Shown here: piece by piece, positions 1-64,000 of the stretch
How the letters are laid out: each line of letters opens with the position of its first letter
Position numbering within the stretch: the stretch's first letter is position 1
From: Guillardia theta CCMP2712
Taxonomy: Eukaryota > Protista > Cryptophyta
Direction of reading: 5' to 3'
DNA length: 64,000 nt
Assembly (NCBI RefSeq): GCF_000315625.1
Contig: NW_005434668.1
Coordinates: 304,938 to 368,937 of the forward strand
Position numbers and translations under genes: made by a program
The notes under the pieces: model-generated
What the model saw: the letters and a program-made list of their open reading frames with translations, nothing else
What the model was told of the DNA's origin: nothing
Databases searched by the model: none

Positions 1-890
1 CCTCCCATACCGCCTTCCAAGGGCGTTCGTTTGTCGATCTCACAGTCAAAGAACTTGTTTTGACCCGTTCGTCTCCTGAACCTGCACACGGAGCAGCTCA
101 GAGCAGAGCTTGCACTGACTGTGGTTCCTCACAAGTTAAATGCCTTCACGATCAAGTTCGACTCGTCCAGGGGAACACTGTCCACGTTGCACCGCAGTAC
201 ATCTTTCCCCCCCGACTCCTGGGCGAGACGTCACCCGAGGTCTACCTCAGACGTGGAAGTAGGCATGACAGGCACCTCCAAGACTGAGACTTTCAAAGTA
301 TCTCCAAGGCTGAGAGCCTGGAACACTGACGCCAGCTCATGGAAACCATCATCTCGCTTCTTGGTGATACGCAGGAAGATGTTTGTCTTTGCCGGGCTGA
401 GAAGGCGTGTCATTGACCGATCATGGTGGTTAGACATCGTCACCTGAAGTATGTCGAAGGTTTTGCCATCATCTGAATCGCTGGGCACATCCACCTCGAG
501 TTGTAGAGCCTGGAAGGAGTCATTCTTTCGCCTTCACAGTAATTGAAATCTGTCACCCGTTTGCGGCGCTGCGGTCGAGACATCTTCCTGTTCCCGTTAC
601 AAATCCGAAGAGATCTACCAGTGTGGGATGTCAAACATCACGATCACGTGAACCATGATCCATACCTTTCCCGCTGACCAAGAAAGGACAGAGCGCAAGC
701 TCTGTAAGGAAAACGAGCTCCAACGAAAGCAGTCTGCCCTGAGACGAGGAGTCATGTATGAGGTATACACACCGCCGCTCGCCTCGCTCGTATCAGGACT
801 GAGACCACAAGCTCCAACTGAACTTGTCTTGCATGGAATGTTCTTCCCTCCCTCCTTCCCTCCCTCCTCCCCTCTTTTCCCTCACCATTT
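1..890 (-). CDS. ispE: 4-diphosphocytidyl-2-C-methyl-D-erythritol kinase (MEP pathway), multi-exon; 3' part runs off the window, start uncertain
   Basis: Spliced translation gives [51 protein letters not shown] and DKRTPLEGGMGG (GHMP kinase Gly-rich loop, nt 1-40). The N-terminal extension fits a plastid presequence. Confidence 0.9.
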
Positions 891-960
891 TCACGGCCTC
901 CTCGGATCCCAATTTGTATCAGATCCGTAACAAAGTTCTGGGTCGGGGGGGGGGGGAGCA

Positions 961-2193
961 ATGCAGTCAAGCAAGGGGCTGTTGATAGTGATGTCGTTGT
1001 TATCGACAGACTTTGCTTATGTCACAGGCTTTATGCTCTCTATATCTCATCTGCGCCTGCACACTTCTTCCTTGAAGCTGCGTCCCGCCACCTTGTTGTC
1101 ACCTGGCCTAGCAATGATGAAAAGGAGTGAAGTTTTGAGCAATAGAATTTCAATGAGCTCGCAAGAATCGCGTTTGTCTTCGAGAGATCCTAGTGTCTTG
1201 TTTCCAATATTCTTATGCACTGCAGTTGTCAACAGGATTCTGTACCGTGTGCAACTGGTGCCCATGAAAGAGTACACCTACTTCATTTCCCAGTTTGCAA
1301 CTCTCAGCTATGTGCTTGCTTACAGCATCTTGTTGGTTCAACGGAAGTCAATAGGAAAGGTGAATGACTCAATGATCCAATACGCCAGAAACAATTGGAA
1401 CATCTTCGCCATCATAGGTGCACTTGAAGCCTTGACTTTTCTCCTTGCATTGTACTCCGCCGCTCGCCTCCCTGGCAGTCTCATCAGTGTCATCGGCCAA
1501 GGAGGAATTCTGTGGTCTGTGCTGTTTGCTCGTCTTCTTCTCAAGAAGTCTTTTGACAAGCTGCAGCTTCTCGGCGTTTTCGTGGTTCTGATCGGTGTGC
1601 TCACTTGTACTGTCCCACAGCTGCCAGCAGGAGCCCTTGTCACACAGCAGCATCGTATAGAGCTCTGGGCATACTCAGGATTATACCTTCTCTCCTCTGC
1701 ATTCTCCGCTATTTCTTTCACGCTCAAGGAGAAATGCCTCAAGGAGGGTGAATTGGACATCATCATCGTCAGCTGCTTTGGTTCGTTGGCACAGTGCATA
1801 TTCACGTTTCTGCTGCTCCCCTTGACTCTAGCGATTGCGACCAGCTTGCCTCCACAGGTTTACTTCCAAAAAGGTCTTGCTGCCTTCAGTGGAGCAACAC
1901 ATTCCTGCATGCCCTGGCTATTCTTCGCGTATATGATCGCAAACTTGAGCCTGAATCTATCTGGGATTGCCCTTACAAAGAGGGGCGGAGCAGTGGGAAC
2001 TTTCGTCATTGGTACAGTTTTGGTTCCAATCACAAGTCTTGTATTTTGTCTTAACATCCCTCTGCTTGGTGCTTCAAGATTCAGCTGGATATTCGTTGGA
2101 GGGCTTGTCTTCACAACGGCAGGGTCGCTCCTGTACAATCATCAGAAGGTGTCTGGCATTCTACGAAAAGGCTCTGGGATACAACAAGAATGA
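961..2193 (+). CDS. CLT: CRT-like (chloroquine-resistance-transporter-like) DMT-superfamily transporter, probably plastid-targeted; intronless
   Basis: 410-aa ORF with ~10 hydrophobic helices. VNRILYRVQLVPMKEYTYFISQFATLSYV resembles plant CLT proteins. Signal peptide followed by Phe (VTG-F) and a Ser/Arg-rich transit-like stretch. Confidence 0.8.
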   Translation: MQSSKGLLIVMSLLSTDFAYVTGFMLSISHLRLHTSSLKLRPATLLSPGLAMMKRSEVLSNRISMSSQESRLSSRDPSVLFPIFLCTAVVNRILYRVQLVPMKEYTYFISQFATLSYVLAYSILLVQRKSIGKVNDSMIQYARNNWNIFAIIGALEALTFLLALYSAARLPGSLISVIGQGGILWSVLFARLLLKKSFDKLQLLGVFVVLIGVLTCTVPQLPAGALVTQQHRIELWAYSGLYLLSSAFSAISFTLKEKCLKEGELDIIIVSCFGSLAQCIFTFLLLPLTLAIATSLPPQVYFQKGLAAFSGATHSCMPWLFFAYMIANLSLNLSGIALTKRGGAVGTFVIGTVLVPITSLVFCLNIPLLGASRFSWIFVGGLVFTTAGSLLYNHQKVSGILRKGSGIQQE

Positions 2194-2498
2194 GCCTGTT
2201 TCATCGCCTCACATTCTCATGTCATGCTTTGACACGTATCTCATCGGGTTTCTTGCATATTTCCTGCGTATTTGCTACGTTGGACCAACCATGTCTTGCT
2301 TTCCTGTACAGTAACCATCTAGTCGAATCCAACAGCAACAGAATGTCTCAGCAGGCTGCCAAACTAAGTTTTCTTCAAGTTTATTAGATCAGTAGTCATC
2401 ATCCAGTTAAGAATAAATTCATACAAAATTCATCAAGTTCAAGGCTAGACAGAGCTCAACCCAAAAGTCACAGTAGCTTGTATCGGATTCAAGCATTC

Positions 2499-2984
2499 TC
2501 AGCACCAGCTCCTGGCGCCTGCCATCTCATTCAAAACTTGTGATACTGACTGACAAGAAGTCTTCGTCTCACTGGATTTGCGCATGCGAATGATGAGAAA
2601 TGTTCTTCGTTGTGTTCTGACGTTAGTTCAGCCATCCGCGCTGCGCCGCCCTCCATGGTAGACCTCACTTCGTCACGCTTTTGTTCACTGCAAGAGAATC
2701 AGACCATGGAAGAGGAACAGTTCTCTGCTCACGATTTGCCTGTTTCTTTGCGCAGCCGAGCAGATTCAGATAGAGCTCGTTGTATGAATCGTTCGCGGGT
2801 CGCTACATCAACCTCCTGTATCGTCACACCCCATTTAGCCGGACAAAAACCAGGCAATAGGATACACCTCATCAGGAGGATTGACTGGGTTTGAAACTGC
2901 ATCATAATCTTCCTCCTTGTTTTCTTCCGCGTTCCCCTCTTGCTCCACCTCCCTCCTCTCCGGTCCTGGGCATGGGCCTTCCAT
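2499..2984 (-). CDS. Small hypothetical acidic/coiled-coil protein (~112 aa, 4 exons)
   Basis: Three short GT-AG introns join MEGPCPGPERRE...PPDE/EVDVATRERFIQRALSESARLRKETGK/SEQKRDEVRSTMEGGAARMAEL/TETKTSC...ARSWC* in frame. Confidence 0.5.
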
Positions 2985-3039
2985 GCCGCGGTTGGACTCA
3001 AAAGTTCTTGCTTTTAAGTTGACCAAGTTTAGTAAAATC

Positions 3040-3405
3040 CACCGCCGCCGGTGATCGGACTCCCGCCGGGGCAAGCGGCGGCCTGATCGGTGATTAGGAT
3101 CATTAGTACTCAGAACTCAGTCGGAATAAGTTACTTGAACCTCGGATCGGACTCCGGGACCGTACCGTGTCTGACCGTACGGTCGTGCCACTGGCTTTGA
3201 ATGATTGCCACTGCAGCCGCAGCGCCCGCCGCTGAGTCACAATCAGGCTGGCCCCCGGCCTGAGATAGGCTAGTTCCGCCGCCGGTCACACCCGCCGCCG
3301 GGTAGCCTAGCCTGACCCGGTGACCCGCGTCATCGGAGTGAAGTACGGCCCGGCCCGATCACAAGTTTCCCGGCCGGCCGTTCACTGCCCGCCCGGCCGC
3401 GACTA
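3040..3405. promoter_or_regulatory. GC-rich, palindrome-rich patch between divergent genes
   Basis: Dense CCGG/GGCC/CCGGCCGG words and no credible ORF; lies between the 5' ends of two genes. Confidence 0.45.
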
Positions 3406-3654
3406 GTGGGCAATGCCGATTTTCGCACGTGAAGATGGATCGGGAAGATGGTCGATGGGAGGGCCGGACGGAGATATGAAAGAATGAGCGGCATGTAGGA
3501 GGATCAAGTTGCAAGTATGGTGAACTGCAGTGAGGACTGATGATGAGATAGACATAGTCTTGTATGGCAGCGATGCTTTGTTTCTCTTGGCTTCCAAGCT
3601 GGAACTCGAACTGTTTCTAGACTATCAACACAGATCTGACGTTTGTGAGTGCAG

Positions 3655-5407
3655 ATGTCGAATACCAAAGATAAACAAAAAGCTCTCATTGTAGCAGGGA
3701 CCTACGAGAGAACGCTGTACGTGAAACAATTGATGAAGCTTTGCAACAAGCGAGCTCACGCTTTGTTAGTTGCGGCTGGAGGGTAGAGGGCGATGAGGCG
3801 GCAACACCTGTATTCAACCACCCTGCTCATCTTGGACCCATTAAAGCAGTAGCAATTTCCGGAAAATATTTGGTATCAGGAGGGAACGATGAAGAAATTA
3901 GGTACTAGGTGGCGTGGGCCTCGGAACATTTTTGTTGATCCCTTGTACAGAATTTTCAATACTCGAAAACTTGTAGAGGTAGGCAACCTCATGAGACACC
4001 AGGGTAAAAACTGTCCTCATGAATGTTTCTCAACCTCTGACTTCAGCCTGGCAGGTCCTATCACTTCTCTCAAATTTTTCGGGTCATTCAATCTGGTGAG
4101 CTCGTCAGACGATGGGACTATGTTGATTTGGCGGTGCAAGGTAAAATGACTTTTCATTTGCCCTGCGCTCCTTTCTCAAGGTGACCTGCAGGACTGGGAG
4201 TGTCTGTCTACTCTACGAGGACACAAGTAAACCATGATTGCTGCAAATGCTCTACTCTAATCATTACAATAGGGGCGGAGTGATAGACCACGACATACAC
4301 GACAGCGGAAAAGTTTTGATCTCTTGTGGGCGAGATAACACGATCAGGTTCAAGCTCTTCTTATATTGTTGCCATTCGAAGCTTGATTCATTCGATAAAA
4401 GGTTGTGGGATCTAGTCAAAGGCTCTTTGTTGCACACAAGGAAAAGAGAGGTAACCAAGCACTCTTTACAACTTTGCTAATCACATCTTCATGCAGTCCA
4501 AAGGGTACGGTTCGTTTCAATGTATTAGATGGATACCCAAGAGTGAGGGGTTTTGCTCCATCATCGGAAACTCTGTGGAAATATACGACGCCAATGTACT
4601 CATGTCGTCAATACGCTTGAAAAAATTACTCACTGTTGCCGCTTTAGTCTGATACCCCGACTTCAAATCTTGCGCATAGTCGGACACCCTTAACAGCAAC
4701 ATTTTATGATGTAAGCTGTGCCTCATTGATGTCTGTTTTTACTAGTTTTCAGGCCAACACTCTGCTCACTGGTGGAGAAGACAAGATTGTCCGTGTGTGG
4801 GATGTGCGAAACGGGAAGACAGTCAATCAACTGCCCCAAATGTCGAGCAGGTTTGCACATGCAATGTTTCGTAAACAGGATGTCAATGGACTTGCAGGAT
4901 TCGATCAATCTCGATTGAGTCACTGACAAACAGTGTGATCACTGCATGCTCAGATGGAGACATCCAGATGAACTCATGGTCGAACAGCGACAAGGTTCTG
5001 TGGAAGGTAAAGGTCAGAGTTGAACCTTGGGGACAACATGATTGCCATCATCAGGAAAGCACTCGGGCAAGAATCACATGTGCTTGCTCTGCGATCACTG
5101 AAGGTTTCCATGAATGAACTGTTCGTGTCCTTCAAGTTGATCAACGTTGCAGGAGCTGAGGAGGCGGCGGACGTACAGAGTGGCATGCAAGTCGCCATGT
5201 TGATGCTCATATTTCTTCTAGGTGCTGGATGATGAAGAGAAAAACGAGCCAGAAAGCAAGAAACGGTGAGCAAAATTGTTTGGATCTGTAACATCTAATC
5301 CATCGGACCAGACCCAAAGCCGCTAGCTCTAAATTGGCCAAGGTACCTACCTATCTGATTGAATTGACATATCTGAATGTCACTACGTGCAGAAATCCAG
5401 AAGATGA
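3655..5407 (+). CDS. PAK1IP1: WD40 60S ribosome biogenesis factor PAK1IP1/Mak11, many short introns
   Basis: Spliced: ALIVAGTYERTL...HPAHLGPIKAVAISGKYLVSGGNDEEIRIFNTRKLVEVGNLMRHQGPITSLKF...SSSDDGTMLIWRCKDWECLSTLRGHKGGV...SGKVLISCGRDNTIRLWDLVKG, then a basic tail. Confidence 0.85.
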
Positions 5408-5426
5408 AACTAATAGTTGATAATAG

Positions 5427-5745
5427 TCATAACAAGCTCCTTTCTTGAGTGAACATGATATTTTTCCACTCAGAGATCGAGTCGTCTAGATTTATTCAAA
5501 GAACATCTCCTTCACTGATCCACCCATTTACAAAGGCTCACCGAAGGCGGAGCTGTTGACTCCCCTCAAACCCACGGAGCGGTTAACCTAAACAATTTCT
5601 TAGATCTGAAACAATCGCACAGGAGAGAAACAACCTCCTGCTGAATGCTCTGGAAAGAGCGTCCAGTGGGGGTCACCGCGGAGGTGATCGCTGGGGTCAT
5701 GAAGAGCTTTTGGGTAGATTGGCCAGAAACCTTCTTTCCGAACAT
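5427..5745 (-). CDS. Small hypothetical protein (~70 aa, 3 exons; further upstream exons possible)
   Basis: Two GT-AG introns give MFGKKVSGQSTQKLFMTPAITSAVTPTGRSFQSIQQE/VNRSVGLRGVNSSAF/DDSISEWKNIMFTQERSLL*. Confidence 0.45.
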
Positions 5746-6686
5746 AGCTGCGCAGGAAAAATATCAGGAGAGTTACACTGCAAATCGTATCCAGCAATCA
5801 CAAACATATTCTTGTCAAGAATCAAGACAATGTGCTAATGAACGAAAACATAATCACAACATTTGAAGTAAACAGAAAGTACATTAACACAGTTTTGCGG
5901 CCAGCATTCTTTGCATACGAAAAGCATCAGATATTCACACACAGCTAACTGTTGAAAAGTGTTTTTCTCAAGGCAAACAGCAAAGGTGGCTCTAAGAATC
6001 GAGCGTCAAGGGGATGTCGACTGAACAAGAGTGGAACTAAAGTGACCACAAAGATCGAGGGAAAGATGTAGGCGAAGCGCTATGTGCTAAACGTCTGCGG
6101 CTGCCATGGAGAGTCACCTGCTGCGGTTCAGCCGTCGGGGTTGACCCTTCGGATTTAAAACTAAGTTTATAACTATTATTTATCTATGTAATAGATACAT
6201 TATTTTGTATTGTTTAAAAATTATACAATGTTTTTATTTCCACCATCATCAGATCAACATTTTTAGATTTCATTACAAATCTTCACAAAGGAGACACTTT
6301 TTAAAACATTTAAATCATTTTTGATGCCTTACCCACATCCACGTGGCTGTTGCTGTACAGGTGGAGTGGAGAAAATTGTCATCGTTTATATTGAAATTGG
6401 GTCAAATAATTTGATCACCCGTACTTTTACGTTCTTTATCACCCGTACTTTTCCGCATTGAGAGGTTTTTAAAAAGCATTCTTCTTGTTTGAATACATTA
6501 CATTTCTACCAAAAAATGCAGTCCTTTGACAATATCTTAAAATATTTTAATCTGTACTGAAAGGACATTACTTTTTAATTTTAGAACTGTTCTTCTCAAA
6601 ACACTGACTTTGAGGATTGCTCGACTCGGCAGGCCGGGCCCGCTATGTTCTGAGGCAGGCTATGTAAACATTCCCGCTGTCCTGCC

Positions 6687-8816
<2,130 letters not shown>

Positions 8817-9119
8817 ACCAGCTGATTCAGAGAGAACGAGGGCATCAGTTTTGGCCCTGGCATCTTACGAGTCAGACTACCTGATAGTAACAGTTTCGGT
8901 CGATCGGCCTGATTCAACGGTAGTAGCCTCAGCGGCTAAAGGATGCGGCGTTAAGATTTTTCGATCAACGGACTGGATTTTCGAGCGGATTCAGGACCTC
9001 TTTGTCTGTCGCACTGCCACAGTCGTGACTGATTGCCGCCACAACGTGCCAAGTTAACTCTGTAAAACTAAACCTTGAAACTTCCCCCGCCCAATTGAGA
9101 CCTGCTCAGTTCAGTGCTG

Positions 9120-9275
9120 TCCGAACCCGGGCGAGCCAGTACCCGGCCGGGCGTGCCGGCTCAGCGGCTCGCCGCGCCGCCAACTTGGAAGGACTTGGCC
9201 CGACGGTCCGTCGGACGGTCAACTGTGATCGGAGCACTGCAGGGCTAGTAGCCAGTGCTGCCCCCGGCCCATAAT
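9120..9275. promoter_or_regulatory. GC-rich palindromic patch upstream of the kinase gene
   Basis: Same CCGG/GGCC vocabulary as 3040-3405; lies just 5' of the ATG at 9339. Confidence 0.4.
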
Positions 9276-9338
9276 GAGCTCATAGGCTATGAGACTAGCT
9301 TATTAGTTTGCTGCCCTCGTCGCAAAATCGGGGAGACA

Positions 9339-11871
9339 ATGGCCATGGTGGAGGATAGAAGGGAGTGAGGGATGGAGGGAAGGAAGGGAGGAGGGGAAGG
9401 AGAGCGAGGCACCGAGGGCAATGCTGCAAGTACAAATGTGGAGAAGAGAGAGATCGTCAAGGTATTTGCTGACTTTGCTCTTCTCTTCAATAAGAACAAA
9501 CTTCCCTTCGTTGCAGGACTGGTTGGATGGATTCTCCGACGACGAGGTGCTCATGTTGCTCAAGGATGAACACCGTCGCACGTCCTCGTTTCTTGAGCTT
9601 CTAGAGCGAACATGCCACTCGAACTCCGTCAGGAAGAGTGTTTGGTGAGCTCCACGCCGGCAGGCGTCGTTTGGCTTGCATTGAGAGGTCATGACAGCGA
9701 GAAACTCTGCGGCGAGGGCATCATAGCAGAATCATGGACAAAGCATGCCAGCCTGGTACTTCAACCTTTCTGAACACGATAACGAGATATTCTGACAATT
9801 CTGACACGATGATTGCGATGCAATTCTTCCTGAATGCTCATGAATCTGGTTGTATCAGCAAAGGCAAATCTCAGAGGAAATGGACGAGCTGGATGGTCCG
9901 CTGGATGAGGCTTTGGATCTTCAAGAGGATCTTGTATGTCTTTCTTGCTGCAATCCTGCAACTGATGTACTTTGAACCAAACAGTCGGATACGATCATAG
10001 ATGGAGACTCGTCGGATTTTCTACAGGCATGTGAATTGTCCTCTGAGGGACCCAGAGTGATTCGGACTTGTGCCTTTTCAGATGGAAGTCTTCAACTCAT
10101 CAGCCATCAAGAACATCGGTCACGATCTCTCAATCACCTTTGCTCCCTATGCTTCCGTGCGTCCGTGCGCTTGTTTTGAATCATGCTGGCAGGACGGTTC
10201 AACTGTGAATTCATCCGATACGACTTGCTGGGTAGAGGAGGGTTTGGGTCTGCATGGCGATGCCATAACCTGGGTGAGTGACCCGCCTGCTGGCAGCGAG
10301 TGAAATTGACGTGAGTGTCTCAAGTTGACGAGCATGACTACTGCGTGAAGGAGCTTCACCTCAGCGCATCCAAGTTTGCGGTAGCCCCGTGTCGAGCAAG
10401 CGTGTCCAGTCACGAGATTCGCAGGGGTCAGTGAAGAAGATGGTTCAGTTTGCAAGAGGAGTGCTCAGAGAAGTTTCAACGCTCTCGCACATCGAGCAGC
10501 ATGCTAACGTCGTCAAGGTTGACCACTTGAGAAGGGAAGATACATGAGCTGACGACGCCTCTTTGTCCAGTACAACGCAGCATGGGCTGAGCTTGAGACC
10601 GAGAGATCAGGGCCCCAGAAAGTGACTTGCTCCTCAATATGTGGAGATGGTGGATGACTTGTCATTGAAGGATGTCGCGGGATTGGATGCCGATGACGAA
10701 AACACGCAATTGAGGTGCAACCGAGGTCTGATTCCAGAACACTTACTTTGTTTGAAGTGGGGGTGACGAGGACGAGGACGATGACGAAGAGCTTCTGGAC
10801 AATGACGCAGCAAGAGAAGGAGGCCAAGATTCCTCACACTTGAGCAGAAACAAAGTGGATAAAGAGCAAAAGCGCAGGGCTAGCCCTGTGTCCGACTCCA
10901 GCTGGAATACATTTACTCATAGGTCTTGTTTGCTCAAAATGCAGATGATTGTGACTGATAGCCACTCAATGTAGCTCACGAACTCAAAACGAAATATCCT
11001 CGTCAGATGCGATGAACGTTCAAGATCCAGAAGTCAGATCGCAGAGGTCAAGCGGGAGCTCCTACTTCAGCGCTAACCAAGCGTGGGATGAAATGAGTGC
11101 TGATCAACGAAGAAAGATCGTTAAGAGCTTGATATCTCGTACGCTAGAGGTCAGTTATTGCATCGCATGGTCTCGCTGGATATTAATGGCATCATCACAG
11201 CTGGTGATTGAGAAGATCGAGCATGATGATATCGTGATGAATCGCTGCGTGGGAAAGGCAGGCAAGTCATTGAGTTGCAAGTTGACTCGACAAACTGCGT
11301 TAATTGACACTCCCTCATCAAGTTGCTGAGATTCAGGCCGATCTGGTTCAGAGAGATGTTGTTCTCTACATTCAGATGGAGCTCTGTCACAATCGAACAC
11401 TCTCACATTGGCTTGTACTTGATCGTTAGCAGTTGCCTCTTGTCATTGGCTGAGTGCAGGACGAGCCATCTCGCGAGATCGTCGTCGATCGAAACTTGCA
11501 GGTCAGGTGCGAGAAGGAGAGGATCACCCATCTGACTCTTGCTATTCCTCAAGATTCTCATCCACATCCTGCGAGGTTTGAAGCACATCCATGAACTCGG
11601 GCTGTGCCATCGAGATCTCAAGGTGCGGACCATCGAAACAAGAATGCGCAGGATTCACTCGCCCCTGCAGCCAGCCAACCTCCTCATCTCAAAGGATGGC
11701 GTGATCAAACTCGCAGACTTCGGCTTGGCCAAGAGTGTTTCTCCTGCTTGTCTCTTCCTGTCTCGCAGTACCTCAGAGGTGTCTAATGTTTTCACACCTT
11801 CAGCTCCCGGAGTTCCTCCAAACAGCAGCTCGCAAGGAGCAGAATGGCCGATGGTATAACCTGACGATTTG

Positions 11872-11935
<64 letters not shown>

Positions 11936-12828
11936 CTTCCTGCCTACCTACTTGTATCTCACTCGTATACTCATCAGAGCCGTCCTAAAGTCGTGGGCTC
12001 AATGCACACTCGGGGGGTAGGAACGGCTCTCTATGCGGCTCCGGAACAGATTTCAGGCGAGCAGCGCGTGTGTGATGAAGGAGAGTTAATGACGACTAGC
12101 AGGCGAGTCATGCGACGAGAAGTCAGACATCTACTCCCTGGGGGTTCTTCTCGTTGAGCTGTTCAGCATCTTCGGTACCATCGCTACCAACCGCCTCACC
12201 TCGTCACCCGCTGTGCTGCAGGGTCTGGAATGGAGAGGATCCTCGTGCTGACTGCAGCCAGGGAAGGCAAGCTCCCTCAAGGTCCGATGTCAGTGCAGCT
12301 AGAGGCGACAGCCTGACATCTCAATCAAGGAATGACGGAAGAGTATCCGATCATCGCCGGACTTGCCGTCAAGTGCCTTGCCAAGTGAGGGAGGAGTTGA
12401 TGAGGATGCGGCTGATGAAACTGCACGCCTACAGGGACCCTGAGGACAGACCCTCAGCTCAGATGCTCCTGGAGGAGCTGTCAGCCATGGGACAGCAAGC
12501 TTCGCTCCCTCCTCTTCTCGAGCTGGCTGATCGAACGATATCGGAGCTGACGCAGCTGCTTGAGGTGAGCACAGTCATCAGCTGCTGGCAAGAGAGAAGC
12601 TCCTCTGAGTTGATGCCAGGAACGAGACGAGACGATCAAGTCGAACGCGTCCTTGATCGCCTCGCTCCGGTCGGAGATCGCAGGTGAGGAGACGCCAGCT
12701 TGGGCGGACTGTGGGTCATGACTCACGGTTCGGCTTGAGCAGACAAGGACAAGTTGCTGCTGGCGCAGGAAGCTACCATTGCGAAGCTGAAGGAGCTGCT
12801 AGCCGAAAAATCTTGTCAACAAAGCTAG
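9339..12828 (+). CDS. eIF2-alpha kinase, HRI-like, many introns
   Basis: [60 protein letters not shown], long acidic kinase insert, [56 protein letters not shown]-terminal coiled coil. Confidence 0.85.
11870..11945 (+). repeat. (CCTG)n microsatellite in an intron
   Basis: About 16-18 gcct/cctg units, directly visible. Confidence 0.95.
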
Positions 12829-13446
12829 CAGTTGGTGGGGATCGCGTTTGAAAAGTTGTCACGTAGTTTCAATTTGGAACTTGTAGAGAATTTTGAAATT
12901 TAATCGAATCACTCCAGTACAATACGTGAAATTTACTAGGAATTATCTTGCCTGGCTTTTCGGATGAAAGGTCGCGTGGAAACATCTGTGATGCCGCACG
13001 ATATCGCGCCTTTTGGATTGAAGCCACCAAGCAGTCAACCGTTAGGACGCCTGCGAATGGAGTTTCGACTTTTACTACAGGCACAGGAGCTCCGGAGTTC
13101 CATCTACCTCCCGCCTTATGCCTGTATGACTGATCAATGATGACAATCGGGGGGTCTGAAACATAGAGAGTAGGGGTAGTGTAGTAAATCAGAGGTCGCC
13201 GGAGTCGGCAAAGTTTGACGACCCCACCCACTTCTTTTACTCGGAATGAACCCTCTTTCCCGAATCCGAAGGTTATCCTACCCCTCTCATTGCAATTTTG
13301 GTTCCCTGCCCTGGTCTGCGAAACCCACTAGAAATCCTCGCATCCCGCTCTTCCTCTGGCGACCAACTCGAACTTCACTGCATCCTCTCCCTCGTCTTCT
13401 ATAGCACGTTCAGTACCATCTCTACCTCTTGCTTCCGCCTCTTAGC

Positions 13447-14027
13447 ATGTCTCACTGCGTCTCTGATCTTCCTTGCGTAACATCGACAGCTACGACAACA
13501 GCAGTCATTCGTCCCAGACGAAAGATGGGCCAGGAAGCCCGTCCAAAAGAAAGGCAGCTCCATTTCACAAGAGATGCTGTCGCAAGCTTGTTTCACCTTC
13601 GTCAAGCTGATGCGGCACAAAAACTGGTAAAAACTCTCAACTAGCAGAAGTGCTCGCATACGCCTGACCTTATCCTCTTCTACAGGGACTGTCGTTGACG
13701 GGACTGAAGTCTGTCTGCCGAAGACTCGGGATCGATAGATGGCCATATGCACGAGATCGGGTTCTTGGGGGAGGTTGCGACATGGCGGCTGTGGTTGATG
13801 GCGGACGGCAACTTGTGAGGGAAAACGTCGAGGCTAAAGATACTAGGCTGGATAAGGTGGAAGGCCACGTTCCGCTTGATCCAAAGTGGATTGCATGGTA
13901 CATCACAACGAGTGAATTGGAGGATGAAAATATGATGGAAGTCGAGCCTGCAGATGGAGAAGCTTCAATACCAGCTAGCAGTACAGGCCCTCAACGACCC
14001 TCCTCATTTCATGTAATGTTGTTGTAG
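13447..14027 (+). CDS. RWP-RK domain transcription factor (2 exons)
   Basis: Intron gtaaaa...ctacag (~13627-13685) joins LHFTRDAVASLFHLRQADAAQKL to GLSLTGLKSVCRRLGIDRWPYAR, the RWP-RK signature. Confidence 0.85.
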
Positions 14028-14538
14028 AAGGTAGCCCCGCTTGCGGTCCTATTTTAATCCTCAAGACCACATACTGCAGATTTCTCTGTTTGCGCGCGTT
14101 TGCTATGGCTACCTTGCACACTGCAGCCTTGAATTGTAAATTTGGTCTTGTGAGGATTAAACTTGGACGAATTAAACTGTTGTTTCTTGTGATGCAGTTT
14201 TGCTTTCAATGTGAGAGCTGCGCATTCGTTTCTCAGATAATTCATTCCGATTGATTGTGAAGGACATCACAATGGATCAAGAGGATAGAATATGGGCTTT
14301 CAGAAATCGTTTTTCTGGGAATATACAAATTCCAACCATGTTGAAGGTTTCGTGAGAATACCCAAAGCTCCCCTCATAGATATGCAACAAACATTATGCA
14401 TTTGCTCTGGTACACTGTGTACTTTAAGTTCAAAATGATATAGGACAATATTACAGATCAGGCTGATTACAAGCTGCTCAGAATTCCAAAATTCAGAGCG
14501 ATTGACGTGTCACCAACGGGCGCCAGTAACGAATAAAT

Positions 14539-15097
14539 TTAATTCCATTCTCGCTGCTGGTATCGATAGTCTGCAGCCGATGTAAGTTCCTGTCAGGAAT
14601 CTTTTGTTTCACACTCATACCCCTCAATGGCTTCGCCGTTTCGAAGTATTCAGGGTGTATTTCGTATAAGTCTTTGGCATCTGCGCATACAGACAAAGAA
14701 ATCGATGCCGTCACAAGGAAAAATATACACACACGTGTCTTGACCTTGATCATAGTAAGGTTCTCTTGGGTAGTTCGAGCGAATGATCTGCCATGTAGTG
14801 ACCGGTTTTGCTGCGGGGTCAAACCCAGCTCCAGCATTATACCATTGCTACAAAAGGATGGAACATTTAGTCTGAAAGACATGAACCAGCATGCTCTGAA
14901 GATCAAAAGAGGATGAAGAAATAAACCACCCTCGTTACCTGCCAGTTGTTCTTGGTGTCTACTGCTCCAGGAGCATCAACATCCAGAAGCGACGAACTCC
15001 TTTGTCCCAAATGGTTGATGCCTACGAGTGCGACTCCGAGTAGAAGCACACCAGCAAACAACGCCTTTCTCAACGCTTGAGTGGACATCATGCTCAT
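14539..15097 (-). CDS. Small signal-anchored/secreted hypothetical protein, several short introns
   Basis: Hydrophobic N-terminus (ALFAGVLLLGVALVGI). GT-AG splicing gives ...KNNWQ/SML/QWYNAGAGFDPAAKPVTTWQIIRSNYPREPYYDQ/DAKDLYEIHPEYFETAKPLR/DYRYQQREWN*. Confidence 0.5.
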
Positions 15098-15384
15098 GGT
15101 TCCACCCTGTGTCCATAGATTTTGGTAAGTTTTCGATTTCTATGAACCACCCTCCTTGCTCCCCCTCCTTTCACCCCAACCCCTATCCGCAATCCATCCT
15201 CTCCTTCTGTCCCTCTCCTTCTGATCTCCCTGCTTGACACATCTTCGATGTCTCTCCCTCCAGTTTCCCCTTCTTCTCCTCGCACCATTGTTGCTCATGC
15301 CTCTTCTCGCAGTTCAGGCTGTCCCCCGTCCCCCATCTGACCAGTCCCTTTGTTGGTGCCCCCGTTGGTGCCCAGCCTCCGGTT

Positions 15385-15840
15385 TTAAGTTACGGCAGTC
15401 CTGGCACGGTGACCGTCGTACCGGGCCGGGCGCGGCTGCGGCGCGCCGCGGCGGCTGGCAACCCGGGCCCGGGGCCAGGACCCTGCAGTATCGGCAGCGC
15501 AAAAAGGCTTTCCACTCCCAGAGCAAGCTTCAAATTGGTTTCAAATCACTGATTCTCAAGTGCCCGCGGCCAGGCCGGGCGCGGCACTGAGTTGCGGCAG
15601 TGGGCCGGGCGGCCCGCGGGGCCGGGCCGGGTGCCAGACTCGCCGGCAGTGCCTGCGCCATCACCTTCAAGCGGCGTGTGAGATCAGAGCACTGATACCT
15701 TGCAACCTCGAGCTCGCTTGTAAGTCGAGGAACATCTTCCTTTCTATCTGGGCCACTTCGGATTTCTGCCGCACTGATTCGCCGGACTGCCCGGCCCGGC
15801 CGGCCCGGGAGGAGCGGCGCGGCGTGACGGCCAACTTTGA
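15385..15840. promoter_or_regulatory. GC-rich palindromic patch
   Basis: ccgggccggg, ggcccgcggggccggg and similar words, bounded by aagtt/aactt. Confidence 0.4.
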
Positions 15841-15899
15841 AGTAGGGTTAGAGGTGTTGCTGCCTTTTCCTTTTCATAGTTATTTGGTGAGGCGGGTTT

Positions 15900-16720
15900 G
15901 TTTCTTCACCTTTTCCCCCATCCTTCGTTTGCTCCGCTTGCCTTTTCAATTTAAGTAATTAAATGTATGAAATACAATTTACTTTTATTTTTAAAAACAA
16001 TGTCATTCATTGAAAAACTTCTTTTTGGGATCCTTTCCACGTGGCAATATGTGATATCAAGATGGGTGTCTATTTTCATTATTTGGTGAGTCATGTTGGA
16101 CTATTTCAATAATGTTCTAATTATTTCAGCGGTCTCATATTTGGGTGTTTTGAAATAATTATTTCTTGACTGTTTTGTGACAGTCAACGAGAATTTCTCC
16201 AACAAGTCATCGGAGTACCTTTGAAAATACTTATTGAAGTCTAAAACCACTTTTAAGGCAATTTTTTCCTCCGCCAGCAAACCCCTCTAAATAAACATTC
16301 TACGAGAATCATTATTCTAAAACATAATAAAACAATAACTCATATTGCTTGTACTGGTATTCAGTGAAATTTATTGTTCGATGCATATTTTTATTGTTTA
16401 TGTATTGTTGGTCCGACGACTAGAAAGTAGAACCCAAAAAAACAAAATATATTACAATAGAAATCACAGTAAAATTCGGTCAAGTGCCTCACTCCATTAG
16501 CTGAGGACAATATTTTGTGGGAGAAAAACTGATTTTCTAATGGTATGTTTACTGCCAACTGTCGTACTAAAAATGAACTTTTACTACGAGTCATAAATTT
16601 CAACAAGAAGATGTCACGTGAACCAATTGTTTTCTGCAAGTTAAATTGATAACCGACAATAAAATCGGAAGGATTATTGTTAGAAGTTAGAGTTGAGGAA
16701 AACTCTGTTGGCATGGCCGT
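15900..16720 (-). other. AT-rich island with fragmentary, possibly spliced minus-strand ORFs
   Basis: Visibly much lower GC than the flanks. Contains the 107-aa ORF 16391-16714 and a further open stretch GLLAEEKIALKVVLDFNKYFQRYSDDLLEKF...LLK*. Confidence 0.4.
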
Positions 16721-17403
16721 TCGACCCGGTTCAATCGGCCCCTTATTCTATTACAAGTTGGCAAGCAGCCCCCTTTCCTAGGAGGTTGACCCTTCTGAGG
16801 ACACACCATATAGACTATTACCTATTGGCGCTGATGAATTTATTTCTATAGGTGTTGGGGGGTGTTAAAGCAGGGGTTTTCCATAGGTGTCTGACTTGCC
16901 AATCCCAAACCTTTTCCTCCAGAGCCTCCTTTGCATCTCCTGCGATGGCAATGATGGCACGATTTGAGCGTTATTGTCACCTTTCCTTTCTCGCCCTGGC
17001 TCTCTCTCTCTCTCCCTCACTCTCATCAAGTTATACTTCGCTCAATGCCATGCCCATTTCCACTTACTTCATGGTGCTGGTATTATTGACGTCCCCGATT
17101 TTTCCCCCTGTTTCTCCAGTTTGATTCCGCTGATTTGAACAGCCTTGTTTATCTCTGTCTACCTCAAACAAATTTCTACTGCAAAGATCGTCATTCTCTT
17201 ACACTGTTGTTGTGATGCTTTCCTACATCATGTTCAACTCCTGTTGATTCCTATCATCATGATTCAGGTCGTTGATTGTTGAATTTTGCGAGGTTTCACG
17301 ATTTTTGGTGTTTGGCCCTCTCTGTTGAACTCCTGTGACGTTGAATGAGCTAGATAGGATACCGGGCTGGGCAGTCTATTGGTACCAGAAGATTGCCTCC
17401 AAG

Positions 17404-18921
17404 ATGGCAAGGGGAGGCAGTGTGTTGATGTCTCCAAGAAAAACCCGTGGGAAGAGTCCAGTTCCCCGGAAGAGGACACCGAGGTCCTCGCCTTCTCCTC
17501 GAGCATTATCTCCCCCGTAAGTTGCATTCGGGAACTTTCTGTGATGTGAGTGAGCGGCTGTGCTAGGGCATCAAGGACTCGGTCGAGAATACAGACCGAA
17601 GAAGAGCAGCAATTCCATCCCGACACTCTACGGGAGAAGTTGGAATACGAAAGAGCAACGAACCAGGTGCTGAGGTCTGAGATTCAGGTGCTGGTTTGTC
17701 CTTGTGCTCGCAACAAGTCTTATCTTCTGTCTTTCAGGCTCTTAAGCACAAGAACAGACATCTACGACAAGTGAGTAGCGGATGTTAGCCGACGAATCGA
17801 CTAATCCTGGAGACGCAGCGCCTGAAGGCGATGCATTGCATACTCGACATGGAGCCTCAGGAGGCGGCGACACGACCTCTCGCTTCTCCTGTTAGAGAAA
17901 ATCAATGATGTGTCGCTATGCTGAAGGGTTTTCAGGGTCCAAGGAGGAGAAAGCGTGACATAGCAAGGCCATACGTGGAGAAGGTAGACAGTATTTCGAT
18001 CTCCCTCTGTTTAGCCTCACCCTGTGCATTCAATTCCAGGGTCTCATGAGCGGGACGATCTACATGTTGGGAGAGGTTTCCACCAAGTCATTCCACTTGA
18101 CCAGACAATTCATGTTTGGATTTAGGCAATATCATGTGGGTTGTTCTACCACCCTCAATTAGGGAGGGGCATATACTTAGACGCCTTCTTCCATTACTCG
18201 GTAACGCTAGGCGAGGATTTCTAGACACTCATTCTAATCTAATGAAGGTATTACATTCCACGTTGGTGGGAATGTTTGCCAACGGCCCGCTCCTGCACAT
18301 GTTCTTTGAAGTAATGATCTCTCTTGCAGTTTTACAATATTAACTTTTACTGCTTACAGGTTGTAGACTATCTTGTATGTTTTGAATCAAATCTAGCGAA
18401 CATCGTTTGTAAAGTTTTCTTGGATCAGGTTTCTTCTTTTCAGAAGCATTGGATTTCCTGACTTGAATCCTTGTAGGTGGTGTGGGGTTGCCTTTGGAAC
18501 TTCTCTTACATCTTCCTCATGAATTTGGCGACAGACAGCCCTGGTAAGAAAGACTGCTAAATCGGAAAGCCTTACAGTCTGCATAGGCTTTGGATACATT
18601 GGGGAAGGGTTGGGCATGGACTTGCACCACGATCTTGCTAAGGTCATCATCAATGCAGAAGGAACTTGGCAGCTTACCAGGAATGTTGTAGGGATTTACA
18701 TCGGCTTTCAAGAAAGCGATCTACTGGAAAGTTCATGTTGAGTTGCTCCAACAGGGGCTCAAGGTGAGAAACTCTAGAATGGTGACATGATTCTCGTCAT
18801 GGTGTCGCAGATGCTTCCGATGGACATCATCTGCTACTCCGTGATCCCTCTGAGATTAAGGGCCTTGTGGACGGCGTGTGTAGATGTGTCGTGGGTTACC
18901 ATTCTCAGCCGCTACGATTGA
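17404..18921 (+). CDS. Mpv17/PMP22 family membrane protein with an N-terminal coiled-coil extension (start uncertain)
   Basis: GLMSGTIYMLGE, GMFANGPLLHMFFE and C-terminal ICYSVIPLRLRALWTACVDVSWVTILSRYD*, typical of plant/algal Mpv17/PMP22 proteins. Confidence 0.75.
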
Positions 18922-19034
18922 TTTGCGTGCAAGCTGGGGATGCATAGGGACGAGGTTCTTTCTTCGAGTCCTACATTTACAAGATGCTACATCTTCTTTG
19001 GTAAACTTAGTATTCACTGAGGGATCTGTACAGC

Positions 19035-19867
19035 CTACTTTGTATCTTTTCGGTCTTCGTGACCGCTGTACATCCTCCCTAACTGCACGGGAGGTAGGAA
19101 GATATGGAAAGAGCGAGACAGGGATAGTCAGCGACAAAGAGGAAAGAGAGGGAGACGCAAGGAGCGATGGAAGGATGGAGGCGAGAAGCAGAAATTTTAG
19201 GAGGTAGTAACAGAAATAGTGAGATATTCTGTCATGAAATCTGGGCAATATGAAGCAATGAGTTGGAAACACTGTTTCAATGCGCAGCATCGTTACCTTG
19301 GACTTGTTCACTTGGAGCTCCCTGGACGGTCGAACATTCTCCCCCTGTTCCTTGTACGCGTATCGTTTCTCTGCAGCAAGCTGCTGCTGCACATCATCCC
19401 AATCTTGCAAGTTCTGGGCAGTCAAGGTGAGCAGTGAAGCACGACAGCGAGCCCTTAAGAGGTACCTCGAAGTTCTTGGATTGCTCTTCCAGCATGTTCT
19501 CTTCGACTGGCATCCTCTTCGTTTTCCTGCCTCCCCTCCCCGCGATTCTTCGTCGATCAGAGCGACTCCCGTTACCCTCCAGGACCATCAAGGCAGCCAC
19601 GTAGCTCAGGATCATGAGGAAAATGCACAGGAGGAAGCAAACGATGATCCACCTCAGTGGCAAGGACAAGTACAACCACCTGAACTTGAAGTCAGATCCC
19701 AACGTTCTTCATCCCTGTCTCCCTGGCCTGACCCTTCCTTCCTCTCTTGCTCGAGTAGCTTATTCCTGACCTCGTCCTTCCGTCTTTGGTCTTACTCTCC
19801 CCCTCCTCCCTACCTCCTTCCCCCTCCTGCAGTCTCCAGCTCTCCCGGCTCACCATGCTCCGACCAT
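19035..19867 (-). CDS. Small single-pass membrane hypothetical protein
   Basis: Spliced model: MVGAW/WLYLSLPLRWIIVCFLLCIFLMILSYVAALMVL...KNFE/NLQDWDDVQQQLAAEKR...NKSK/LGRMYSGHEDRKDTK*. Confidence 0.5.
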
Positions 19868-20071
19868 GCCTTGCACCGCCTCAGAGGAAATTTCTTTCAG
19901 AGGATAATACTAGAGCACCGGGCGAAGAAGCTTTCCCGGAGGAACTTCAGAACGAGGCAGCAAGAGGAGGAGGGGAGGATGAAGTCTAGAGTGTCATGTG
20001 ATGTATTACACAGCGAGCTCACAACGAGGAAGAGCAACGGGAGGAGAGTAGCAGCAGCAGCAGCAAGCCCT

Positions 20072-21296
20072 TCAGAGCTTCGACCGCGCAATGGTGTCGG
20101 CGTCCTTGTTGAGGAAAGCGAGGGCAGTGTCGCGCTCTTGCTTCAGCTCGTTCATCGTCTCATCCATCATCTTTCTCGAGAACTGATCGACCTTCAAGTT
20201 CTGCACGATGGTGTACTTGCCCGCTGAGCAGACGACAGGAAAGGAGTAGATCAACCCTTTCTCGATCCCGTAGCTCCCGTCAGAGGGCACCGCCATGGAG
20301 ACAGTCTTGCCGTTCGATCCCACGACCCAGTCGTGCATATGATCTGAGATCGCCTTTGCGGCAGACATGGCAGACGACAGCTTGCGGGCGTTGATGATCG
20401 CAGCTCCCCTCTGCTGCACAACCTTGATGAACTCTCCGTGGAGGTACCCGGGGTTTTGGATCACGTCACCAACCTTCTGTTTGCCTTGCGCAGTCGCGAC
20501 GACCGAGTTGGAGACGTCGGGATACTGAGTGGAGGAGTGATTCCCCCAGATGGTGCAGTTCTCTACCGCAGAGCTTGGAACCTTGAGCCTCATAGCAATC
20601 TGAGACTGTGCTCTGTTATGGTCCAGACGGGTCAGGGCCGTGAAGTTTTCCTTAGGAATGGAGGGAGCGCACTGCTGGGCAACAAGTGCATTCGTGTTTG
20701 CAGGATTTCCGACCTGAAGACAGCAAAAATAATGTCAGCAACACATCCGTTTCAGGAACGACGTTTCATACCACAACCACCTTGACGTTCTTTGAGGCAA
20801 CCTCGTTCAACAATCTGCCTTGTTCCTTGAAGATGTTGCAGTTCTTTGCCAGGAGATCCTTTCTTTCCATCCCTGGTCCACGGGGAAATGCACCGAGCAT
20901 GATACAGGCATCGATCCCAGTGAAGGCCACGTTCGCATCGGAGGTTACCACCACTTCCTCTAGCAAGTCAAACCCGCAATCTTCAAGCTCCATCTTCACA
21001 CCCATGAGCGCCTGCCATGCATCTCACTTCGTAGCCTTAACTTCATTCTCCCATCGCCACCAGATCTCGTGTATCCTCAACTCAATCCACAAAATCACCC
21101 CTCCCGTCTCCCAGCCTCCTTTTCTCCTTAGCCTCGTTCTGCAAACATTGGCGCTCACCTGTTGAGCTCTTGGGATGTCCAGGAGGTGGAGAATGATCTT
21201 CGTAGACGGTCCGAACGTTCTCCCAGAGCAGATGTGGGGGAGGAGAGCATAGCCGATCTGGCCTGCCGCTCCCGTGACGCACACCCGCATCACCAT
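20072..21296 (-). CDS. MDH1: Malate dehydrogenase, cytosolic (MDH1) type, with C-terminal PTS1 (-SKL); 3 exons
   Basis: [77 protein letters not shown]; ends ...[10 protein letters not shown]. Confidence 0.95.
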
Positions 21297-21929
21297 TGCA
21301 CGCGGTTGCGCCTTCTGCCTTCCCTTTTTTCCTTCTACCCTACCCCACCTCCCAAACTCCTAATAAGAGTCACCCAGTGTAAACGTACCCCACCCCACTT
21401 CTGTCCACCCCCGAGGTACAAATGCACCCCCCATTTTGACATACTACACTGAGGTACCCCTGTGATCGTTGTAATACCTACCCGTACTTTATACTATCGG
21501 ACGATCCCCATCTCGAGATCACCCGTTGAAGTGGAAGTCCTGGGGTAGGGTGAGTCATACCCCTCGTTGACCGGATTGTTCGCTATCCAAGTACCGGTCG
21601 CACTACTACCCCTCGTATCCTCCTAAATGGCACCGGTGTTGGCGTTCGGGCAGGCAAGGCGCCAAGACTAGGGCCGGTATGGCGCTACTGTAGCTGGGAC
21701 ACACGGCGATGCTGCGAGGGATGCTGAGGAGGAGAAAAGGAGTTGGAGGAGGAGAAAAGGAGAGTTGATAGAAACGAGAGACGACAGATGCACATGCAGA
21801 TCTTAGAGCAGGCGAAAATGACCCGGACTGGTCCTGGCACTTTACCCGAGAAACAAGTTTGAATTTTCTTCGATTCGGAAGTCTTGCACACTGTGATAAG
21901 CAGCGGCGGCTGATCACTGAGGATCATGC

Positions 21930-23511
21930 ATGATAAAATCGTACCTGATGGAGAATCATACTGGCCAAAGTCGCCATTTACATGTGAAGATATCTTCACA
22001 GCCCCCGACGAGGCTGCACCGGGCTTCCTTTCCCCTCAATCGCGCAAGATCAAGGGAGCTGAGTCAAGAAGGTGAGAGAACGCGGACGATGTGTTTTCCT
22101 TCATGCATGATAACTTGAATACTCTCTGTGTGCGTGCTTCTTCTTGGATGTCACTCTCATCTGGGGTCGTGACTTGACCTGTCTTTACAGCTTCAACTCC
22201 CCAGACACCTTGTTCTGCCGATGGTCTCCGCAGTATGTCCCTAGGATCACATCGGATGAAAACATCGTGACTTCTGTCGAACAATCTTTTGCCAGCTCCA
22301 TCAGCTATGATGAAAGCTTGCGCGCCTACAACGACAAGGCGCATCATTTCACATTGCTGAATGTAGATCCTCCCAACTTCATCACAGAGCAGATCAGCAC
22401 AAACATGGGCAACCTGCAGTCTTCGTACACTTCAGTCGTGAAACCTCTCATTTCGCATCAAGTTCCATGTAATCTCTTTGCCGTCTGCTCGATCTTGTGT
22501 GCTGATCTTGATTCAGGTGTGAAGATCGAGTTGAGATTCGGAAAGAATTTGTCCTCCCCAGAAGTTGGACGGACGCCTAGTTCGTTTTGTAGGATTTCTC
22601 TTCACAATCTTGCAGGTTCAGAGATGGAGGAAAACAAACAAAAGAGTTCAGCCCTGCGCATTCACGACTTGAGGCCGCAGATTACGAGTGAGGTAGTGTA
22701 CAATGACTGCAACCCATCGTGGTGGGAGAGATTCTATGTCTGGAAGGCTTATGCATGTAAGATAGTACAAGAAGGAGAGCATGAGGTGGAACACGTCGAC
22801 GAGGAAGATCTGGATGATGATGACAAGGTTGGGGTGTTATTTAGTGTGCACGACAACACATCTCGATGGAAAGACGCCATCGGTTACGTCATGGTTCCCA
22901 TAACTCGCGGGCAAACGATCTGCGAATCATTTTCTTTGCGTACGAGGGAGGGAAGACTTGTCAAGGATCCTCAGGGAAGATCGGTGAGCATACACGCCAA
23001 GGTCATGTTTGCAGCGGAAGCGCTGGACCCTTCGGTCAGGCAAGCGAGTCACGTCTTGGACAATGATGTCCCGGTGGTAAGCAACAGCGACGACCAAACG
23101 ATACAGACCCTACAGGCCTGCGTTCGCCGACAGCTGGTGTTGGATTGGTATCGATCCTTCCAAAAGCTGAAATTCTTGGGAGAAGCCAAGAAGAGGGTGA
23201 GAGATCACTCGGGGCCAGTGAAGGAATACTGCGGCAACTCAGAGCCTTCGGGCTCTACATTCAACTCCTCATCCTCCACAGCCACGAACCTGCCCGGCCA
23301 TCGCCGGAAGGAAGACAGCTCTCATCGTAAGAGCATGCCAAAGACCTCGACGTCCGACGTGCAGGAGATTGCAAAGATAGAAGCCAAGGCATTTCAAGAT
23401 CTAGCTCGAGAGCTGGACGAGCGAGGATTCGCAGAGCGAGCGAGGATTTATCATTACATGGTAGGTCGACGAAAGAATATGGAAGATGGCAAAACCGACG
23501 GGCTGAGGTGA
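21930..23511 (+). CDS. C2-domain protein with an IQ-like motif (5' exons uncertain)
   Basis: SFCRISL...TSEVVYNDCNPSWWERF...LFSVHDNTSRWKDAIGYVMVPI (C2), and IQTLQACVRRQLVLDWYR (IQ-like). Confidence 0.6.
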
Positions 23512-23536
23512 TGAGATCTTCTAGCTGTAGATCAGC

Positions 23537-26500
23537 TCATTGCGAGCCAACTTGGACATAAACTTGTCGGGTTTTCGATACGATTACAATAGAGTACACC
23601 ACGGAGGTAACTGCACACACCAGGAGCTGCAAACAACCCGTCAAGGTCAGGGTGAAATAATCCAAGATGCTTACGAGGATCGCAAAGACGACGATCTTAC
23701 ACGTCCGTCTTGTCGAGGCGACAAAAGATTTCATCTCATCCTGCAGCCTCTGCAAGTCTCTTGTCTGGCCGGAGGTGAGAATCTTTGCTCGCCGGAGGAA
23801 GTGGAGTAGGCGATCGTCTTGGGAATAGGCGTTGGGGACGGAAGGAGGTAAAATCTCGCCTGCAGACTCCAACTCATATATAAAGCAATGAACGTCGAAA
23901 CTCGACAACACCTCCTACTCTTCGGATCTCTGCTTTGTGTCTCGCAAGCTCTTTCCACTTTCTCCCGTAGTAGAGAGCAATCTGAGCTGATGTCTTGTTT
24001 GACGTCTTGCTGCAATCACACGCATCAGAGAATTACAACCTCGAAGACAGGACGAACCTGAACAGAGCATCCATGGTTTGCTTCTGAATCTTCCTCCTTA
24101 TGAAGTTGATGTAGTAGATGATGGTGTAGTACAAGATGAGAATGGCGGCTGCCGGGATGATAACGGAGAGGTTGAAGGGGTTGGGGGGGCTGCAGGAGCT
24201 AGCAGACGACCTGCAGCAACGTGACTTGTCATGAGCACATGTCGACATACTCAGAGCTACTCACGTGTCTTCGGCAGCGCTCATAACTGCCTGGGCAAGT
24301 TCGTCGGTGAAGCCATTTTCTCTCAATGTCGCCAGGATCGAGTTGACACCATTTACCAGGTAAGTCGCCGCAAAGATTTCCTGGGTAGTTGACATGAGTC
24401 GAGGTGAAGTCTTGCTGGGATCTCACCCTTCCATACGAGCAGAACCTTGCCGAGAAGTACTTGTCCTGGAGAACAGGGGAGCCGGTGATTCTATAGGGAT
24501 TCCCACAGTTGGACTGCGCCAGTTTGTTCTCGATGAAGTACTAGATAGCAAGCTTGTGTCAGCAGGGCTGGCAGGAGAGCAAAACGGCTCACCGTCAGGA
24601 CGTCGACCTGAGGGAGCAGGAGGGCAGAGACCTGCGACCTCGTCAGCTCCTTCCGTCTCACACACAGTGTCACAGTTTTCTTGTCCAGCTTGTCGAAGCA
24701 GCTCTTCAGATCCGGGCAGTATGACGCTGTGAACTGATAAATCTGATCGAGCTCCACAAAATCTGTGGACTGGAGGACTCCAACCTGCAAGGAGAGCAAG
24801 TCAAAAGGATCATTCGGCTCAAGGTTTTGTCATCGAGCATTTCAGATCACGTACGGACAAGGAACGAGAGGTCAAAAGGAGTCAATTCAAATGTTACTAC
24901 GAGTGTCTCCATCGCTCTCACCGTGAAGCCCCCGATGGTGGTCACGTCACTGATTGAAGCCTCTGCACTCAAGACGTTGACGTTGGAGGAGATTTGACCC
25001 GCAAACACCCCAAAGACGATAATGCCAAAGAGCATCCAGACGGCTGTTATGGCTTTTCCTGCAGTACGAGTTTGATCAGCTGAAAGGAGGCTCGATGTCC
25101 ACGTCACCTAGCCCGGTCACAGGAACTTTGTCTCCATAACCGACAGTTGTCATCGTGACGATGCAGAACCAAGCGCCGTCGAGGACTCCCTGAGAAGAGG
25201 AGGAGCGAGGGCGATGTGAGAGATAGTGAAAGAGGCAAGGGAGGAGAGAGGAGAGGGGAAGATGGGAGAGGTTACATCACAGCATGCAAGCCGGGGCGAG
25301 AGGAAATGAGGATACAGACACGAGGAGGAGCTGCAGGGCCGCCAGCAACATGAACGCAGTAACAGGTTCTTCTTACTCTGGCGTACAACGGATTGAACTG
25401 CTCTGGATTCTCTTTCCTCTCCACCAGCCACAGCAGATGCCCGACGCCAATGAGGAGGAGGAAGAGGAAGCAAACGAAGTTGACGAATGCGGATGAATAG
25501 ACCCTGACGACCGTCTCTTGTCAGACTGCGTCCAAACTCTCTGACGTGTCTTACATGAAGATGACAGCAGACGCAAGGGAGATCGTGTCAGCGGTCGACC
25601 TGACGACAACGATGAAGCCATCGAGGCTGGGAGCTGTCACTGCAGTCATAGACATGCGGGGACAACAGAGTTGAGATGCCGAAGGAATCAGAGCAGGTGT
25701 AGTCATTGTCCAGCTGCACTTTCCCCTGTGGACAGACGAGGTTGTCAAGAACGCGCGTCATATTTGACATGTTCCTCCACACCTTCCACGATGCAAAGAG
25801 CGCCCCCTGCATCGTCCCGTAGTCCGTTGCTCCAGTGATGGGTGGTTTCAAGGAAGAGTACTCGACCGAGGGCTGGGAAGAAAGCAAGTCGGAATTAGAG
25901 ACGCAGCACGAGGGGGAGCAGGAACCTTTTGAACGACAGTTGACGACCATAGCAGTTGAGATGTAACTTCATTCCACGTTGCGATCATCAGGCTGCAGGT
26001 ATGCGTTTGAGGCGACGAAACACAATTGGGAAAACATGTCCGAGTTGAGCAAGACAAACAAGTCAGACAAGGCGAGCATGACAAGAAAGCAAAAATGAGG
26101 AAATTAGATGGAAGAAATCAGAGGTAACCCTTGCACTTATGAATAGAGAGGAGGGGAGCATGGAGCACTCAATGAAGTGACTGACTTTGGCTGCGTGTCG
26201 TTGAATGTGATCCATGGTTGGATGAGTTGAGCTGAGACAACAATGTTGCACCTTCAACGACATTGTGAGCAAAACATCAGTGAGCGAACATGTTCTTCAA
26301 TCTACCAGGCCGCCAGCGGAAACCTTACCAACAATCTCTGATATGCTTGTACACCTGAATACCATTCACAACCCTGCAGGAGATGCGAGTCCGCCCTTGA
26401 TACCTTGCAGTGCACATTCATGCAAGACAGTGTAATAGGTGTAATGGAGTTCGTCGACGACGTTTGTGATTTGACTCTTATGGCCATCGAAAGGGCCAAA

Positions 26501-28987
26501 GATGGAAGGCAAGTCTGATCAAAGAGGGTTAGGAAAATGAAAGATCAGGAAATGTGAGAAATCGAGCATGAAAAATTAAAAAGGGAACAGAAGCGAAATG
26601 AAATAAGGCGGTGAAGAGCGAATTTCAGCGTATCCCTTGCCTGCCTTGATCCATTCCTGCGCTGAGAGTGCGCCGTCAGTGGGATTGTTGTCAGCGATGA
26701 TGAATTTCCGTTCCAGGAATGAAACTTTTCCATCATTGTTCCTGCAACGTGATCATCTTCTCCAACTGAACAGAACAGTAACATCTTCAATCGACAAACT
26801 TAGTCATTTGTCAACACAAGTCACAGCAGTCACATGTCACAAGTCGCTCTGGAAACTTACAGGTCATGTTTGTTGAAGTTGTACTTGATGGAAGAAGAGT
26901 CGAGCGACCCATCGGGGAGAGTGTTCTGGTACCTGGAAATCAAGCATCAGTTTCTCCACTATGCAACAGGGCGCAGAATCACAGAGAGAGGTAGAATTCT
27001 TCAACATCAATCACTCCATTCCTGTCCCTGTCTGCAAAAACGCGGAAATAATGCTGAAGAGAACAAGTCAAGTAATCTTTGACATGTTTCATCCTCCTCT
27101 ACCTCTTCCAGCGAGATTCTCGTGCTCCCATCCAAGTCCCATGCTATCAGGACGAACTTCTTCTCCTCTGCATTGAAGACTCTGATCCCCCTGCGCAGAA
27201 AGTCATGCACAGCCGGAAGATTTCAACCTTGAGGGCGCCAGACTCACGTACTGCTCCATGGGCACGATGAAGGGCAGGGAGTGATTGTCTGTGGGCAGCA
27301 GGAGCAGTAGGTGCATTTCGAGCTAGAGATCTTGGGAGGAGGTCGTCAGCTCATGAAGTCACTTGCCACATTGGCCTACTTGTTCGAGGAGGAGGTTCAC
27401 AATGTTGGTGACGACGATGTCAATGATCTCTTCTGTCATGTAAAACCCTCCCAGCGGACCAGAAGGTAGGTTTTCATCCATCATGACCTGCAAGTAAACA
27501 AGCTATCAGTTGGAGCAAGAGGGAGGAAGAGGAGAGCAAGCAGGGGACCACAGGAAGGAACGAAAGATAGACAGGAGGCAAATGAAATAGAAGGGAGAAG
27601 GGAGAGGGGAGAGGGGAGAGGGGAGAGGGGAGAGGGGAGAGGGGAGAGGGGAGAGGGGAAGCGAGCACAGAGAAGGAAGAAGTGACAAGAACAAGAACAA
27701 GGTGGGGAGTCCAAGAGAGAAACCTTAGGCCCTGTCTCTGCAAGTTGCACCAGAGACCAAAAGTGCCTCATCACAAGCCATTCCTAGAAGCAGCAGTCAG
27801 AATGGAGGTGACGCCCTCACACCATGAGAATAAAGATGGAACAGAGTGTCGTTCTATAGTCTTCACTGTTGATCTCATCACCACCACCACCACTGTTGTC
27901 GTCATCTCGATCATCATCGGATATGTCATCGTCATCATTATCATCATCACCACCACCACCACCACCACCACCACCACCACCACCACCACCACCACCACCA
28001 CCAGTAGCTGCAGATGCAGAAGTATCCATCGCTGTTATGATGAATCTCGTCGTGTTCAACTTACATTCAGAGAAATTTTATAGTCCTTGTTCAAATCCGT
28101 GTACTCAAAGAAAACAGTCTGCCATTCACCATGCGGTTGACAACCCATCCCACGGAAAGCATGTTCTCACCTTGTTGAGGCGATCACGCGCAACAAGCCA
28201 TCCATTCAAATCGACACTGAGAAAAGTTTCCATCTCGCTCGAAGAAAGATATCCATCTCCACTTGTATCCAAAGAATCAAATTGAACCTGCTGCATTATC
28301 AGTGCAAGACAAAAGCATACCTGCTCCCCCAATTTTCATGTCCCCTCCTCTCTCCCATTCCCATTCGCTCTACACCATTTTCTTGTTCCCTCATCTACGT
28401 ACACCCTCGTTCCCCTCTCCCTTCCCATCACCTTGAATCTGGAGCAGTCAAGGACGTCAGTAGTGTTGGACGAAGCTCTATCGGACGCGAGAATGATTGG
28501 GTCGATGAACGGATAGCCAAGGTCCCACACGCAATGACGGCAGCATGGGGCAGACTCACGGATCCACCAGAAAGGATAAACTAGCACCATCGTGTAAGCC
28601 CTTCCTCTCCTGCATTCCTTGACGCGGCTACTACGCATACCTTGTCCGGACGAGTTTGACGATAGAGTGTACCAGACGCTGGGGGAGTGATAGTTGAGCT
28701 CCTCGTAGTTTTCCTGCAGACAGGTAAGTGTGTATGATATTCGACAAGCGAGTGCAGGGAACCTTGGTACATTGCAAGGCGTTGTCCCTTGTGACTGGAG
28801 TAGGACAAGTAATGAAGGCAAGGCTCTGACTGACCATTATACCTTTTAGCATACGTCACATATCACAGTAGAGACATGAAATCCTCCTGCTCCTGCTCCC
28901 TCTCCTGCCGCTGCTCCTGCTGCTCCTGCTGCTGTTCGTCTTACCTGCCATCGCCACCCATACGCCCTTTGCTGCCCGAACGACCAT
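23537..28987 (-). CDS. GluR0-like ionotropic glutamate-receptor-family channel with a K+ selectivity filter, EF-hand-like N-terminal region, many introns
   Basis: Spliced: signal peptide (GVWVAMAGIMVSQSLA-F); M1 FVNFVCFLFLLLIGVGHLLWLVERKENPEQFNPLYAR; pore GVLDGAWFCIVTMTTVGYGDKVPVTGLG (25108-25189); M3 KAITAVWMLFGIIVFGVFAGQISS; S2 end VNSILATLRENGFTDEL; M4 VIIPAAAILILYYTIIYYINF. Confidence 0.85.
27597..27660 (+). repeat. (GGGAGAG)n heptamer repeat in an intron
   Basis: About 8 tandem units, directly visible. Confidence 0.9.
27946..28003 (+). repeat. (CAC)n microsatellite in an intron
   Basis: About 19 cac units. Confidence 0.95.
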
Positions 28988-29039
28988 GGCGACTTTAGCC
29001 CAACAATATCCACTCTGCCCCAGAGTCTAAATGGGAGTC

Positions 29040-29510
29040 AAGACAACAGGCCGGGCCCGGACTCTTCCCGGAGTCCCGGCAGAAACCCGTGCCATGGTGA
29101 CCGACCGTCCGATCCCGGCAACTCCCGGAGTCACCGTCCCGCCGGACCGCTATGCAGTGCGCGGCCCGGCAGCCTGCCGCAGTGCCGGCCGCAGGCGGGG
29201 GCCGGTCAAATATGCCGGGGCGGCCGATTCGGATCGGACTCCGGGATCGGACCCGCCCGGGGCCCGGACTGAGGCTCGTTCGAGTCCGGCGGCTTGAGTC
29301 CGGCGGACCAGGGAGGCCGCAAGGCCCCCGCCACTGGCACCCGGTCACTGCGGCAGTCAGACAAATCATACTTGCAGACTCAGAGCCTGGGCGCCGGATC
29401 AGAGCGCCGGTTGGTCGGGCAACGCCCGGCCGGGCCGGTTCACCGTGAGTCACCCTGCATCACGCGGCCGGCGTCACCGGGCCCGATTGGACAACAGTTC
29501 ACCGGGCTAC
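29040..29510. promoter_or_regulatory. GC-rich palindromic patch upstream of the GluR0-like gene
   Basis: Same vocabulary as the other patches (ccgggcccgg, ccggccggg, gagtc); begins ~50 nt from the ATG at 28987. Confidence 0.45.
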
Positions 29511-29749
29511 CCCGACTCCGAGAAACACAGTTCAGTGGGGAACATCATTACTTCAATGTATGTATTGTCAAAACTTGACTTCAAGTAAATATTCGGATCA
29601 TAGATCTCAGAGATGGGTTGGAGAGAGTCGAAGGAGGCTCCGCGGGGCAAGAATAACTTGTGAGAATCAAGCCGAAGCCTCAGTAAAGCCCCTGCCCATG
29701 AAGTCGAGGTGATCGCCAACATGGAGATTTGAGCTGAGAACGGGGACGC

Positions 29750-31568
29750 TCAGACGATGACGCTCAACTTGGAGTTAGGGATGCTCTTGAATCGATTCTT
29801 GAGGCTCTCCACCACCTCCTGCATCTCCAAGGTCAGCTGCATTTCTGCTCACTCCCCACGTCCTTGCACTACCATCTATGCCCTCAGATCTGCGGCCGCC
29901 CCCCTGCCCCCCCCACTCCCTCTTCCCTCCCTCCTCTCGGTCCTCTCCTCCCTCCCTCCCTCCCTCCCTCCCTTCTCCCCCCGACCCCTCTCCTCCCTCC
30001 CTTCCTTCTCCCCCCGACCCCTCTCCTCCCTCCCTTCCTCAACCTGGTTACTGGCGTCTTCCATATCGATAGGATTTCCGTCAAAGGTCAGGCGTTTGAT
30101 GTAAGGGAAATCGGAGACAAGGAACGTGGGGAGGGACGACAACTGGAAGTCCTCTGAGCAGGTGCAGCAGACAGAGAGGAGGAAAGAGACTGACCTTGTT
30201 CTTTGCCACCATCAAGTTGGTAAGTGACGTGCAGCCCTCAACGTCAGGAAAACTGCACAGTCAAAATGAGAAGCTGCAGGCGGAGGATGGGAAGCGGGTG
30301 GAAGAACAAGATAGAGGTCGGCAGAAACTCTCTGGGACAATGCTACCTCTCAAGCAGGTTTGAGGAGACGTCTAGAGTCTTGAGGGGCAACTTAGACAAG
30401 CCGGTCGGGAGGACTGCAATCTGAAAGACGAGCATAAGAGGAGGAGCTCATTGGACAGATTGCATAACAGAATGAAACAAGCACCTGATTCTCAGACAGC
30501 ATGAGCTTGACCAGCTCCTTCAAGTCAAGAACCGAGTCCGGAATCTTTTAACGAACACGACATGTCATGGAGGTGGAGAGTGCGAGAGCACGATACCGAA
30601 GTGAGCTGATTGCGCGATGCCTCAATGGTCGTCAGGGCCTGAAAACTCCCGATGTTGACAGGAAGCTCCTTCACAAGGTTGTTGGTCACTTGAAACTCCT
30701 GCAAGTTGTCAAGCTGTTTCATGTCTGGCAACGTCTCCAGCTTGTTGCGGTAGATCTCGAGCTTCTCCAGACTCCCCAAGCCCGAGAGCGGAGGTAGCAG
30801 AACCAGGTTGTTGTTGAAGAGGGCAAGGCGGTTCAGGGAGGTGAATCCGCTCAAGTCAGGGGTAGTCTTCAGCTTGTTGTCCGCCAGGTTCAGCTCCACC
30901 ATGTTGTGCAGTGAGGAAAACTTTGTGGGCAACTTGATGATTTTGTTGTTGAAAAGATTCAATTCCTTCAAGGCCGCCAGGTTGCAGATTGTATCCGGGA
31001 GGACAGTGATGTTGTTCTTGTACAGGAAGAGCTTCTCAAGCCTGGCTCCAGGTCAAATGACAGCACAGCACACTCGAACGGACACACACTTGGAGAGATT
31101 TCCAATCTCCTCTGGCAGCTTCGTGAGAGAATTATCGTTCGCATCCAACGTTGTCAGGGAGACTAGGAGGCCAATCTCTACAAGGCAGCTATCACCGCAA
31201 CGAGATAACAGAGCATGGTCACATACCCGCAGGAAGCTCGTCCAGCCTGTTCATGCTACAGTCGAATGTTGTCAGGGAGGTAAAATTCCTTATCCCAGCT
31301 GGAAATACAGCCAGCATGTTCTCCTTGATAATCAGAATGGTGGTTTCCTTGAACCTCCGAGGATTCTGTGCAAGGGTTTAGAGGCATGGCAGCTACATCA
31401 AACAATCATCACCATGGATTCAAAGTCAATCACATCGTTCGATTTGCTCAAATCCAAGATGCTCATGTCTTGAGAACTCTTGTGGGGTTGAGCCTGGGAC
31501 GAGCCCTTGCCAGGAACCGGGTGCGTGGGCACATCCGGATCCTCCTCCGAAGAACAGATGCAGCCCAT
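29750..31568 (-). CDS. Leucine-rich-repeat protein with a predicted N-terminal myristoylation/palmitoylation motif
   Basis: Starts MGCICSS. Repeated LxxLxLxxNxL units (LKELNLFNNKI, LNRLALFNNNL, LEKLEIYRNKL); ends ...SKLSVIV*. Confidence 0.85.
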
Positions 31569-32676
31569 GCTCGTCTGCCTCTACCAACTAAGAAGCAAAT
31601 CGACTTCGGATCGCCTGAGTGCACATTGTCATTTCGCTCTCTATTCCGAAAAGCACACGAGCCCGCTGGATATCTCAGTCATCTGAACGAATGAATCTAG
31701 TAACTACATCTGCTTCGTCCACTCTTTCATGTATCCTCCAGAGGGTGTATGCATCATTGTCATGATCATCGTCATAACTTTGAAAAAACTGCGTCCATAC
31801 AAACAATCCTACCGAAACCACAATACATTTCCTTCCGACCGCGGCTACTGATCAAAATTTTACTACCCCGCCTTCCCCTCAGTGCAGACCTGGCGCCTGT
31901 GACGGGAAAGGGACTTGAGGATACTGAGCTCTCCTTATCATTATCATGCACACATCTACTGCGAGATCTATCTATCCTATCCGTCTCTGTCTCCGCCTTC
32001 TCCTGCGCCCTTCCGGTCCACCCCCTCCATGGCTCCGTGGCGCATAAACTTTTAAAAACGTTATAAAGTCTATATTAATTGTATGATCATGGTAGTGAAA
32101 GACAGCTTTCCCTGCTACAAAAACACTTTTTGCGTTCCGCACATCCCGTGGGGTGGTGGTGGTGGGTGGGGCCGGGATGGTGTTGGCTACACGGGTGGGT
32201 GGGGTAGTAGAGACTGTAGGGAAGAAGTCGCGAAGGACACGGGTCCTTATCCTGAAAACTTGAGGAGCAGACACGGGTAGGGGAAAATTGAGAGGTGGTA
32301 CAAGTTGATGATGAGCCCTGGTACCGGAAAACCCTAAGTGGTGGGGTAGGGTGGTCAATCCCTGCTGACATAAAATAGAAATACGTTCCGTTCCTGTCAC
32401 AGAACAAATATGAAGTTCTTTAGGAGGAACAATTCCCAGTTCCTTGTAGTTGGTAGCGGTTCCTTCTGACTTTTCGGTTCCTTACGCCGCATCATCATGG
32501 CAGAGCATGGCAGCATGGGAATGGCGAGCGGGTTGGAGGAGGAGCAGCTCCGATGAGGACGAGGCTGAGGTGAGGCAGCAAAGATCTGAGCCAAGAAAGC
32601 TCCTCTAGTGCGTTCATTGAGAGGAGCACGGGGAGGCCTGAAACTTGAGCCCAAGAAACTTTCGGGAGCATATAGG

Positions 32677-34825
32677 ATGCCGCAATTTAACCTGGTTGAG
32701 GAGCTTTCAGAGAGGATAGCGGGTGGTTTGGGGGATTCTTCTTCACAGTCATGGGTGAAGTTGAGGGACCAAGTGTTTGAAGGATGTAAGACTGCCTTCA
32801 TGGCAACATCTCGATAGTAACAAGCTGCATTCCAGACCTGAAGGATTCGCCGATGAGGAGCGTCTGTTGGAGGGTTTTCCTCGGTATGCTGATCACTGCG
32901 ATGATTTGCATGCTCTTTTTCTCATTTGCTGGCGTCTTGTTCGCTCCCACAGGCGTTCTACCCACAGACAGCGCGAGCTTCCTCTCTTGGGTTACCATCA
33001 TGAAGGAGAGGCGGAAGCGATACCAGGAGCTCAAGGAGGAATTCCTCATTGACCCCTACAAGGACGGGGGCCAGAAGGATCCTCTCCATGACAACCCTCT
33101 CGCTCAGGTTGCGCCTCCTCACTCTTGCCGACGTGTCTGACGGGGGTTGGCAGGCGGAGGGGAGCGTGTGGAAGAAATATTTCGAGCTGCAGGTGTGTGC
33201 CGGGCCATGGGCTGTGCTGCATGTTGAAGTTGCTTGCTCGTGCAGGAGCTGCAGAAGTCGATCATGATTGATATCGAGAGGCTCAACGTGGAGGACGAGT
33301 TTCTGAAGCAAGAGGAGGCGCAGAAAGCCATGCTCCGCGTCCTGACAGTCTGGTCGAACCTTCATAGCGAGGTTGTGACTTGACTTGACCTGCCGGCGCT
33401 GAGTAGCTCATGGCGATGGTTGTGCAGCTCTCATACAGGCAAGGCATGCACGAGCTCCTTGCCCCCATAGTCGCCGTGCTTCATCGAGACATGTCGGCAT
33501 GCCGGGACAGCGTTGCTGGCATGCAGCAGGATTCAGATGAGAGATGCTCGGTTATCAAGACGCTGATGGACCCGGAGGTGATTATGTTGTTAATGATGAC
33601 GATGATAAGGAGGAGGAGGAGGAGGAGGAGGAGGAGGAGGAGGAGAGGGAGGAGAAGGAGAGGAGGAGGAGGAGGACAGTCGGCAGTAGCAGCGGTGGTG
33701 GTGGTTTTGGTTGTGGAAGTTGACAAGAAGGAGGAGGATTTGGCGTGCGGTTTCCTCGCTCATGATTGCTCTTCTTCTCTCACTTTCTCCCCGCAGCACC
33801 TCGAGCACGATGCTTTCAGTCTCTTTGAAGCTCTCATGTTGAGCAGCAAAAGTTCCTTCGAACCTCCGCAGAAAGTACCTAAAGGACAAACGCCAAAGCC
33901 GAACAAGGCGGTCGCAAGGTAAGAAAGACGGGGAGACTGGAGAGAGAGAGGAGAGAGGAGGGGAGAGGAGAGGAGGGGAGAGGAAAGGAGGGGGAGTAGG
34001 ATGCAAGGAGAGATCGGGAGACGGACGGGGAGAACACGAGAGGAGGGGAGGATGATGATTGTCATGCAGATGTGAAAGAGTTCAGAACGTTCTTTTGCGA
34101 GACAAGGACCACGAGCTCTTCCTTCATCTTCAGTCGCTGCAGGTTGAGCCTCAACTTTACGCACTCAGATGGATCCGCCTCCTGCTGGGACGTGAGTTTC
34201 ACCTCGAAGATGTGCTATACCTGTGGGACGCGATGTTCGCAGATCAGGTGAAGACGAGGTGGAGGTTATGAGGATGTGGAGGAGGAGGAGGAGGAGGAGG
34301 AGGAGACAGTTATGATATGTAATGATGTTCTGTGATTTGCAGCTGAACAAGTCAAAGGGGCAAGACATTGAACTGCTGGACTACATCTGTCTCTCTATGT
34401 TGACCTACGTCAGGTCGGACTTGCTGATGAAGGTTCGAATCTACCGCACATGCTAATTTCTTCCTTGTCACCCTTTTTCCCTCTCCCTCTCCCTCCCTGT
34501 CTCTTTCCCTCCCTCCTCCTCTCCCTCTCCCTCTCTACTCCTTGTCATTACGCACTCTCGTTTCCTCTGCTCTCTGTGTCTTCTTATGAATCTTGCAGGA
34601 CAACATGGGCTGCTTACAGCGTCTGATGCGGTATCCTCCTGTCGAGGATGTCAAGGTCCGGTCTTCTTATCCTACTAAGTCACTCGACCTCCTTCCCTGA
34701 ACTTCCTCTCAGGTCTTCATCTCAGCTGCTCGTAACTTGAGGGAGGGTAAGAGTCCAGCCGTCCCCCGACCTGCCCGACCAGCACACCTCCAGCGCACAG
34801 AAAACACAGAACCTCCTGCTTGTGT

Positions 34826-34859
<34 letters not shown>

Positions 34860-35798
34860 CCTACCACTACCTTCTTCTTCACCGAGAGCTTCGAAGGGAG
34901 CAGGCAACGCGCCTCCTCTCCTCCTATCCCTCCTCCAGCGGAGCAAGGGAAGAAGAACGCGATCAGTCTCATCAACGGAGTGATCGTCGGAGCAGCTCCT
35001 GTTCCTCCTTCTGCCGCCGCCATGGCTGCCAGCAAGGTGCAGGAAGGTGGAAGGCAGGAGCTGGCGCGGAAGATGCAGGAGGCCATGGCGGTGCTGCGTG
35101 GTTTGTCGTTCCCCGACGAACGAGCAGCCGAACTGTCAAGAGCTCTTGCTGATCTCGCCGCTGTACAGCAGGCGCTTGCCGACCCGTCGCGTCCTCTTGG
35201 TCAGTGACTTTGAAACCTCGTTAAACCTATCGCTCATCCTGACTATTAGTTGCAGATGTGCCCTCAAAGCCTCTCCCTCCTCCTCTCTCCTCCCTCCCTC
35301 CTCCTCCTCCTTCATCTCTCCCTCCTCCTGTCAATGATCCTCCTGCCCTCCTCCGTCTTCCTGATCGCCCCGTCACGACCTCTGCACCCTCCAGCACGTT
35401 TGCTGCTTCTTCCTCCTATGAAGCGTTCGAGAGGGAGCCCGTGCAGCAGCCAGAGCTTGCGCGAGAGATGAAAATGAAGGAGGAGCCTCTGGTTGCTGTG
35501 CAAAATGAGGAGCAGAAGCAGCAGGAGCTCCTCAACAAGAAGAAGTTGGAGGAGACGAACGCGAGGAGGAAAGTTGCGCTCAGTATGCTGTTGGAACCAA
35601 CCTCGCCCGACGTCCGCTCGGGGGAGGACCTCGGCTCCGCCTTTGACAAGGGACGAGGAGGTGCAGGAGGAGGAGGACTGAGAGGCAAGTCAAAAGGATT
35701 GTTCGACGATGACGGTAAGGGAACTCAGGAGGCTGAGGAGGCTGAGATAGGAAACTGACGATGAGTTAGGAGGGAAAAGTTCACTCTTCGACGACTGA
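32677..35798 (+). CDS. TBC1D5: TBC-domain Rab GTPase-activating protein, TBC1D5-like
   Basis: RSVCWRVFLG, DNPLAQ, IMIDIERL (R finger), SYRQGMHELLAP (Q finger), LEHDAFSLF, EPQLYALRWIRLLLGREF, LWDAMF; Pro-rich tail ending SSLFDD*. Confidence 0.85.
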
Positions 35799-36052
35799 AG
35801 GGAAGGATAGCGACCTGCACGTTTGCAAGCACAAGTCACGAAACCTGAGATGAAAACATCTTTCCCACAGTTACACGGTATGCCGAGCACATGAGAGGAG
35901 AAACTGCCAGGGGAAAGAAGTTGAGACACCGAGAAAGAAGTTGAGAAATCTCAACAAGTCCTGCAGCCGTGCTCATTTAGCGTAATTGTTTGCAAAGCTC
36001 TCTCCATAGATGCCTATCTACAAATAACATTCCAACATACTCATCGTCTCCC

Positions 36053-39000
36053 TCACAACAAGTCCATGTCAACATAATCCTCAAGGTTGAACTCCGAGCC
36101 ATCTGAGAACTCATCTTCTTCCATGAAGGCTGAGATCCCCGCCGAGTCCAACGAAATGTCCAGCTGTTGCTCTAACTGCCTCCTATGCTGCTGCTGCTGC
36201 TGTGGCTGCTGCCTGCTCGGTCGACCCCTCCGCCTTCCTTCTGCCTGCGGCTGAACCTTGTCCTCGCTCGCTAGCCTCAGCGCGTTGTTCAGCAAGTTCG
36301 CGCACTCCTCCACGGTCGAGCACTTAATCAAGTTGGCAGCGTTGAAGGGGATGACGAGCTCCACGGGGAAGACAGTCTTGTTATGGTAGGCTACCTGCAG
36401 GAACCTCTTCAACTCCACGAGCAGGTAAGCGCGAGAAGCTTCCTCCATGAATTCGAGAGCCTGAGGAGAACTGACTGGGATCTCAGTGTCATCCTTGAGC
36501 ATGGCGATGGAGGCGGTTCCGATCATGATCCCTGCGTCGTTCGCCTGCCCGACGAGCGACTGGACTATCTCCTGGTCGGGGTAGGGCAGAGAGGCCATAA
36601 TGCTGACGAGGTACTTGAGGTTTTCGACCTCTGATGCGATCGTCTGCCGCTCGTGAGATTCAATCTTGTGCTTCAGCTTGTCAATGGCATGCTTGACAAG
36701 CCGTTGAAGGAACTTCTTGTTGGGAAGCCGAAGTTCAAGACATCTGGAGAAGTTCTCTACGGCAATCAGGTCCGAGTCCTTCTTCAAGCTGAATCCCTTC
36801 ATCACTCCTTGGATGAATACTTCAGGACTGTAGTAGTCTGGGTACTTCTCAGAAATGTTCCTCAACACCTGATAACCGACGCTTGCACAAAGAGGGCTTC
36901 TTTGCTGCACTGAGATCATGTCAGGAATGCACAACTGAGGATGCACTTGGCCGCGATCGTGAATGGTAGAAACCAATTTGAGAGCTGCAGAAGCAGTCTC
37001 CTCCTTTTTGCTATACAAACACGCTAGGATCCGTTCCAGGTACTGCTGCATTACTGTGTTACGTAAGCAAGTCGATTCTTGATCAGAGACGTCTTCTTCT
37101 ATGAATTCTGCGAGAGCAGAAATGGCGACAAGTTGCACCTCTTCAGTGCTGGTCGCATCAAAAGCAGAGGCCAATGCGCGCTTTGCAGGGTCCTTGAGGA
37201 TCAAATTCGGTTGCCTCACAAAAATGCTGCCAAGACATGAAAAGCCGGCACGTTTGAACGGCAAAAGCTTGTGCTTGACAAAGTGCTTAATGCACGTGTC
37301 ATAGATTTCCATGACATTCTTGTCCTCGATGGCTTTTCTCTTCTTTCCTTGCAACGTGATCTCGAAGTTTGAAAACTTGCAGAAAATTCCAGCAATCAAC
37401 AAGGATCGTGGTTTCGCAGCAAATTTTTCATCATTGAGACGTTTAACCTCGCGGTTGAAACAAGCTGTGAGCAGTGCGTGCATTTGATCAGAGTGTTTTC
37501 GTATGCTGCCCACACTCTTCACAAGCGTGCACAGACACTGAATTGAAATCGTCAGCAGTGGCATGCTGGGAGCAAACTGAATGAGACGTGGAAGATCCTG
37601 GGATAGATACTTGATGAGATGTTCCGGAGGATCGTTCAGAAATGGAAGTACGCAATCATAGATCGCTGCAACAGTTCCGATGAGCTCACACTGCTCCTTG
37701 CTCCAAGGACTGCCATCTTTCTGCTCCCCCTTGGAGGACAAGTGCTGATGAAGCAACTCCATGTCCTTGGCAATCAGAGGTGGTCGGGCCTTTGCAAACA
37801 TAGCTAATGTTCGAAAAACAGACAACAGCTTATCTGGTGTGTTGTTTGACTCCTCGTTGAATTGGATAATTTCTTGAAGCGCCCGCTGACAGTATTCTAG
37901 ACTTTCTTTCACAAAATTTTCACCTTCATTGGTGGTGTCTCGAAAAAAATCGTGTAAGATGTCGATAACAGATATCGATTCTCGTCCTATTGTTGTTGTA
38001 CTTCGATGGGCAGCGTTCACCACACTCTTGATCTGCTCGAAGCGAGAAACAATGCTTAGCACAGACCCATCTGGAACTCCTGGTCTTCTTGCGGGAAACC
38101 ACATCTCCTTCAAGAATTGGAAGGTCCTCTTCTTGATATCGTCACTTTCGTCCTTCAAAAGGGGAATGATAGCAACACACGCACTATCAACAACATTCTT
38201 GTCTTGGCCCTCCTTTGCCAGCAAATCTCGCAGGATATTCATAGCAGCTTTTCTGACACTTGAGCCTGTATCTCTGCATCTTTCACAAATACTCTCGTGG
38301 TACTGTAGGGTTAGATTCGTTTCCTGGCACATAAACTTTCCCACAAGGAGGACTGCCTCAGCTCTCACTGCCTTCGACGCGTCTTTCATACTTCCACAAA
38401 CAACATCTCTTACTCTCTCATTTGACAGAGTATTAGGGTCCATTTCAACCACCTGAGAAAGGGCTTTTAAAGCTTTTTGACGGAATTGAGGCATTTTGGG
38501 ATGCTTCAACAGTATCAATAAGGGTTTTAGGATGTCTTGAACGTCGAAAGTTGCTGCCAGGTATTTGGAAAATTCCCAACTTTCATTCGAATTAGGCGAG
38601 GGCATATCAGGTCGTATTCTGTAATTGCGATCTTCCGATACTAGATCATAATAAGCATGAACCGAGTTCGATTCAGTCTGTTCACACCACATGTAAAGCC
38701 ATGTCCTTATCACGTAGTGGTAGGAGGAATCCTCAGTGAGCTTGTTTGCAAGGAAATTTAGAAGTAACTGTTGAGCAAAAAGCTTGTGCAAAAGATCCTC
38801 CGGGGCATCAGAGTCTTGCAAAAGAGGACTTTCTGTAGAGCTCGCCAAATTTTTCATCCAACTGCATCTCTGAAGATACTCTTTCTGTTGCCCAACGAGG
38901 GATTTGAACGTATCATTGTAATCAGGAATGGTCATATGCCCTCCTTCTTGCATGATATCCGGTCTGTTGGCATGCATGGCTAGGTCTTTGATACGAATGA

Positions 39001-40835
39001 CAATGCTGCCTAACAAATCTGCAGCCATCGTCTTAACAGCAAAAGGGAAATCTTTGATACACATCTCGTAGGAATATTTCCAAAATGCCTTCAAGACCAG
39101 GGAGGCAATCGGCCATTCTGGTGTCCCTAGAACGACTGTAACATCCATTACTACAGTTTGATAGAAGGATTTGTAACCACTAGCCTCCACTTTGTCAGTT
39201 TTTTTCACAATCAACTTTTGCATGAGATATCTGATGAACGTAAGCAGCAAGGGAAGAGCAGCATTCGTATTTGAGGTTTCAGTCTCCTCACGATCAACCG
39301 AGTTTAAGGGCCTTTTCACAACGGCTTGCAATAACGACAACAGAAGGGCTGTAGACATCTGGATAGAGGCAAGTCTTGGCGTGGAGAGTTGATAGCAAAA
39401 ATCCTTCGTAGCTGGTTTCCATGTACTGCACCTTACCAGGAATTCGTGAATTATATTTTCTCTGTGGCCATCATAATATGCAAAAATGTTTTGCATCAAC
39501 GGGATGCAAGCTTGTTGGCTGTAATATAAATACTCGGCACCCTCTGCAAAGAAGAGGCTTAGGCACAAGTTGGACACTCGCAGCAATTCCGAATCTTGAA
39601 ACTTGACGTTGGGAATACTGACAATCTTGTTCAATAACTGTATAGCTTCACTCATTATAGATGCATGACGAAAGCAATCTTGACGTAAATCATTCGTGCT
39701 CTGTCTCGACTTTCGTTTTCGCCCTGGCTTCTTTTCCTCAATTGCTAATTCTTCTTTCAGCGCCTTTTCCAATTCTGGCAAAAGTATTCGATTGCAATAT
39801 CCCTCCAAGAACCTGACAATAAACTCAAGCGTTTCATCTGTGTACACTTTCGGCCCGAGAACTTCGTCTGACAGAAACTGCATCGCCATCTGCGCACACC
39901 TCATGCATTGCATCGGCAGAGAGCCTTCCCACAAACCTTCGTTGCTGCACTGATTGATAGCAGGTTCAATGGCACGAAATACATCGCGTACAGTGTCTGT
40001 CGGAACTTCAACTAGCTTGTTTTGCACCTGAGCGTTTGTAATCTCTTCGCAGATGCTTTCCATGATGTCTTCCCAGCAAATAGATACACCTTGCACATCA
40101 TCGACCAACTGACTCAAGAGAGAAGATAAAAGCTCTAACGATGGACTGCTCTGCTCTTGATTCTCATCGAGCTCGACTTCGCCAAGGTTAGAAAGTTGAA
40201 TTTGATTCGAATCCTTCTCTGTCACAGGCTTGCTTGTGAACGAGCGCCTATCATTCCTCTTGCTTTGGTCAGGAGCAGGCAAGTGTACAGGCTGATTTGA
40301 GGAATCTCTTGCATCAATGTGGTGAAGATAGAGATTGTCCAAGAAGCCAGGCTGCTGTCTCTCAATCTGCTGCAAGAGTTCGTTCGAGTCAGGACGGAAC
40401 CTTTTAGAAGCCTCCATTCCCCTCTGGTTCATCCTCCTACAACGAAACTGAATGTCAGCGCGTGAACCATGGTAGTTGCAACTTACAGCTTGAGAGGTTC
40501 TGCTCGCATTAGAATCTGTAGCACCTCTTCAGCTTTGGGAGGTGCAGCTGCAGCCTCAGGCGGCGGCAGGATGGCATTCCAATCAGGGCACAAGGAAGGC
40601 ATAGGAGTTGCATTGGCAGCAAGACAAGGTGTGGATGTCGACATCTCCAACACAACTGGAACCCACATCAGTATCTAGACACAAAAACATCCCACACTCT
40701 CGGTACAGTCCCTCAGTCAAGCAGTAACAACTCTTCTCCTATGGCCATGCCTGCACTGCATGATATTGCCGGAATAACATATCGCAAGTCCTGCATTCTT
40801 GATGCATCCCTGCTTCTGATACTGCTATCCACCAT
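36053..40835 (-). CDS. NIPBL: Cohesin loader Nipped-B/SCC2 (one ~4.4-kb exon plus short 5' exons)
   Basis: 1459-aa HEAT-like ORF with LGTPEWPIASLVL, RQKALKALSQVVEMDP, DASKAVRAEAVLLVGKF, DTGSSVRKAAMNILRD, MQQYLERIL, GQVHPQLCIP. Confidence 0.92.
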
Positions 40836-40992
40836 TTTCTCGTCCCCTTGACTTCCTATCCTCATCTTCGGCCCCTTCCAGCACCCCCGCGTGAGTCTCC
40901 CCCTTCCCTTCAACATTGGCGGGAACCCACAAAGCCTTCGGTACATATAATTTCATTTATTTGCTCGTAATCTTTCCTCTTATATTCAAATT

Positions 40993-42250
40993 TCAATGAA
41001 CTATTTCATTCTGATGAATCACTTGATTTTGGAGGCACGGCGTCCAACTCGTAGGTAGGAAAATGACGCAGCACGCTCTATCGTTGTACACACGACGACA
41101 TGCGCGCAGATCAGCAAGGCTCGCCTGCTCTCCTGCAGGAATGTCCTGTTCAGCCAGCATCACAGCTTTCAAGTCAGTGGTTGCTGTACGACATGCCGCA
41201 AAATCTAGAGGGTGGGGTGGAGGCTCAGGGTTATCTTCTGAACACGAAAGGGTTGTTGAACTGGTGAAGAGAACAGCTGAAACACAAAGTGTTGAGTGAC
41301 AGAGACTGGGGAATTTTCTATACGAGAGAGAACGGGGAGTGGGTGTTGTTCTCGAAGTGCACTGAAGCACAGCAGCATGCTGCTCGTGCTCCAACCTGCT
41401 CCTGAAACGACTGGTCAGCTCTACTCCTGAAACTCTGAGGGAGGGCACAATCCATCACGAAGTTTACTCTCACTTCATGAAACATTCCCGCACAGACGCG
41501 CGAGACTACAACACAATCAACCTTACTGAAAAATCAAAGGAACCCTAAAATCAATATTTGTACACAAGATTCAATGATGTTGACCGGCTCATGTCAAGCA
41601 TGATCAGAAATAATTTTTCCACCACAGCATACAATCCCAGGCCTTGAAACTTGACCGGATGATTGACAATCGGCGAATACCCCCCAAGCACAGTTTACAT
41701 CGTTCTCTTGCCCACAAAAGGACCCCTCATCCACAAGTGGTCACGGAGACCAAAGAAGAGAAGCTGGGATTCCTTCAGCTGTTGCAGATGCTGAGCACCG
41801 TTGGCCTGGAAACCACGAACAGAGTTAGAAATGAAACAGGAGCACGATGTCATATCCAGCATTCTCACTTGAGGCCGGAACATTTAACAAATCAGCCATC
41901 AACCAGCATGCCTGATCACTTGCAACGAAACAAGGACATTCTACTGATAGTTCATTAAGCAACGGTTGTTTCAATTTCATACATGTACAACATTGACAGA
42001 GAAATTCTCATTGGAGTCCCACACGCTGTAATCCTCTGGACAAGACAGTTCCAAGGTTGGGCATACGACAGGAAATACAGGGAATGAAAAGATAAAACAT
42101 AAGACGAAATGTTCGTGTTCGACAGGAGATTGTCATTTTTGCAGGAGTTGTGCTTTCATATGCCTCAGAGACATGCCGTACCTGATTCTTGTAGGCGACG
42201 AAAACCGTGTTCATCATCTGCTGTTGATAGGACGGAATCATCGGCAACAA
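40993..42250 (-). other. Possible small spliced hypothetical gene(s), unresolved
   Basis: Short ORFs (40993-41448, 41695-41883, 42008-42250) with plausible splice sites but no recognisable motif. Confidence 0.2.
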
Positions 42251-42558
42251 GGGTGTAAATCAGTGGTCATAAGTTCGGAAATATTTCATCAATATAATGA
42301 TACTTTCAAGTTTAGGAATCAATATTTGAGAATTGTGTTGTGAATATTGTGATCGTAACACCCCAGAGAAAGAATTTCTCCGAAGTGGCGCCCAGGAATA
42401 GAAAAGTCAGCCGTTACGGAGACCCCTGCCACGACGTTTCAAAATAACGTTTTGTAACCATCTGCGCTGGTTCTTCACAATAACGACACGGAAACGATCT
42501 GTAACGTCCATACAGCAGCATTTCCAAAATAACAAGTGGAATTTGAAATCCTTGCAGT

Positions 42559-45500
42559 TTGATCTCAGTTACCCTCCAGCCAAGAGAGGACCTCCAACCA
42601 GCGTCCAACATCTCCATCTGCGACATCCAGTTCTCACAGACGTCCTCCCACTCGTTCTCCGCCGACCAATCGTTCCCGTACCGTCTCTGGTCGAACATCG
42701 AGGTCACAAGTGCTGAGTGGGTCAAGCAGGAGATGACAGGTTCCGGCTGCATGCTGTTCACTCTCTCAGAGGCGATGAGATCTAGCAACAAGACGGTCCT
42801 TTCTTTCCTCCTCCGCAACCCCTCCCATGCGTCTCAGTGCTCGCAGCTTGCGAGCATCCAAGTCAACCAAGAGCAGCAGGAGCGTATGAACGGCCCTTGT
42901 CTCCTCCATGCAGCCCGCGTGCCTGGCCTAACAAGCTTTTCTGCTTCCTCAAGCTCGGATGTCATCGGGGCGATCGCGACAGTCACCATTGACATGGTAC
43001 CCAACTTTGTCATTGCAAACTCAACAACCATCACTCTCTCCGGGATCTTCGACGGGTTCTCCTCCTCCAACAACTCGCTGGAGATGGTGGAGACAGTCGG
43101 AAACATACGCGTCGACTTCCAGGAGATTTACAGCAGGCTGGTGCTGACGTGTACAGACGTCGTCATGGCCAGGACCCAGCTCAGGATCACCTTCAAAATG
43201 CGCAACAAGTGGCAAGCGGACGCGTTTGGAGCCAGACTGAAAGTTATCATTGAGAACCTGCCCCTCCAAACTCAGCAGGACCTGGAGCTGTCGATCAACG
43301 GGCAGACAGTCCAGCTGCGGTCGGTGTCATCTACTTCAGCTGAGCTCTATGCTGGAGGGGTGCCGGTAAACCTCTACGTCTCGAACATCCGGTTGCCGCA
43401 GCATGACGGCCTGACCGGCAATTATCAGATCACAGCCACAAGGGGGAACTTGACTATCAGTGAAAGCTCCGCGATAGCTGGCTCGCTGATGGAGCCCTCG
43501 TTCGTCAGACTCCCAGCTGGTTTCCTATCTCCGGATCTTCCTCGTTACACCGAGCTGGATGGATACCCTGTCGAGATCTCCTCCTCCCCTAGTCAGTTAG
43601 GAGCATGCGATCCGCAGCGGCTTGCCCAAGGTTACCTCTCCCCCTACAACTGCGTCTTCCTCCCCGACCCGTCGAGCCTCCCTGCGCAGCAGGTACGGAG
43701 GGAAGGAGTACACCAAGCTTGACACCATTGACCTCACCATTCCCCGCGTGCGGTCAAGACGTTTCAGCGGATTCAGCGGCACCTTCCAGCTGCTAACCCT
43801 CGTGAGTAGCTACGAGATGATCGAGATGAACATGCAGGTCAACGGAGTCCACCTGCTCCCCGGCACGATGTCCAACGTTGTCTTCAGTCTCCCCTCCTTC
43901 ATCTCCCCTGTGCCCAGCTCCCTGCTCGTCAGCTTCAACTCCAGCAACCCTCTGGTCCCTGACTCTGAGGTCCGCATCGAGTTCTACAGCACCCCAGCAA
44001 ACCTCGAGCAGGCGAGCATCGGCTTCTTCGACGGGCCCTTTGACAACCTTATCATCGCCGGCACCTCGATCTCGGTCGGAGGTAACAAGATCCTCAAGCT
44101 CAAGCCACAAGGCGTTAGGGGCCTCGACCAGCCGTTCACTGCCGCCATGAGACTGGACGGCCTGACGTTCCTACAGACTACACCAATGCTCCCCGTAAGT
44201 CCTGACGACCTGTTTGACCTTTTTCCGTGGTCTTATAGCTGGGCTTCTGCAGGAATTTGTCGTGCAGACCATCTCGAGTCATGACAACCAGCTGATCGAC
44301 CAGAGCGACTTCACCAGCCCCAGCAGTGACTCTCATCAGTTTGCGCTGGCGCTGGTCAATGGGATCCTGGTGGCCTTTGACGCTTCAAGTCCCGATAAGG
44401 TAAGAAAGGGAGGACGAGAGAAGAGAATGTGAGGGGAGCAGGGGAGCAGGGGAGAGGAGAAGGAGAGGAAGGCAAATGGAGAGAAGAGGGAAAGTGAAGA
44501 CAAGGAGAGGAGGAGAGGAGGAGAGGAGGAGAGGAGGACAACGGGTTTGTCAAAACCTGCCGGATTTCACCAGCAACATAGAGTTCCCGAATGCCTTGCA
44601 CGGTGACTTGGATGTCTGCAGGCTGTACAGGTTGCCAACATCAGCCAGCTGGAGGTTGCGCAGCAGATCTCAGCGGTCGATGCCTCCTTCTCTTCCGTCT
44701 TGTTCATCGACAGCATATCCCTGGTCTCTCTGGACCTCAACTCCCATGAGATTACCTCCGTGCTCCTCAAGAGCGGTGCTTCTCTCGTCAACGAGCTCGT
44801 CTCCATGCGCTGGGATGTCGAGCGCGAGAGACTGGTGGGGATAGCGATCATGGACGACGGCTCCTACTACTGCGCGATTGACAGGTGAGCAGCAAATGCC
44901 CAGTTGTGTTTTAAGAATGTTTGACTTTTGTTTCTCCTCCTCTTCCTCCTCCTCCTCCCATTCACCTATCTTTCTCTCCTTCTCCACTTTTTCGCCATTC
45001 ACGAATCTTCCCTCCTCCTGTCTTTCCCTTTTTGTTCTGCTCCTCTTGCTGTTCTCTCGCTCGCTCCCTTCTCCTCCTCCTTCCTTTCAATCTCCTCTTG
45101 CTCTCTCCTTCCAACAGGTTTTCCGGAAACGTCACACGGCTCGCTGTCATTCCCAGCTGCGGTTCGATCGAATGCTCTCTCCAGCGAGGACTTTCAGCCT
45201 TCAGTCCGACCCTGGGGCTCTACTTCAGCGCCTCTTTCCTCGCCCTCCTCACACTTGACTCAACGACGGGACAGATTCTCTCCCATGCCAGCTGGCAGCC
45301 CGACGTGTCAAAGTTCGACGGTTTCTTCTCCCTGCAGTTTGCGGGTAACAGCAGCCTCAAGTCCAGCGGCGACGATGGTCTGCTGGGGCTCAGCACGCTA
45401 GGAGGGACGGAAGTCGCGCTCTTCAGCCTGAACTCGTACAGCGGGAGGGCAACCAAGGTTCTCAAGGTCATGGAGGCGGAGCAGGAGGCAGACCTGGTGG

Positions 45501-47940
45501 GAGGACCCTCGTGCTTGAGCGACAACAAGCTTTACCTCCTCCTCTACAGCACCCGCCTTGTCCTCATTGACCTGACCGATGGCGCCGTCTCCTTCCTCGC
45601 CCCCTTCAACCTTCAGGGCCTGGGGATACCCCAGCCTCAGACAAGCTGGCACTGGCTTGAACTCGTGCCGTTCCAGGTAGCCCGCAAGGTGGACATGTTC
45701 GACGACGTTCAGTTCTCAGTGTGGGACGACAACATCACCGTGCTGGGGCTGCCGGAGAGCCTACCCATCAGCCCAGGATCCTTTGTTCGCGGGGTGTATT
45801 TCTCCCTCACCCTGCTGGGCTCGGGGGTGCGAGTGAACGACAGCATGCAAATCACGCGCGTTGGAGACTGTCAGTCAGTGCTGCCCGGAGGTGGTCCCTT
45901 CCTCATCAGAACTCCAGAGCTCCACACCCAAGACTTCGCCCTTGACTTCACCGACGAGCAGCAAGCCCAGCTCTGCATCCTCAGTGGCAGCCTGCTCGAC
46001 AGGACCCTCCGGGTCGTCCCCTGGGCACCGGAGAGGGGGCTCAGCTTCCCGCTGTCGCAGGCTGTGGTGGAGCTGCCCGTCGCTCCTCTCCCGCTCGGCG
46101 CTCCCGTGCTCGCTACCATGCGCGGCTTGCTCTCAACAGGTGACCAGCTGAAGATGGTGGTGGACGACGGGACAGCCCAGCCTGTCGATCGGTGCAAGTA
46201 TTCTCAGATGGTGCCCGGCACGGAGGTGCTGGAGGTGCAAACGGGGGGGTTCTCCCTCACCCAGCGATACTCGCGAGGATCGACGTCGATCTCCACCTTC
46301 CAGCTGCTCCTGACGGACAACTCTACCAGCACAATGACCTTCTGCTACCGCCGGAGAGGTGAAAGATTTGCTCCTCCTCGTTTCCTCCTCTTTCTCCTCC
46401 TGCTCTCCTCGTCCTCCCCTCCTCCTCAGTCCCAGTCGTCCTCCTTATTCCTTCATTGCCATCAACTGTTCAATGTCCTCGTTACCCTACTCCAAGCCCT
46501 CCTGCTCCCCGTCTTCCTTCTCCAGCCACCACTGCCAAGCCTCCCTTTCTTCCCTTCTTCTCTCCCAGCTCCTCTCTTTCTTCCCTTCTTCTCTCCCAGC
46601 TCCTCTCTTTCTTCCCTTCTTCTCTCCCAGCTCCTCTCTTTCTTCCCTTCTTGTCTCCCAGCTCCTCTCTTTCTTCCCTTCTTGTCTCCCAGCTCCTCTC
46701 TTTCTTCCCTTCTTGTCTCCCAGCTCCTCTCTTTCTTCCCTTCTTGTCTCCCAGCTCCTCTCTTTCTTCCCTTCTTGTCTCCCAGCTCCTCTCTTTCTTC
46801 CCTTCTTGTCTCCCAGCTCCTCTCTTTCTTCCCTCCTTGTCTCCCAGCTCCTCTCTTTCTTCCCTTCTTGTCTCCCAGCTCCTCTCTTTCTTCCCTTCTT
46901 GTCTCCCAGCTCCTCTCTGGCTGACTCACCCGCCTGCACAGGTCTCCTCTCTTTCCTACCTGTTCCTTACAGGCTGGCGGAGCAGCAGCCTTCTCGTTCC
47001 CTCAAGTTCTCTGTACCTCTCTCCACTCTTACCACCTGCAGCTCCTCGTCCAGCTGCCCTACTCTTGTTACTGTCACTGTGTAGCGTCGTAGGTTTAGTC
47101 TCGCTTGTCGTCTCCTTGCCCGTACAGTGCCGCAGCTCAAGCCATGGCCTGAGGACGAGGGCAACGGCGGCATGGTGAGAGTCAGTGGCGGGCCCGGCAG
47201 CGTCAGGCGAGTCACGGACTCTCACGGATGGCTGATCTCGGAAGTTGGATAAGAGGATTTTGTTTTCTCGAGTGCAACCATAAACCCGCAGCTGATGATG
47301 AGAGAGGACGAGGCCAGCAGCCTCGTGCTGAGCAGCCTCCGGGAACCGTGGTCCCAAGAAAATGCAGAGTCAGAGAACTCCACACAACAATAGTATGTTG
47401 CGATGATTGCTAGAGAGACAGAGTCAGAGACAGTCAGAGACAGAGACAGAGACAGTCAGAGACAGAGAAAGAGCAAGCAGTGTGTTTATGAGAGAGTCAG
47501 AGTCAGAGTCAGAGACAGAGACAGAGAGAAGGAGGGAGGGAGGGAGGGAGGAGGGAGGGAGGGAGGGAGGGAGGGAGGGAGGGAGACACAGAAAGAGTCA
47601 GAGCTGCAAGGAAGCGAAGGGACGAGGGAGTTTGCGGCTGCCCCTCGGTTATGCGACTTCCCGCCAGGAGGAGAAGGAGTCAAGTTTGTTATGGCAGCAT
47701 CACTTTCAACATGGCATGGCTTGGAGGTCTGCGAGCGAAGCTGGAGGAAGAGGAGAATGTCAGGGTTCATGGTCAAAAGCAACTGCTTCCTGCCGTCGAG
47801 TCAGACAAGATTCAATCAACGTGAAAGCCATGCATATGTCCCTTCTCCGGACCTTGGGAAAAGCTCCACTGCTGGCATACAGCAGGTCCGAGGTTACAGC
47901 TGCAAGCAGGATACAGCAGTGGACGAAGGCTCCGCTCTAA
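42559..47940 (+). CDS. Large beta-rich extracellular-type protein (repeated beta-sandwich units plus a propeller-like region); both ends uncertain
   Basis: Successive long same-strand ORFs (387, 220, 667 aa) separated by intron-like gaps. Repeated pattern ISVTLQP..L.P.SNISI / ATVTIDMVPNFVIANSTTITLSG and many NxS/T sites. Confidence 0.55.
46545..46918 (+). repeat. 31-bp pyrimidine-rich minisatellite (~12 copies) in an intron
   Basis: Unit ctcccagctcctctctttcttcccttctt(c/g)t; successive cccagc words at 46564, 46595 and onward. Confidence 0.95.
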
Positions 47941-48192
47941 TTCCTCTCTCCTCTTCCTTCCTCCAGCTCCTCGCCTCTCTCGCTCGCCCACTACCTTGAT
48001 GGTCTCAAGTGCTCAGTGTGCTACATAAATGCGACTTTCCACCTTTTTCAAGTGAAATGAATTCAGAATGAATGAATGAAAGGCAAGAAAAGTCTTCACA
48101 CTGTCCTTCTTCTCGTTCACAATCTACTTCTCATTTGGTCTTGTTCTTTGTTATCGTACCTCTTTTGATATTCTCAAAGCGATGTCTAGCCT

Positions 48193-50574
48193 TCATATCA
48201 TTCTCAGACTCTCCAGCTGCCTTTTAGTCTCCATCACTGACTGCAAATTTGCTGGAGACCAGACGCTTTTCCCGCTTTTTGAGAACGAGAGAAAGATCTC
48301 ATCGCCCATTCCCTCCTCTTCCTCCCCCCCCGCCTCGCGTTCGTCAGGATCAGCCTGTGTATGTAAGAGATCACAAACAGCTGGTCGCAGGCAGCAGCAT
48401 ACCTTGAGGAAGATGTATCCCCTCCCAACCGTTTCTATTCGCATCTTCTTCAGGTGCTCTTCCCATTCTAATCTGAAGTGAACGTCACAATTTTAATCTT
48501 CACTCGCGTAGCCTCTGCCCATTCCCTTCCCGTTTCTCCTCCTGCTTCTGCTCCTGCTCCTGCTGCTCCTGCTCCTGCTTGTCCTCTTAATTCTTCTTCT
48601 CCGTCGCATTTTGATTCATATTACTCTTGCTCCTAAGTTCTTTGTCTCTTTGTAAGTTTTGCCTGCTCACCTTTCAACTTTGTTTCCAGCTCGGGCTTCG
48701 CTGTATGTGGCAGGCTAGTGAAATCCTCAATAAGTCGCTCAGGTTCATCCTTCTCTCTCACCGTGTACATATTCTCCTCCTTGTCTACATGTACTAAGCA
48801 CCTCCATCTTCGTCTTCCACGGCTTTCGCTAAGGGGAGACGATTCGATCAGCCACCTGCTCGTCTTTTAGTGGATGTCTACCGCACTCGACCATCACCTG
48901 CTCATCCTCTCCGGAAGGAGATGAGCACAAAAGATCTCCGTTACAATCGCTACTCTCCCTCCAGCAGCCAGGTGTCGGCTTGCCCCGGTAATGATCCTTT
49001 TGAGGACTGCTTCTCCATCTTCTCCTCCTGCAACAAGAATCAACCGCATCTGTTTGACTCTCGTGTTCTCATTCCGACCATCAGCAAAGACGTCATATCG
49101 CTTGACCCGTTTCTTGAGATCAGACGGAACAGGAACGAAGGGAGGATTCGACAAGATGACGTCAAACCTCCTCTGCGACACCACAACTTCACTTTCAGAG
49201 CCTGCATCATGATTGGTGAGACCAGACGAATCATTCCTCACATCAGTCACATTACAATTCTTTTGAGCATCTTCACTTACCCATCTCATGTCCCATCTCG
49301 TCATGAAAGTCATAGAGATCGCCCTGCACGACCTTCACACTTGACGTAACTCCGTTGATCATCGCATTGAACCTCGCAAACCGAACGGCCCGTTCGTTGA
49401 TGTCAACACACGTCACCTGCTTGCCGTACAGTTTCGCTGCTGCAATCCCTTGGATCCCACTCCCGCAGCACAGATCGAGCACTGCCTCCTCTTCCTTGCG
49501 AGGAGCATGATGAACTAGACCGAGGGAGTCGGGCCCGATGTACATGACAGGCTCTTCTTCCAGCGCGGCAGAGCATGGAGGCATGAGATCTGTCACCATC
49601 AGCAGTCCCATGCTCTCATCTGAGCTCTCCCCTCGTAGCAGAGCAGAGGGGTCGATGGGAAAAATCTGTACATGAGGTACTAACAGTCCTGGGATGGCGG
49701 GAGAGGGGCCGACGAGCGACAACCTCGTCATGGCGGAGAGAACTTGATCGCCAAGAAGCTCTTGCACCTGCTCCACTGGAAGAGAGAGGCCAAGGAGGAG
49801 CATACGGATGACGACGTCTAGCTCGTCTCGTGGCGATGTCTGCATGCCAAGCAGATGTGCATGTCGGTGGTCGAACCTCCGCCGCACGTAAAAAGGCCCC
49901 GCTGTTTTTGCTCCAGCAAGCCCGAACCTCTGTTGCACCTTTGCTGCTGTGTATCCGATACTTGTCAAGAAGTTTTGCAGGACTAGAGCGTCTCTTACTG
50001 AATTGTTCTCTTCCTTCCTCTCAATATTTGATGAGAAGTCTCGAAGAACTTCGTTGATCCCCGTGGAAGTCACAAACTTCCCGTCCCACTGCGCCCAATC
50101 CGGTCTCAGTGACATGGCTATGCGGAAGTGAAGGAGCGCTCTTTGGCGATAGCTTGGATCTCTCTGTGTGAGCAAGGAGGAGATTCTAGCTGCGTGAAAG
50201 TGACTCGCCGCGTCTTCAGGATCGTTTCTCAAAATGTTGGCAATCTGATTTAATGCTTCTTCATACCTTCCCTCCTCTTCCATCGCCAGAGCCTTCACGA
50301 CTCCTCCATCATCATGCAGGCTTCTTTCAGGAGGCTCACGGAGAGTTGCGAAAATGAGGTTTCGCGTCCCACGTCTCGTCCTCCTTCTGGTCCTACCATC
50401 CCGACCTAGGAAGCATATGGCGGGCAAGCAGGAAGATCTTTGAGAACAAGAAAGAGTTGAAGTGGAAGACAGATGCTGATGCGAAGATGGAGAGAAGGAA
50501 AATATGGGAGATGTCATTGTCATCGTCATTATCATCGCCATCCTTCTCATCCGCGTTACCGATCGCATTTGCAT
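48193..50574 (-). CDS. Class I SAM-dependent methyltransferase (HemK/MTS-like, NPPF motif) with an N-terminal TPR-like region; possible plastid presequence
   Basis: VMYIGPDS, VLDLCCGSGIQG, VDINERAVRFARFNA, QGDLY, FDVILSNPPFVP, GEDGEAVLKRI; TPR-like EEGRYEEAL...DPEDAASHFHAA. Confidence 0.8.
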
Positions 50575-50595
50575 GATGGTACCTGGATCAGGTTT

Positions 50596-51180
50596 AAACC
50601 TAAACCCTTCAGATAAGCGTTTTAGGGCAATGATGAAAGTTGTGCCCGGTACTAATTTCCGAAGTTCAAGTTAGGGGCCCGGGCCGCAGTAGTATACTGG
50701 GACAATGGGCCAACCTCCCAAGGTTGGGAACCCCCTTTAGACGGGTTTAGGGTTTAGTAAGGGCCAACCTCCAAGGTTGGGAACCCCTTTAGAAGATGAG
50801 CGAAGAGCAATAGCCTACGGTTCTTAGCTATGAAATTCTCGACTAAGAGTCTAATAAACTCAAATAATAATAATAATAATAGGGTTTAGGGTTTAGGAGG
50901 CCGCCGGAGTAACAGACAGAGGCCGCCGGAGCAACAGTGACAGGCCGCCGGAGTAGTAACAGACATGCTCAGTCCTCCCCTGCAGTTTGAGGGGATCCCT
51001 GCGAGCCTAGGGTGCTGAACAGCAGATCTTTCTGTGCAGAAACGGTTGTTTGATCATGTGGTATCTATCCAAAGAGGAAAGGAAACAGATTGCTCGTGTC
51101 CGAGTTTCCCAGTTCCTAAACAAGGACACGACACCTTCAGCACCTTCGCGGGTTTAGGGTTTAGGGTTTAGGAGGCCGGG
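50596..51180. repeat. Cluster of interstitial TTTAGGG telomeric repeats with local direct repeats
   Basis: aaacctaaaccc (50596), gggtttagggtttag (~50742, ~50881), gggtttagggtttagggtttagg (~51150). Also a ~33-bp direct repeat at 50707/50761, (AAT)6 and 3x aggccgccggag. Confidence 0.85.
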
Positions 51181-51789
51181 CCTGTCAGGAGACCTCCTTC
51201 ATCTCCATGAGAGTCTCCTGGGCATCTCCTCGATGTATGTGCGACAAGAAGACAAATTGAAAATGAAGTTGATGGAGCTGGGACTCATAGTAAACTCAGT
51301 CGATAGAGACTTACAGACCTGAGATAGCACGAGCAGACGACATCTCAGTCACCATCTCCTTCCTTCGGAATGACGAAGCCATCGCACTCTGCGGCAAGGC
51401 AGCAGAGAGTACAGCATCGACGGGCGAGTTTTCAGAGCAACTGAAGTCAGCATCGCGCACGACCGTGACCGATCGTTCAAGCTCCGAGCCAAGCGAGGAT
51501 ATCGATTTCAGCTGGCTTTGCAATCTCTCGCCGCCGCAGAGGTACAACCGCTTGCGGGCATGCTAGTGCAGGGAGCTGGGCAGAGAGGTCGCAAGGGGCC
51601 GAGACGTTTGCAGTCGAGCTGACAGCCGACACCTTCGTGCCAAGGGGCAAGCTGGCCAAGCAGAGGAAGGTACTGTGAGACAGGGATCAGGCTCAACGCG
51701 GCAGCTTCAGAGTCACTGAGTGCTGATCAAGTCGACGTCAAGCATGAGCACGAGCACCTCAACAACAAAAATCAAGCGAGTAGCGTTGG

Positions 51790-52960
51790 AGCTAGCAAGA
51801 AGGATAGGCGTCAAGCACACGCCGCGCTGAGCGCGACGCCTGATGGAAGACATCCCCTTCTACTTGGAAGGAGTACTACAAGTGAAGCTCGACAAGTATC
51901 AGTTGGTGATCATCCAACGGCGCTTCTGATTCATGACTGTCATCATCCACGCTGGTATCTGTGCTATCCTGTCCTCCTCTTCTTGGAATCGATGAATCTG
52001 GACAACCTTCGTACGAATTTCTCATCAATGCTTCGGTCAGGGCGTCAGTGAACACCAAAAGCTTTCACGCGGCCACGGCGCTGTGATCGGAATTCTTTTG
52101 GTGGCATTCCAATACGGAAAATCTTGTATGCATCCACTTCAATGAACCCAAGTATCCGGTACAGAACATTCTGAATCTCCAGCCTGCCATGAGTTCCAAC
52201 CTTTTCTTCCAGTCCCAGTCCACTCTGTCTAAGGTGATTGTGCACATCGATCACAGATGCTCCGTTGAAATATGACTTGATCATGGCCGTTCTTGGCGTT
52301 GGTCACACGTCTTTTTCTTGCCTGTTCCTGGCCGCTGACCCTTCCTTCGATACCGAATTTTCAAATGGGGATCGGTTTCTTCTGTTTGCAATCTGTTCGA
52401 ACTGTTTGCAATCTGTTCGCATTGAAAGCGTGTATAAGGGGTCGGATACAATTCCATTGTTCGAATTCAACAGGCGGGCTGGCCGAGTCGTAATCGCTGC
52501 CCCATAAACTCCTTATTGGACCGTGTGGATGCAGAGTTCTCATGAACAACACACCCATGAACCGTCCGCCTGAAGCCATTCATGTACAGTGAATGGTTTG
52601 ACATTTGCTGGCAAAGAATTGTTCGTCCAGAGCAAACAACATTCAGTTTTGTCACAATCTCCGAAAAAATACTTCCACGGAAACAGAAATTTCCAGCAAT
52701 CGAGTGGAGTTTTCTCGTCAAGGATCTGCAGAGCTGGTCACAGTGTACTTGACAGTCGTTGATCTTCCGCAACACCAGTCGGTGATAACTGCCAAACGAG
52801 GACATTTTCTCCAAAATTGCAATTGATGGTCGTAGGCAAAGAGGAATCATTTTCATCATTTGATTCCCCTTGCATAGGGACAGGGTCATGATGAGACACC
52901 ACTACCGTGATCATTAGAGCCAGCGTCATCGGACGCGGCGACATCGCGGGCAGCGGAAAC
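51790..52960 (-). mobile_element. Decayed piggyBac-like (DDE_Tnp_1_7-type) transposase pseudogene
   Basis: Frameshifted fragments in the expected order: SGRTI, GRFMGVL, IKSYFNGASVIDVHNHLRQSGLGLEEKVGT...ILGFIEVDAY, FTDALTEALMRNSYE. These resemble protist piggyBac-like transposases. No terminal inverted repeats identified. Confidence 0.7.
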
Positions 52961-53777
52961 ATTGGTAGAATTTTGCAAATTTGGCATTTCCCCAGGCAAC
53001 AATGTGGATCGTAAGGTACTCTCCAAGACGCTAATTTTCATTCTTTCACCAGGCAAGTATGGCAATCAACCATCCATCTACCATTCCCACAATTCGCTAT
53101 CACCTCAAGTTCCGGTTATCGCGACGCAGCTCTTTGCAGGCCTGAAACCGTGACGGCCAAACATTTTACTTTTCACAGTTATCTCCTGTCCTATCTCGCC
53201 GTGACAACGGGTTGGTCGTTTGCAACGCGAAGTTCAGCGTTGGAAAGTTCTTCCTCCCCTCTTCCTTCCCCTGCCATTTTCCCCCGGGCCCGCCTTTATG
53301 CTGCCTTTAATGCCCTTCCGAACAAGGGGGCTGTATGAGTCGGAGGGCTCGAAAAAGGGACTCCCCGGGGAGTCCGGGACTCCCAGGGGAGGCCTTTGTC
53401 GATTAAAGGAACTTAAACTCGGCCCTCATTCCTTCGGCGGCGGCCACAGCGACATCGGTAGGTCCTGCGCGGAGTTAAGTGAAGGTTAGTACTGTCCTCG
53501 TACTGATTTTAACTTAACTTTGAGTAAACTGTCACAGGCCGGCTAGCCGAGTTGATTTAGGTTTGTTGAGCTTGGAGAGACCACAGGTTTGTGCTGAGAG
53601 CCATGCAGTGAGGAGGCGGAGGGGAAGACAAGAGACAGAGAAACAGGAACGAGATCAGAGACACCAAGAGACCGCAGAGGAGGGGAAGACAAGAGATAAC
53701 ACAAGCAGAGAGACAAAAGAAAGAACCTCGGGAGCAGAACACGCTGAGCCGGCTCTTGTTCACAAGTCCAGGCGAGG

Positions 53778-56700
53778 ATGGAGGGTATGTCAGATATTCT
53801 TGATGGAGGAGACCAAATTTCTCCGTGCATAGTCCTCACTGTCAGTCTTTCCTCGAGGAAGAGTGGTGCAGGTCTGTCTGTGAGCACAAAACAATGGAAC
53901 GGCTACGTTGCGCTACCTGCGATAGAAGGAGTTTGCAGTTGTATGTCCCTTGATCCTTGGACGAAGGACGTTCAACTCATGTATGACATGAAGAGAGTTT
54001 CTAGCACACTGCTGATCGCTTCTGACCATTATAATCAACAAGAGATATCCTTCTTGTTTTTTCTCAATGCGGTTGATGAAGTTCGAAATGTGTTCGGGAG
54101 AACATCGTATCATGCAGTGACGGTACACCCAAGTGCAAGAGATGTCTCAAAGGGAGTTGTTGAGGTACCTTTTCTGCACGCACAACAACCCTTAAGGACT
54201 TGCTTGCAGTTTTCTCCTGGAGGCAAGAAGTTTCGAAGCAAGCATATGGTTGATAGTATTGTAAGTGACATCGATACCTCGTGAGAGTTCGCCGACCAAC
54301 AACTTCTGACGACCAGTTGCAGATGCTTTACTATTTCGGTAAAACCAATTCAGAAGTCATCGCAAAGGTGATTGAGCTCCGTAGGTCAGCATGACAAATG
54401 TTTGATACTCCTCCTTTTGAAGGGTCTTTCAAAGAATCGTGCAGCAGTAGCCGGGATGATTACATGCGTTGAATCTAGGTAAAAGTTGCTGCTACGTTGT
54501 TCATATAAGAGCTGTAAGAGCATGTACAGTACATCTGATGGAGCAGCCCTCAGTGAGAATTACAATGGACCTGAACGAGCCGACAGTGCTCTCCAAGCAA
54601 TGGTCATCCGATCAATCACGTCGTTCGGATTTCAAGACTTTTTATCAGCTTCAGACTTTTATGAAGTGGAATCTGGATGCAAGCTCTTCCCTGAATACAT
54701 GTCTTTCAGAACCACCTTCAGCACCAATAGTATCGTTAGCAGCACCAAATCCATCAGCAGCACAAGCAGCGGCATGACAAGCAGAACCACAACAACAAGC
54801 AGGTCCTCAAGCAGCTCCTCAAGCAGCATCACAAGCAGCAGCAGCAGCAGCATCGCAGGCATCAACAGCATCGCAGGCAGCAGCATCGCAGGCAGCAGCA
54901 TCGCAGGCAGCAGCAGCAGCAGCACTTCGGTTTCTTGTCCTGCATTTTCCTTGTCCAATCAAGCTGAAAGCGTCAGCTCGATGAAGGCAGAAGACCAACC
55001 CTTGCCTACAAGACCTCTTAGTCAAAATAGCAGACCAGGTTCTGCCAACTCGATCACAACCACTCGCTCGGAACTTGAAGAGATTCAAAGGGATGGATCA
55101 CAGTCTCAATGTACAGCTAGTGAGCTATCGCAGCCTACAGATACAGCTAGTGAGCTATCGCAGGCTACAGGTACAGCTAGTGAGCTATCACAGCCTACAG
55201 GTACAGCTATTGAAGCTTCTATCGTACTGAAACCAGTTGCTGCAACCTACACAACTACAAGCTGTGATACGCTCCCCACTCCAAAATTCAGCTCTCGAAA
55301 AAACGCACGTAAAATAATCCGAGCACGGCGAACAAGCAACTTGAAGTCATTGAATCAAAACGGTAAATCAGAAATACATAGTGGCTTAAAACCAAGTTCA
55401 AGATTGTCTGAAGCATCGAGCAGCGCCTTGTCGGGCTTCGGGCAGACGAGCAGCACCTTGTCGGGCTTCGGGGGCAGCACCGGGCCAGCATTCGGTGGAG
55501 CAGCTGGGCTCGGATCAGGAGGCAGCCAGGCGTCGTCGAGCGCTGGAGCGAGCTCGAGCTCGAGCGCGGCATCGAGCAGCGGGTCAGAGTTTGGGGATGG
55601 AAAGAATTGTGGCATTGAGGACACACGGATCTGCAAGTATGAAGCCACTAAAGGGCCTGACGGTACAGGTACTGCCTCTGCAGTAGTAGTAGGGATGTAT
55701 CTTTCGATTACGCACATGGCTGTGTACTCGGGGAGCTCTTTTGAAGAACTCAGAGTCGGGGACTATTTGCTTAATCGTCGCTTTCTTGAACCGGGGAACC
55801 CGAGCCCAGTAGGCAGGACTGATCAACCATGTCTGATTGGATTTGGCAACAATTCTGGTTTTGCTACTGTGAATGGTTCAAGGATCAGAGAAGCAACCCC
55901 GGCCTTTCCTCCTGCGCCATTGTTTCAGTCGAAACCGCAAGACTCAAGGTTCGCGCAGGTTGAGCACGTGCAGTTTGATCAGGGCAAGATCAAGTTTGAA
56001 GGCGAATCAGCAAACAAAATGGGGATTGTGAAAGCAAGCTATCCCTTGAGTAGAGAGTATCCATACTTCGAAGTGTTCCTACTGAAAGACGCAGACCTCA
56101 ACTTCGGTATTGCTGTTGGGGTTTCTTGTGGGGCCTTCAATGCTGGGTCTATGGTGGGGAAGCAGCTGGGATCTATCGGCTATCACAGCCACGACGGCAA
56201 GTTGCACTATTGCACGAACAACATGTTTTCATCCAATCACATTAACTTCGGACCAAAATCCATGGCGGGAGACAGGATAGGATGCGGCATACTGAGCTTG
56301 ACGAATGAGGCCAGTGCGATCTACTTTGTTAGGAATGGAATCGAGATAGGAAGAATGGATCTAGATCCTGACATGTCGTTTCCCTTCGCTACCATCACCT
56401 CCAGTCATGGCGCCATGGTCGCCTTCGACTGCAAGCCCTGCCCTCCTCGTCCCGCCCTATCAGCTTGCCTTCTTCAAACTGCAGGCATGGATGTGCTGGA
56501 CACGGTGACAGGCGAGTGGAGGGCAGGAAAGCAGGTGGGAAAGGAAGGTCCTCGAGGAGTTCCGGTCCTGTTTGAAGGGTCAGATGTGCTGCATTATGCC
56601 AAGGCAGGGGAAGTAAAACCTTCAGAGTCAGGAGCTTCTGTTGAGGTAGAGTTCCCTACCTTGTCTCTAGCGCTGGAGGTGCTGCAAGCTGACGACACTG

Positions 56701-59700
56701 TCATCATCCAGAACTCTGAAATCTCTCAGTACTTTCTTGCTCCTCTAGAGATCACCAAGCCTTGCAGTATTGTGGCAGAGCGTGCTACCTCTGGTGCTAC
56801 CTCTGGTGCTACCTCGGGGATACCCAAGTTGGTATCTGTCGGGTCTTCTGCTCTGAGAATCTCTGCTTCTGGAGTTGTTCTTGACACTCTCTCCATCATG
56901 GCTCTTTCATCGCTGAGTAAGAACTTGTCGTTTACCTCGGGTGGCTGTTGTGGAGTGTTGCTGGCATCAGGATCTTTGACATTGAAGAACGTCGCAGTCA
57001 GATGCCCCAACGGCTCCGCAGTCTGCATCAACGAGACTGGTTGTCATGGGCTTCAAGTAGACGGCTGCAAGGTTGGGCCTTGTGGAAGGCACGGTATCGT
57101 CTTAAGTTCATGCGCTGAGGAAATTATCGTGAAGAATTCAACGATAGAAAATTGTGCAATGGTTGGTGTTGCGGCCAATGATTGTTGTGAGGCAAACTTT
57201 ATGAACTTGAACATTTCAGGCTGCAAGGTTGGTATCCATACTACTGGGGGAACCTTCAAGGTATCTGAGACAACCATCAAAGACTGCAATGAATCAGCTT
57301 TTCGCGTCTTTTGGAATCAACCTTTCAATGCACAAAAAATCCGCTTGGACACCTGCACGATCGAGAAGTGCTTCAGACCGATCGTGGCCGAGGGGAAGGG
57401 GCTCGAGATCGTCGTCCCCTCCTCTTGCATCATCGAAGGCTGCTCGCTCAAGAACGAAACGAAAGGAGGTGCGGTGATAGACTGGAAGAATGATCCCGAC
57501 CCGCCGGTAGAAACCTTCACGCCGCAGGACAACTTCAGCCGTTACATGAAACTGATGCTGGGCCTGGGAACTGAAGTCTTGGTGAAGGTGCTGAGAAAAT
57601 GTTACAAGTCGAGAACAGGCAAGAACTGGTACCACAGGACAGGGCGAGAGATAGCCTCTCGGATGAATGACTACCAGCGAAGTAGATTGGGCAAAGCCAT
57701 GCTTGAGCGGCTGAAGGAAGACGATATCGATAGCTGGGACATCACGCTGCTCTCAGCTCTTCTGGTGAACAATCCTGGCTACATGGACTCGTCGAGCTTA
57801 GAACGAGCAGTGGAGTCACTGAGAGATCAGAGGGACGAGTTTGTTCATTCCGCTAGCTTCAAGGACCTCTCCATGGATCACGACGAATTCCGATCGAAGT
57901 GGACGGAGGCCAAGGACGCTTTGGAGAGCTTGATCGGTAGTTTGCTGTCGTCGGAGGGAACGAGCCTGAGGAACCGCATCTCCTTTATCTACAACGAGCG
58001 AAAGGAGGGGAGCAGCGACTCGCGCAAGGAGAGGGAGGAGCAGCAGCGCAAGGAGAGGGAGGAGCAGCAGCGCAAGGAGAGGGAGGAGCAGCAGCGCAAG
58101 GAGAGGGAGGAGCAGCAGCGCAAGGAGAGGGAGGAGCAGCAGCGCAGAGAGAGGGAGGAGCACGACGTTGCTTCCCAGGTCCTTTATGCCATGTCTTATA
58201 TCTCGATGATGTGTGAATCCCTTTTCTTTCAAGTTGGGTCAAATCCCATCGTGGAACTTCGAGTCCTTCACGGACCTGCAGCAGATCGGCTCAGGCTCCT
58301 TCAAGCTCGTCTACAGGGCTCGGTGGCAGCAGCCGCATGGCAGCAGCGCTGACGTGGCGATCCAGCGAATCCAAGGCAGCGGACCCACTGGGAGGAGAGA
58401 AGAGTTCGAGCAGGAGGTGAAGATCTTCCAACAGCTGGGTCGTCACCCCAACCTCCTTCGCCTCCTCGCCACCAGCATCGAGCCGAGCTCCGGCGACTAC
58501 TGCCTGGTGACTGAGTTCGCTTCCAAGGGCTCTCTCGATGGGATCTTGTCCAACTACGCCGAGAAGGAGGAGACGATGAGTCTTCTGGTGCAGCTGCAGG
58601 TGGCGAGGCAGATCTGCGACGGGATGGTGCAGCTGTCGCTGCATGAGGTCGTGCATCGGGACCTGGCGGCGAGGAACGTGCTTGTGTTCAGCCTGGACCC
58701 GGAGGATCACCTGGCTGTCAGCGTCAAGATCGCAGACTACGCGCTGTCCATCATGGCCTCGCGCGGGTACGGGGAGAGCAGGGCCGGGAGCGTGAGCACG
58801 GCAGGCTCGACGGCTCGACCAGTGCGGTGGATGGCGCCGGAGAGCATCGAGAGGAGGCAGTACTCGGAGAAGAGCGATGTGTGGGCGTTCGGGGTGACCA
58901 TGTGGGAGGTCTGGACCTACGGCAAGATTCCTTACTGGGCCTTCACAGACGATTCGCTTGTAGGACCTAAGGTGCTGGAGGGCGACAGGCTCTCTAAACC
59001 TGAGACATGTCCTTGGGGATGCTACAGAATCATGCAGGAATGCTGGAAGGCCAGCAAACATGCGCGCCCGAACTTTATTGACCTTCAGAAATCGCTTCAA
59101 GGACAATATTACGATGCTCTGCTCAGTCTCTCCATCCGACGACAAGACGAAGGGAAAGTAAGCCTTTTCTTCTTTCTTGTCTTGCATTTTTGTATTGTAA
59201 GACCTTGTTCCAGGTGATTGGGAATCCGAGGCCCCAGGATGTACTGGAAAACTATTTTGATGTCAGTTTGAACCCTGAAAGTGCTGGTGAAAACAAGACT
59301 CGACACGACTTGGCCCTTGCCTTGGCAAACTGGATGCCGGAAGCGGAGAGCACGAGGCAATTCAATCCCAACGACGTGAAGGCATTCCTGGATCAGATCG
59401 ACAAGGGGCCACGCGACGTCGTCAAGGTCCGACTTGTTGAATCGTTTCTCCGAATGATGAACCCCGCAGATCATCGGCTTCTCCGAATTCCCTTTCACCA
59501 ACGGAAGGAGGCTGAAAGAGGCTAACTGGACCATCGAGCGCGAGTACTGGCTGAAGCTCGATCGCATCGACAGGCGTGTGGCTGGGGAGGACGGTTACGT
59601 CATCCTGCACGTGCACTACGCGGGCAAGTGGACCGCCGCACGGGACAGGCGAGACACATCGATGATCACGCAACTGAACATCCGACACACGACTAGGAAG

Positions 59701-60675
59701 GTGGAGCTCGCGTACCATCGCAAGTGCGTGGACCTCAACAAGTGGAAGGAAAGGCATGGGAGCGAGGTGCTCCCCAACCTGCCAGCTGAAGGCTGGCGCT
59801 GGCGGGAGAACCCGGGGATCTGCAGGTCCATGCATGGGCTGCTGATGGAAGCAGAGCGTTGCACCACCTGGGTGCGGTCTCTTGTTATCCCTAAAGCCTT
59901 GTCGCTTGCAACTCCAGCGGGAGCAAAGAAAGCACTGATCATCAGCAACAAGAAGTACCAGCACACGCAGATCAAGGACCTTCCCAACGCCATCATGGAC
60001 GGCTCGAAGCTTGAGTCAGCCCTGATGGAGCTGGGGTGGGATGTGGAGTTCGAGGTGAACTTGGGGCTCGAGGACATGGTAAAGGCTGTGAAGGGCTTCA
60101 GGGATTCTGTGAGGGAGGACCGTGATGCCGCCTTGTTCGCCTTCATCGGGCATGCGGTAGAAGTCAACGGGAAACTTTTCCTCATCCCCAAGGGCTTTCT
60201 GGCAGACAGCTTGACGGACGAAGACATGGAAGAAGATCTTCAGAGCTATGCCCTGCCCTTCAGCAAGGTGCAATCTTTCTTGCGAACTGCAAGGAAGGGA
60301 CGAAATCCAACTGTATTCGTACTCGACTGCTGTCGCAGCAACGGGCTCTCCGCCTCTGTCTCTCGGTCCTTTGATGTCGGAACAGACAAGCTCAGCGCTC
60401 CTGGGATCGACGTGGTCAACTCTTGCGTTGTCTATTCCACGCAGGCCGGACAAGTAGCGTTCGATGGGGAGCCAGGGCGTGGGGGACCTTTCATGTCGGT
60501 GTTTGCGGCGAACATCCTTGCAGAGGACAAGAGTTTGAACGATGTGATGGAAGAGACAAGGAAATCTGTGATCAACAAGACCAACATGGTCCAGATGGCT
60601 CCGTTTTTGACAATGCTTACGGAGGCTTTCTTCTTCAACCCCGGCTGTCGGGTTGATGTTAAGAACTTTGCGTGA
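53778..60675 (+). CDS. Giant multidomain protein: Ser-rich region, Nup98-like FG/GLEBS, SPRY, right-handed beta-helix, DZIP3-type HEPN, coiled coil, TK-like pseudokinase, unknown domain, caspase-like peptidase C14
   Basis: ORF 54486-58178 joins in frame through phase-0 GT-AG introns 58179-58233, 59158-59213 and 59427-59469 to the stop at 60675 (~2,010 aa). Linkage of the 5' exons from 53778 is tentative. Confidence 0.8.
55110..55210 (+). repeat. 30-bp coding tandem repeat (TASELSQPT x3)
   Basis: gtacagctagtgagctatcgcagcctacag units. Confidence 0.9.
58022..58160 (+). repeat. 24-bp coding tandem repeat (RKEREEQQ x5-6), predicted charged helix
   Basis: cgcaaggagagggaggagcagcag units. Confidence 0.95.
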
Positions 60676-62429
60676 AGCGTGTGGAATTCCATGATTGTTC
60701 TGGAAGAGTAAAACGATACTATGACGTAGCTCTAGAGCAGCTCCTTGTGCGCCAGGAGCATACAAGCGCCACCATTAATGTACAGCTCTCACAGTAATAT
60801 TGTTGATGCCCTGTAAGATCGTTCCAGGTTTCAAGGCTGTTGCTTTTTCCGTGTTCACGGCACGAACCTCGAAAACGTTCAGCCTGGTGATAGATCATAT
60901 CATCTGCAAACAAACTCCACCTGTCCTTCTATTTCGTTTCTTTTTGCGTGGAAGGCTGTCCCACCCGCACCCTGACGCCACCATACTTAGCCCTTCACTC
61001 TGGGATCAGCATGGAGGTCACTGGATATTACATGCAGGAAAGCCTTGACCTGTTCCTCGCCATGATCCGGGAGATCGGCAGTGCGCAAGTTCAGCCTGCT
61101 CTGTAGACACCCGGACAAGGATGTGCTGGAGGCTGACACGTCCAACTCAGCTGTACGGCCATGCAGCCAGCCTTCCAACTGGCCCACAACAGGGTCATGA
61201 ACATCCTTCAGGACAGCCTTGTCAGAACATGGGAGACACATGCGCTAGCGACTCAGTCAGCGTGGGATGCCCCCGTGAGCTGCAGCCCATGGCTCACAGA
61301 GACCTGAGGGAGAAAGAATGGAACAACGGTTGCGCAACCAGATGAGAACGCGAGAAGACAAAACAACAAGTGATGGAAGAGAGTCTCAGGCTGTTTGGCG
61401 ATCAACTCTATTCCATCTCTGATCATTGCGGATTCATCGAAGAGGAGGCTATACTTCGAGACAGTATACCCTCCTCTTCAATCAATACCTAATCCCTCAT
61501 CCTCAACTGACCCGGTCACGTGCCTTCCAGCTGTCAGCTTGCAATCAGCTGGTGCATTATCTCTTCGCTGCAAGACCTCTCTGCACTACAAGGCCTGTAA
61601 TCAAGGTCTGTGCGAGTGTTGACTTTCGGTCCTGCCAGCTGAGGTGATGAGGAAAATGTTCCTTTGACCCTCAGACCAGGCGATCGCTCGGGTTTAGTAG
61701 CACCAAGGGTGAGAGACTGAGAGGTTGCTACATGCCACGTCACCCATGGATCGGATACGTTCTTTATCTCTGAAAAATCCATCGAGACTCAAGGTTACCT
61801 GCCCAACGAATATGTCCCTCCTGATCGCATCAATCTCGTCGTCGTCGTCGACGACGTCGTCGTCATCATCATCTTTATCATGATGATGATGATGATCGTC
61901 CTGATCACTTCAGCCCCCTCCATCACCCCTACTCCTCTAGGTACCCCTCCTTGCAAGGCCCCTCTCATCTCAGACCCCTGTCTCCCCCCGCATCTGATTA
62001 ACTTTAGCCCCTAGCACCACCCCTGGTACCTCACAAGACCCTACCTGGTATCGCAAGCTTGCATGGAAGCGGCACCGAGGCCAAGCTGAAGTACTACGTC
62101 CAGCTGCACGGCAATGACGCAGCCGAGGTCAGTTTGGTGTCAGACTGGTATCCCTGGAAGCGCTGTTTACCTTGCGTGAAGGTCACAAGGACCCTGCTGG
62201 ACATGGTCAAGTTGATTGTGAGCTCTCTGCTCAAGCCGGAGCACAACGGCTTGAGATGGGCAGGCATGGAATGATCGTGTGATCGCTTGTCGGGATACAT
62301 CATATCAGCTGCTCGTCGGTGGAGTGAGAGAGGCTCAACTCAAGGTCACACTAGTACTCTAATCAAGTCTACTACTAATACTAACACAAGTTGTCTGTAT
62401 TGTTGTCTGTATCCTCTGCTCTATCTATT

Positions 62430-64000
62430 ATGTGATAGATAGTCATCACATCGCCCGTCCGAGTCACGTCCCATCAAGCCCCACGTTTCCCTCCGAGCGA
62501 AGGAGCAAAAGACTCATGGGTCGGTGGCCGGTCATATCTATAACCCACCCATCGTTGAATCTGCTGAAATTTTATCTGAGGAAGGGGTACTTCAGAGGAT
62601 TCAAGGGCCCTTGCTATACGAGCAAGCAGGATACATGTTCCTAGGACAGCTGGCCATAGGGAGATACCCACCATTGTGACCTCCATGGTATCCGGGGGGC
62701 GACATGTAGCAGTGGTACCAGCCAGCCTGTCAGTAAAGGAAAACATGTGAAAAGAATCACTTTGGTCTACTCCTCAGTAGCTGTAGGAATGAAAAGTCTA
62801 TTTTTAGATTCACATGTACGACACTTTTCTATGAAAGAACTCATTTTCGTTTCCTGTGGGACCATGATGATATTTTAGTCACCACCCACCCTCGGATCAT
62901 GATTCTTTTTCTTAATACAACCTTTGTTGTGACCCAACAAGCACCCCACCTTCTATGCTGGTCCTTCGTGCAGTGAGGGGCCGTCGAGTTCTAAAGGGTG
63001 GGTACCCCCACCAACCAATCAACATTCCATGAAATTACCCCACCCCTGATACACAAGCACCCATTTGAATGAATCTACCAGGGGTCCGTGTGATTCAATC
63101 ATAAGATTTTACTCATCAAAAGATCGATGTAAAAGGTTACCGAGCCATCAGGATAGCTTGACCCTCTCCATTTCTAACTTTCATGTGGTAAAGAAGGGGT
63201 AGGGTCCTATACCCTCCATTACCCCCTGACCTCCCACTACTGTAGCCCCGTCCGCATCAAGTGGCACGAGTGCTCCATTTAAAATAAACCTCTTAACCCC
63301 ACCCTACTTAATAATCCACCGACGGATATAGACTACTCGTTATGACACCCCACCCTTCCTAAAACCATTTTGAACCCTTTAAAGCACCCAAGACAGCTGA
63401 TGCAAAAACCACCCCACCCACCGGATTGAAACAAACCGAAACACCTACCCTTGGTTTCAAAAGAAAATAGAGGACCCCACGGATCTATAAGTGGTCTAAT
63501 AGAGGCTCGTGTAGGTCATATCAGGGTGGTAGGAGAGCTACGACCAACAGTGAAGCTATTCCAACGGAATGATCACCTACCCGAGCTACACAGCCCCTCC
63601 ACTCTACCCATGACTCTGCCTCTTTCACATTTCACCACCCCACCAAATCTCAGTACCCCACCTAATGAACCACTGTTGCAACCCCCCTACCCCAAAGATT
63701 CCTTAAAGAAGCTAATCTGGAAGGATGAATAAGGACCTGAAGACGGAGGGGTACCCCTGTTTCTTTCATGTCTGGAGTCAGTACCCCTGCTTCTTTCCTA
63801 CCCCACCCCCGATTTACCCATCCTATCCCTTCACGCGTGCGTTGCATCCTCCTCCCCCCACCCCTCCTCCTTGTTCCACTCACCCACCCTTCCCGCCCTC
63901 CTTGCACTGATCCTTCCCCTTCCCTCCTACTCGGTTTCATCGCATCCTCACTTGCACTGAGTGCCCTCACTCTCTCTTTCCTCTCCCCTCTCTCCCCCTC
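62430..64000. other. Non-coding ACCCC/GGGGT-rich intergenic sequence
   Basis: Dense accc/taccc/ccaccc words and no credible ORF; similar to patches at 13150-13290, 16760-16910, 21330-21640 and 32140-32360. Confidence 0.55.

What the first reader, a model, noticed from the sequence alone, without database searches (positions are those of the whole stretch)
23537..28987. Eukaryotic, intron-rich GluR0-type glutamate-receptor channel with a perfect K+ filter (TVGYGD) and an M4 helix
Seen after splicing (the pore frame is not among the listed ORFs): HLLWLVERKENPEQFNPLYARGVLDGAWFCIVTMTTVGYGDKVPVTGLGKAITAVWML, flanked by S1-like and S2-like segments and an M4. M3 lacks SYTANLAAF and reads GVFAGQISS. 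Known: cyanobacterial GluR0 has a very similar WLAE..KNPEQF...GMWFALVTLTTVGYGD segment and is K+-selective but lacks M4; rotifer AvGluR1 is an intermediate. GluR0-like sequences have been noted in some algae, but I know of no functional characterisation. Inference: a ligand-gated K+ channel bridging prokaryotic and eukaryotic iGluRs.
Basis: partly seen in the sequence, partly recalled or inferred. Interest (0 to 1): 0.78.

Follow-up and report, generated by a model that had tools for sequence, protein, structure and literature searches.

The report
EF-hand-capped K+-pore glutamate-receptor-like channel
This intron-rich gene of the cryptophyte alga Guillardia theta encodes a glutamate-receptor-shaped channel subunit with a potassium-channel pore, whose outer side carries calcium-binding EF-hands where animal and plant receptors carry their amino-terminal domain. 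Its ligand pocket has lost the residues that normally hold an amino acid, so what opens the channel is an open and testable question.

Summary
On the minus strand, 28987..23537, lies one intact gene of 31 exons and 954 codons. It is Guillardia theta GUITHDRAFT_100940, annotated only as hypothetical / EF-hand protein. The quoted pore peptide is exact and is joined by canonical GT-AG introns.

Predicted structures of the annotated product and of an intron-poor paralogue match iGluR LBD-TMD chains and periplasmic amino-acid-binding proteins at Z 15-16. So the two segments that flank the pore form a binding-protein clamshell, and a fourth helix sits where M4 does.

- About 400 N-terminal residues hold five canonical EF-hand loops and one degenerate one, behind a signal peptide.
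- There is a fifth membrane helix at the C-terminus.
- Both hallmark amino-acid-binding residues are lost. The S1 Arg is present in 1 of 20 family members and the S2 Asp/Glu in 0 of 20, against 43 of 45 for each in other GYGD relatives.

The family is found in cryptophytes and Goniomonas, and it is under strong purifying selection (dN/dS 0.06). The public gene model omits five conserved exons.

The 'bridge' to eukaryotic iGluRs was not tested. Simpler GYGD+M4 proteins exist in other protists. The scan noted the same design earlier on other DNA of this genome (s1-446759, s1-439522). I found no paper describing it.

The parts
23537..28987 (-). Whole gene GUITHDRAFT_100940: 31 exons, 954 codons, 30 introns of 40-281 nt (29 GT-AG, 1 GC-AG)
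   Evidence: Exon model. It is 817/954 identical with 2 gap columns to P0249 (exon-by-exon comparison). dN/dS is 0.06.
28945..28987 (-). Exon 1: start codon and the n/h region of the signal peptide (MVVRAAKGVWVAMA). Absent from the NCBI model.
   Evidence: Matches the P0249 N-terminus. The donor is gtaaga.
28763..28842 (-). Exon 2: end of the signal peptide and the conserved CPTP...C motif
28641..28713 (-). Exon 3: N-terminal ectodomain
28432..28580 (-). Exon 4: Cys-rich motif CCRHCVW, conserved in the family
   Evidence: Family HMM 33.8 bits.
28171..28287 (-). Exon 5: EF-hand 1, with the canonical loop DTSGDGYLSSSE at 28269-28234
   Evidence: Pfam EF-hand_5 E 3.4e-5 on this exon alone.
28065..28118 (-). 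Exon 6: EF-hand 2. The loop DLNKDYKISLNE runs on into exon 7.
   Evidence: Pfam EF-hand pair and SPARC_Ca_bdg on P0065.
27724..27783 (-). Exon 7: exiting helix of EF-hand 2
27380..27487 (-). Exon 8: ectodomain linker (GPLGGFYM...LLLEQ)
27248..27330 (-). Exon 9: Cys-rich insert (six Cys), shared with P0249
27103..27190 (-). Exon 10: EF-hand 3, with the canonical loop DLDGSTRISLEE at 27138-27103
26983..27053 (-). Exon 11: EF-hand 4, with the canonical loop DRDRNGVIDVEE at 27032-26997
   Evidence: Pfam EF-hand_6 E 8.9e-5 on the exon.
26861..26932 (-). Exon 12: start of EF-hand 5. The loop DLNNDGKVSFLE spans the junction with exon 13.
26641..26741 (-). Exon 13: the rest of EF-hand 5 and a degenerate sixth loop (DNNPTDGALSAQE). 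Absent from the NCBI model. It is followed by the only GC-AG intron (CAG|gcaagg, 26640-26515).
   Evidence: Family HMM 28.3 bits; sequence; present in P0249.
26404..26514 (-). Exon 14: conserved linker (DLPSIFGPFDGH...HECALQG). Absent from the NCBI model.
   Evidence: Family HMM 35.1 bits.
26306..26354 (-). Exon 15: short linker exon. Not coded in this frame in the NCBI model.
   Evidence: Matches P0249.
26186..26251 (-). Exon 16: first strand of S1 (CNIVVSAQLIQPWITF). Absent from the NCBI model.
25926..25992 (-). Exon 17: first helix of S1 (LMIATWNEVTSQLLW)
25783..25872 (-). Exon 18: S1. It ends in ALFASWK, where Lys stands at the column of the ligand-binding Arg.
25667..25725 (-). Exon 19: S1 (the family-invariant Cys of YTCS)
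25555..25626 (-). Exon 20: last strand of S1 (DGFIVVVR) and the pre-M1 segment
25377..25503 (-). Exon 21: M1 (25478-25422) and WLVERKENPEQF
   Evidence: Family HMM 36.9 bits.
25108..25189 (-). Exon 22: pore helix and the K+ signature TVGYGD (25147-25130)
   Evidence: Ion_trans_2 E 1.4e-9.
24922..25058 (-). Exon 23: M3 (25053-24997; reads GVFAGQISS, with no SYTANLAAF) and the start of S2
24674..24784 (-). Exon 24: S2
   Evidence: Family HMM 20.0 bits.
24593..24631 (-). Exon 25: S2, LLLPQVDVL. Pro stands at the column of the ligand-binding Asp.
24427..24540 (-). Exon 26: S2 with the family-invariant CGNP motif
24265..24380 (-). Exon 27: last helices of S2
24058..24210 (-). Exon 28: M4 helix (24164-24108), followed by the basic stretch RRKIQK
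   Evidence: Hydropathy. The model aligns with the M4 range of GluA chains.
23912..24009 (-). Exon 29: cytosolic segment
23675..23859 (-). Exon 30: long cytosolic helix and the start of the fifth membrane helix
23537..23626 (-). Exon 31: end of the fifth membrane helix (M5, 23683-23579 across the intron), a short tail and the stop codon

Best explanation
The gene encodes one subunit of a probably tetrameric channel built on the ionotropic-glutamate-receptor plan. The order of parts is: signal peptide, an extracytosolic module of about 400 residues with Cys-rich motifs and five canonical plus one degenerate EF-hands, S1, M1, a re-entrant pore loop with the K+ signature TVGYGD, M3, S2, M4, a cytosolic helical segment, and a fifth membrane helix. 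S1 and S2 fold together into a periplasmic-binding-protein-type clamshell that sits on the pore as in GluR0 and iGluRs, so clamshell movement most likely pulls M3 and gates a K+-selective pore. Both residues that hold the alpha-carboxylate and alpha-amino groups of the ligand in GluR0-type and iGluR clamshells are replaced throughout this family. The agonist is therefore probably not an ordinary amino acid. The EF-hand module stands where the amino-terminal domain stands in animal and plant receptors, and it probably binds Ca2+ on the outer or lumenal side and either stabilises or regulates the clamshell. Shown here: gene structure, domain order, predicted folds, loss of the two binding residues, conservation, and purifying selection. 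Inferred: tetramer formation, K+ selectivity, orientation in the membrane, Ca2+ binding, and any gating.
For: Gene and product:
- The 31-exon open model has canonical splice sites.
- It is 86% identical end to end to an uninterrupted ORF on an independent 2.9-kb contig.
- dN/dS is 0.06 overall, 0.02 in the pore and 0.03 in the EF region.

Pore:
- Ion_trans_2 scores 45.7 bits and Lig_chan 30.4 bits (cut-off 30.8) on the annotated product.
- Lig_chan scores 37.9 bits on a paralogue.

Fold:
- The AF2 model of the annotated product has pLDDT 81.6.
- By Foldseek it matches GluA1/GluA2 LBD-TMD chains at E 6e-8 over 350-435 columns.
- By VIA it matches AMPA, kainate and NMDA LBD-TMD at Z 15-16 with 300-357 residues aligned, model range 328..723, which includes M4. 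It also matches a bacterial amino-acid-binding domain at Z 15.0, rmsd 3.3, 199 of 222 residues.
- The paralogue model matches GlnBP, LAO and the GluR0 ligand-binding cores 2pyy and 1ii5 at Z 15.4-16.4, with 209-227 residues aligned across the pore insertion.
- The family profile against the cyanobacterial GluR0-like profile gives hhalign probability 99.9%, E 2.4e-32, over 307 columns.

EF-hands:
- Five 12-residue canonical loops are present.
- Pfam EF-hand families score E 1e-8 to 1e-9, and SPARC_Ca_bdg 22.2 bits (cut-off 22).

Orientation:
- Signal-peptide-like N-termini occur in the window gene and its relatives.
- There is no hydrophobic helix between the signal peptide and M1.
- There are 14 Cys before M1 and five more in S2 and the stretch before M4.
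- Basic residues follow M1 (ERKE) and M4 (RRKIQK), and none follow M3.

Loss of the ligand-binding pair:
- Arg is present in 25/25 and 18/20 of the other GYGD relatives, but in 1/20 of this family (Lys in the window).
- Asp/Glu is present in 23/25 and 20/20 of the others, but in 0/20 of this family (Pro in the window).
Against: - No functional data exist for any member.
- No transcript of this exact gene was seen; the transcript-like evidence comes from an 86%-identical relative.
- The AF2 alignments included bacterial GluR0-like rows, which favours a clamshell prediction.
- The folded product (P0065) is the public model, which lacks the first S1 strand.
- S1 is weakly conserved. Pfam SBP_bac_3 and Lig_chan-Glu_bd reach only E 0.06-0.13, so the binding-residue columns rest on a low-identity alignment.
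- EF-hands of micromolar affinity would be permanently saturated in sea water, which fits a structural role better than a sensing role.
- M3 lacks the SYTANLAAF gate motif, so coupling may differ from that of iGluRs.
Confidence: 0.7

Rival explanations
1. One reading: an amino-acid-gated (glutamate-gated), K+-selective GluR0-type receptor that has merely gained an M4 helix.
For: The architecture and the TVGYGD filter match. The nearest outside relatives are cyanobacterial GluR0-like proteins. A conserved acidic residue lies two positions after the missing Asp, in the motif P-Q/H-x-D, and the window has Lys at the Arg column. A shifted binding mode is therefore conceivable.
Against: Neither the Arg nor the Asp/Glu of the binding pair is kept in this family: Arg is present in 1/20 members and Asp/Glu in 0/20. 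Each is kept in 43/45 other GYGD relatives, including the short eukaryotic M4-bearing ones. The helix that carries the Arg is not predicted in either model. This reading also ignores the conserved 400-residue EF-hand module.
Confidence: 0.2
2. Inverted topology. The N-terminal EF-hands and the clamshell are cytosolic and the pore has the usual K+-channel orientation, which would make this an intracellular-Ca2+-activated K+ channel.
For: Most EF-hands are cytosolic Ca2+ sensors. The scan reports a related gene in this genome with a cytosolic EF-hand module (s1-439522; not checked here).
Against: N-terminal signal-peptide-like segments are conserved across the family. Cys-rich motifs and a SPARC-type EF-hand match point to an oxidising compartment. 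The distribution of basic residues puts the loops after M1 and M4 in the cytosol. All structural matches are to iGluRs and GluR0, whose clamshell faces outward.
Confidence: 0.07
3. It is not a working channel. It could be a decaying paralogue, or a receptor or adhesion protein that keeps a channel-like fold without conducting.
For: There is no direct expression evidence for this exact gene. The public gene model is faulty. The genome holds at least four paralogues.
Against: The 954-codon frame is open across 31 exons. dN/dS is 0.06, with the strongest constraint in the pore at 0.02. The K+ signature and pore helix are invariant in all family members. The orthologue is carried on a transcript-like contig.
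Confidence: 0.03

Closest known systems
GluR0 and GluR0-like prokaryotic K+-selective glutamate receptors (Synechocystis, Nostoc; ligand-binding cores 1ii5, 2pyy)
   Same: Both have a clamshell split into S1 and S2 by an M1-P-M3 pore with TVGYGD followed by K-x-P. The W..ER..N..F..Y..G motif around M1 is shared. These are the best non-family sequence relatives (E 1e-19; hhalign E 2.4e-32). Fold match is Z 15.4-15.9.
   Different: This protein has a eukaryotic signal peptide, a roughly 400-residue EF-hand module before S1, an M4 and an M5. It lacks the ligand-binding Arg and Asp. Its gene has 30 spliceosomal introns.
Eukaryotic iGluRs (AMPA, kainate, NMDA, delta) and plant GLRs
   Same: The LBD-TMD layout, including a helix at the M4 position, is the same. 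These are the best whole-chain structural matches (Foldseek E 1e-16 to 6e-8; VIA Z 15-16). The Pfam Lig_chan score lies at or near its cut-off.
   Different: The pore carries a K+-channel signature instead of the Q/R/N-type loop. There is no SYTANLAAF in M3. There is no LIVBP-type amino-terminal domain; EF-hands stand in its place. There is an extra fifth helix, and the amino-acid-binding pair is lost. Sequence-level homology of M4 was not detected.
AvGluR1 of the rotifer Adineta vaga, described in PMC11479355 as a eukaryotic four-helix iGluR that is K+-selective
   Same: It is a eukaryotic iGluR-type subunit that combines M4 with a K+ selectivity signature.
   Different: No AvGluR1 sequence was available here, so no direct comparison was made. 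From my own knowledge, not checked here: AvGluR1 binds amino acids, and I know of no report of EF-hands in it.
Short eukaryotic GYGD + M4 GluR0-like proteins (Platysulcus tardus, Chlorokybus atmophyticus, Tetraselmis astigmatica; 450-640 aa)
   Same: They share signal peptide, S1, pore with GYGD, S2 and M4. In the tree, all M4-bearing rows lie on one side of a single branch from the M4-less rows (support 88-91).
   Different: They have no EF-hand module and no M5, and they keep the Arg and Asp/Glu binding pair (18/20 and 20/20).
SPARC/BM-40-type extracellular EF-hand pair
   Same: An EF-hand pair in a secreted, Cys-rich setting. Pfam SPARC_Ca_bdg scores 22.2 bits against a cut-off of 22.
   Different: The score is marginal. 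Here there are three pairs, fused to a channel.

Membership tests
iGluR superfamily (architecture) | Bilobed periplasmic-binding-protein-type ligand-binding domain made of two segments that flank the pore | tested here: met
   VIA gives Z 15.0 (rmsd 3.3, 199/222 residues) to a bacterial amino-acid-binding domain, and Z 15-16 to iGluR LBD-TMD chains, for the window's annotated product. The paralogue gives Z 15.4-16.4. These are predicted structures, not experimental ones.
iGluR superfamily (architecture) | M1 - re-entrant pore loop - M3 between S1 and S2 | tested here: met
   Ion_trans_2 scores 45.7 bits. Lig_chan scores 30.4 bits (cut-off 30.8) on P0065 and 37.9 bits on the paralogue. Hydropathy supports the helices.
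iGluR superfamily (architecture) | M4 helix after S2 | tested here: met
   A hydrophobic helix at residues 796-814 is followed by RRK. Model residues up to 719-727 align with GluA residues 819-828. Only equivalence of position is shown; sequence homology is not.
iGluR superfamily (architecture) | SYTANLAAF-type gate motif in M3 | tested here: not met
   M3 reads WMLFGIIVFGVFAGQISSNV.
iGluR superfamily (architecture) | LIVBP-type amino-terminal domain | tested here: not met
   The N-terminal 400 residues give only EF-hand and SPARC_Ca_bdg matches. The AF2 model of this region is helical, like EF-hands.
Amino-acid-binding clamshells (GluR0, iGluR, SBP_bac_3) | S1 Arg that binds the alpha-carboxylate and S2 Asp/Glu that binds the alpha-amino group | tested here: not met
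   By alignment column, Arg is present in 1/20 and Asp/Glu in 0/20 members of this family. In other GYGD relatives each is present in 43/45. The window has Lys and Pro at these columns. Caveat: the S1 alignment has low identity.
GluR0-type prokaryotic receptor | K+ channel signature T-V-G-Y-G-D in the pore loop | tested here: met
   TVGYGD lies at 25147-25130 and is invariant in the family.
GluR0-type prokaryotic receptor | Minimal layout S1-M1-P-M2-S2, with no N-terminal domain and no M4 | tested here: not met
   An EF-hand module, M4 and M5 are all present.
GluR0-type prokaryotic receptor | Glutamate-gated, K+-selective current | not testable with these tools
   This needs electrophysiology.
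EF-hand Ca2+-binding proteins | Canonical 12-residue loop (D-x-[DNS]-x-[DNSTG]-x6-[ED]) between two helices, arranged in pairs | tested here: met
   Five canonical loops lie at residues 122, 162, 274, 293 and 332, with a degenerate sixth. Pfam EF-hand_5 and EF-hand_6 score E 4e-9 and 1e-8. Ca2+ binding itself was not tested.
Cryptist EF-hand/GYGD channel family (unnamed) | Collinear match to the family profile from the N-terminal Cys motif to M5 | tested here: met
   Exon-by-exon HMM hits cover profile positions 16-984 of 1009. The clade has 100% support, and the window sits in a subclade with the Baffinella sequence at 98-99%.

The most novel reading that the evidence does not exclude
In this reading the iGluR scaffold has been repurposed. 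A hexad of extracytosolic EF-hands has replaced the amino-terminal domain and, together with a clamshell that no longer binds amino acids, makes the channel a sensor of external or lumenal Ca2+. It might instead sense Ca2+ plus a ligand that is not an amino acid. Either way, that signal would be coupled directly to a K+ conductance. This would be a gating principle not known for any iGluR or K+ channel.
Probability: 0.3. Interest if true: 0.85.

Novelty: new variant of a known kind. Interest (0 to 1): 0.7.

Why it matters
iGluRs are thought to have arisen by insertion of a K+-channel pore into a binding protein, with the amino-terminal domain and M4 added later.

This conserved, selected family, found in Cryptophyceae and the plastid-less Goniomonas, keeps the ancestral K+ filter and has M4. 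It carries EF-hands where other receptors carry the amino-terminal domain, and it has lost the amino-acid-binding pair.

The family therefore offers a natural experiment on three questions: what M4 and the top layer contribute to these channels, how a clamshell can gate a true K+ filter, and whether Ca2+ on the outer side can drive such a scaffold. It is directly testable by expression in oocytes.

In practical terms, the public model of GUITHDRAFT_100940 is wrong. It misses five exons, one of them behind a GC-AG intron.

Tried and rejected
- Pfam on single exons gave only the pore and one EF-hand. S1 and S2 are too diverged for SBP_bac_3 or Lig_chan-Glu_bd (E 0.06-0.13).
- Sequence search of PDB, with a paralogue and with the family profile, returned only K+ channels in the rows shown. 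The fold had to be tested through predicted structures.
- My first automatic exon chain allowed GT donors only. It skipped S1 and mis-joined the exons around the GC-AG intron. Models 2 and 3 were superseded once P0249 showed the extra Cys-rich exon, the 49-nt exon and the 57-nt intron.
- A search of the window's own genome for PF10613 found nothing. This says little in an intron-rich genome.
- An 'ordinary K+ channel' is rejected by the fold and topology results.
- Origin by plastid-derived gene transfer was considered. The presence of the family in plastid-less Goniomonas argues against it, but it was not tested further.
- The literature searches and the papers read in part yielded no description of this family.
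- The joined spliced model was never sent to a database or fold tool. Searches used exons by reference, the public product P0065 and intron-poor paralogues. The joined model was used only inside local scripts, to check frames and to align with proteins already fetched.

Full report
**What is there**

The window belongs to an 87.1-Mb assembly in 669 contigs. This is Guillardia theta CCMP2712, because proteins encoded in it carry GUITHDRAFT names.

The finding lies on the minus strand. Three-frame translation shows the quoted pore peptide split over three frames. The DNA shows the joins...NPLYAR|gtaaga...cag|GVLDGAWFCIVTMTTVGYGDKVPVTGL|gtgacg...cag|(G)KAITAVWML. The pore exon alone matches Pfam Ion_trans_2 at E 1.4e-9.

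**Gene model**

Intron-poor paralogues in the same genome and transcript-derived relatives gave a family profile. Window exons match that profile collinearly from position 16 to 984 of 1009.

The profile search of protein representatives returned P0065. Every residue but one of P0065 maps exactly onto window exons. It is XP_005840214.1, GUITHDRAFT_100940, 'hypothetical protein' in NCBI and 'EF-hand domain-containing protein' in UniRef.

A word search with P0065 then found P0249, a 952-aa protein encoded without interruption on a 2,946-nt JGI contig. Guided by P0249, the final model has 31 exons and 954 codons, running from the ATG at 28987 to the stop at 23539-23537. There are 29 GT-AG introns and one GC-AG intron, mostly 40-60 nt long.

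The model is 817/954 identical to P0249, with two gap columns. The public model lacks the 5' exon and the four exons between 26741 and 26186, and it has 107 gap columns against P0249. The GC donor (CAG|gcaagg) probably caused that error.

Against the P0249 contig, dN/dS is 0.06 overall, 0.02 in the pore and 0.03 in the EF-hand region. dS is about 1.4, which is near saturation. The gene is intact and under constraint.

**Fold and architecture**

Two AlphaFold2 models were made: an intron-poor paralogue from S1 to M4 (pLDDT 74.6) and the window's annotated product (pLDDT 81.6).

- By Foldseek the paralogue model best matches full iGluR chains, at E 1e-16 to 1e-13 over about 520 columns.
- By VIA-align, its S1 and S2 together match glutamine-binding protein, LAO and the GluR0 ligand-binding cores 2pyy and 1ii5 at Z 15.4-16.4, with 209-227 residues aligned.
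- The window product matches GluA1/GluA2 LBD-TMD chains at E 6e-8.
- By VIA it matches AMPA, kainate and NMDA LBD-TMD at Z 15-16 with 300-357 residues aligned. The model range 328..723 reaches the M4 range of the receptors. It also matches a bacterial binding domain at Z 15.0, rmsd 3.3.

Hydropathy gives a signal-peptide-like N-terminus, then M1, M3, M4 and a fifth helix near the C-terminus. The TVGYGD filter lies at residues 595-600.

The first 400 residues carry Cys-rich motifs and five canonical EF-hand loops, plus a degenerate sixth. One EF-hand pair also touches the SPARC extracellular Ca-binding model (22.2 bits, cut-off 22).

Several points indicate that this module and the clamshell face outward or into a lumen:
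- A signal-peptide-like segment precedes the module in the window gene and in relatives.
- No membrane helix lies between it and S1.
- Basic residues follow M1 and M4 but not M3.

This orientation is an inference. The module stands where iGluRs carry their amino-terminal domain.

**Ligand site**

I aligned 20 family members, 20 short M4-bearing GYGD proteins and 25 M4-less (bacterial-type) GYGD proteins.

| Binding residue | M4-less GYGD | Short M4-bearing GYGD | EF-hand family | Window |
|---|---|---|---|---|
| S1 Arg | 25/25 | 18/20 | 1/20 | Lys |
| S2 Asp/Glu | 23/25 | 20/20 | 0/20 (Pro in 19) | Pro |

The helix that normally carries the Arg is not predicted in either model. A canonical amino-acid agonist is therefore unlikely. 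S1 is weakly conserved, so this rests on a low-identity alignment.

**Relatives**

The profile search of 1.84 billion representatives found 19,235 proteins at E up to 0.001 and 114 at E up to 1e-30. About 35 of the representatives listed matched the profile outside the pore region.

Named family members come from Guillardia, Rhodomonas, Hanusia, Baffinella and the plastid-less Goniomonas. The genome holds at least four paralogues.

Outside the family, the nearest relatives are cyanobacterial GluR0-like proteins (hhalign E 2.4e-32).

About twenty shorter GYGD proteins also have a helix after S2. Three of the ten looked up are named, and all three are eukaryotic: Platysulcus, Chlorokybus and Tetraselmis.

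Quick maximum-likelihood trees gave the following:
- The EF-hand family is one clade with 100% support, with Goniomonas sister to the rest.
- The window gene sits in a subclade with a Baffinella sequence, at 98-99%.
- All M4-less rows lie on one side of a single branch (88-91), even when the M4 columns are excluded.

The root is unknown and no canonical iGluR was in the tree. The 'bridge' claim therefore remains untested.

**Literature and earlier notes**

The literature searches and the papers I read in part turned up no description of this family.
- PMC11479355 names AvGluR1 as the eukaryotic K+-selective four-helix iGluR.
- PMC12226733 places some Cryptista iGluRs in a GLR-like clade.

The scan itself noted the same design on other DNA of this genome (s1-446759) and a variant said to have a cytosolic EF-hand (s1-439522). 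I reached the reading independently on this gene before seeing those notes.

**Limits**

- All folds are predictions, and the alignments behind them included bacterial GluR0-like rows.
- There are no functional data and no transcript of this exact gene.
- The joined spliced model was not submitted to any database or fold tool. It was used only in local scripts for frame checks and for alignment with proteins already fetched.

**Verdict**

This is a real, conserved, new variant of the iGluR/GluR0 kind.

Noticed in passing
window 23537-28987 (-): The public gene model (XP_005840214.1, 849 aa) is wrong. It starts at an internal ATG (28852). It also omits exons 26741-26641, 26514-26404 and 26251-26186, reads 26372-26331 in another frame, and so has 107 gap columns against a transcript-like orthologue. 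The missed region lies behind a GC-AG intron.
   Followed up: yes
window 27948-28003 and 27589-27682: Two simple repeats lie inside introns 6 and 7: a perfect (CAC)n run of 18.7 copies, and a G-rich 7/14-nt array (AGAGGGG). They produce the long poly-Thr/Val/Gly and PLSPL open frames seen in the ORF list.
   Followed up: partly
window 22144-23511 (+): A 455-codon open frame on the opposite strand ends 26 nt from the channel gene's stop codon, so the two genes are convergent and the 3' ends probably overlap. It has no Pfam match at E up to 0.01.
   Followed up: partly
P0114, P0196, P0108 and about 17 unnamed proteins: These are short (450-640 aa) eukaryotic proteins with signal peptide, S1, GYGD pore, S2 and an M4-like helix. 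They come from Platysulcus tardus, Chlorokybus atmophyticus and Tetraselmis astigmatica, and they keep the Arg/Asp binding pair. They are simpler candidates than the window gene for a link between GluR0 and eukaryotic iGluRs.
   Followed up: partly
G000:C84:406145-406375 (L005, L017): Another pore exon of GluR0 type (TVGYGDKVP) lies in the same genome, with flanks that do not match the EF-hand family. It may be the cytosolic-EF-hand variant noted by the scan as s1-439522.
   Followed up: no
window 28995-29450: A G+C-rich stretch lies directly upstream of the start codon; the 28001-30000 window is 56% G+C. It produces long spurious Arg/Pro/Gly open frames on both strands and may be a promoter-proximal patch.
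   Followed up: no
window 23537-28987, introns: Twenty of the 30 introns are 40-57 nt long, and several are in frame and free of stop codons (42, 48, 57 and 60 nt). Open frames alone therefore cannot tell exon from intron here.
   Followed up: partly

Follow-up and report, generated by a model that had tools for sequence, protein, structure and literature searches.

The four forward-strand ORFs listed for the 64,000-nucleotide stretch of DNA analyzed here (the window) at 54486-58352, 58213-59217, 59190-59525, and 59578-60675 appear from their sequence to belong to one nuclear gene of a cryptophyte-like alga, with at least four exons between 54522 and 60675 and a predicted product, counted from the ATG at 54522, of 1,999 aa. 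Profile searches, run on the exons separately, returned the domains in the order given by the original prediction, namely FG/GLEBS, SPRY, beta-helix, HEPN, spacer, kinase, a domain then regarded as unknown, and a C14 protease. The original prediction also held this architecture to be unlike that of any described protein, and no match to the complete arrangement was found in the databases searched, including proteins of comparable length and metagenome contigs.

Features of the locus, in window positions:
53778-54284, + strand: upstream ATG ORF of 168 codons, candidate gene part, in the same frame as exon 1
54522-58178, + strand: exon 1, from the first in-frame ATG, 1,219 codons in a single open frame
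54796-55213, + strand: Ser/Thr-rich low-complexity region with 12-33-nt and 30-nt tandem repeats
55431-55499, + strand: short FG patch (GFG..GFG..AFG), read from the translation
55611-55781, + strand: Nup98-type GLEBS-like motif, ORF aa 376-432
55959-56393, + strand: SPRY domain, SPRYD3/RanBP9-10 type
56952-57446, + strand: right-handed parallel beta-helix (Pfam Beta_helix 2.9e-10, above cut-off)
57558-57989, + strand: probable DZIP3-type HEPN, with Ex3K at 57570-57587 and Rx4H (RDEFVH) at 57831-57848
58022-58162, + strand: charged E/R/K spacer of six RKEREEQQ units, a 24-nt tandem repeat
58179-58233, + strand: intron 1, 55 nt, GT-AG, phase 0; the alternative donor at 58167 also keeps the frame
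58234-59157, + strand: exon 2, a complete tyrosine-kinase-like domain (Pfam PK_Tyr_Ser-Thr 1.4e-65)
Kinase motifs, + strand: GSGSFK 58288-58305, VAIQ 58354-58365, HRDLAARN 58654-58677, DYA 58735-58743
59158-59213, + strand: intron 2, 56 nt, GT-AG, phase 0, pyrimidine-rich
59214-59426, + strand: exon 3, first part of the family-specific pre-protease module
59427-59469, + strand: intron 3, 43 nt, GT-AG, phase 0
59470-59889, + strand: exon 4, first part, beta-rich core of the pre-protease module
59926-60675, + strand: exon 4, second part, paracaspase-like Peptidase_C14 domain, then the TGA stop

Gene structure

The proposal that three phase-0 GT-AG introns join the four ORFs was confirmed when the boundaries were read base by base on the window sequence. 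The ORF of exon 1 is open from 54486 and runs to the donor GT at 58179, and the frames of exons 2, 3, and 4 are open for just 8, 44, and 3 codons upstream of their acceptors, with no Met in these intervals, so that the kinase, exon 3, and the protease module are left without starts of their own. The three codons available to exon 4 also force the choice of the intron-3 acceptor, and the position of this intron is matched exactly by a phase-0 intron in the annotated G. theta paralogue XP_005818837 and is kept in the closest relative, the metagenomic locus L050. For the other two introns there are in-frame alternatives, with donors at 58167 and 58179 for intron 1 and, for intron 2, donors at 59158, 59179, and 59197 and acceptors at 59201, 59213, and 59237 that form five alternative in-frame pairs; these alter a few residues, and the fusion is preserved in all of them. 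The RtcB gene in the same window has many GT-AG introns of about 41-60 nt, indicating that such short introns are normal for this genome. Upstream, three stops (54282, 54369, and 54480) separate the 53778 ORF from exon 1. About 7,600 GT-AG paths are able to link the two, and joinability is therefore no proof of membership; the codon score of this ORF is weakly positive, and it had no match in Pfam or among the 178 retrieved relatives.

Accessory domains

The N-terminal 1,500 aa are a set of accessory modules private to this member of the family. The Ser/Thr-rich region (83 Ser and 34 Thr in aa 13-330) had no Pfam match and is probably disordered. It is followed by the FG patch, whose counterpart in the family member at locus L009 has a weak Nucleoporin_FG match, and by what is likely a Nup98-type GLEBS motif, with a sub-threshold score against Pfam Nup98_GLEBS (8.9e-4; 19.7 bits against a cut-off of 27) and with Nup98 GLEBS peptides from Rae1 complexes as its four best PDB matches (E ~0.05). 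These peptides were crystallized with Rae1, either alone or with VSV M, KSHV ORF10, or SARS-CoV-2 ORF6. The corresponding L009 segment, 47% identical over 57 aa, reaches 27.3 bits in Pfam, above the cut-off, and 2.5e-4 against the PDB. As in Nup98 and Nup116, the hallmark ..ITxM..Y...S.EELR..DY..NR+ pattern has FG repeats upstream of it, but here there are about three FG units, the GLEBS-like motif sits within a signalling protein, and the Nup98 autoproteolytic C-terminal domain is absent by Pfam search. The motif is a predicted binding site for a WD40 protein of the Rae1/Gle2 (or Bub3) type.

The SPRY domain is a firm call, based on PDB matches to SPRYD3 (2yyo, 2.6e-14), RanBP9 (8.9e-6), and RanBP10 (2.9e-5) and on homology to the SPRY domains of family members P0010 and P0167, with a Pfam SPRY value (1.5e-4) under the Pfam cut-off. 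The domain named in the original prediction is thus present, but its type is that of SPRYD3/RanBP9, whereas TRIM immune sensors have the PRY-SPRY (B30.2) type. The beta-helix assignment is likewise firm, and P0010 also has a beta-helix downstream of its SPRY domain.

For the HEPN segment, the identity is probable only. The RDEFVH and TEVLVK motifs fit the Rx4H and Ex3K rules for HEPN domains (PMC3710099), but the Pfam HEPN_DZIP3 match (aa 1101-1162, with the Rx4H motif inside) is far under threshold at 0.052 and 13.8 against 27 bits, and searches with the segment found no homologues. The candidate motif residues are R1116 and H1121. Of the Pfam families, DZIP3/hRUL138-type HEPN matches the segment best, albeit weakly, and a polar residue following the Arg of Rx4H is consistent with it. 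This family is mainly found in animals and Capsaspora, and in animals it has expanded, with fusions to CARD, Death, NACHT, TPR, and RING domains in an immune or apoptotic context (PMC3710099), whereas here the host is an alga, the partner domains are others, and the match is far sub-threshold. The spacer that follows (24-nt unit, 5.9 copies, 98% identical) presumably forms a single alpha-helix or a coiled coil.

The kinase domain is a firm call, with a Pfam match that spans positions 5-258 of the 258-position profile and best PDB matches to EGFR, Eph, Abl, ACK1, and BRAF. It lacks the beta3 Lys (VAIQ) and retains HRDLAARN and the DFG Asp (DYA), and the PDB alignment places a Lys at the third-Gly position of the glycine loop (GSGSFK), which we take to be the exact equivalent of WNK1 Lys233. 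A lysine relocated in this way supports activity in WNK kinases, and the absence of the beta3 (VAIK) Lys together with a Lys at the glycine-loop/beta2 position is shared with WNK1 (PMC4718504). The domain differs from WNK in being tyrosine-kinase-like overall (HRDLAARN, WMAPE), with best matches that are not WNK. Because only the beta3 Lys is gone and a glycine-loop Lys is present as in WNK, the term pseudokinase used in the original prediction is doubtful.

The pre-protease module and protease

The ~210-aa module directly N-terminal to the protease, which the original prediction had left as an unknown domain, gave no hits to Pfam, to PDB sequences or folds, or to the viral folds of BFVD, yet it is the conserved hallmark that defines the whole protein family. 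Exon 3 contributes VxLN..FAxxFAxW..RxF motifs and is homologous to P0030 (6e-7), P0005, and L050 (1e-15, 51% identical), being collinear, without gaps, with the stretch directly before the protease module in these relatives. The core in exon 4 has an invariant Trp27, His47, and Trp111 in family alignments A2 and A3 and is modelled by AF2 with a pLDDT of ~90 (pTM 0.81 for the whole module). In the sequences retrieved, the module and the C14 protease stay constant as a core while the attached domains are shuffled, and every named member of the family is a cryptophyte (Guillardia, Hanusia, or Rhodomonas). Relatives with swapped modules were found for this core, with SPRY, beta-helix, Cbl_N2/EF-hand, TPR, and DEAD/Schlafen-like helicase domains as partners, but neither a kinase nor a HEPN was found in any of the 178 retrieved relatives, and that part of the layout has therefore been seen only once.

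The C14 protease call is firm (Pfam Peptidase_C14 4e-25), and the match spans the whole profile (positions 2-233), so that the domain is not simply "p20 only". The earlier identification of a paracaspase was borne out, with MALT1 the best match both for the family profile against the PDB (1e-31, caspase-1 following at 1e-21, and no metacaspase among the matches listed, 60 PDB chains) and in Foldseek (2e-15, with ~21% identity in the alignment). The catalytic dyad is intact, with His at 60151-60153 and Cys at 60331-60333, and the acidic S1 residues D177, D286, and D332 (exon-4 translation numbering) fall opposite the PLVDV Asp, LDMCR Asp, and AFE Glu when the family is aligned with MALT1, presumably the P1-Arg pocket residues D365, D462, and E500 of that protein. 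By sequence and predicted fold, the protease is paracaspase-like. It shares with MALT1 the GH(G/A) His and D-x-C-R Cys motifs and a domain, here of putative regulatory function, immediately N-terminal of the protease, but no death or Ig domains were detected, the pre-protease module matches no Ig/PDB fold, and the chain also carries kinase, probable HEPN, SPRY, and beta-helix domains. We know of no CARD/BCL10-type partners in algae. C14 proteases of a metacaspase-like (orthocaspase-like) kind, distinct from metacaspase types I, II, and III, have been described in Guillardia theta and other algae, and those of phytoplankton and bacteria are highly variable in length, with a proposed bacterial ancestry (Choi and Berges 2013, PMC3734836). 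The C14 domain here resembles them in weakly matching the bacterial EACC1-associated caspase model; neither a conserved pre-protease module nor multidomain kinase forms are described in that work.

Possible functions and alternatives

We give roughly even credence to the view that the protein as a whole is a signal-gated protease, probably also an RNase, whose output is a decision on stress, defence, or death. The GLEBS motif would dock it on a Rae1/Gle2-type WD40 protein of the mRNA-export/nuclear-pore machinery, the SPRY domain and beta-helix would bind a protein or glycan ligand, and ligand-driven clustering would join two chains. As happens in Ire1 and RNase L, this pairing would build an RNase site from two HEPN subunits, and the protease would be switched on by proximity-induced dimerization, as in MALT1, to cleave after Arg or Lys. 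The kinase might autophosphorylate via its WNK-like glycine-loop Lys or act as a nucleotide-gated dimerization scaffold, and the pre-protease module might regulate the protease or dock its substrate. RNase L, which has an antiviral role as an effector, couples a pseudokinase to an RNase (PMC4718504), and in both Ire1 and RNase L nucleotide-bound kinase dimers assemble the RNase (PMC3710099, PMC4718504). A kinase fold and a HEPN-superfamily RNase (probable here) in one chain are common to these proteins and ours, and HEPN and kinase may be similarly coupled, but here the order is reversed, with HEPN before kinase, the HEPN is DZIP3-like instead of a circularly permuted KEN, the two domains are separated by a charged repeat spacer, and there are no ankyrin or lumenal sensor domains. 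SPRY-like lectin-fold domains are sensors in eukaryotic immunity, and the combination of variable sensor/adaptor modules with caspase-like and HEPN effectors recalls the prokaryotic and metazoan conflict systems of Kaur et al. (2020/2021, PMC7159879, PMC8195603); those differ in that our protein has no STAND/NTPase switch, death-like adaptor, or TRADD-N and is one chain in a unicellular alga. By analogy, an immune or cell-death role may be suggested. The housekeeping subtype of the SPRY domain counts against it, and Pfam searches of the protein detected no death-fold, NACHT, TIR, or other canonical immune adaptor domain.

This last result, the GLEBS and FG sequences, and a SPRY type found in the scaffold/housekeeping proteins RanBP9/10 and SPRYD3 would all suit a housekeeping factor of the nuclear pore or mRNA export, anchored to Rae1/Gle2 by FG/GLEBS, with the kinase and protease regulating export factors, the HEPN RNase performing RNA surveillance at the pore like HEPN-containing Swt1, and no immune or death role. 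We consider this unlikely, as recognizable orthologues would be expected of such a factor and the N-terminal 1,200 aa had none among proteins of similar length or in metagenome contigs, the autoproteolytic domain of Nup98 is lacking, and the rapid domain shuffling and many paralogues of the protease family are more typical of conflict or lineage-specific signalling genes. It is quite improbable, in our estimation, that the locus is a young lineage-specific chimera or decaying gene that yields no full-length product or one without a selected function: a coding sequence of ~6 kb without stop or frameshift, three precisely phased introns, intact protease catalytic and family-invariant residues, clearly coding-like codon scores for exon 3 and the spacer, and the presence of the same module as an internal exon in L050 argue against it, even though the architecture is seen once, the near-identical repeats point to recent expansion, a 3.7-kb uninterrupted exon is unusual beside RtcB (an intron every ~50-100 nt in the part examined), the 5' third has a codon score close to zero, and the kinase has lost its beta3 Lys and changed DFG to DYA. 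Wrong joining of two or three adjacent genes (SPRY/beta-helix/HEPN, kinase, and protease) would fit the observation that most protease-module relatives are stand-alone proteins of 500-640 aa that start just upstream of the exon-3 equivalent, and that the L009 member starts with its own Met. This is highly improbable here, since for the kinase, exon 3, and exon 4 alike the interval from the closing stop to where conservation starts contains no Met, the exon-4 frame opens immediately before its acceptor, and unspliced reading would give a kinase without the start of its N-lobe and a protease module minus its first ~70 conserved residues.

Algal C14 metacaspase-like proteases, including those of Guillardia theta, were known before (PMC3734836), and the family core itself recurs in relatives with other partners; the joining of a kinase and a probable HEPN to this module-protease core was seen only here among the sequences searched.

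Gene structure and genomic setting

Four ORFs, all on the + strand, span 54486-60675, and translation from the first ATG (54522) to the TGA at 60673-60675 yields a product of 1,999 aa when the three introns listed here are removed.

Exons and introns of the gene (window positions)
54522-58178, +, exon 1
58179-58233, +, intron 1, GT..AG, phase 0, 55 nt
58234-59157, +, exon 2, kinase
59158-59213, +, intron 2, GT..AG, phase 0, 56 nt
59214-59426, +, exon 3
59427-59469, +, intron 3, GT..AG, phase 0, 43 nt
59470-60675, +, exon 4, protease

Read back from its acceptor, the frame of exon 2 runs into a stop after 8 codons, that of exon 3 after 44, and that of exon 4 after 3, and none of these stretches has a Met; therefore both the complete kinase and the conserved protease module require splicing to upstream exons. 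All of the alternative in-frame GT/AG pairs for introns 1 and 2 keep the fusion. Exon 3 is homologous to, and collinear with, the stretch immediately 5' of the protease module in relatives, and a phase-0 intron is found at exactly the position of intron 3 in the G. theta paralogue XP_005818837. An intron at this site is also present in L050, which is the closest relative (53% identical) and in which the exon-3 equivalent is likewise an internal exon, its frame closed by a stop three codons earlier and lacking a Met. At ~540-700 of L050, the module changes frame in the part matching exon-4 aa 93-140, hinting at an additional intron, or at a frameshift, absent from the window gene. An ORF at 53778 shares its frame with exon 1, and approximately 7,600 GT-AG paths could connect the two, so its joinability to exon 1 is uninformative; neither Pfam nor the retrieved relatives gave a match for it. 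Antisense ORFs across the gene have no domain matches.

The surrounding sequence is eukaryotic nuclear DNA of ~51% G+C, with no tRNA or Rfam genes found in the window, and holds the following neighbors.

Other genes and ORFs in the window
961-2190, +, CRT-like (chloroquine-resistance-transporter-like) membrane protein, apparently an ordinary neighbor
6687-8750, +, RtcB tRNA-ligase gene with at least 9 very short GT-AG introns of roughly 41-60 nt
19280-20224, +, ORF of 315 aa, coding-like codon score, no Pfam domain
22144-23508, +, ORF of 455 aa, coding-like codon score, no Pfam domain
36056-40432, -, SCC2/Nipped-B-like cohesin loader, an unbroken ATG ORF of 1,459 codons with Nipped-B_C, cohesin HEAT, and PDS5-like matches
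42559-43719, +, ORF of 387 aa, coding-like codon score, no Pfam domain
44921-46921, +, ORF of 667 aa, coding-like codon score, no Pfam domain
49276-50574, -, PrmA/MTS-type methyltransferase with a weak TPR match, apparently an ordinary neighbor

In RtcB, conserved segments lie in different frames separated by gaps of 48-86 nt, with clean introns at 7844-7891 (48 nt) and 7635-7678 (44 nt). Unlike this intron-rich gene, the gene under study has an intron-free 3.7-kb exon, and the Nipped-B-like ORF is another very long exon within an otherwise intron-dense region.

Domain composition of the protein

Homology searches were run separately, exon by exon, and the profile and PDB results bear out the domain order of the original prediction: GLEBS, SPRY, beta-helix, HEPN, a charged spacer, a kinase, a further region, and a C14 protease. 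Judged by profile, the individual calls divide, as the kinase, Peptidase_C14, and Beta_helix are above the Pfam cut-off, whereas SPRY, GLEBS, and HEPN are below it.

The protease, encoded by exon 4, matches Peptidase_C14 (PF00656) at 4e-25 over profile positions 2-233 of 233, scoring 89.3 bits where the cut-off is 21.4. Its catalytic dyad is His228 (IGHA) and Cys288 (LDCCR) in exon-4 numbering, invariant in A2 and nearly so in A1, two of the alignments (A1-A4) of the family that shares this protease. As a single sequence, exon 4 matches nothing in the PDB, and MALT1 is reached only via the family profile, which finds MALT1 at 1e-31 and caspase-1 at 1e-21, with no metacaspase structures among the 60 PDB chains listed. 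The AF2 model of exon 4 (pLDDT 86) has a caspase fold for which Foldseek gives MALT1 as the best match (2e-15), and ranks 1-16 are all MALT1. In the alignment of the family profile to the PDB, D177, D286, and D332, which are invariant or nearly so, fall on the MALT1 residues Asp, Asp, and Glu. In the MALT1 structures these form the P1-arginine (S1) pocket, and the acidic residues aligned with it predict cleavage after Arg or Lys. The paracaspase-like nature of the domain is upheld, with MALT1 ahead of caspase-1 by profile and at the top by fold and with the dyad and acidic S1 residues present, and the protease is probably active, paracaspase-like, and specific for Arg/Lys. The Death and Ig domains of type 1 MALT1-like paracaspases have no Pfam matches in the window protein. 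Sequence similarity, judged by the 60 PDB chains listed for the family profile, does not place the window protease with metacaspases of types I-III, and its Cys motif is DCCR, unlike the DxCHS of metacaspases. As a kind, multidomain paracaspase or metacaspase-like proteases are already known, and the window gene is a variant of these.

Over profile positions 5-258 of 258, the kinase matches PF07714 at 1.4e-65. Its best PDB matches are EGFR, Eph, Abl, and ACK1, with EGFR, Eph, and Abl at ~1e-40 or better. It carries HRDLAARN and WMAPE, making it tyrosine-kinase-like. For the reading of this domain as a pseudokinase, the residues point both ways: Gln stands where the beta3 Lys would be (VAIQ) and DFG has become DYA, but the DFG Asp, the HRD Asp, and the catalytic-loop Asn are kept, and in the PDB alignment the glycine loop has a Lys in place of its third Gly. 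WNK kinases are active with a lysine relocated from beta2 (PMC4718504), and by analogy the glycine-loop Lys could compensate for the lost beta3 Lys. Given the retained catalytic residues and this Lys, the label "pseudokinase" is not established. Membership in the WNK family itself was considered and rejected, as the best matches for both the N-lobe and the whole domain are ACK1, EGFR, BRAF, Eph, and Abl, and there is no WNK among the 60 PDB chains listed in either kinase search.

HEPN is the weakest of the domain calls. The HEPN_DZIP3 profile (PF18738) matches at E 0.052; its 13.8 bits fall short of the cut-off of 27, and the aligned part is limited to profile positions 73-132 of 144. Word-index searches with HEPN alone or within a long query found no HEPN homologues. 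Within the Pfam match, however, lies RDEFVH (Rx4H with Asp after Arg, aa 1116-1121), and upstream of it TEVLVK (Ex3K, aa 1029-1034). Catalytically active HEPN domains have Rx4-6H, in which the Arg is followed by a polar residue, together with Ex3[KR] farther upstream (PMC3710099). The call combines the sub-threshold profile match with these motifs, and the domain is a probable HEPN RNase. It is followed by the charged spacer.

Spacer
58022-58162, +, 24-nt tandem repeat, 5.9 copies, 98% identical, encoding RKEREEQQ x6

The repeat looks recently expanded, and its length may vary between strains.

Toward the N terminus, Beta_helix (PF13229) matches at 2.9e-10 over profile positions 2-157 of 158, scoring 40.4 bits where 25.9 is the cut-off. 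SPRY scores 22.3 bits against a Pfam cut-off of 26.3 and matches SPRYD3 in the PDB (2yyo, 2.6e-14 over 145 aa), as well as RanBP9 and RanBP10. The Nup98-type GLEBS scores 19.7 bits against a Pfam cut-off of 27. In the PDB, Nup98 GLEBS peptides in complex with Rae1 take its top four places (E ~0.05), and some of the Rae1-Nup98 complexes matched include viral proteins. The window protein has only about three FG units and no Nucleoporin2 or Nucleoporin_FG match that would indicate an autoproteolytic Nup98 C-terminal domain or extensive GLFG repeats. The GLEBS is 47% identical to a segment encoded on the metagenome contig L009, which passes the Pfam cut-off with 27.3 bits and matches the same PDB peptides at 2.5e-4.

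Genes on L009 (contig Ga0115567_10008467, 65% G+C)
585-2069, FG-nucleoporin-like gene
8345-9634, same strand, stand-alone paracaspase-family member

The FG-nucleoporin-like gene lies 7.4 kb upstream of the protease gene, and its GLEBS 7.7 kb upstream. A second GLEBS-to-paracaspase fusion was considered here and rejected, as the upstream gene resembles a genuine FG nucleoporin and a Met of its own is present in the protease ORF; the two genes may be neighbors by chance or through conserved linkage.

The pre-protease module and its shuffling family

The most solid new element of the gene is a module of ~210 aa immediately before C14, with the pattern VxLN..FAxxFAxW..VIGFxEFPY..HVHYAGKW..RHT..GWxW in alignments A2-A4. 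Exons 3 and 4 of the window gene match it collinearly. An exhaustive search with exon 4 returned 36 representatives at E<1e-30, many covering query positions 1-391 and many matching both the ~150-aa pre-protease region and the C14 domain. The named members, from Guillardia theta, Hanusia phi, and Rhodomonas salina, are all cryptophytes, and the remainder come from marine and lake metagenomes (G+C ~46-65%). The AlphaFold model of the module (exon-3 equivalent plus ~140 aa) has a pLDDT of 81 and a pTM of 0.81. The module has no consistent match in Pfam (11 families at E 0.016-0.18, each by 1 of 22 members) and none in PDB sequences, PDB folds (best E 0.23), or BFVD viral folds. This combination of a confident model and no match makes it a candidate new regulatory domain.

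Judging from the relatives retrieved, the family is a constant core, comprising the module and the paracaspase-like domain, with freely swapped accessory domains. The locus scan was done with A2, as A1 is too diverse, and the contigs L002 and L050 do not extend far enough to reveal upstream sequence.

Relatives with other accessory domains
P0007 and P0167, core with Cbl_N2/EF-hand and SPRY
P0010, core with EF-hand, SPRY, and beta-helix; the SPRY is homologous to the window SPRY and, as there, has a beta-helix after it
P0014, core with TPR
P0013 (L049 362-6790), 2,142 aa on a transcript-like 7-kb contig
L048 10001-15575 and L007 4254-9936, eukaryotic contigs, each with one gene encoding the module, C14, EF-hand, and SPRY

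P0013 has a first C14 at aa 282-490, a DEAD/ResIII/Schlafen-like helicase at ~aa 1054-1220, and the family module with a second C14 at aa 1634-2018. On L007 and L048, same-strand ORFs with a second SPRY (36% identical to the window SPRY in L007) and a beta-helix come after the C14/EF-hand/SPRY gene and are probably more exons of it. The search for relatives with swapped modules thus found SPRY, beta-helix, EF-hand, TPR, and helicase partners.

Similarity to the kinase or to HEPN is seen in none of the 178 relatives retrieved, and the 64-kb window has no paralogue of any segment of the gene. For the N-terminal half, word-index searches (SPRY-to-HEPN, HEPN in a long query, HEPN alone) gave no relative of comparable length, and scanning metagenomes with these three domains (SPRY, beta-helix, and HEPN) found nothing. 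The claim that the architecture is unlike that of any described protein agrees with these searches, which found no like layout, and the full architecture appears unique as far as they reach.

Possible functions and implications

The existence of one gene, its domain order, and its membership in the shuffling family are well supported, whereas an immune or death function is inferred. In the preferred mechanism, dimerization induced by a ligand or partner would activate both the protease, in the manner of MALT1, and the probable HEPN RNase, in the manner of Ire1 and RNase L, with SPRY and the beta-helix serving as recognition surfaces. The GLEBS is predicted to dock the protein on Rae1/Gle2. A Swt1-like housekeeping function, in RNA surveillance or at the nuclear pore, is the main rival to an immune or death function. 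Searches with PADLOC and NCBIfam found nothing beyond generic kinase and caspase matches. The lesser rivals concern the gene itself. It may be a young or non-functional chimera. Alternatively, neighboring genes may have been mis-joined, against which stand the splice sites, the Met-less downstream frames, and the conserved position of intron 3, all of which speak for the single gene with three short phase-0 GT-AG introns of the original prediction.

In its most specific form, the immune reading would make the protein a single-chain guard or decoy receptor whose FG/GLEBS mimics the Rae1-Nup98 hub. If the hub were disturbed, or if SPRY and the beta-helix captured a ligand, the chain would dimerize and activate a HEPN RNase and an Arg-specific paracaspase, leading to abortive-infection-like cell death, and the module would represent a new regulatory class for paracaspases with an unseen fold. 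We consider this complete scheme very improbable. The Rae1-Nup98 mRNA-export hub is a target of animal viruses.

Caspase-family proteases of algae are often invoked for bloom collapse and virus-induced death, and to our knowledge next to nothing is known of how they are regulated. The gene described here provides a concrete case in which a MALT1-like protease is tied to candidate sensors (SPRY and beta-helix), a predicted export/pore docking motif, a kinase, and a probable RNase. It also reveals a family, with cryptophytes as its named members, in which a core of an uncharacterized module and a paracaspase-like protease is combined with swapped accessories. If the housekeeping reading is true, the gene would represent an unusual tie of the mRNA-export machinery to regulated proteolysis, and if the immune or death reading is true, single-chain sensor-effector logic, and perhaps decoy logic, would reach unicellular secondary algae.
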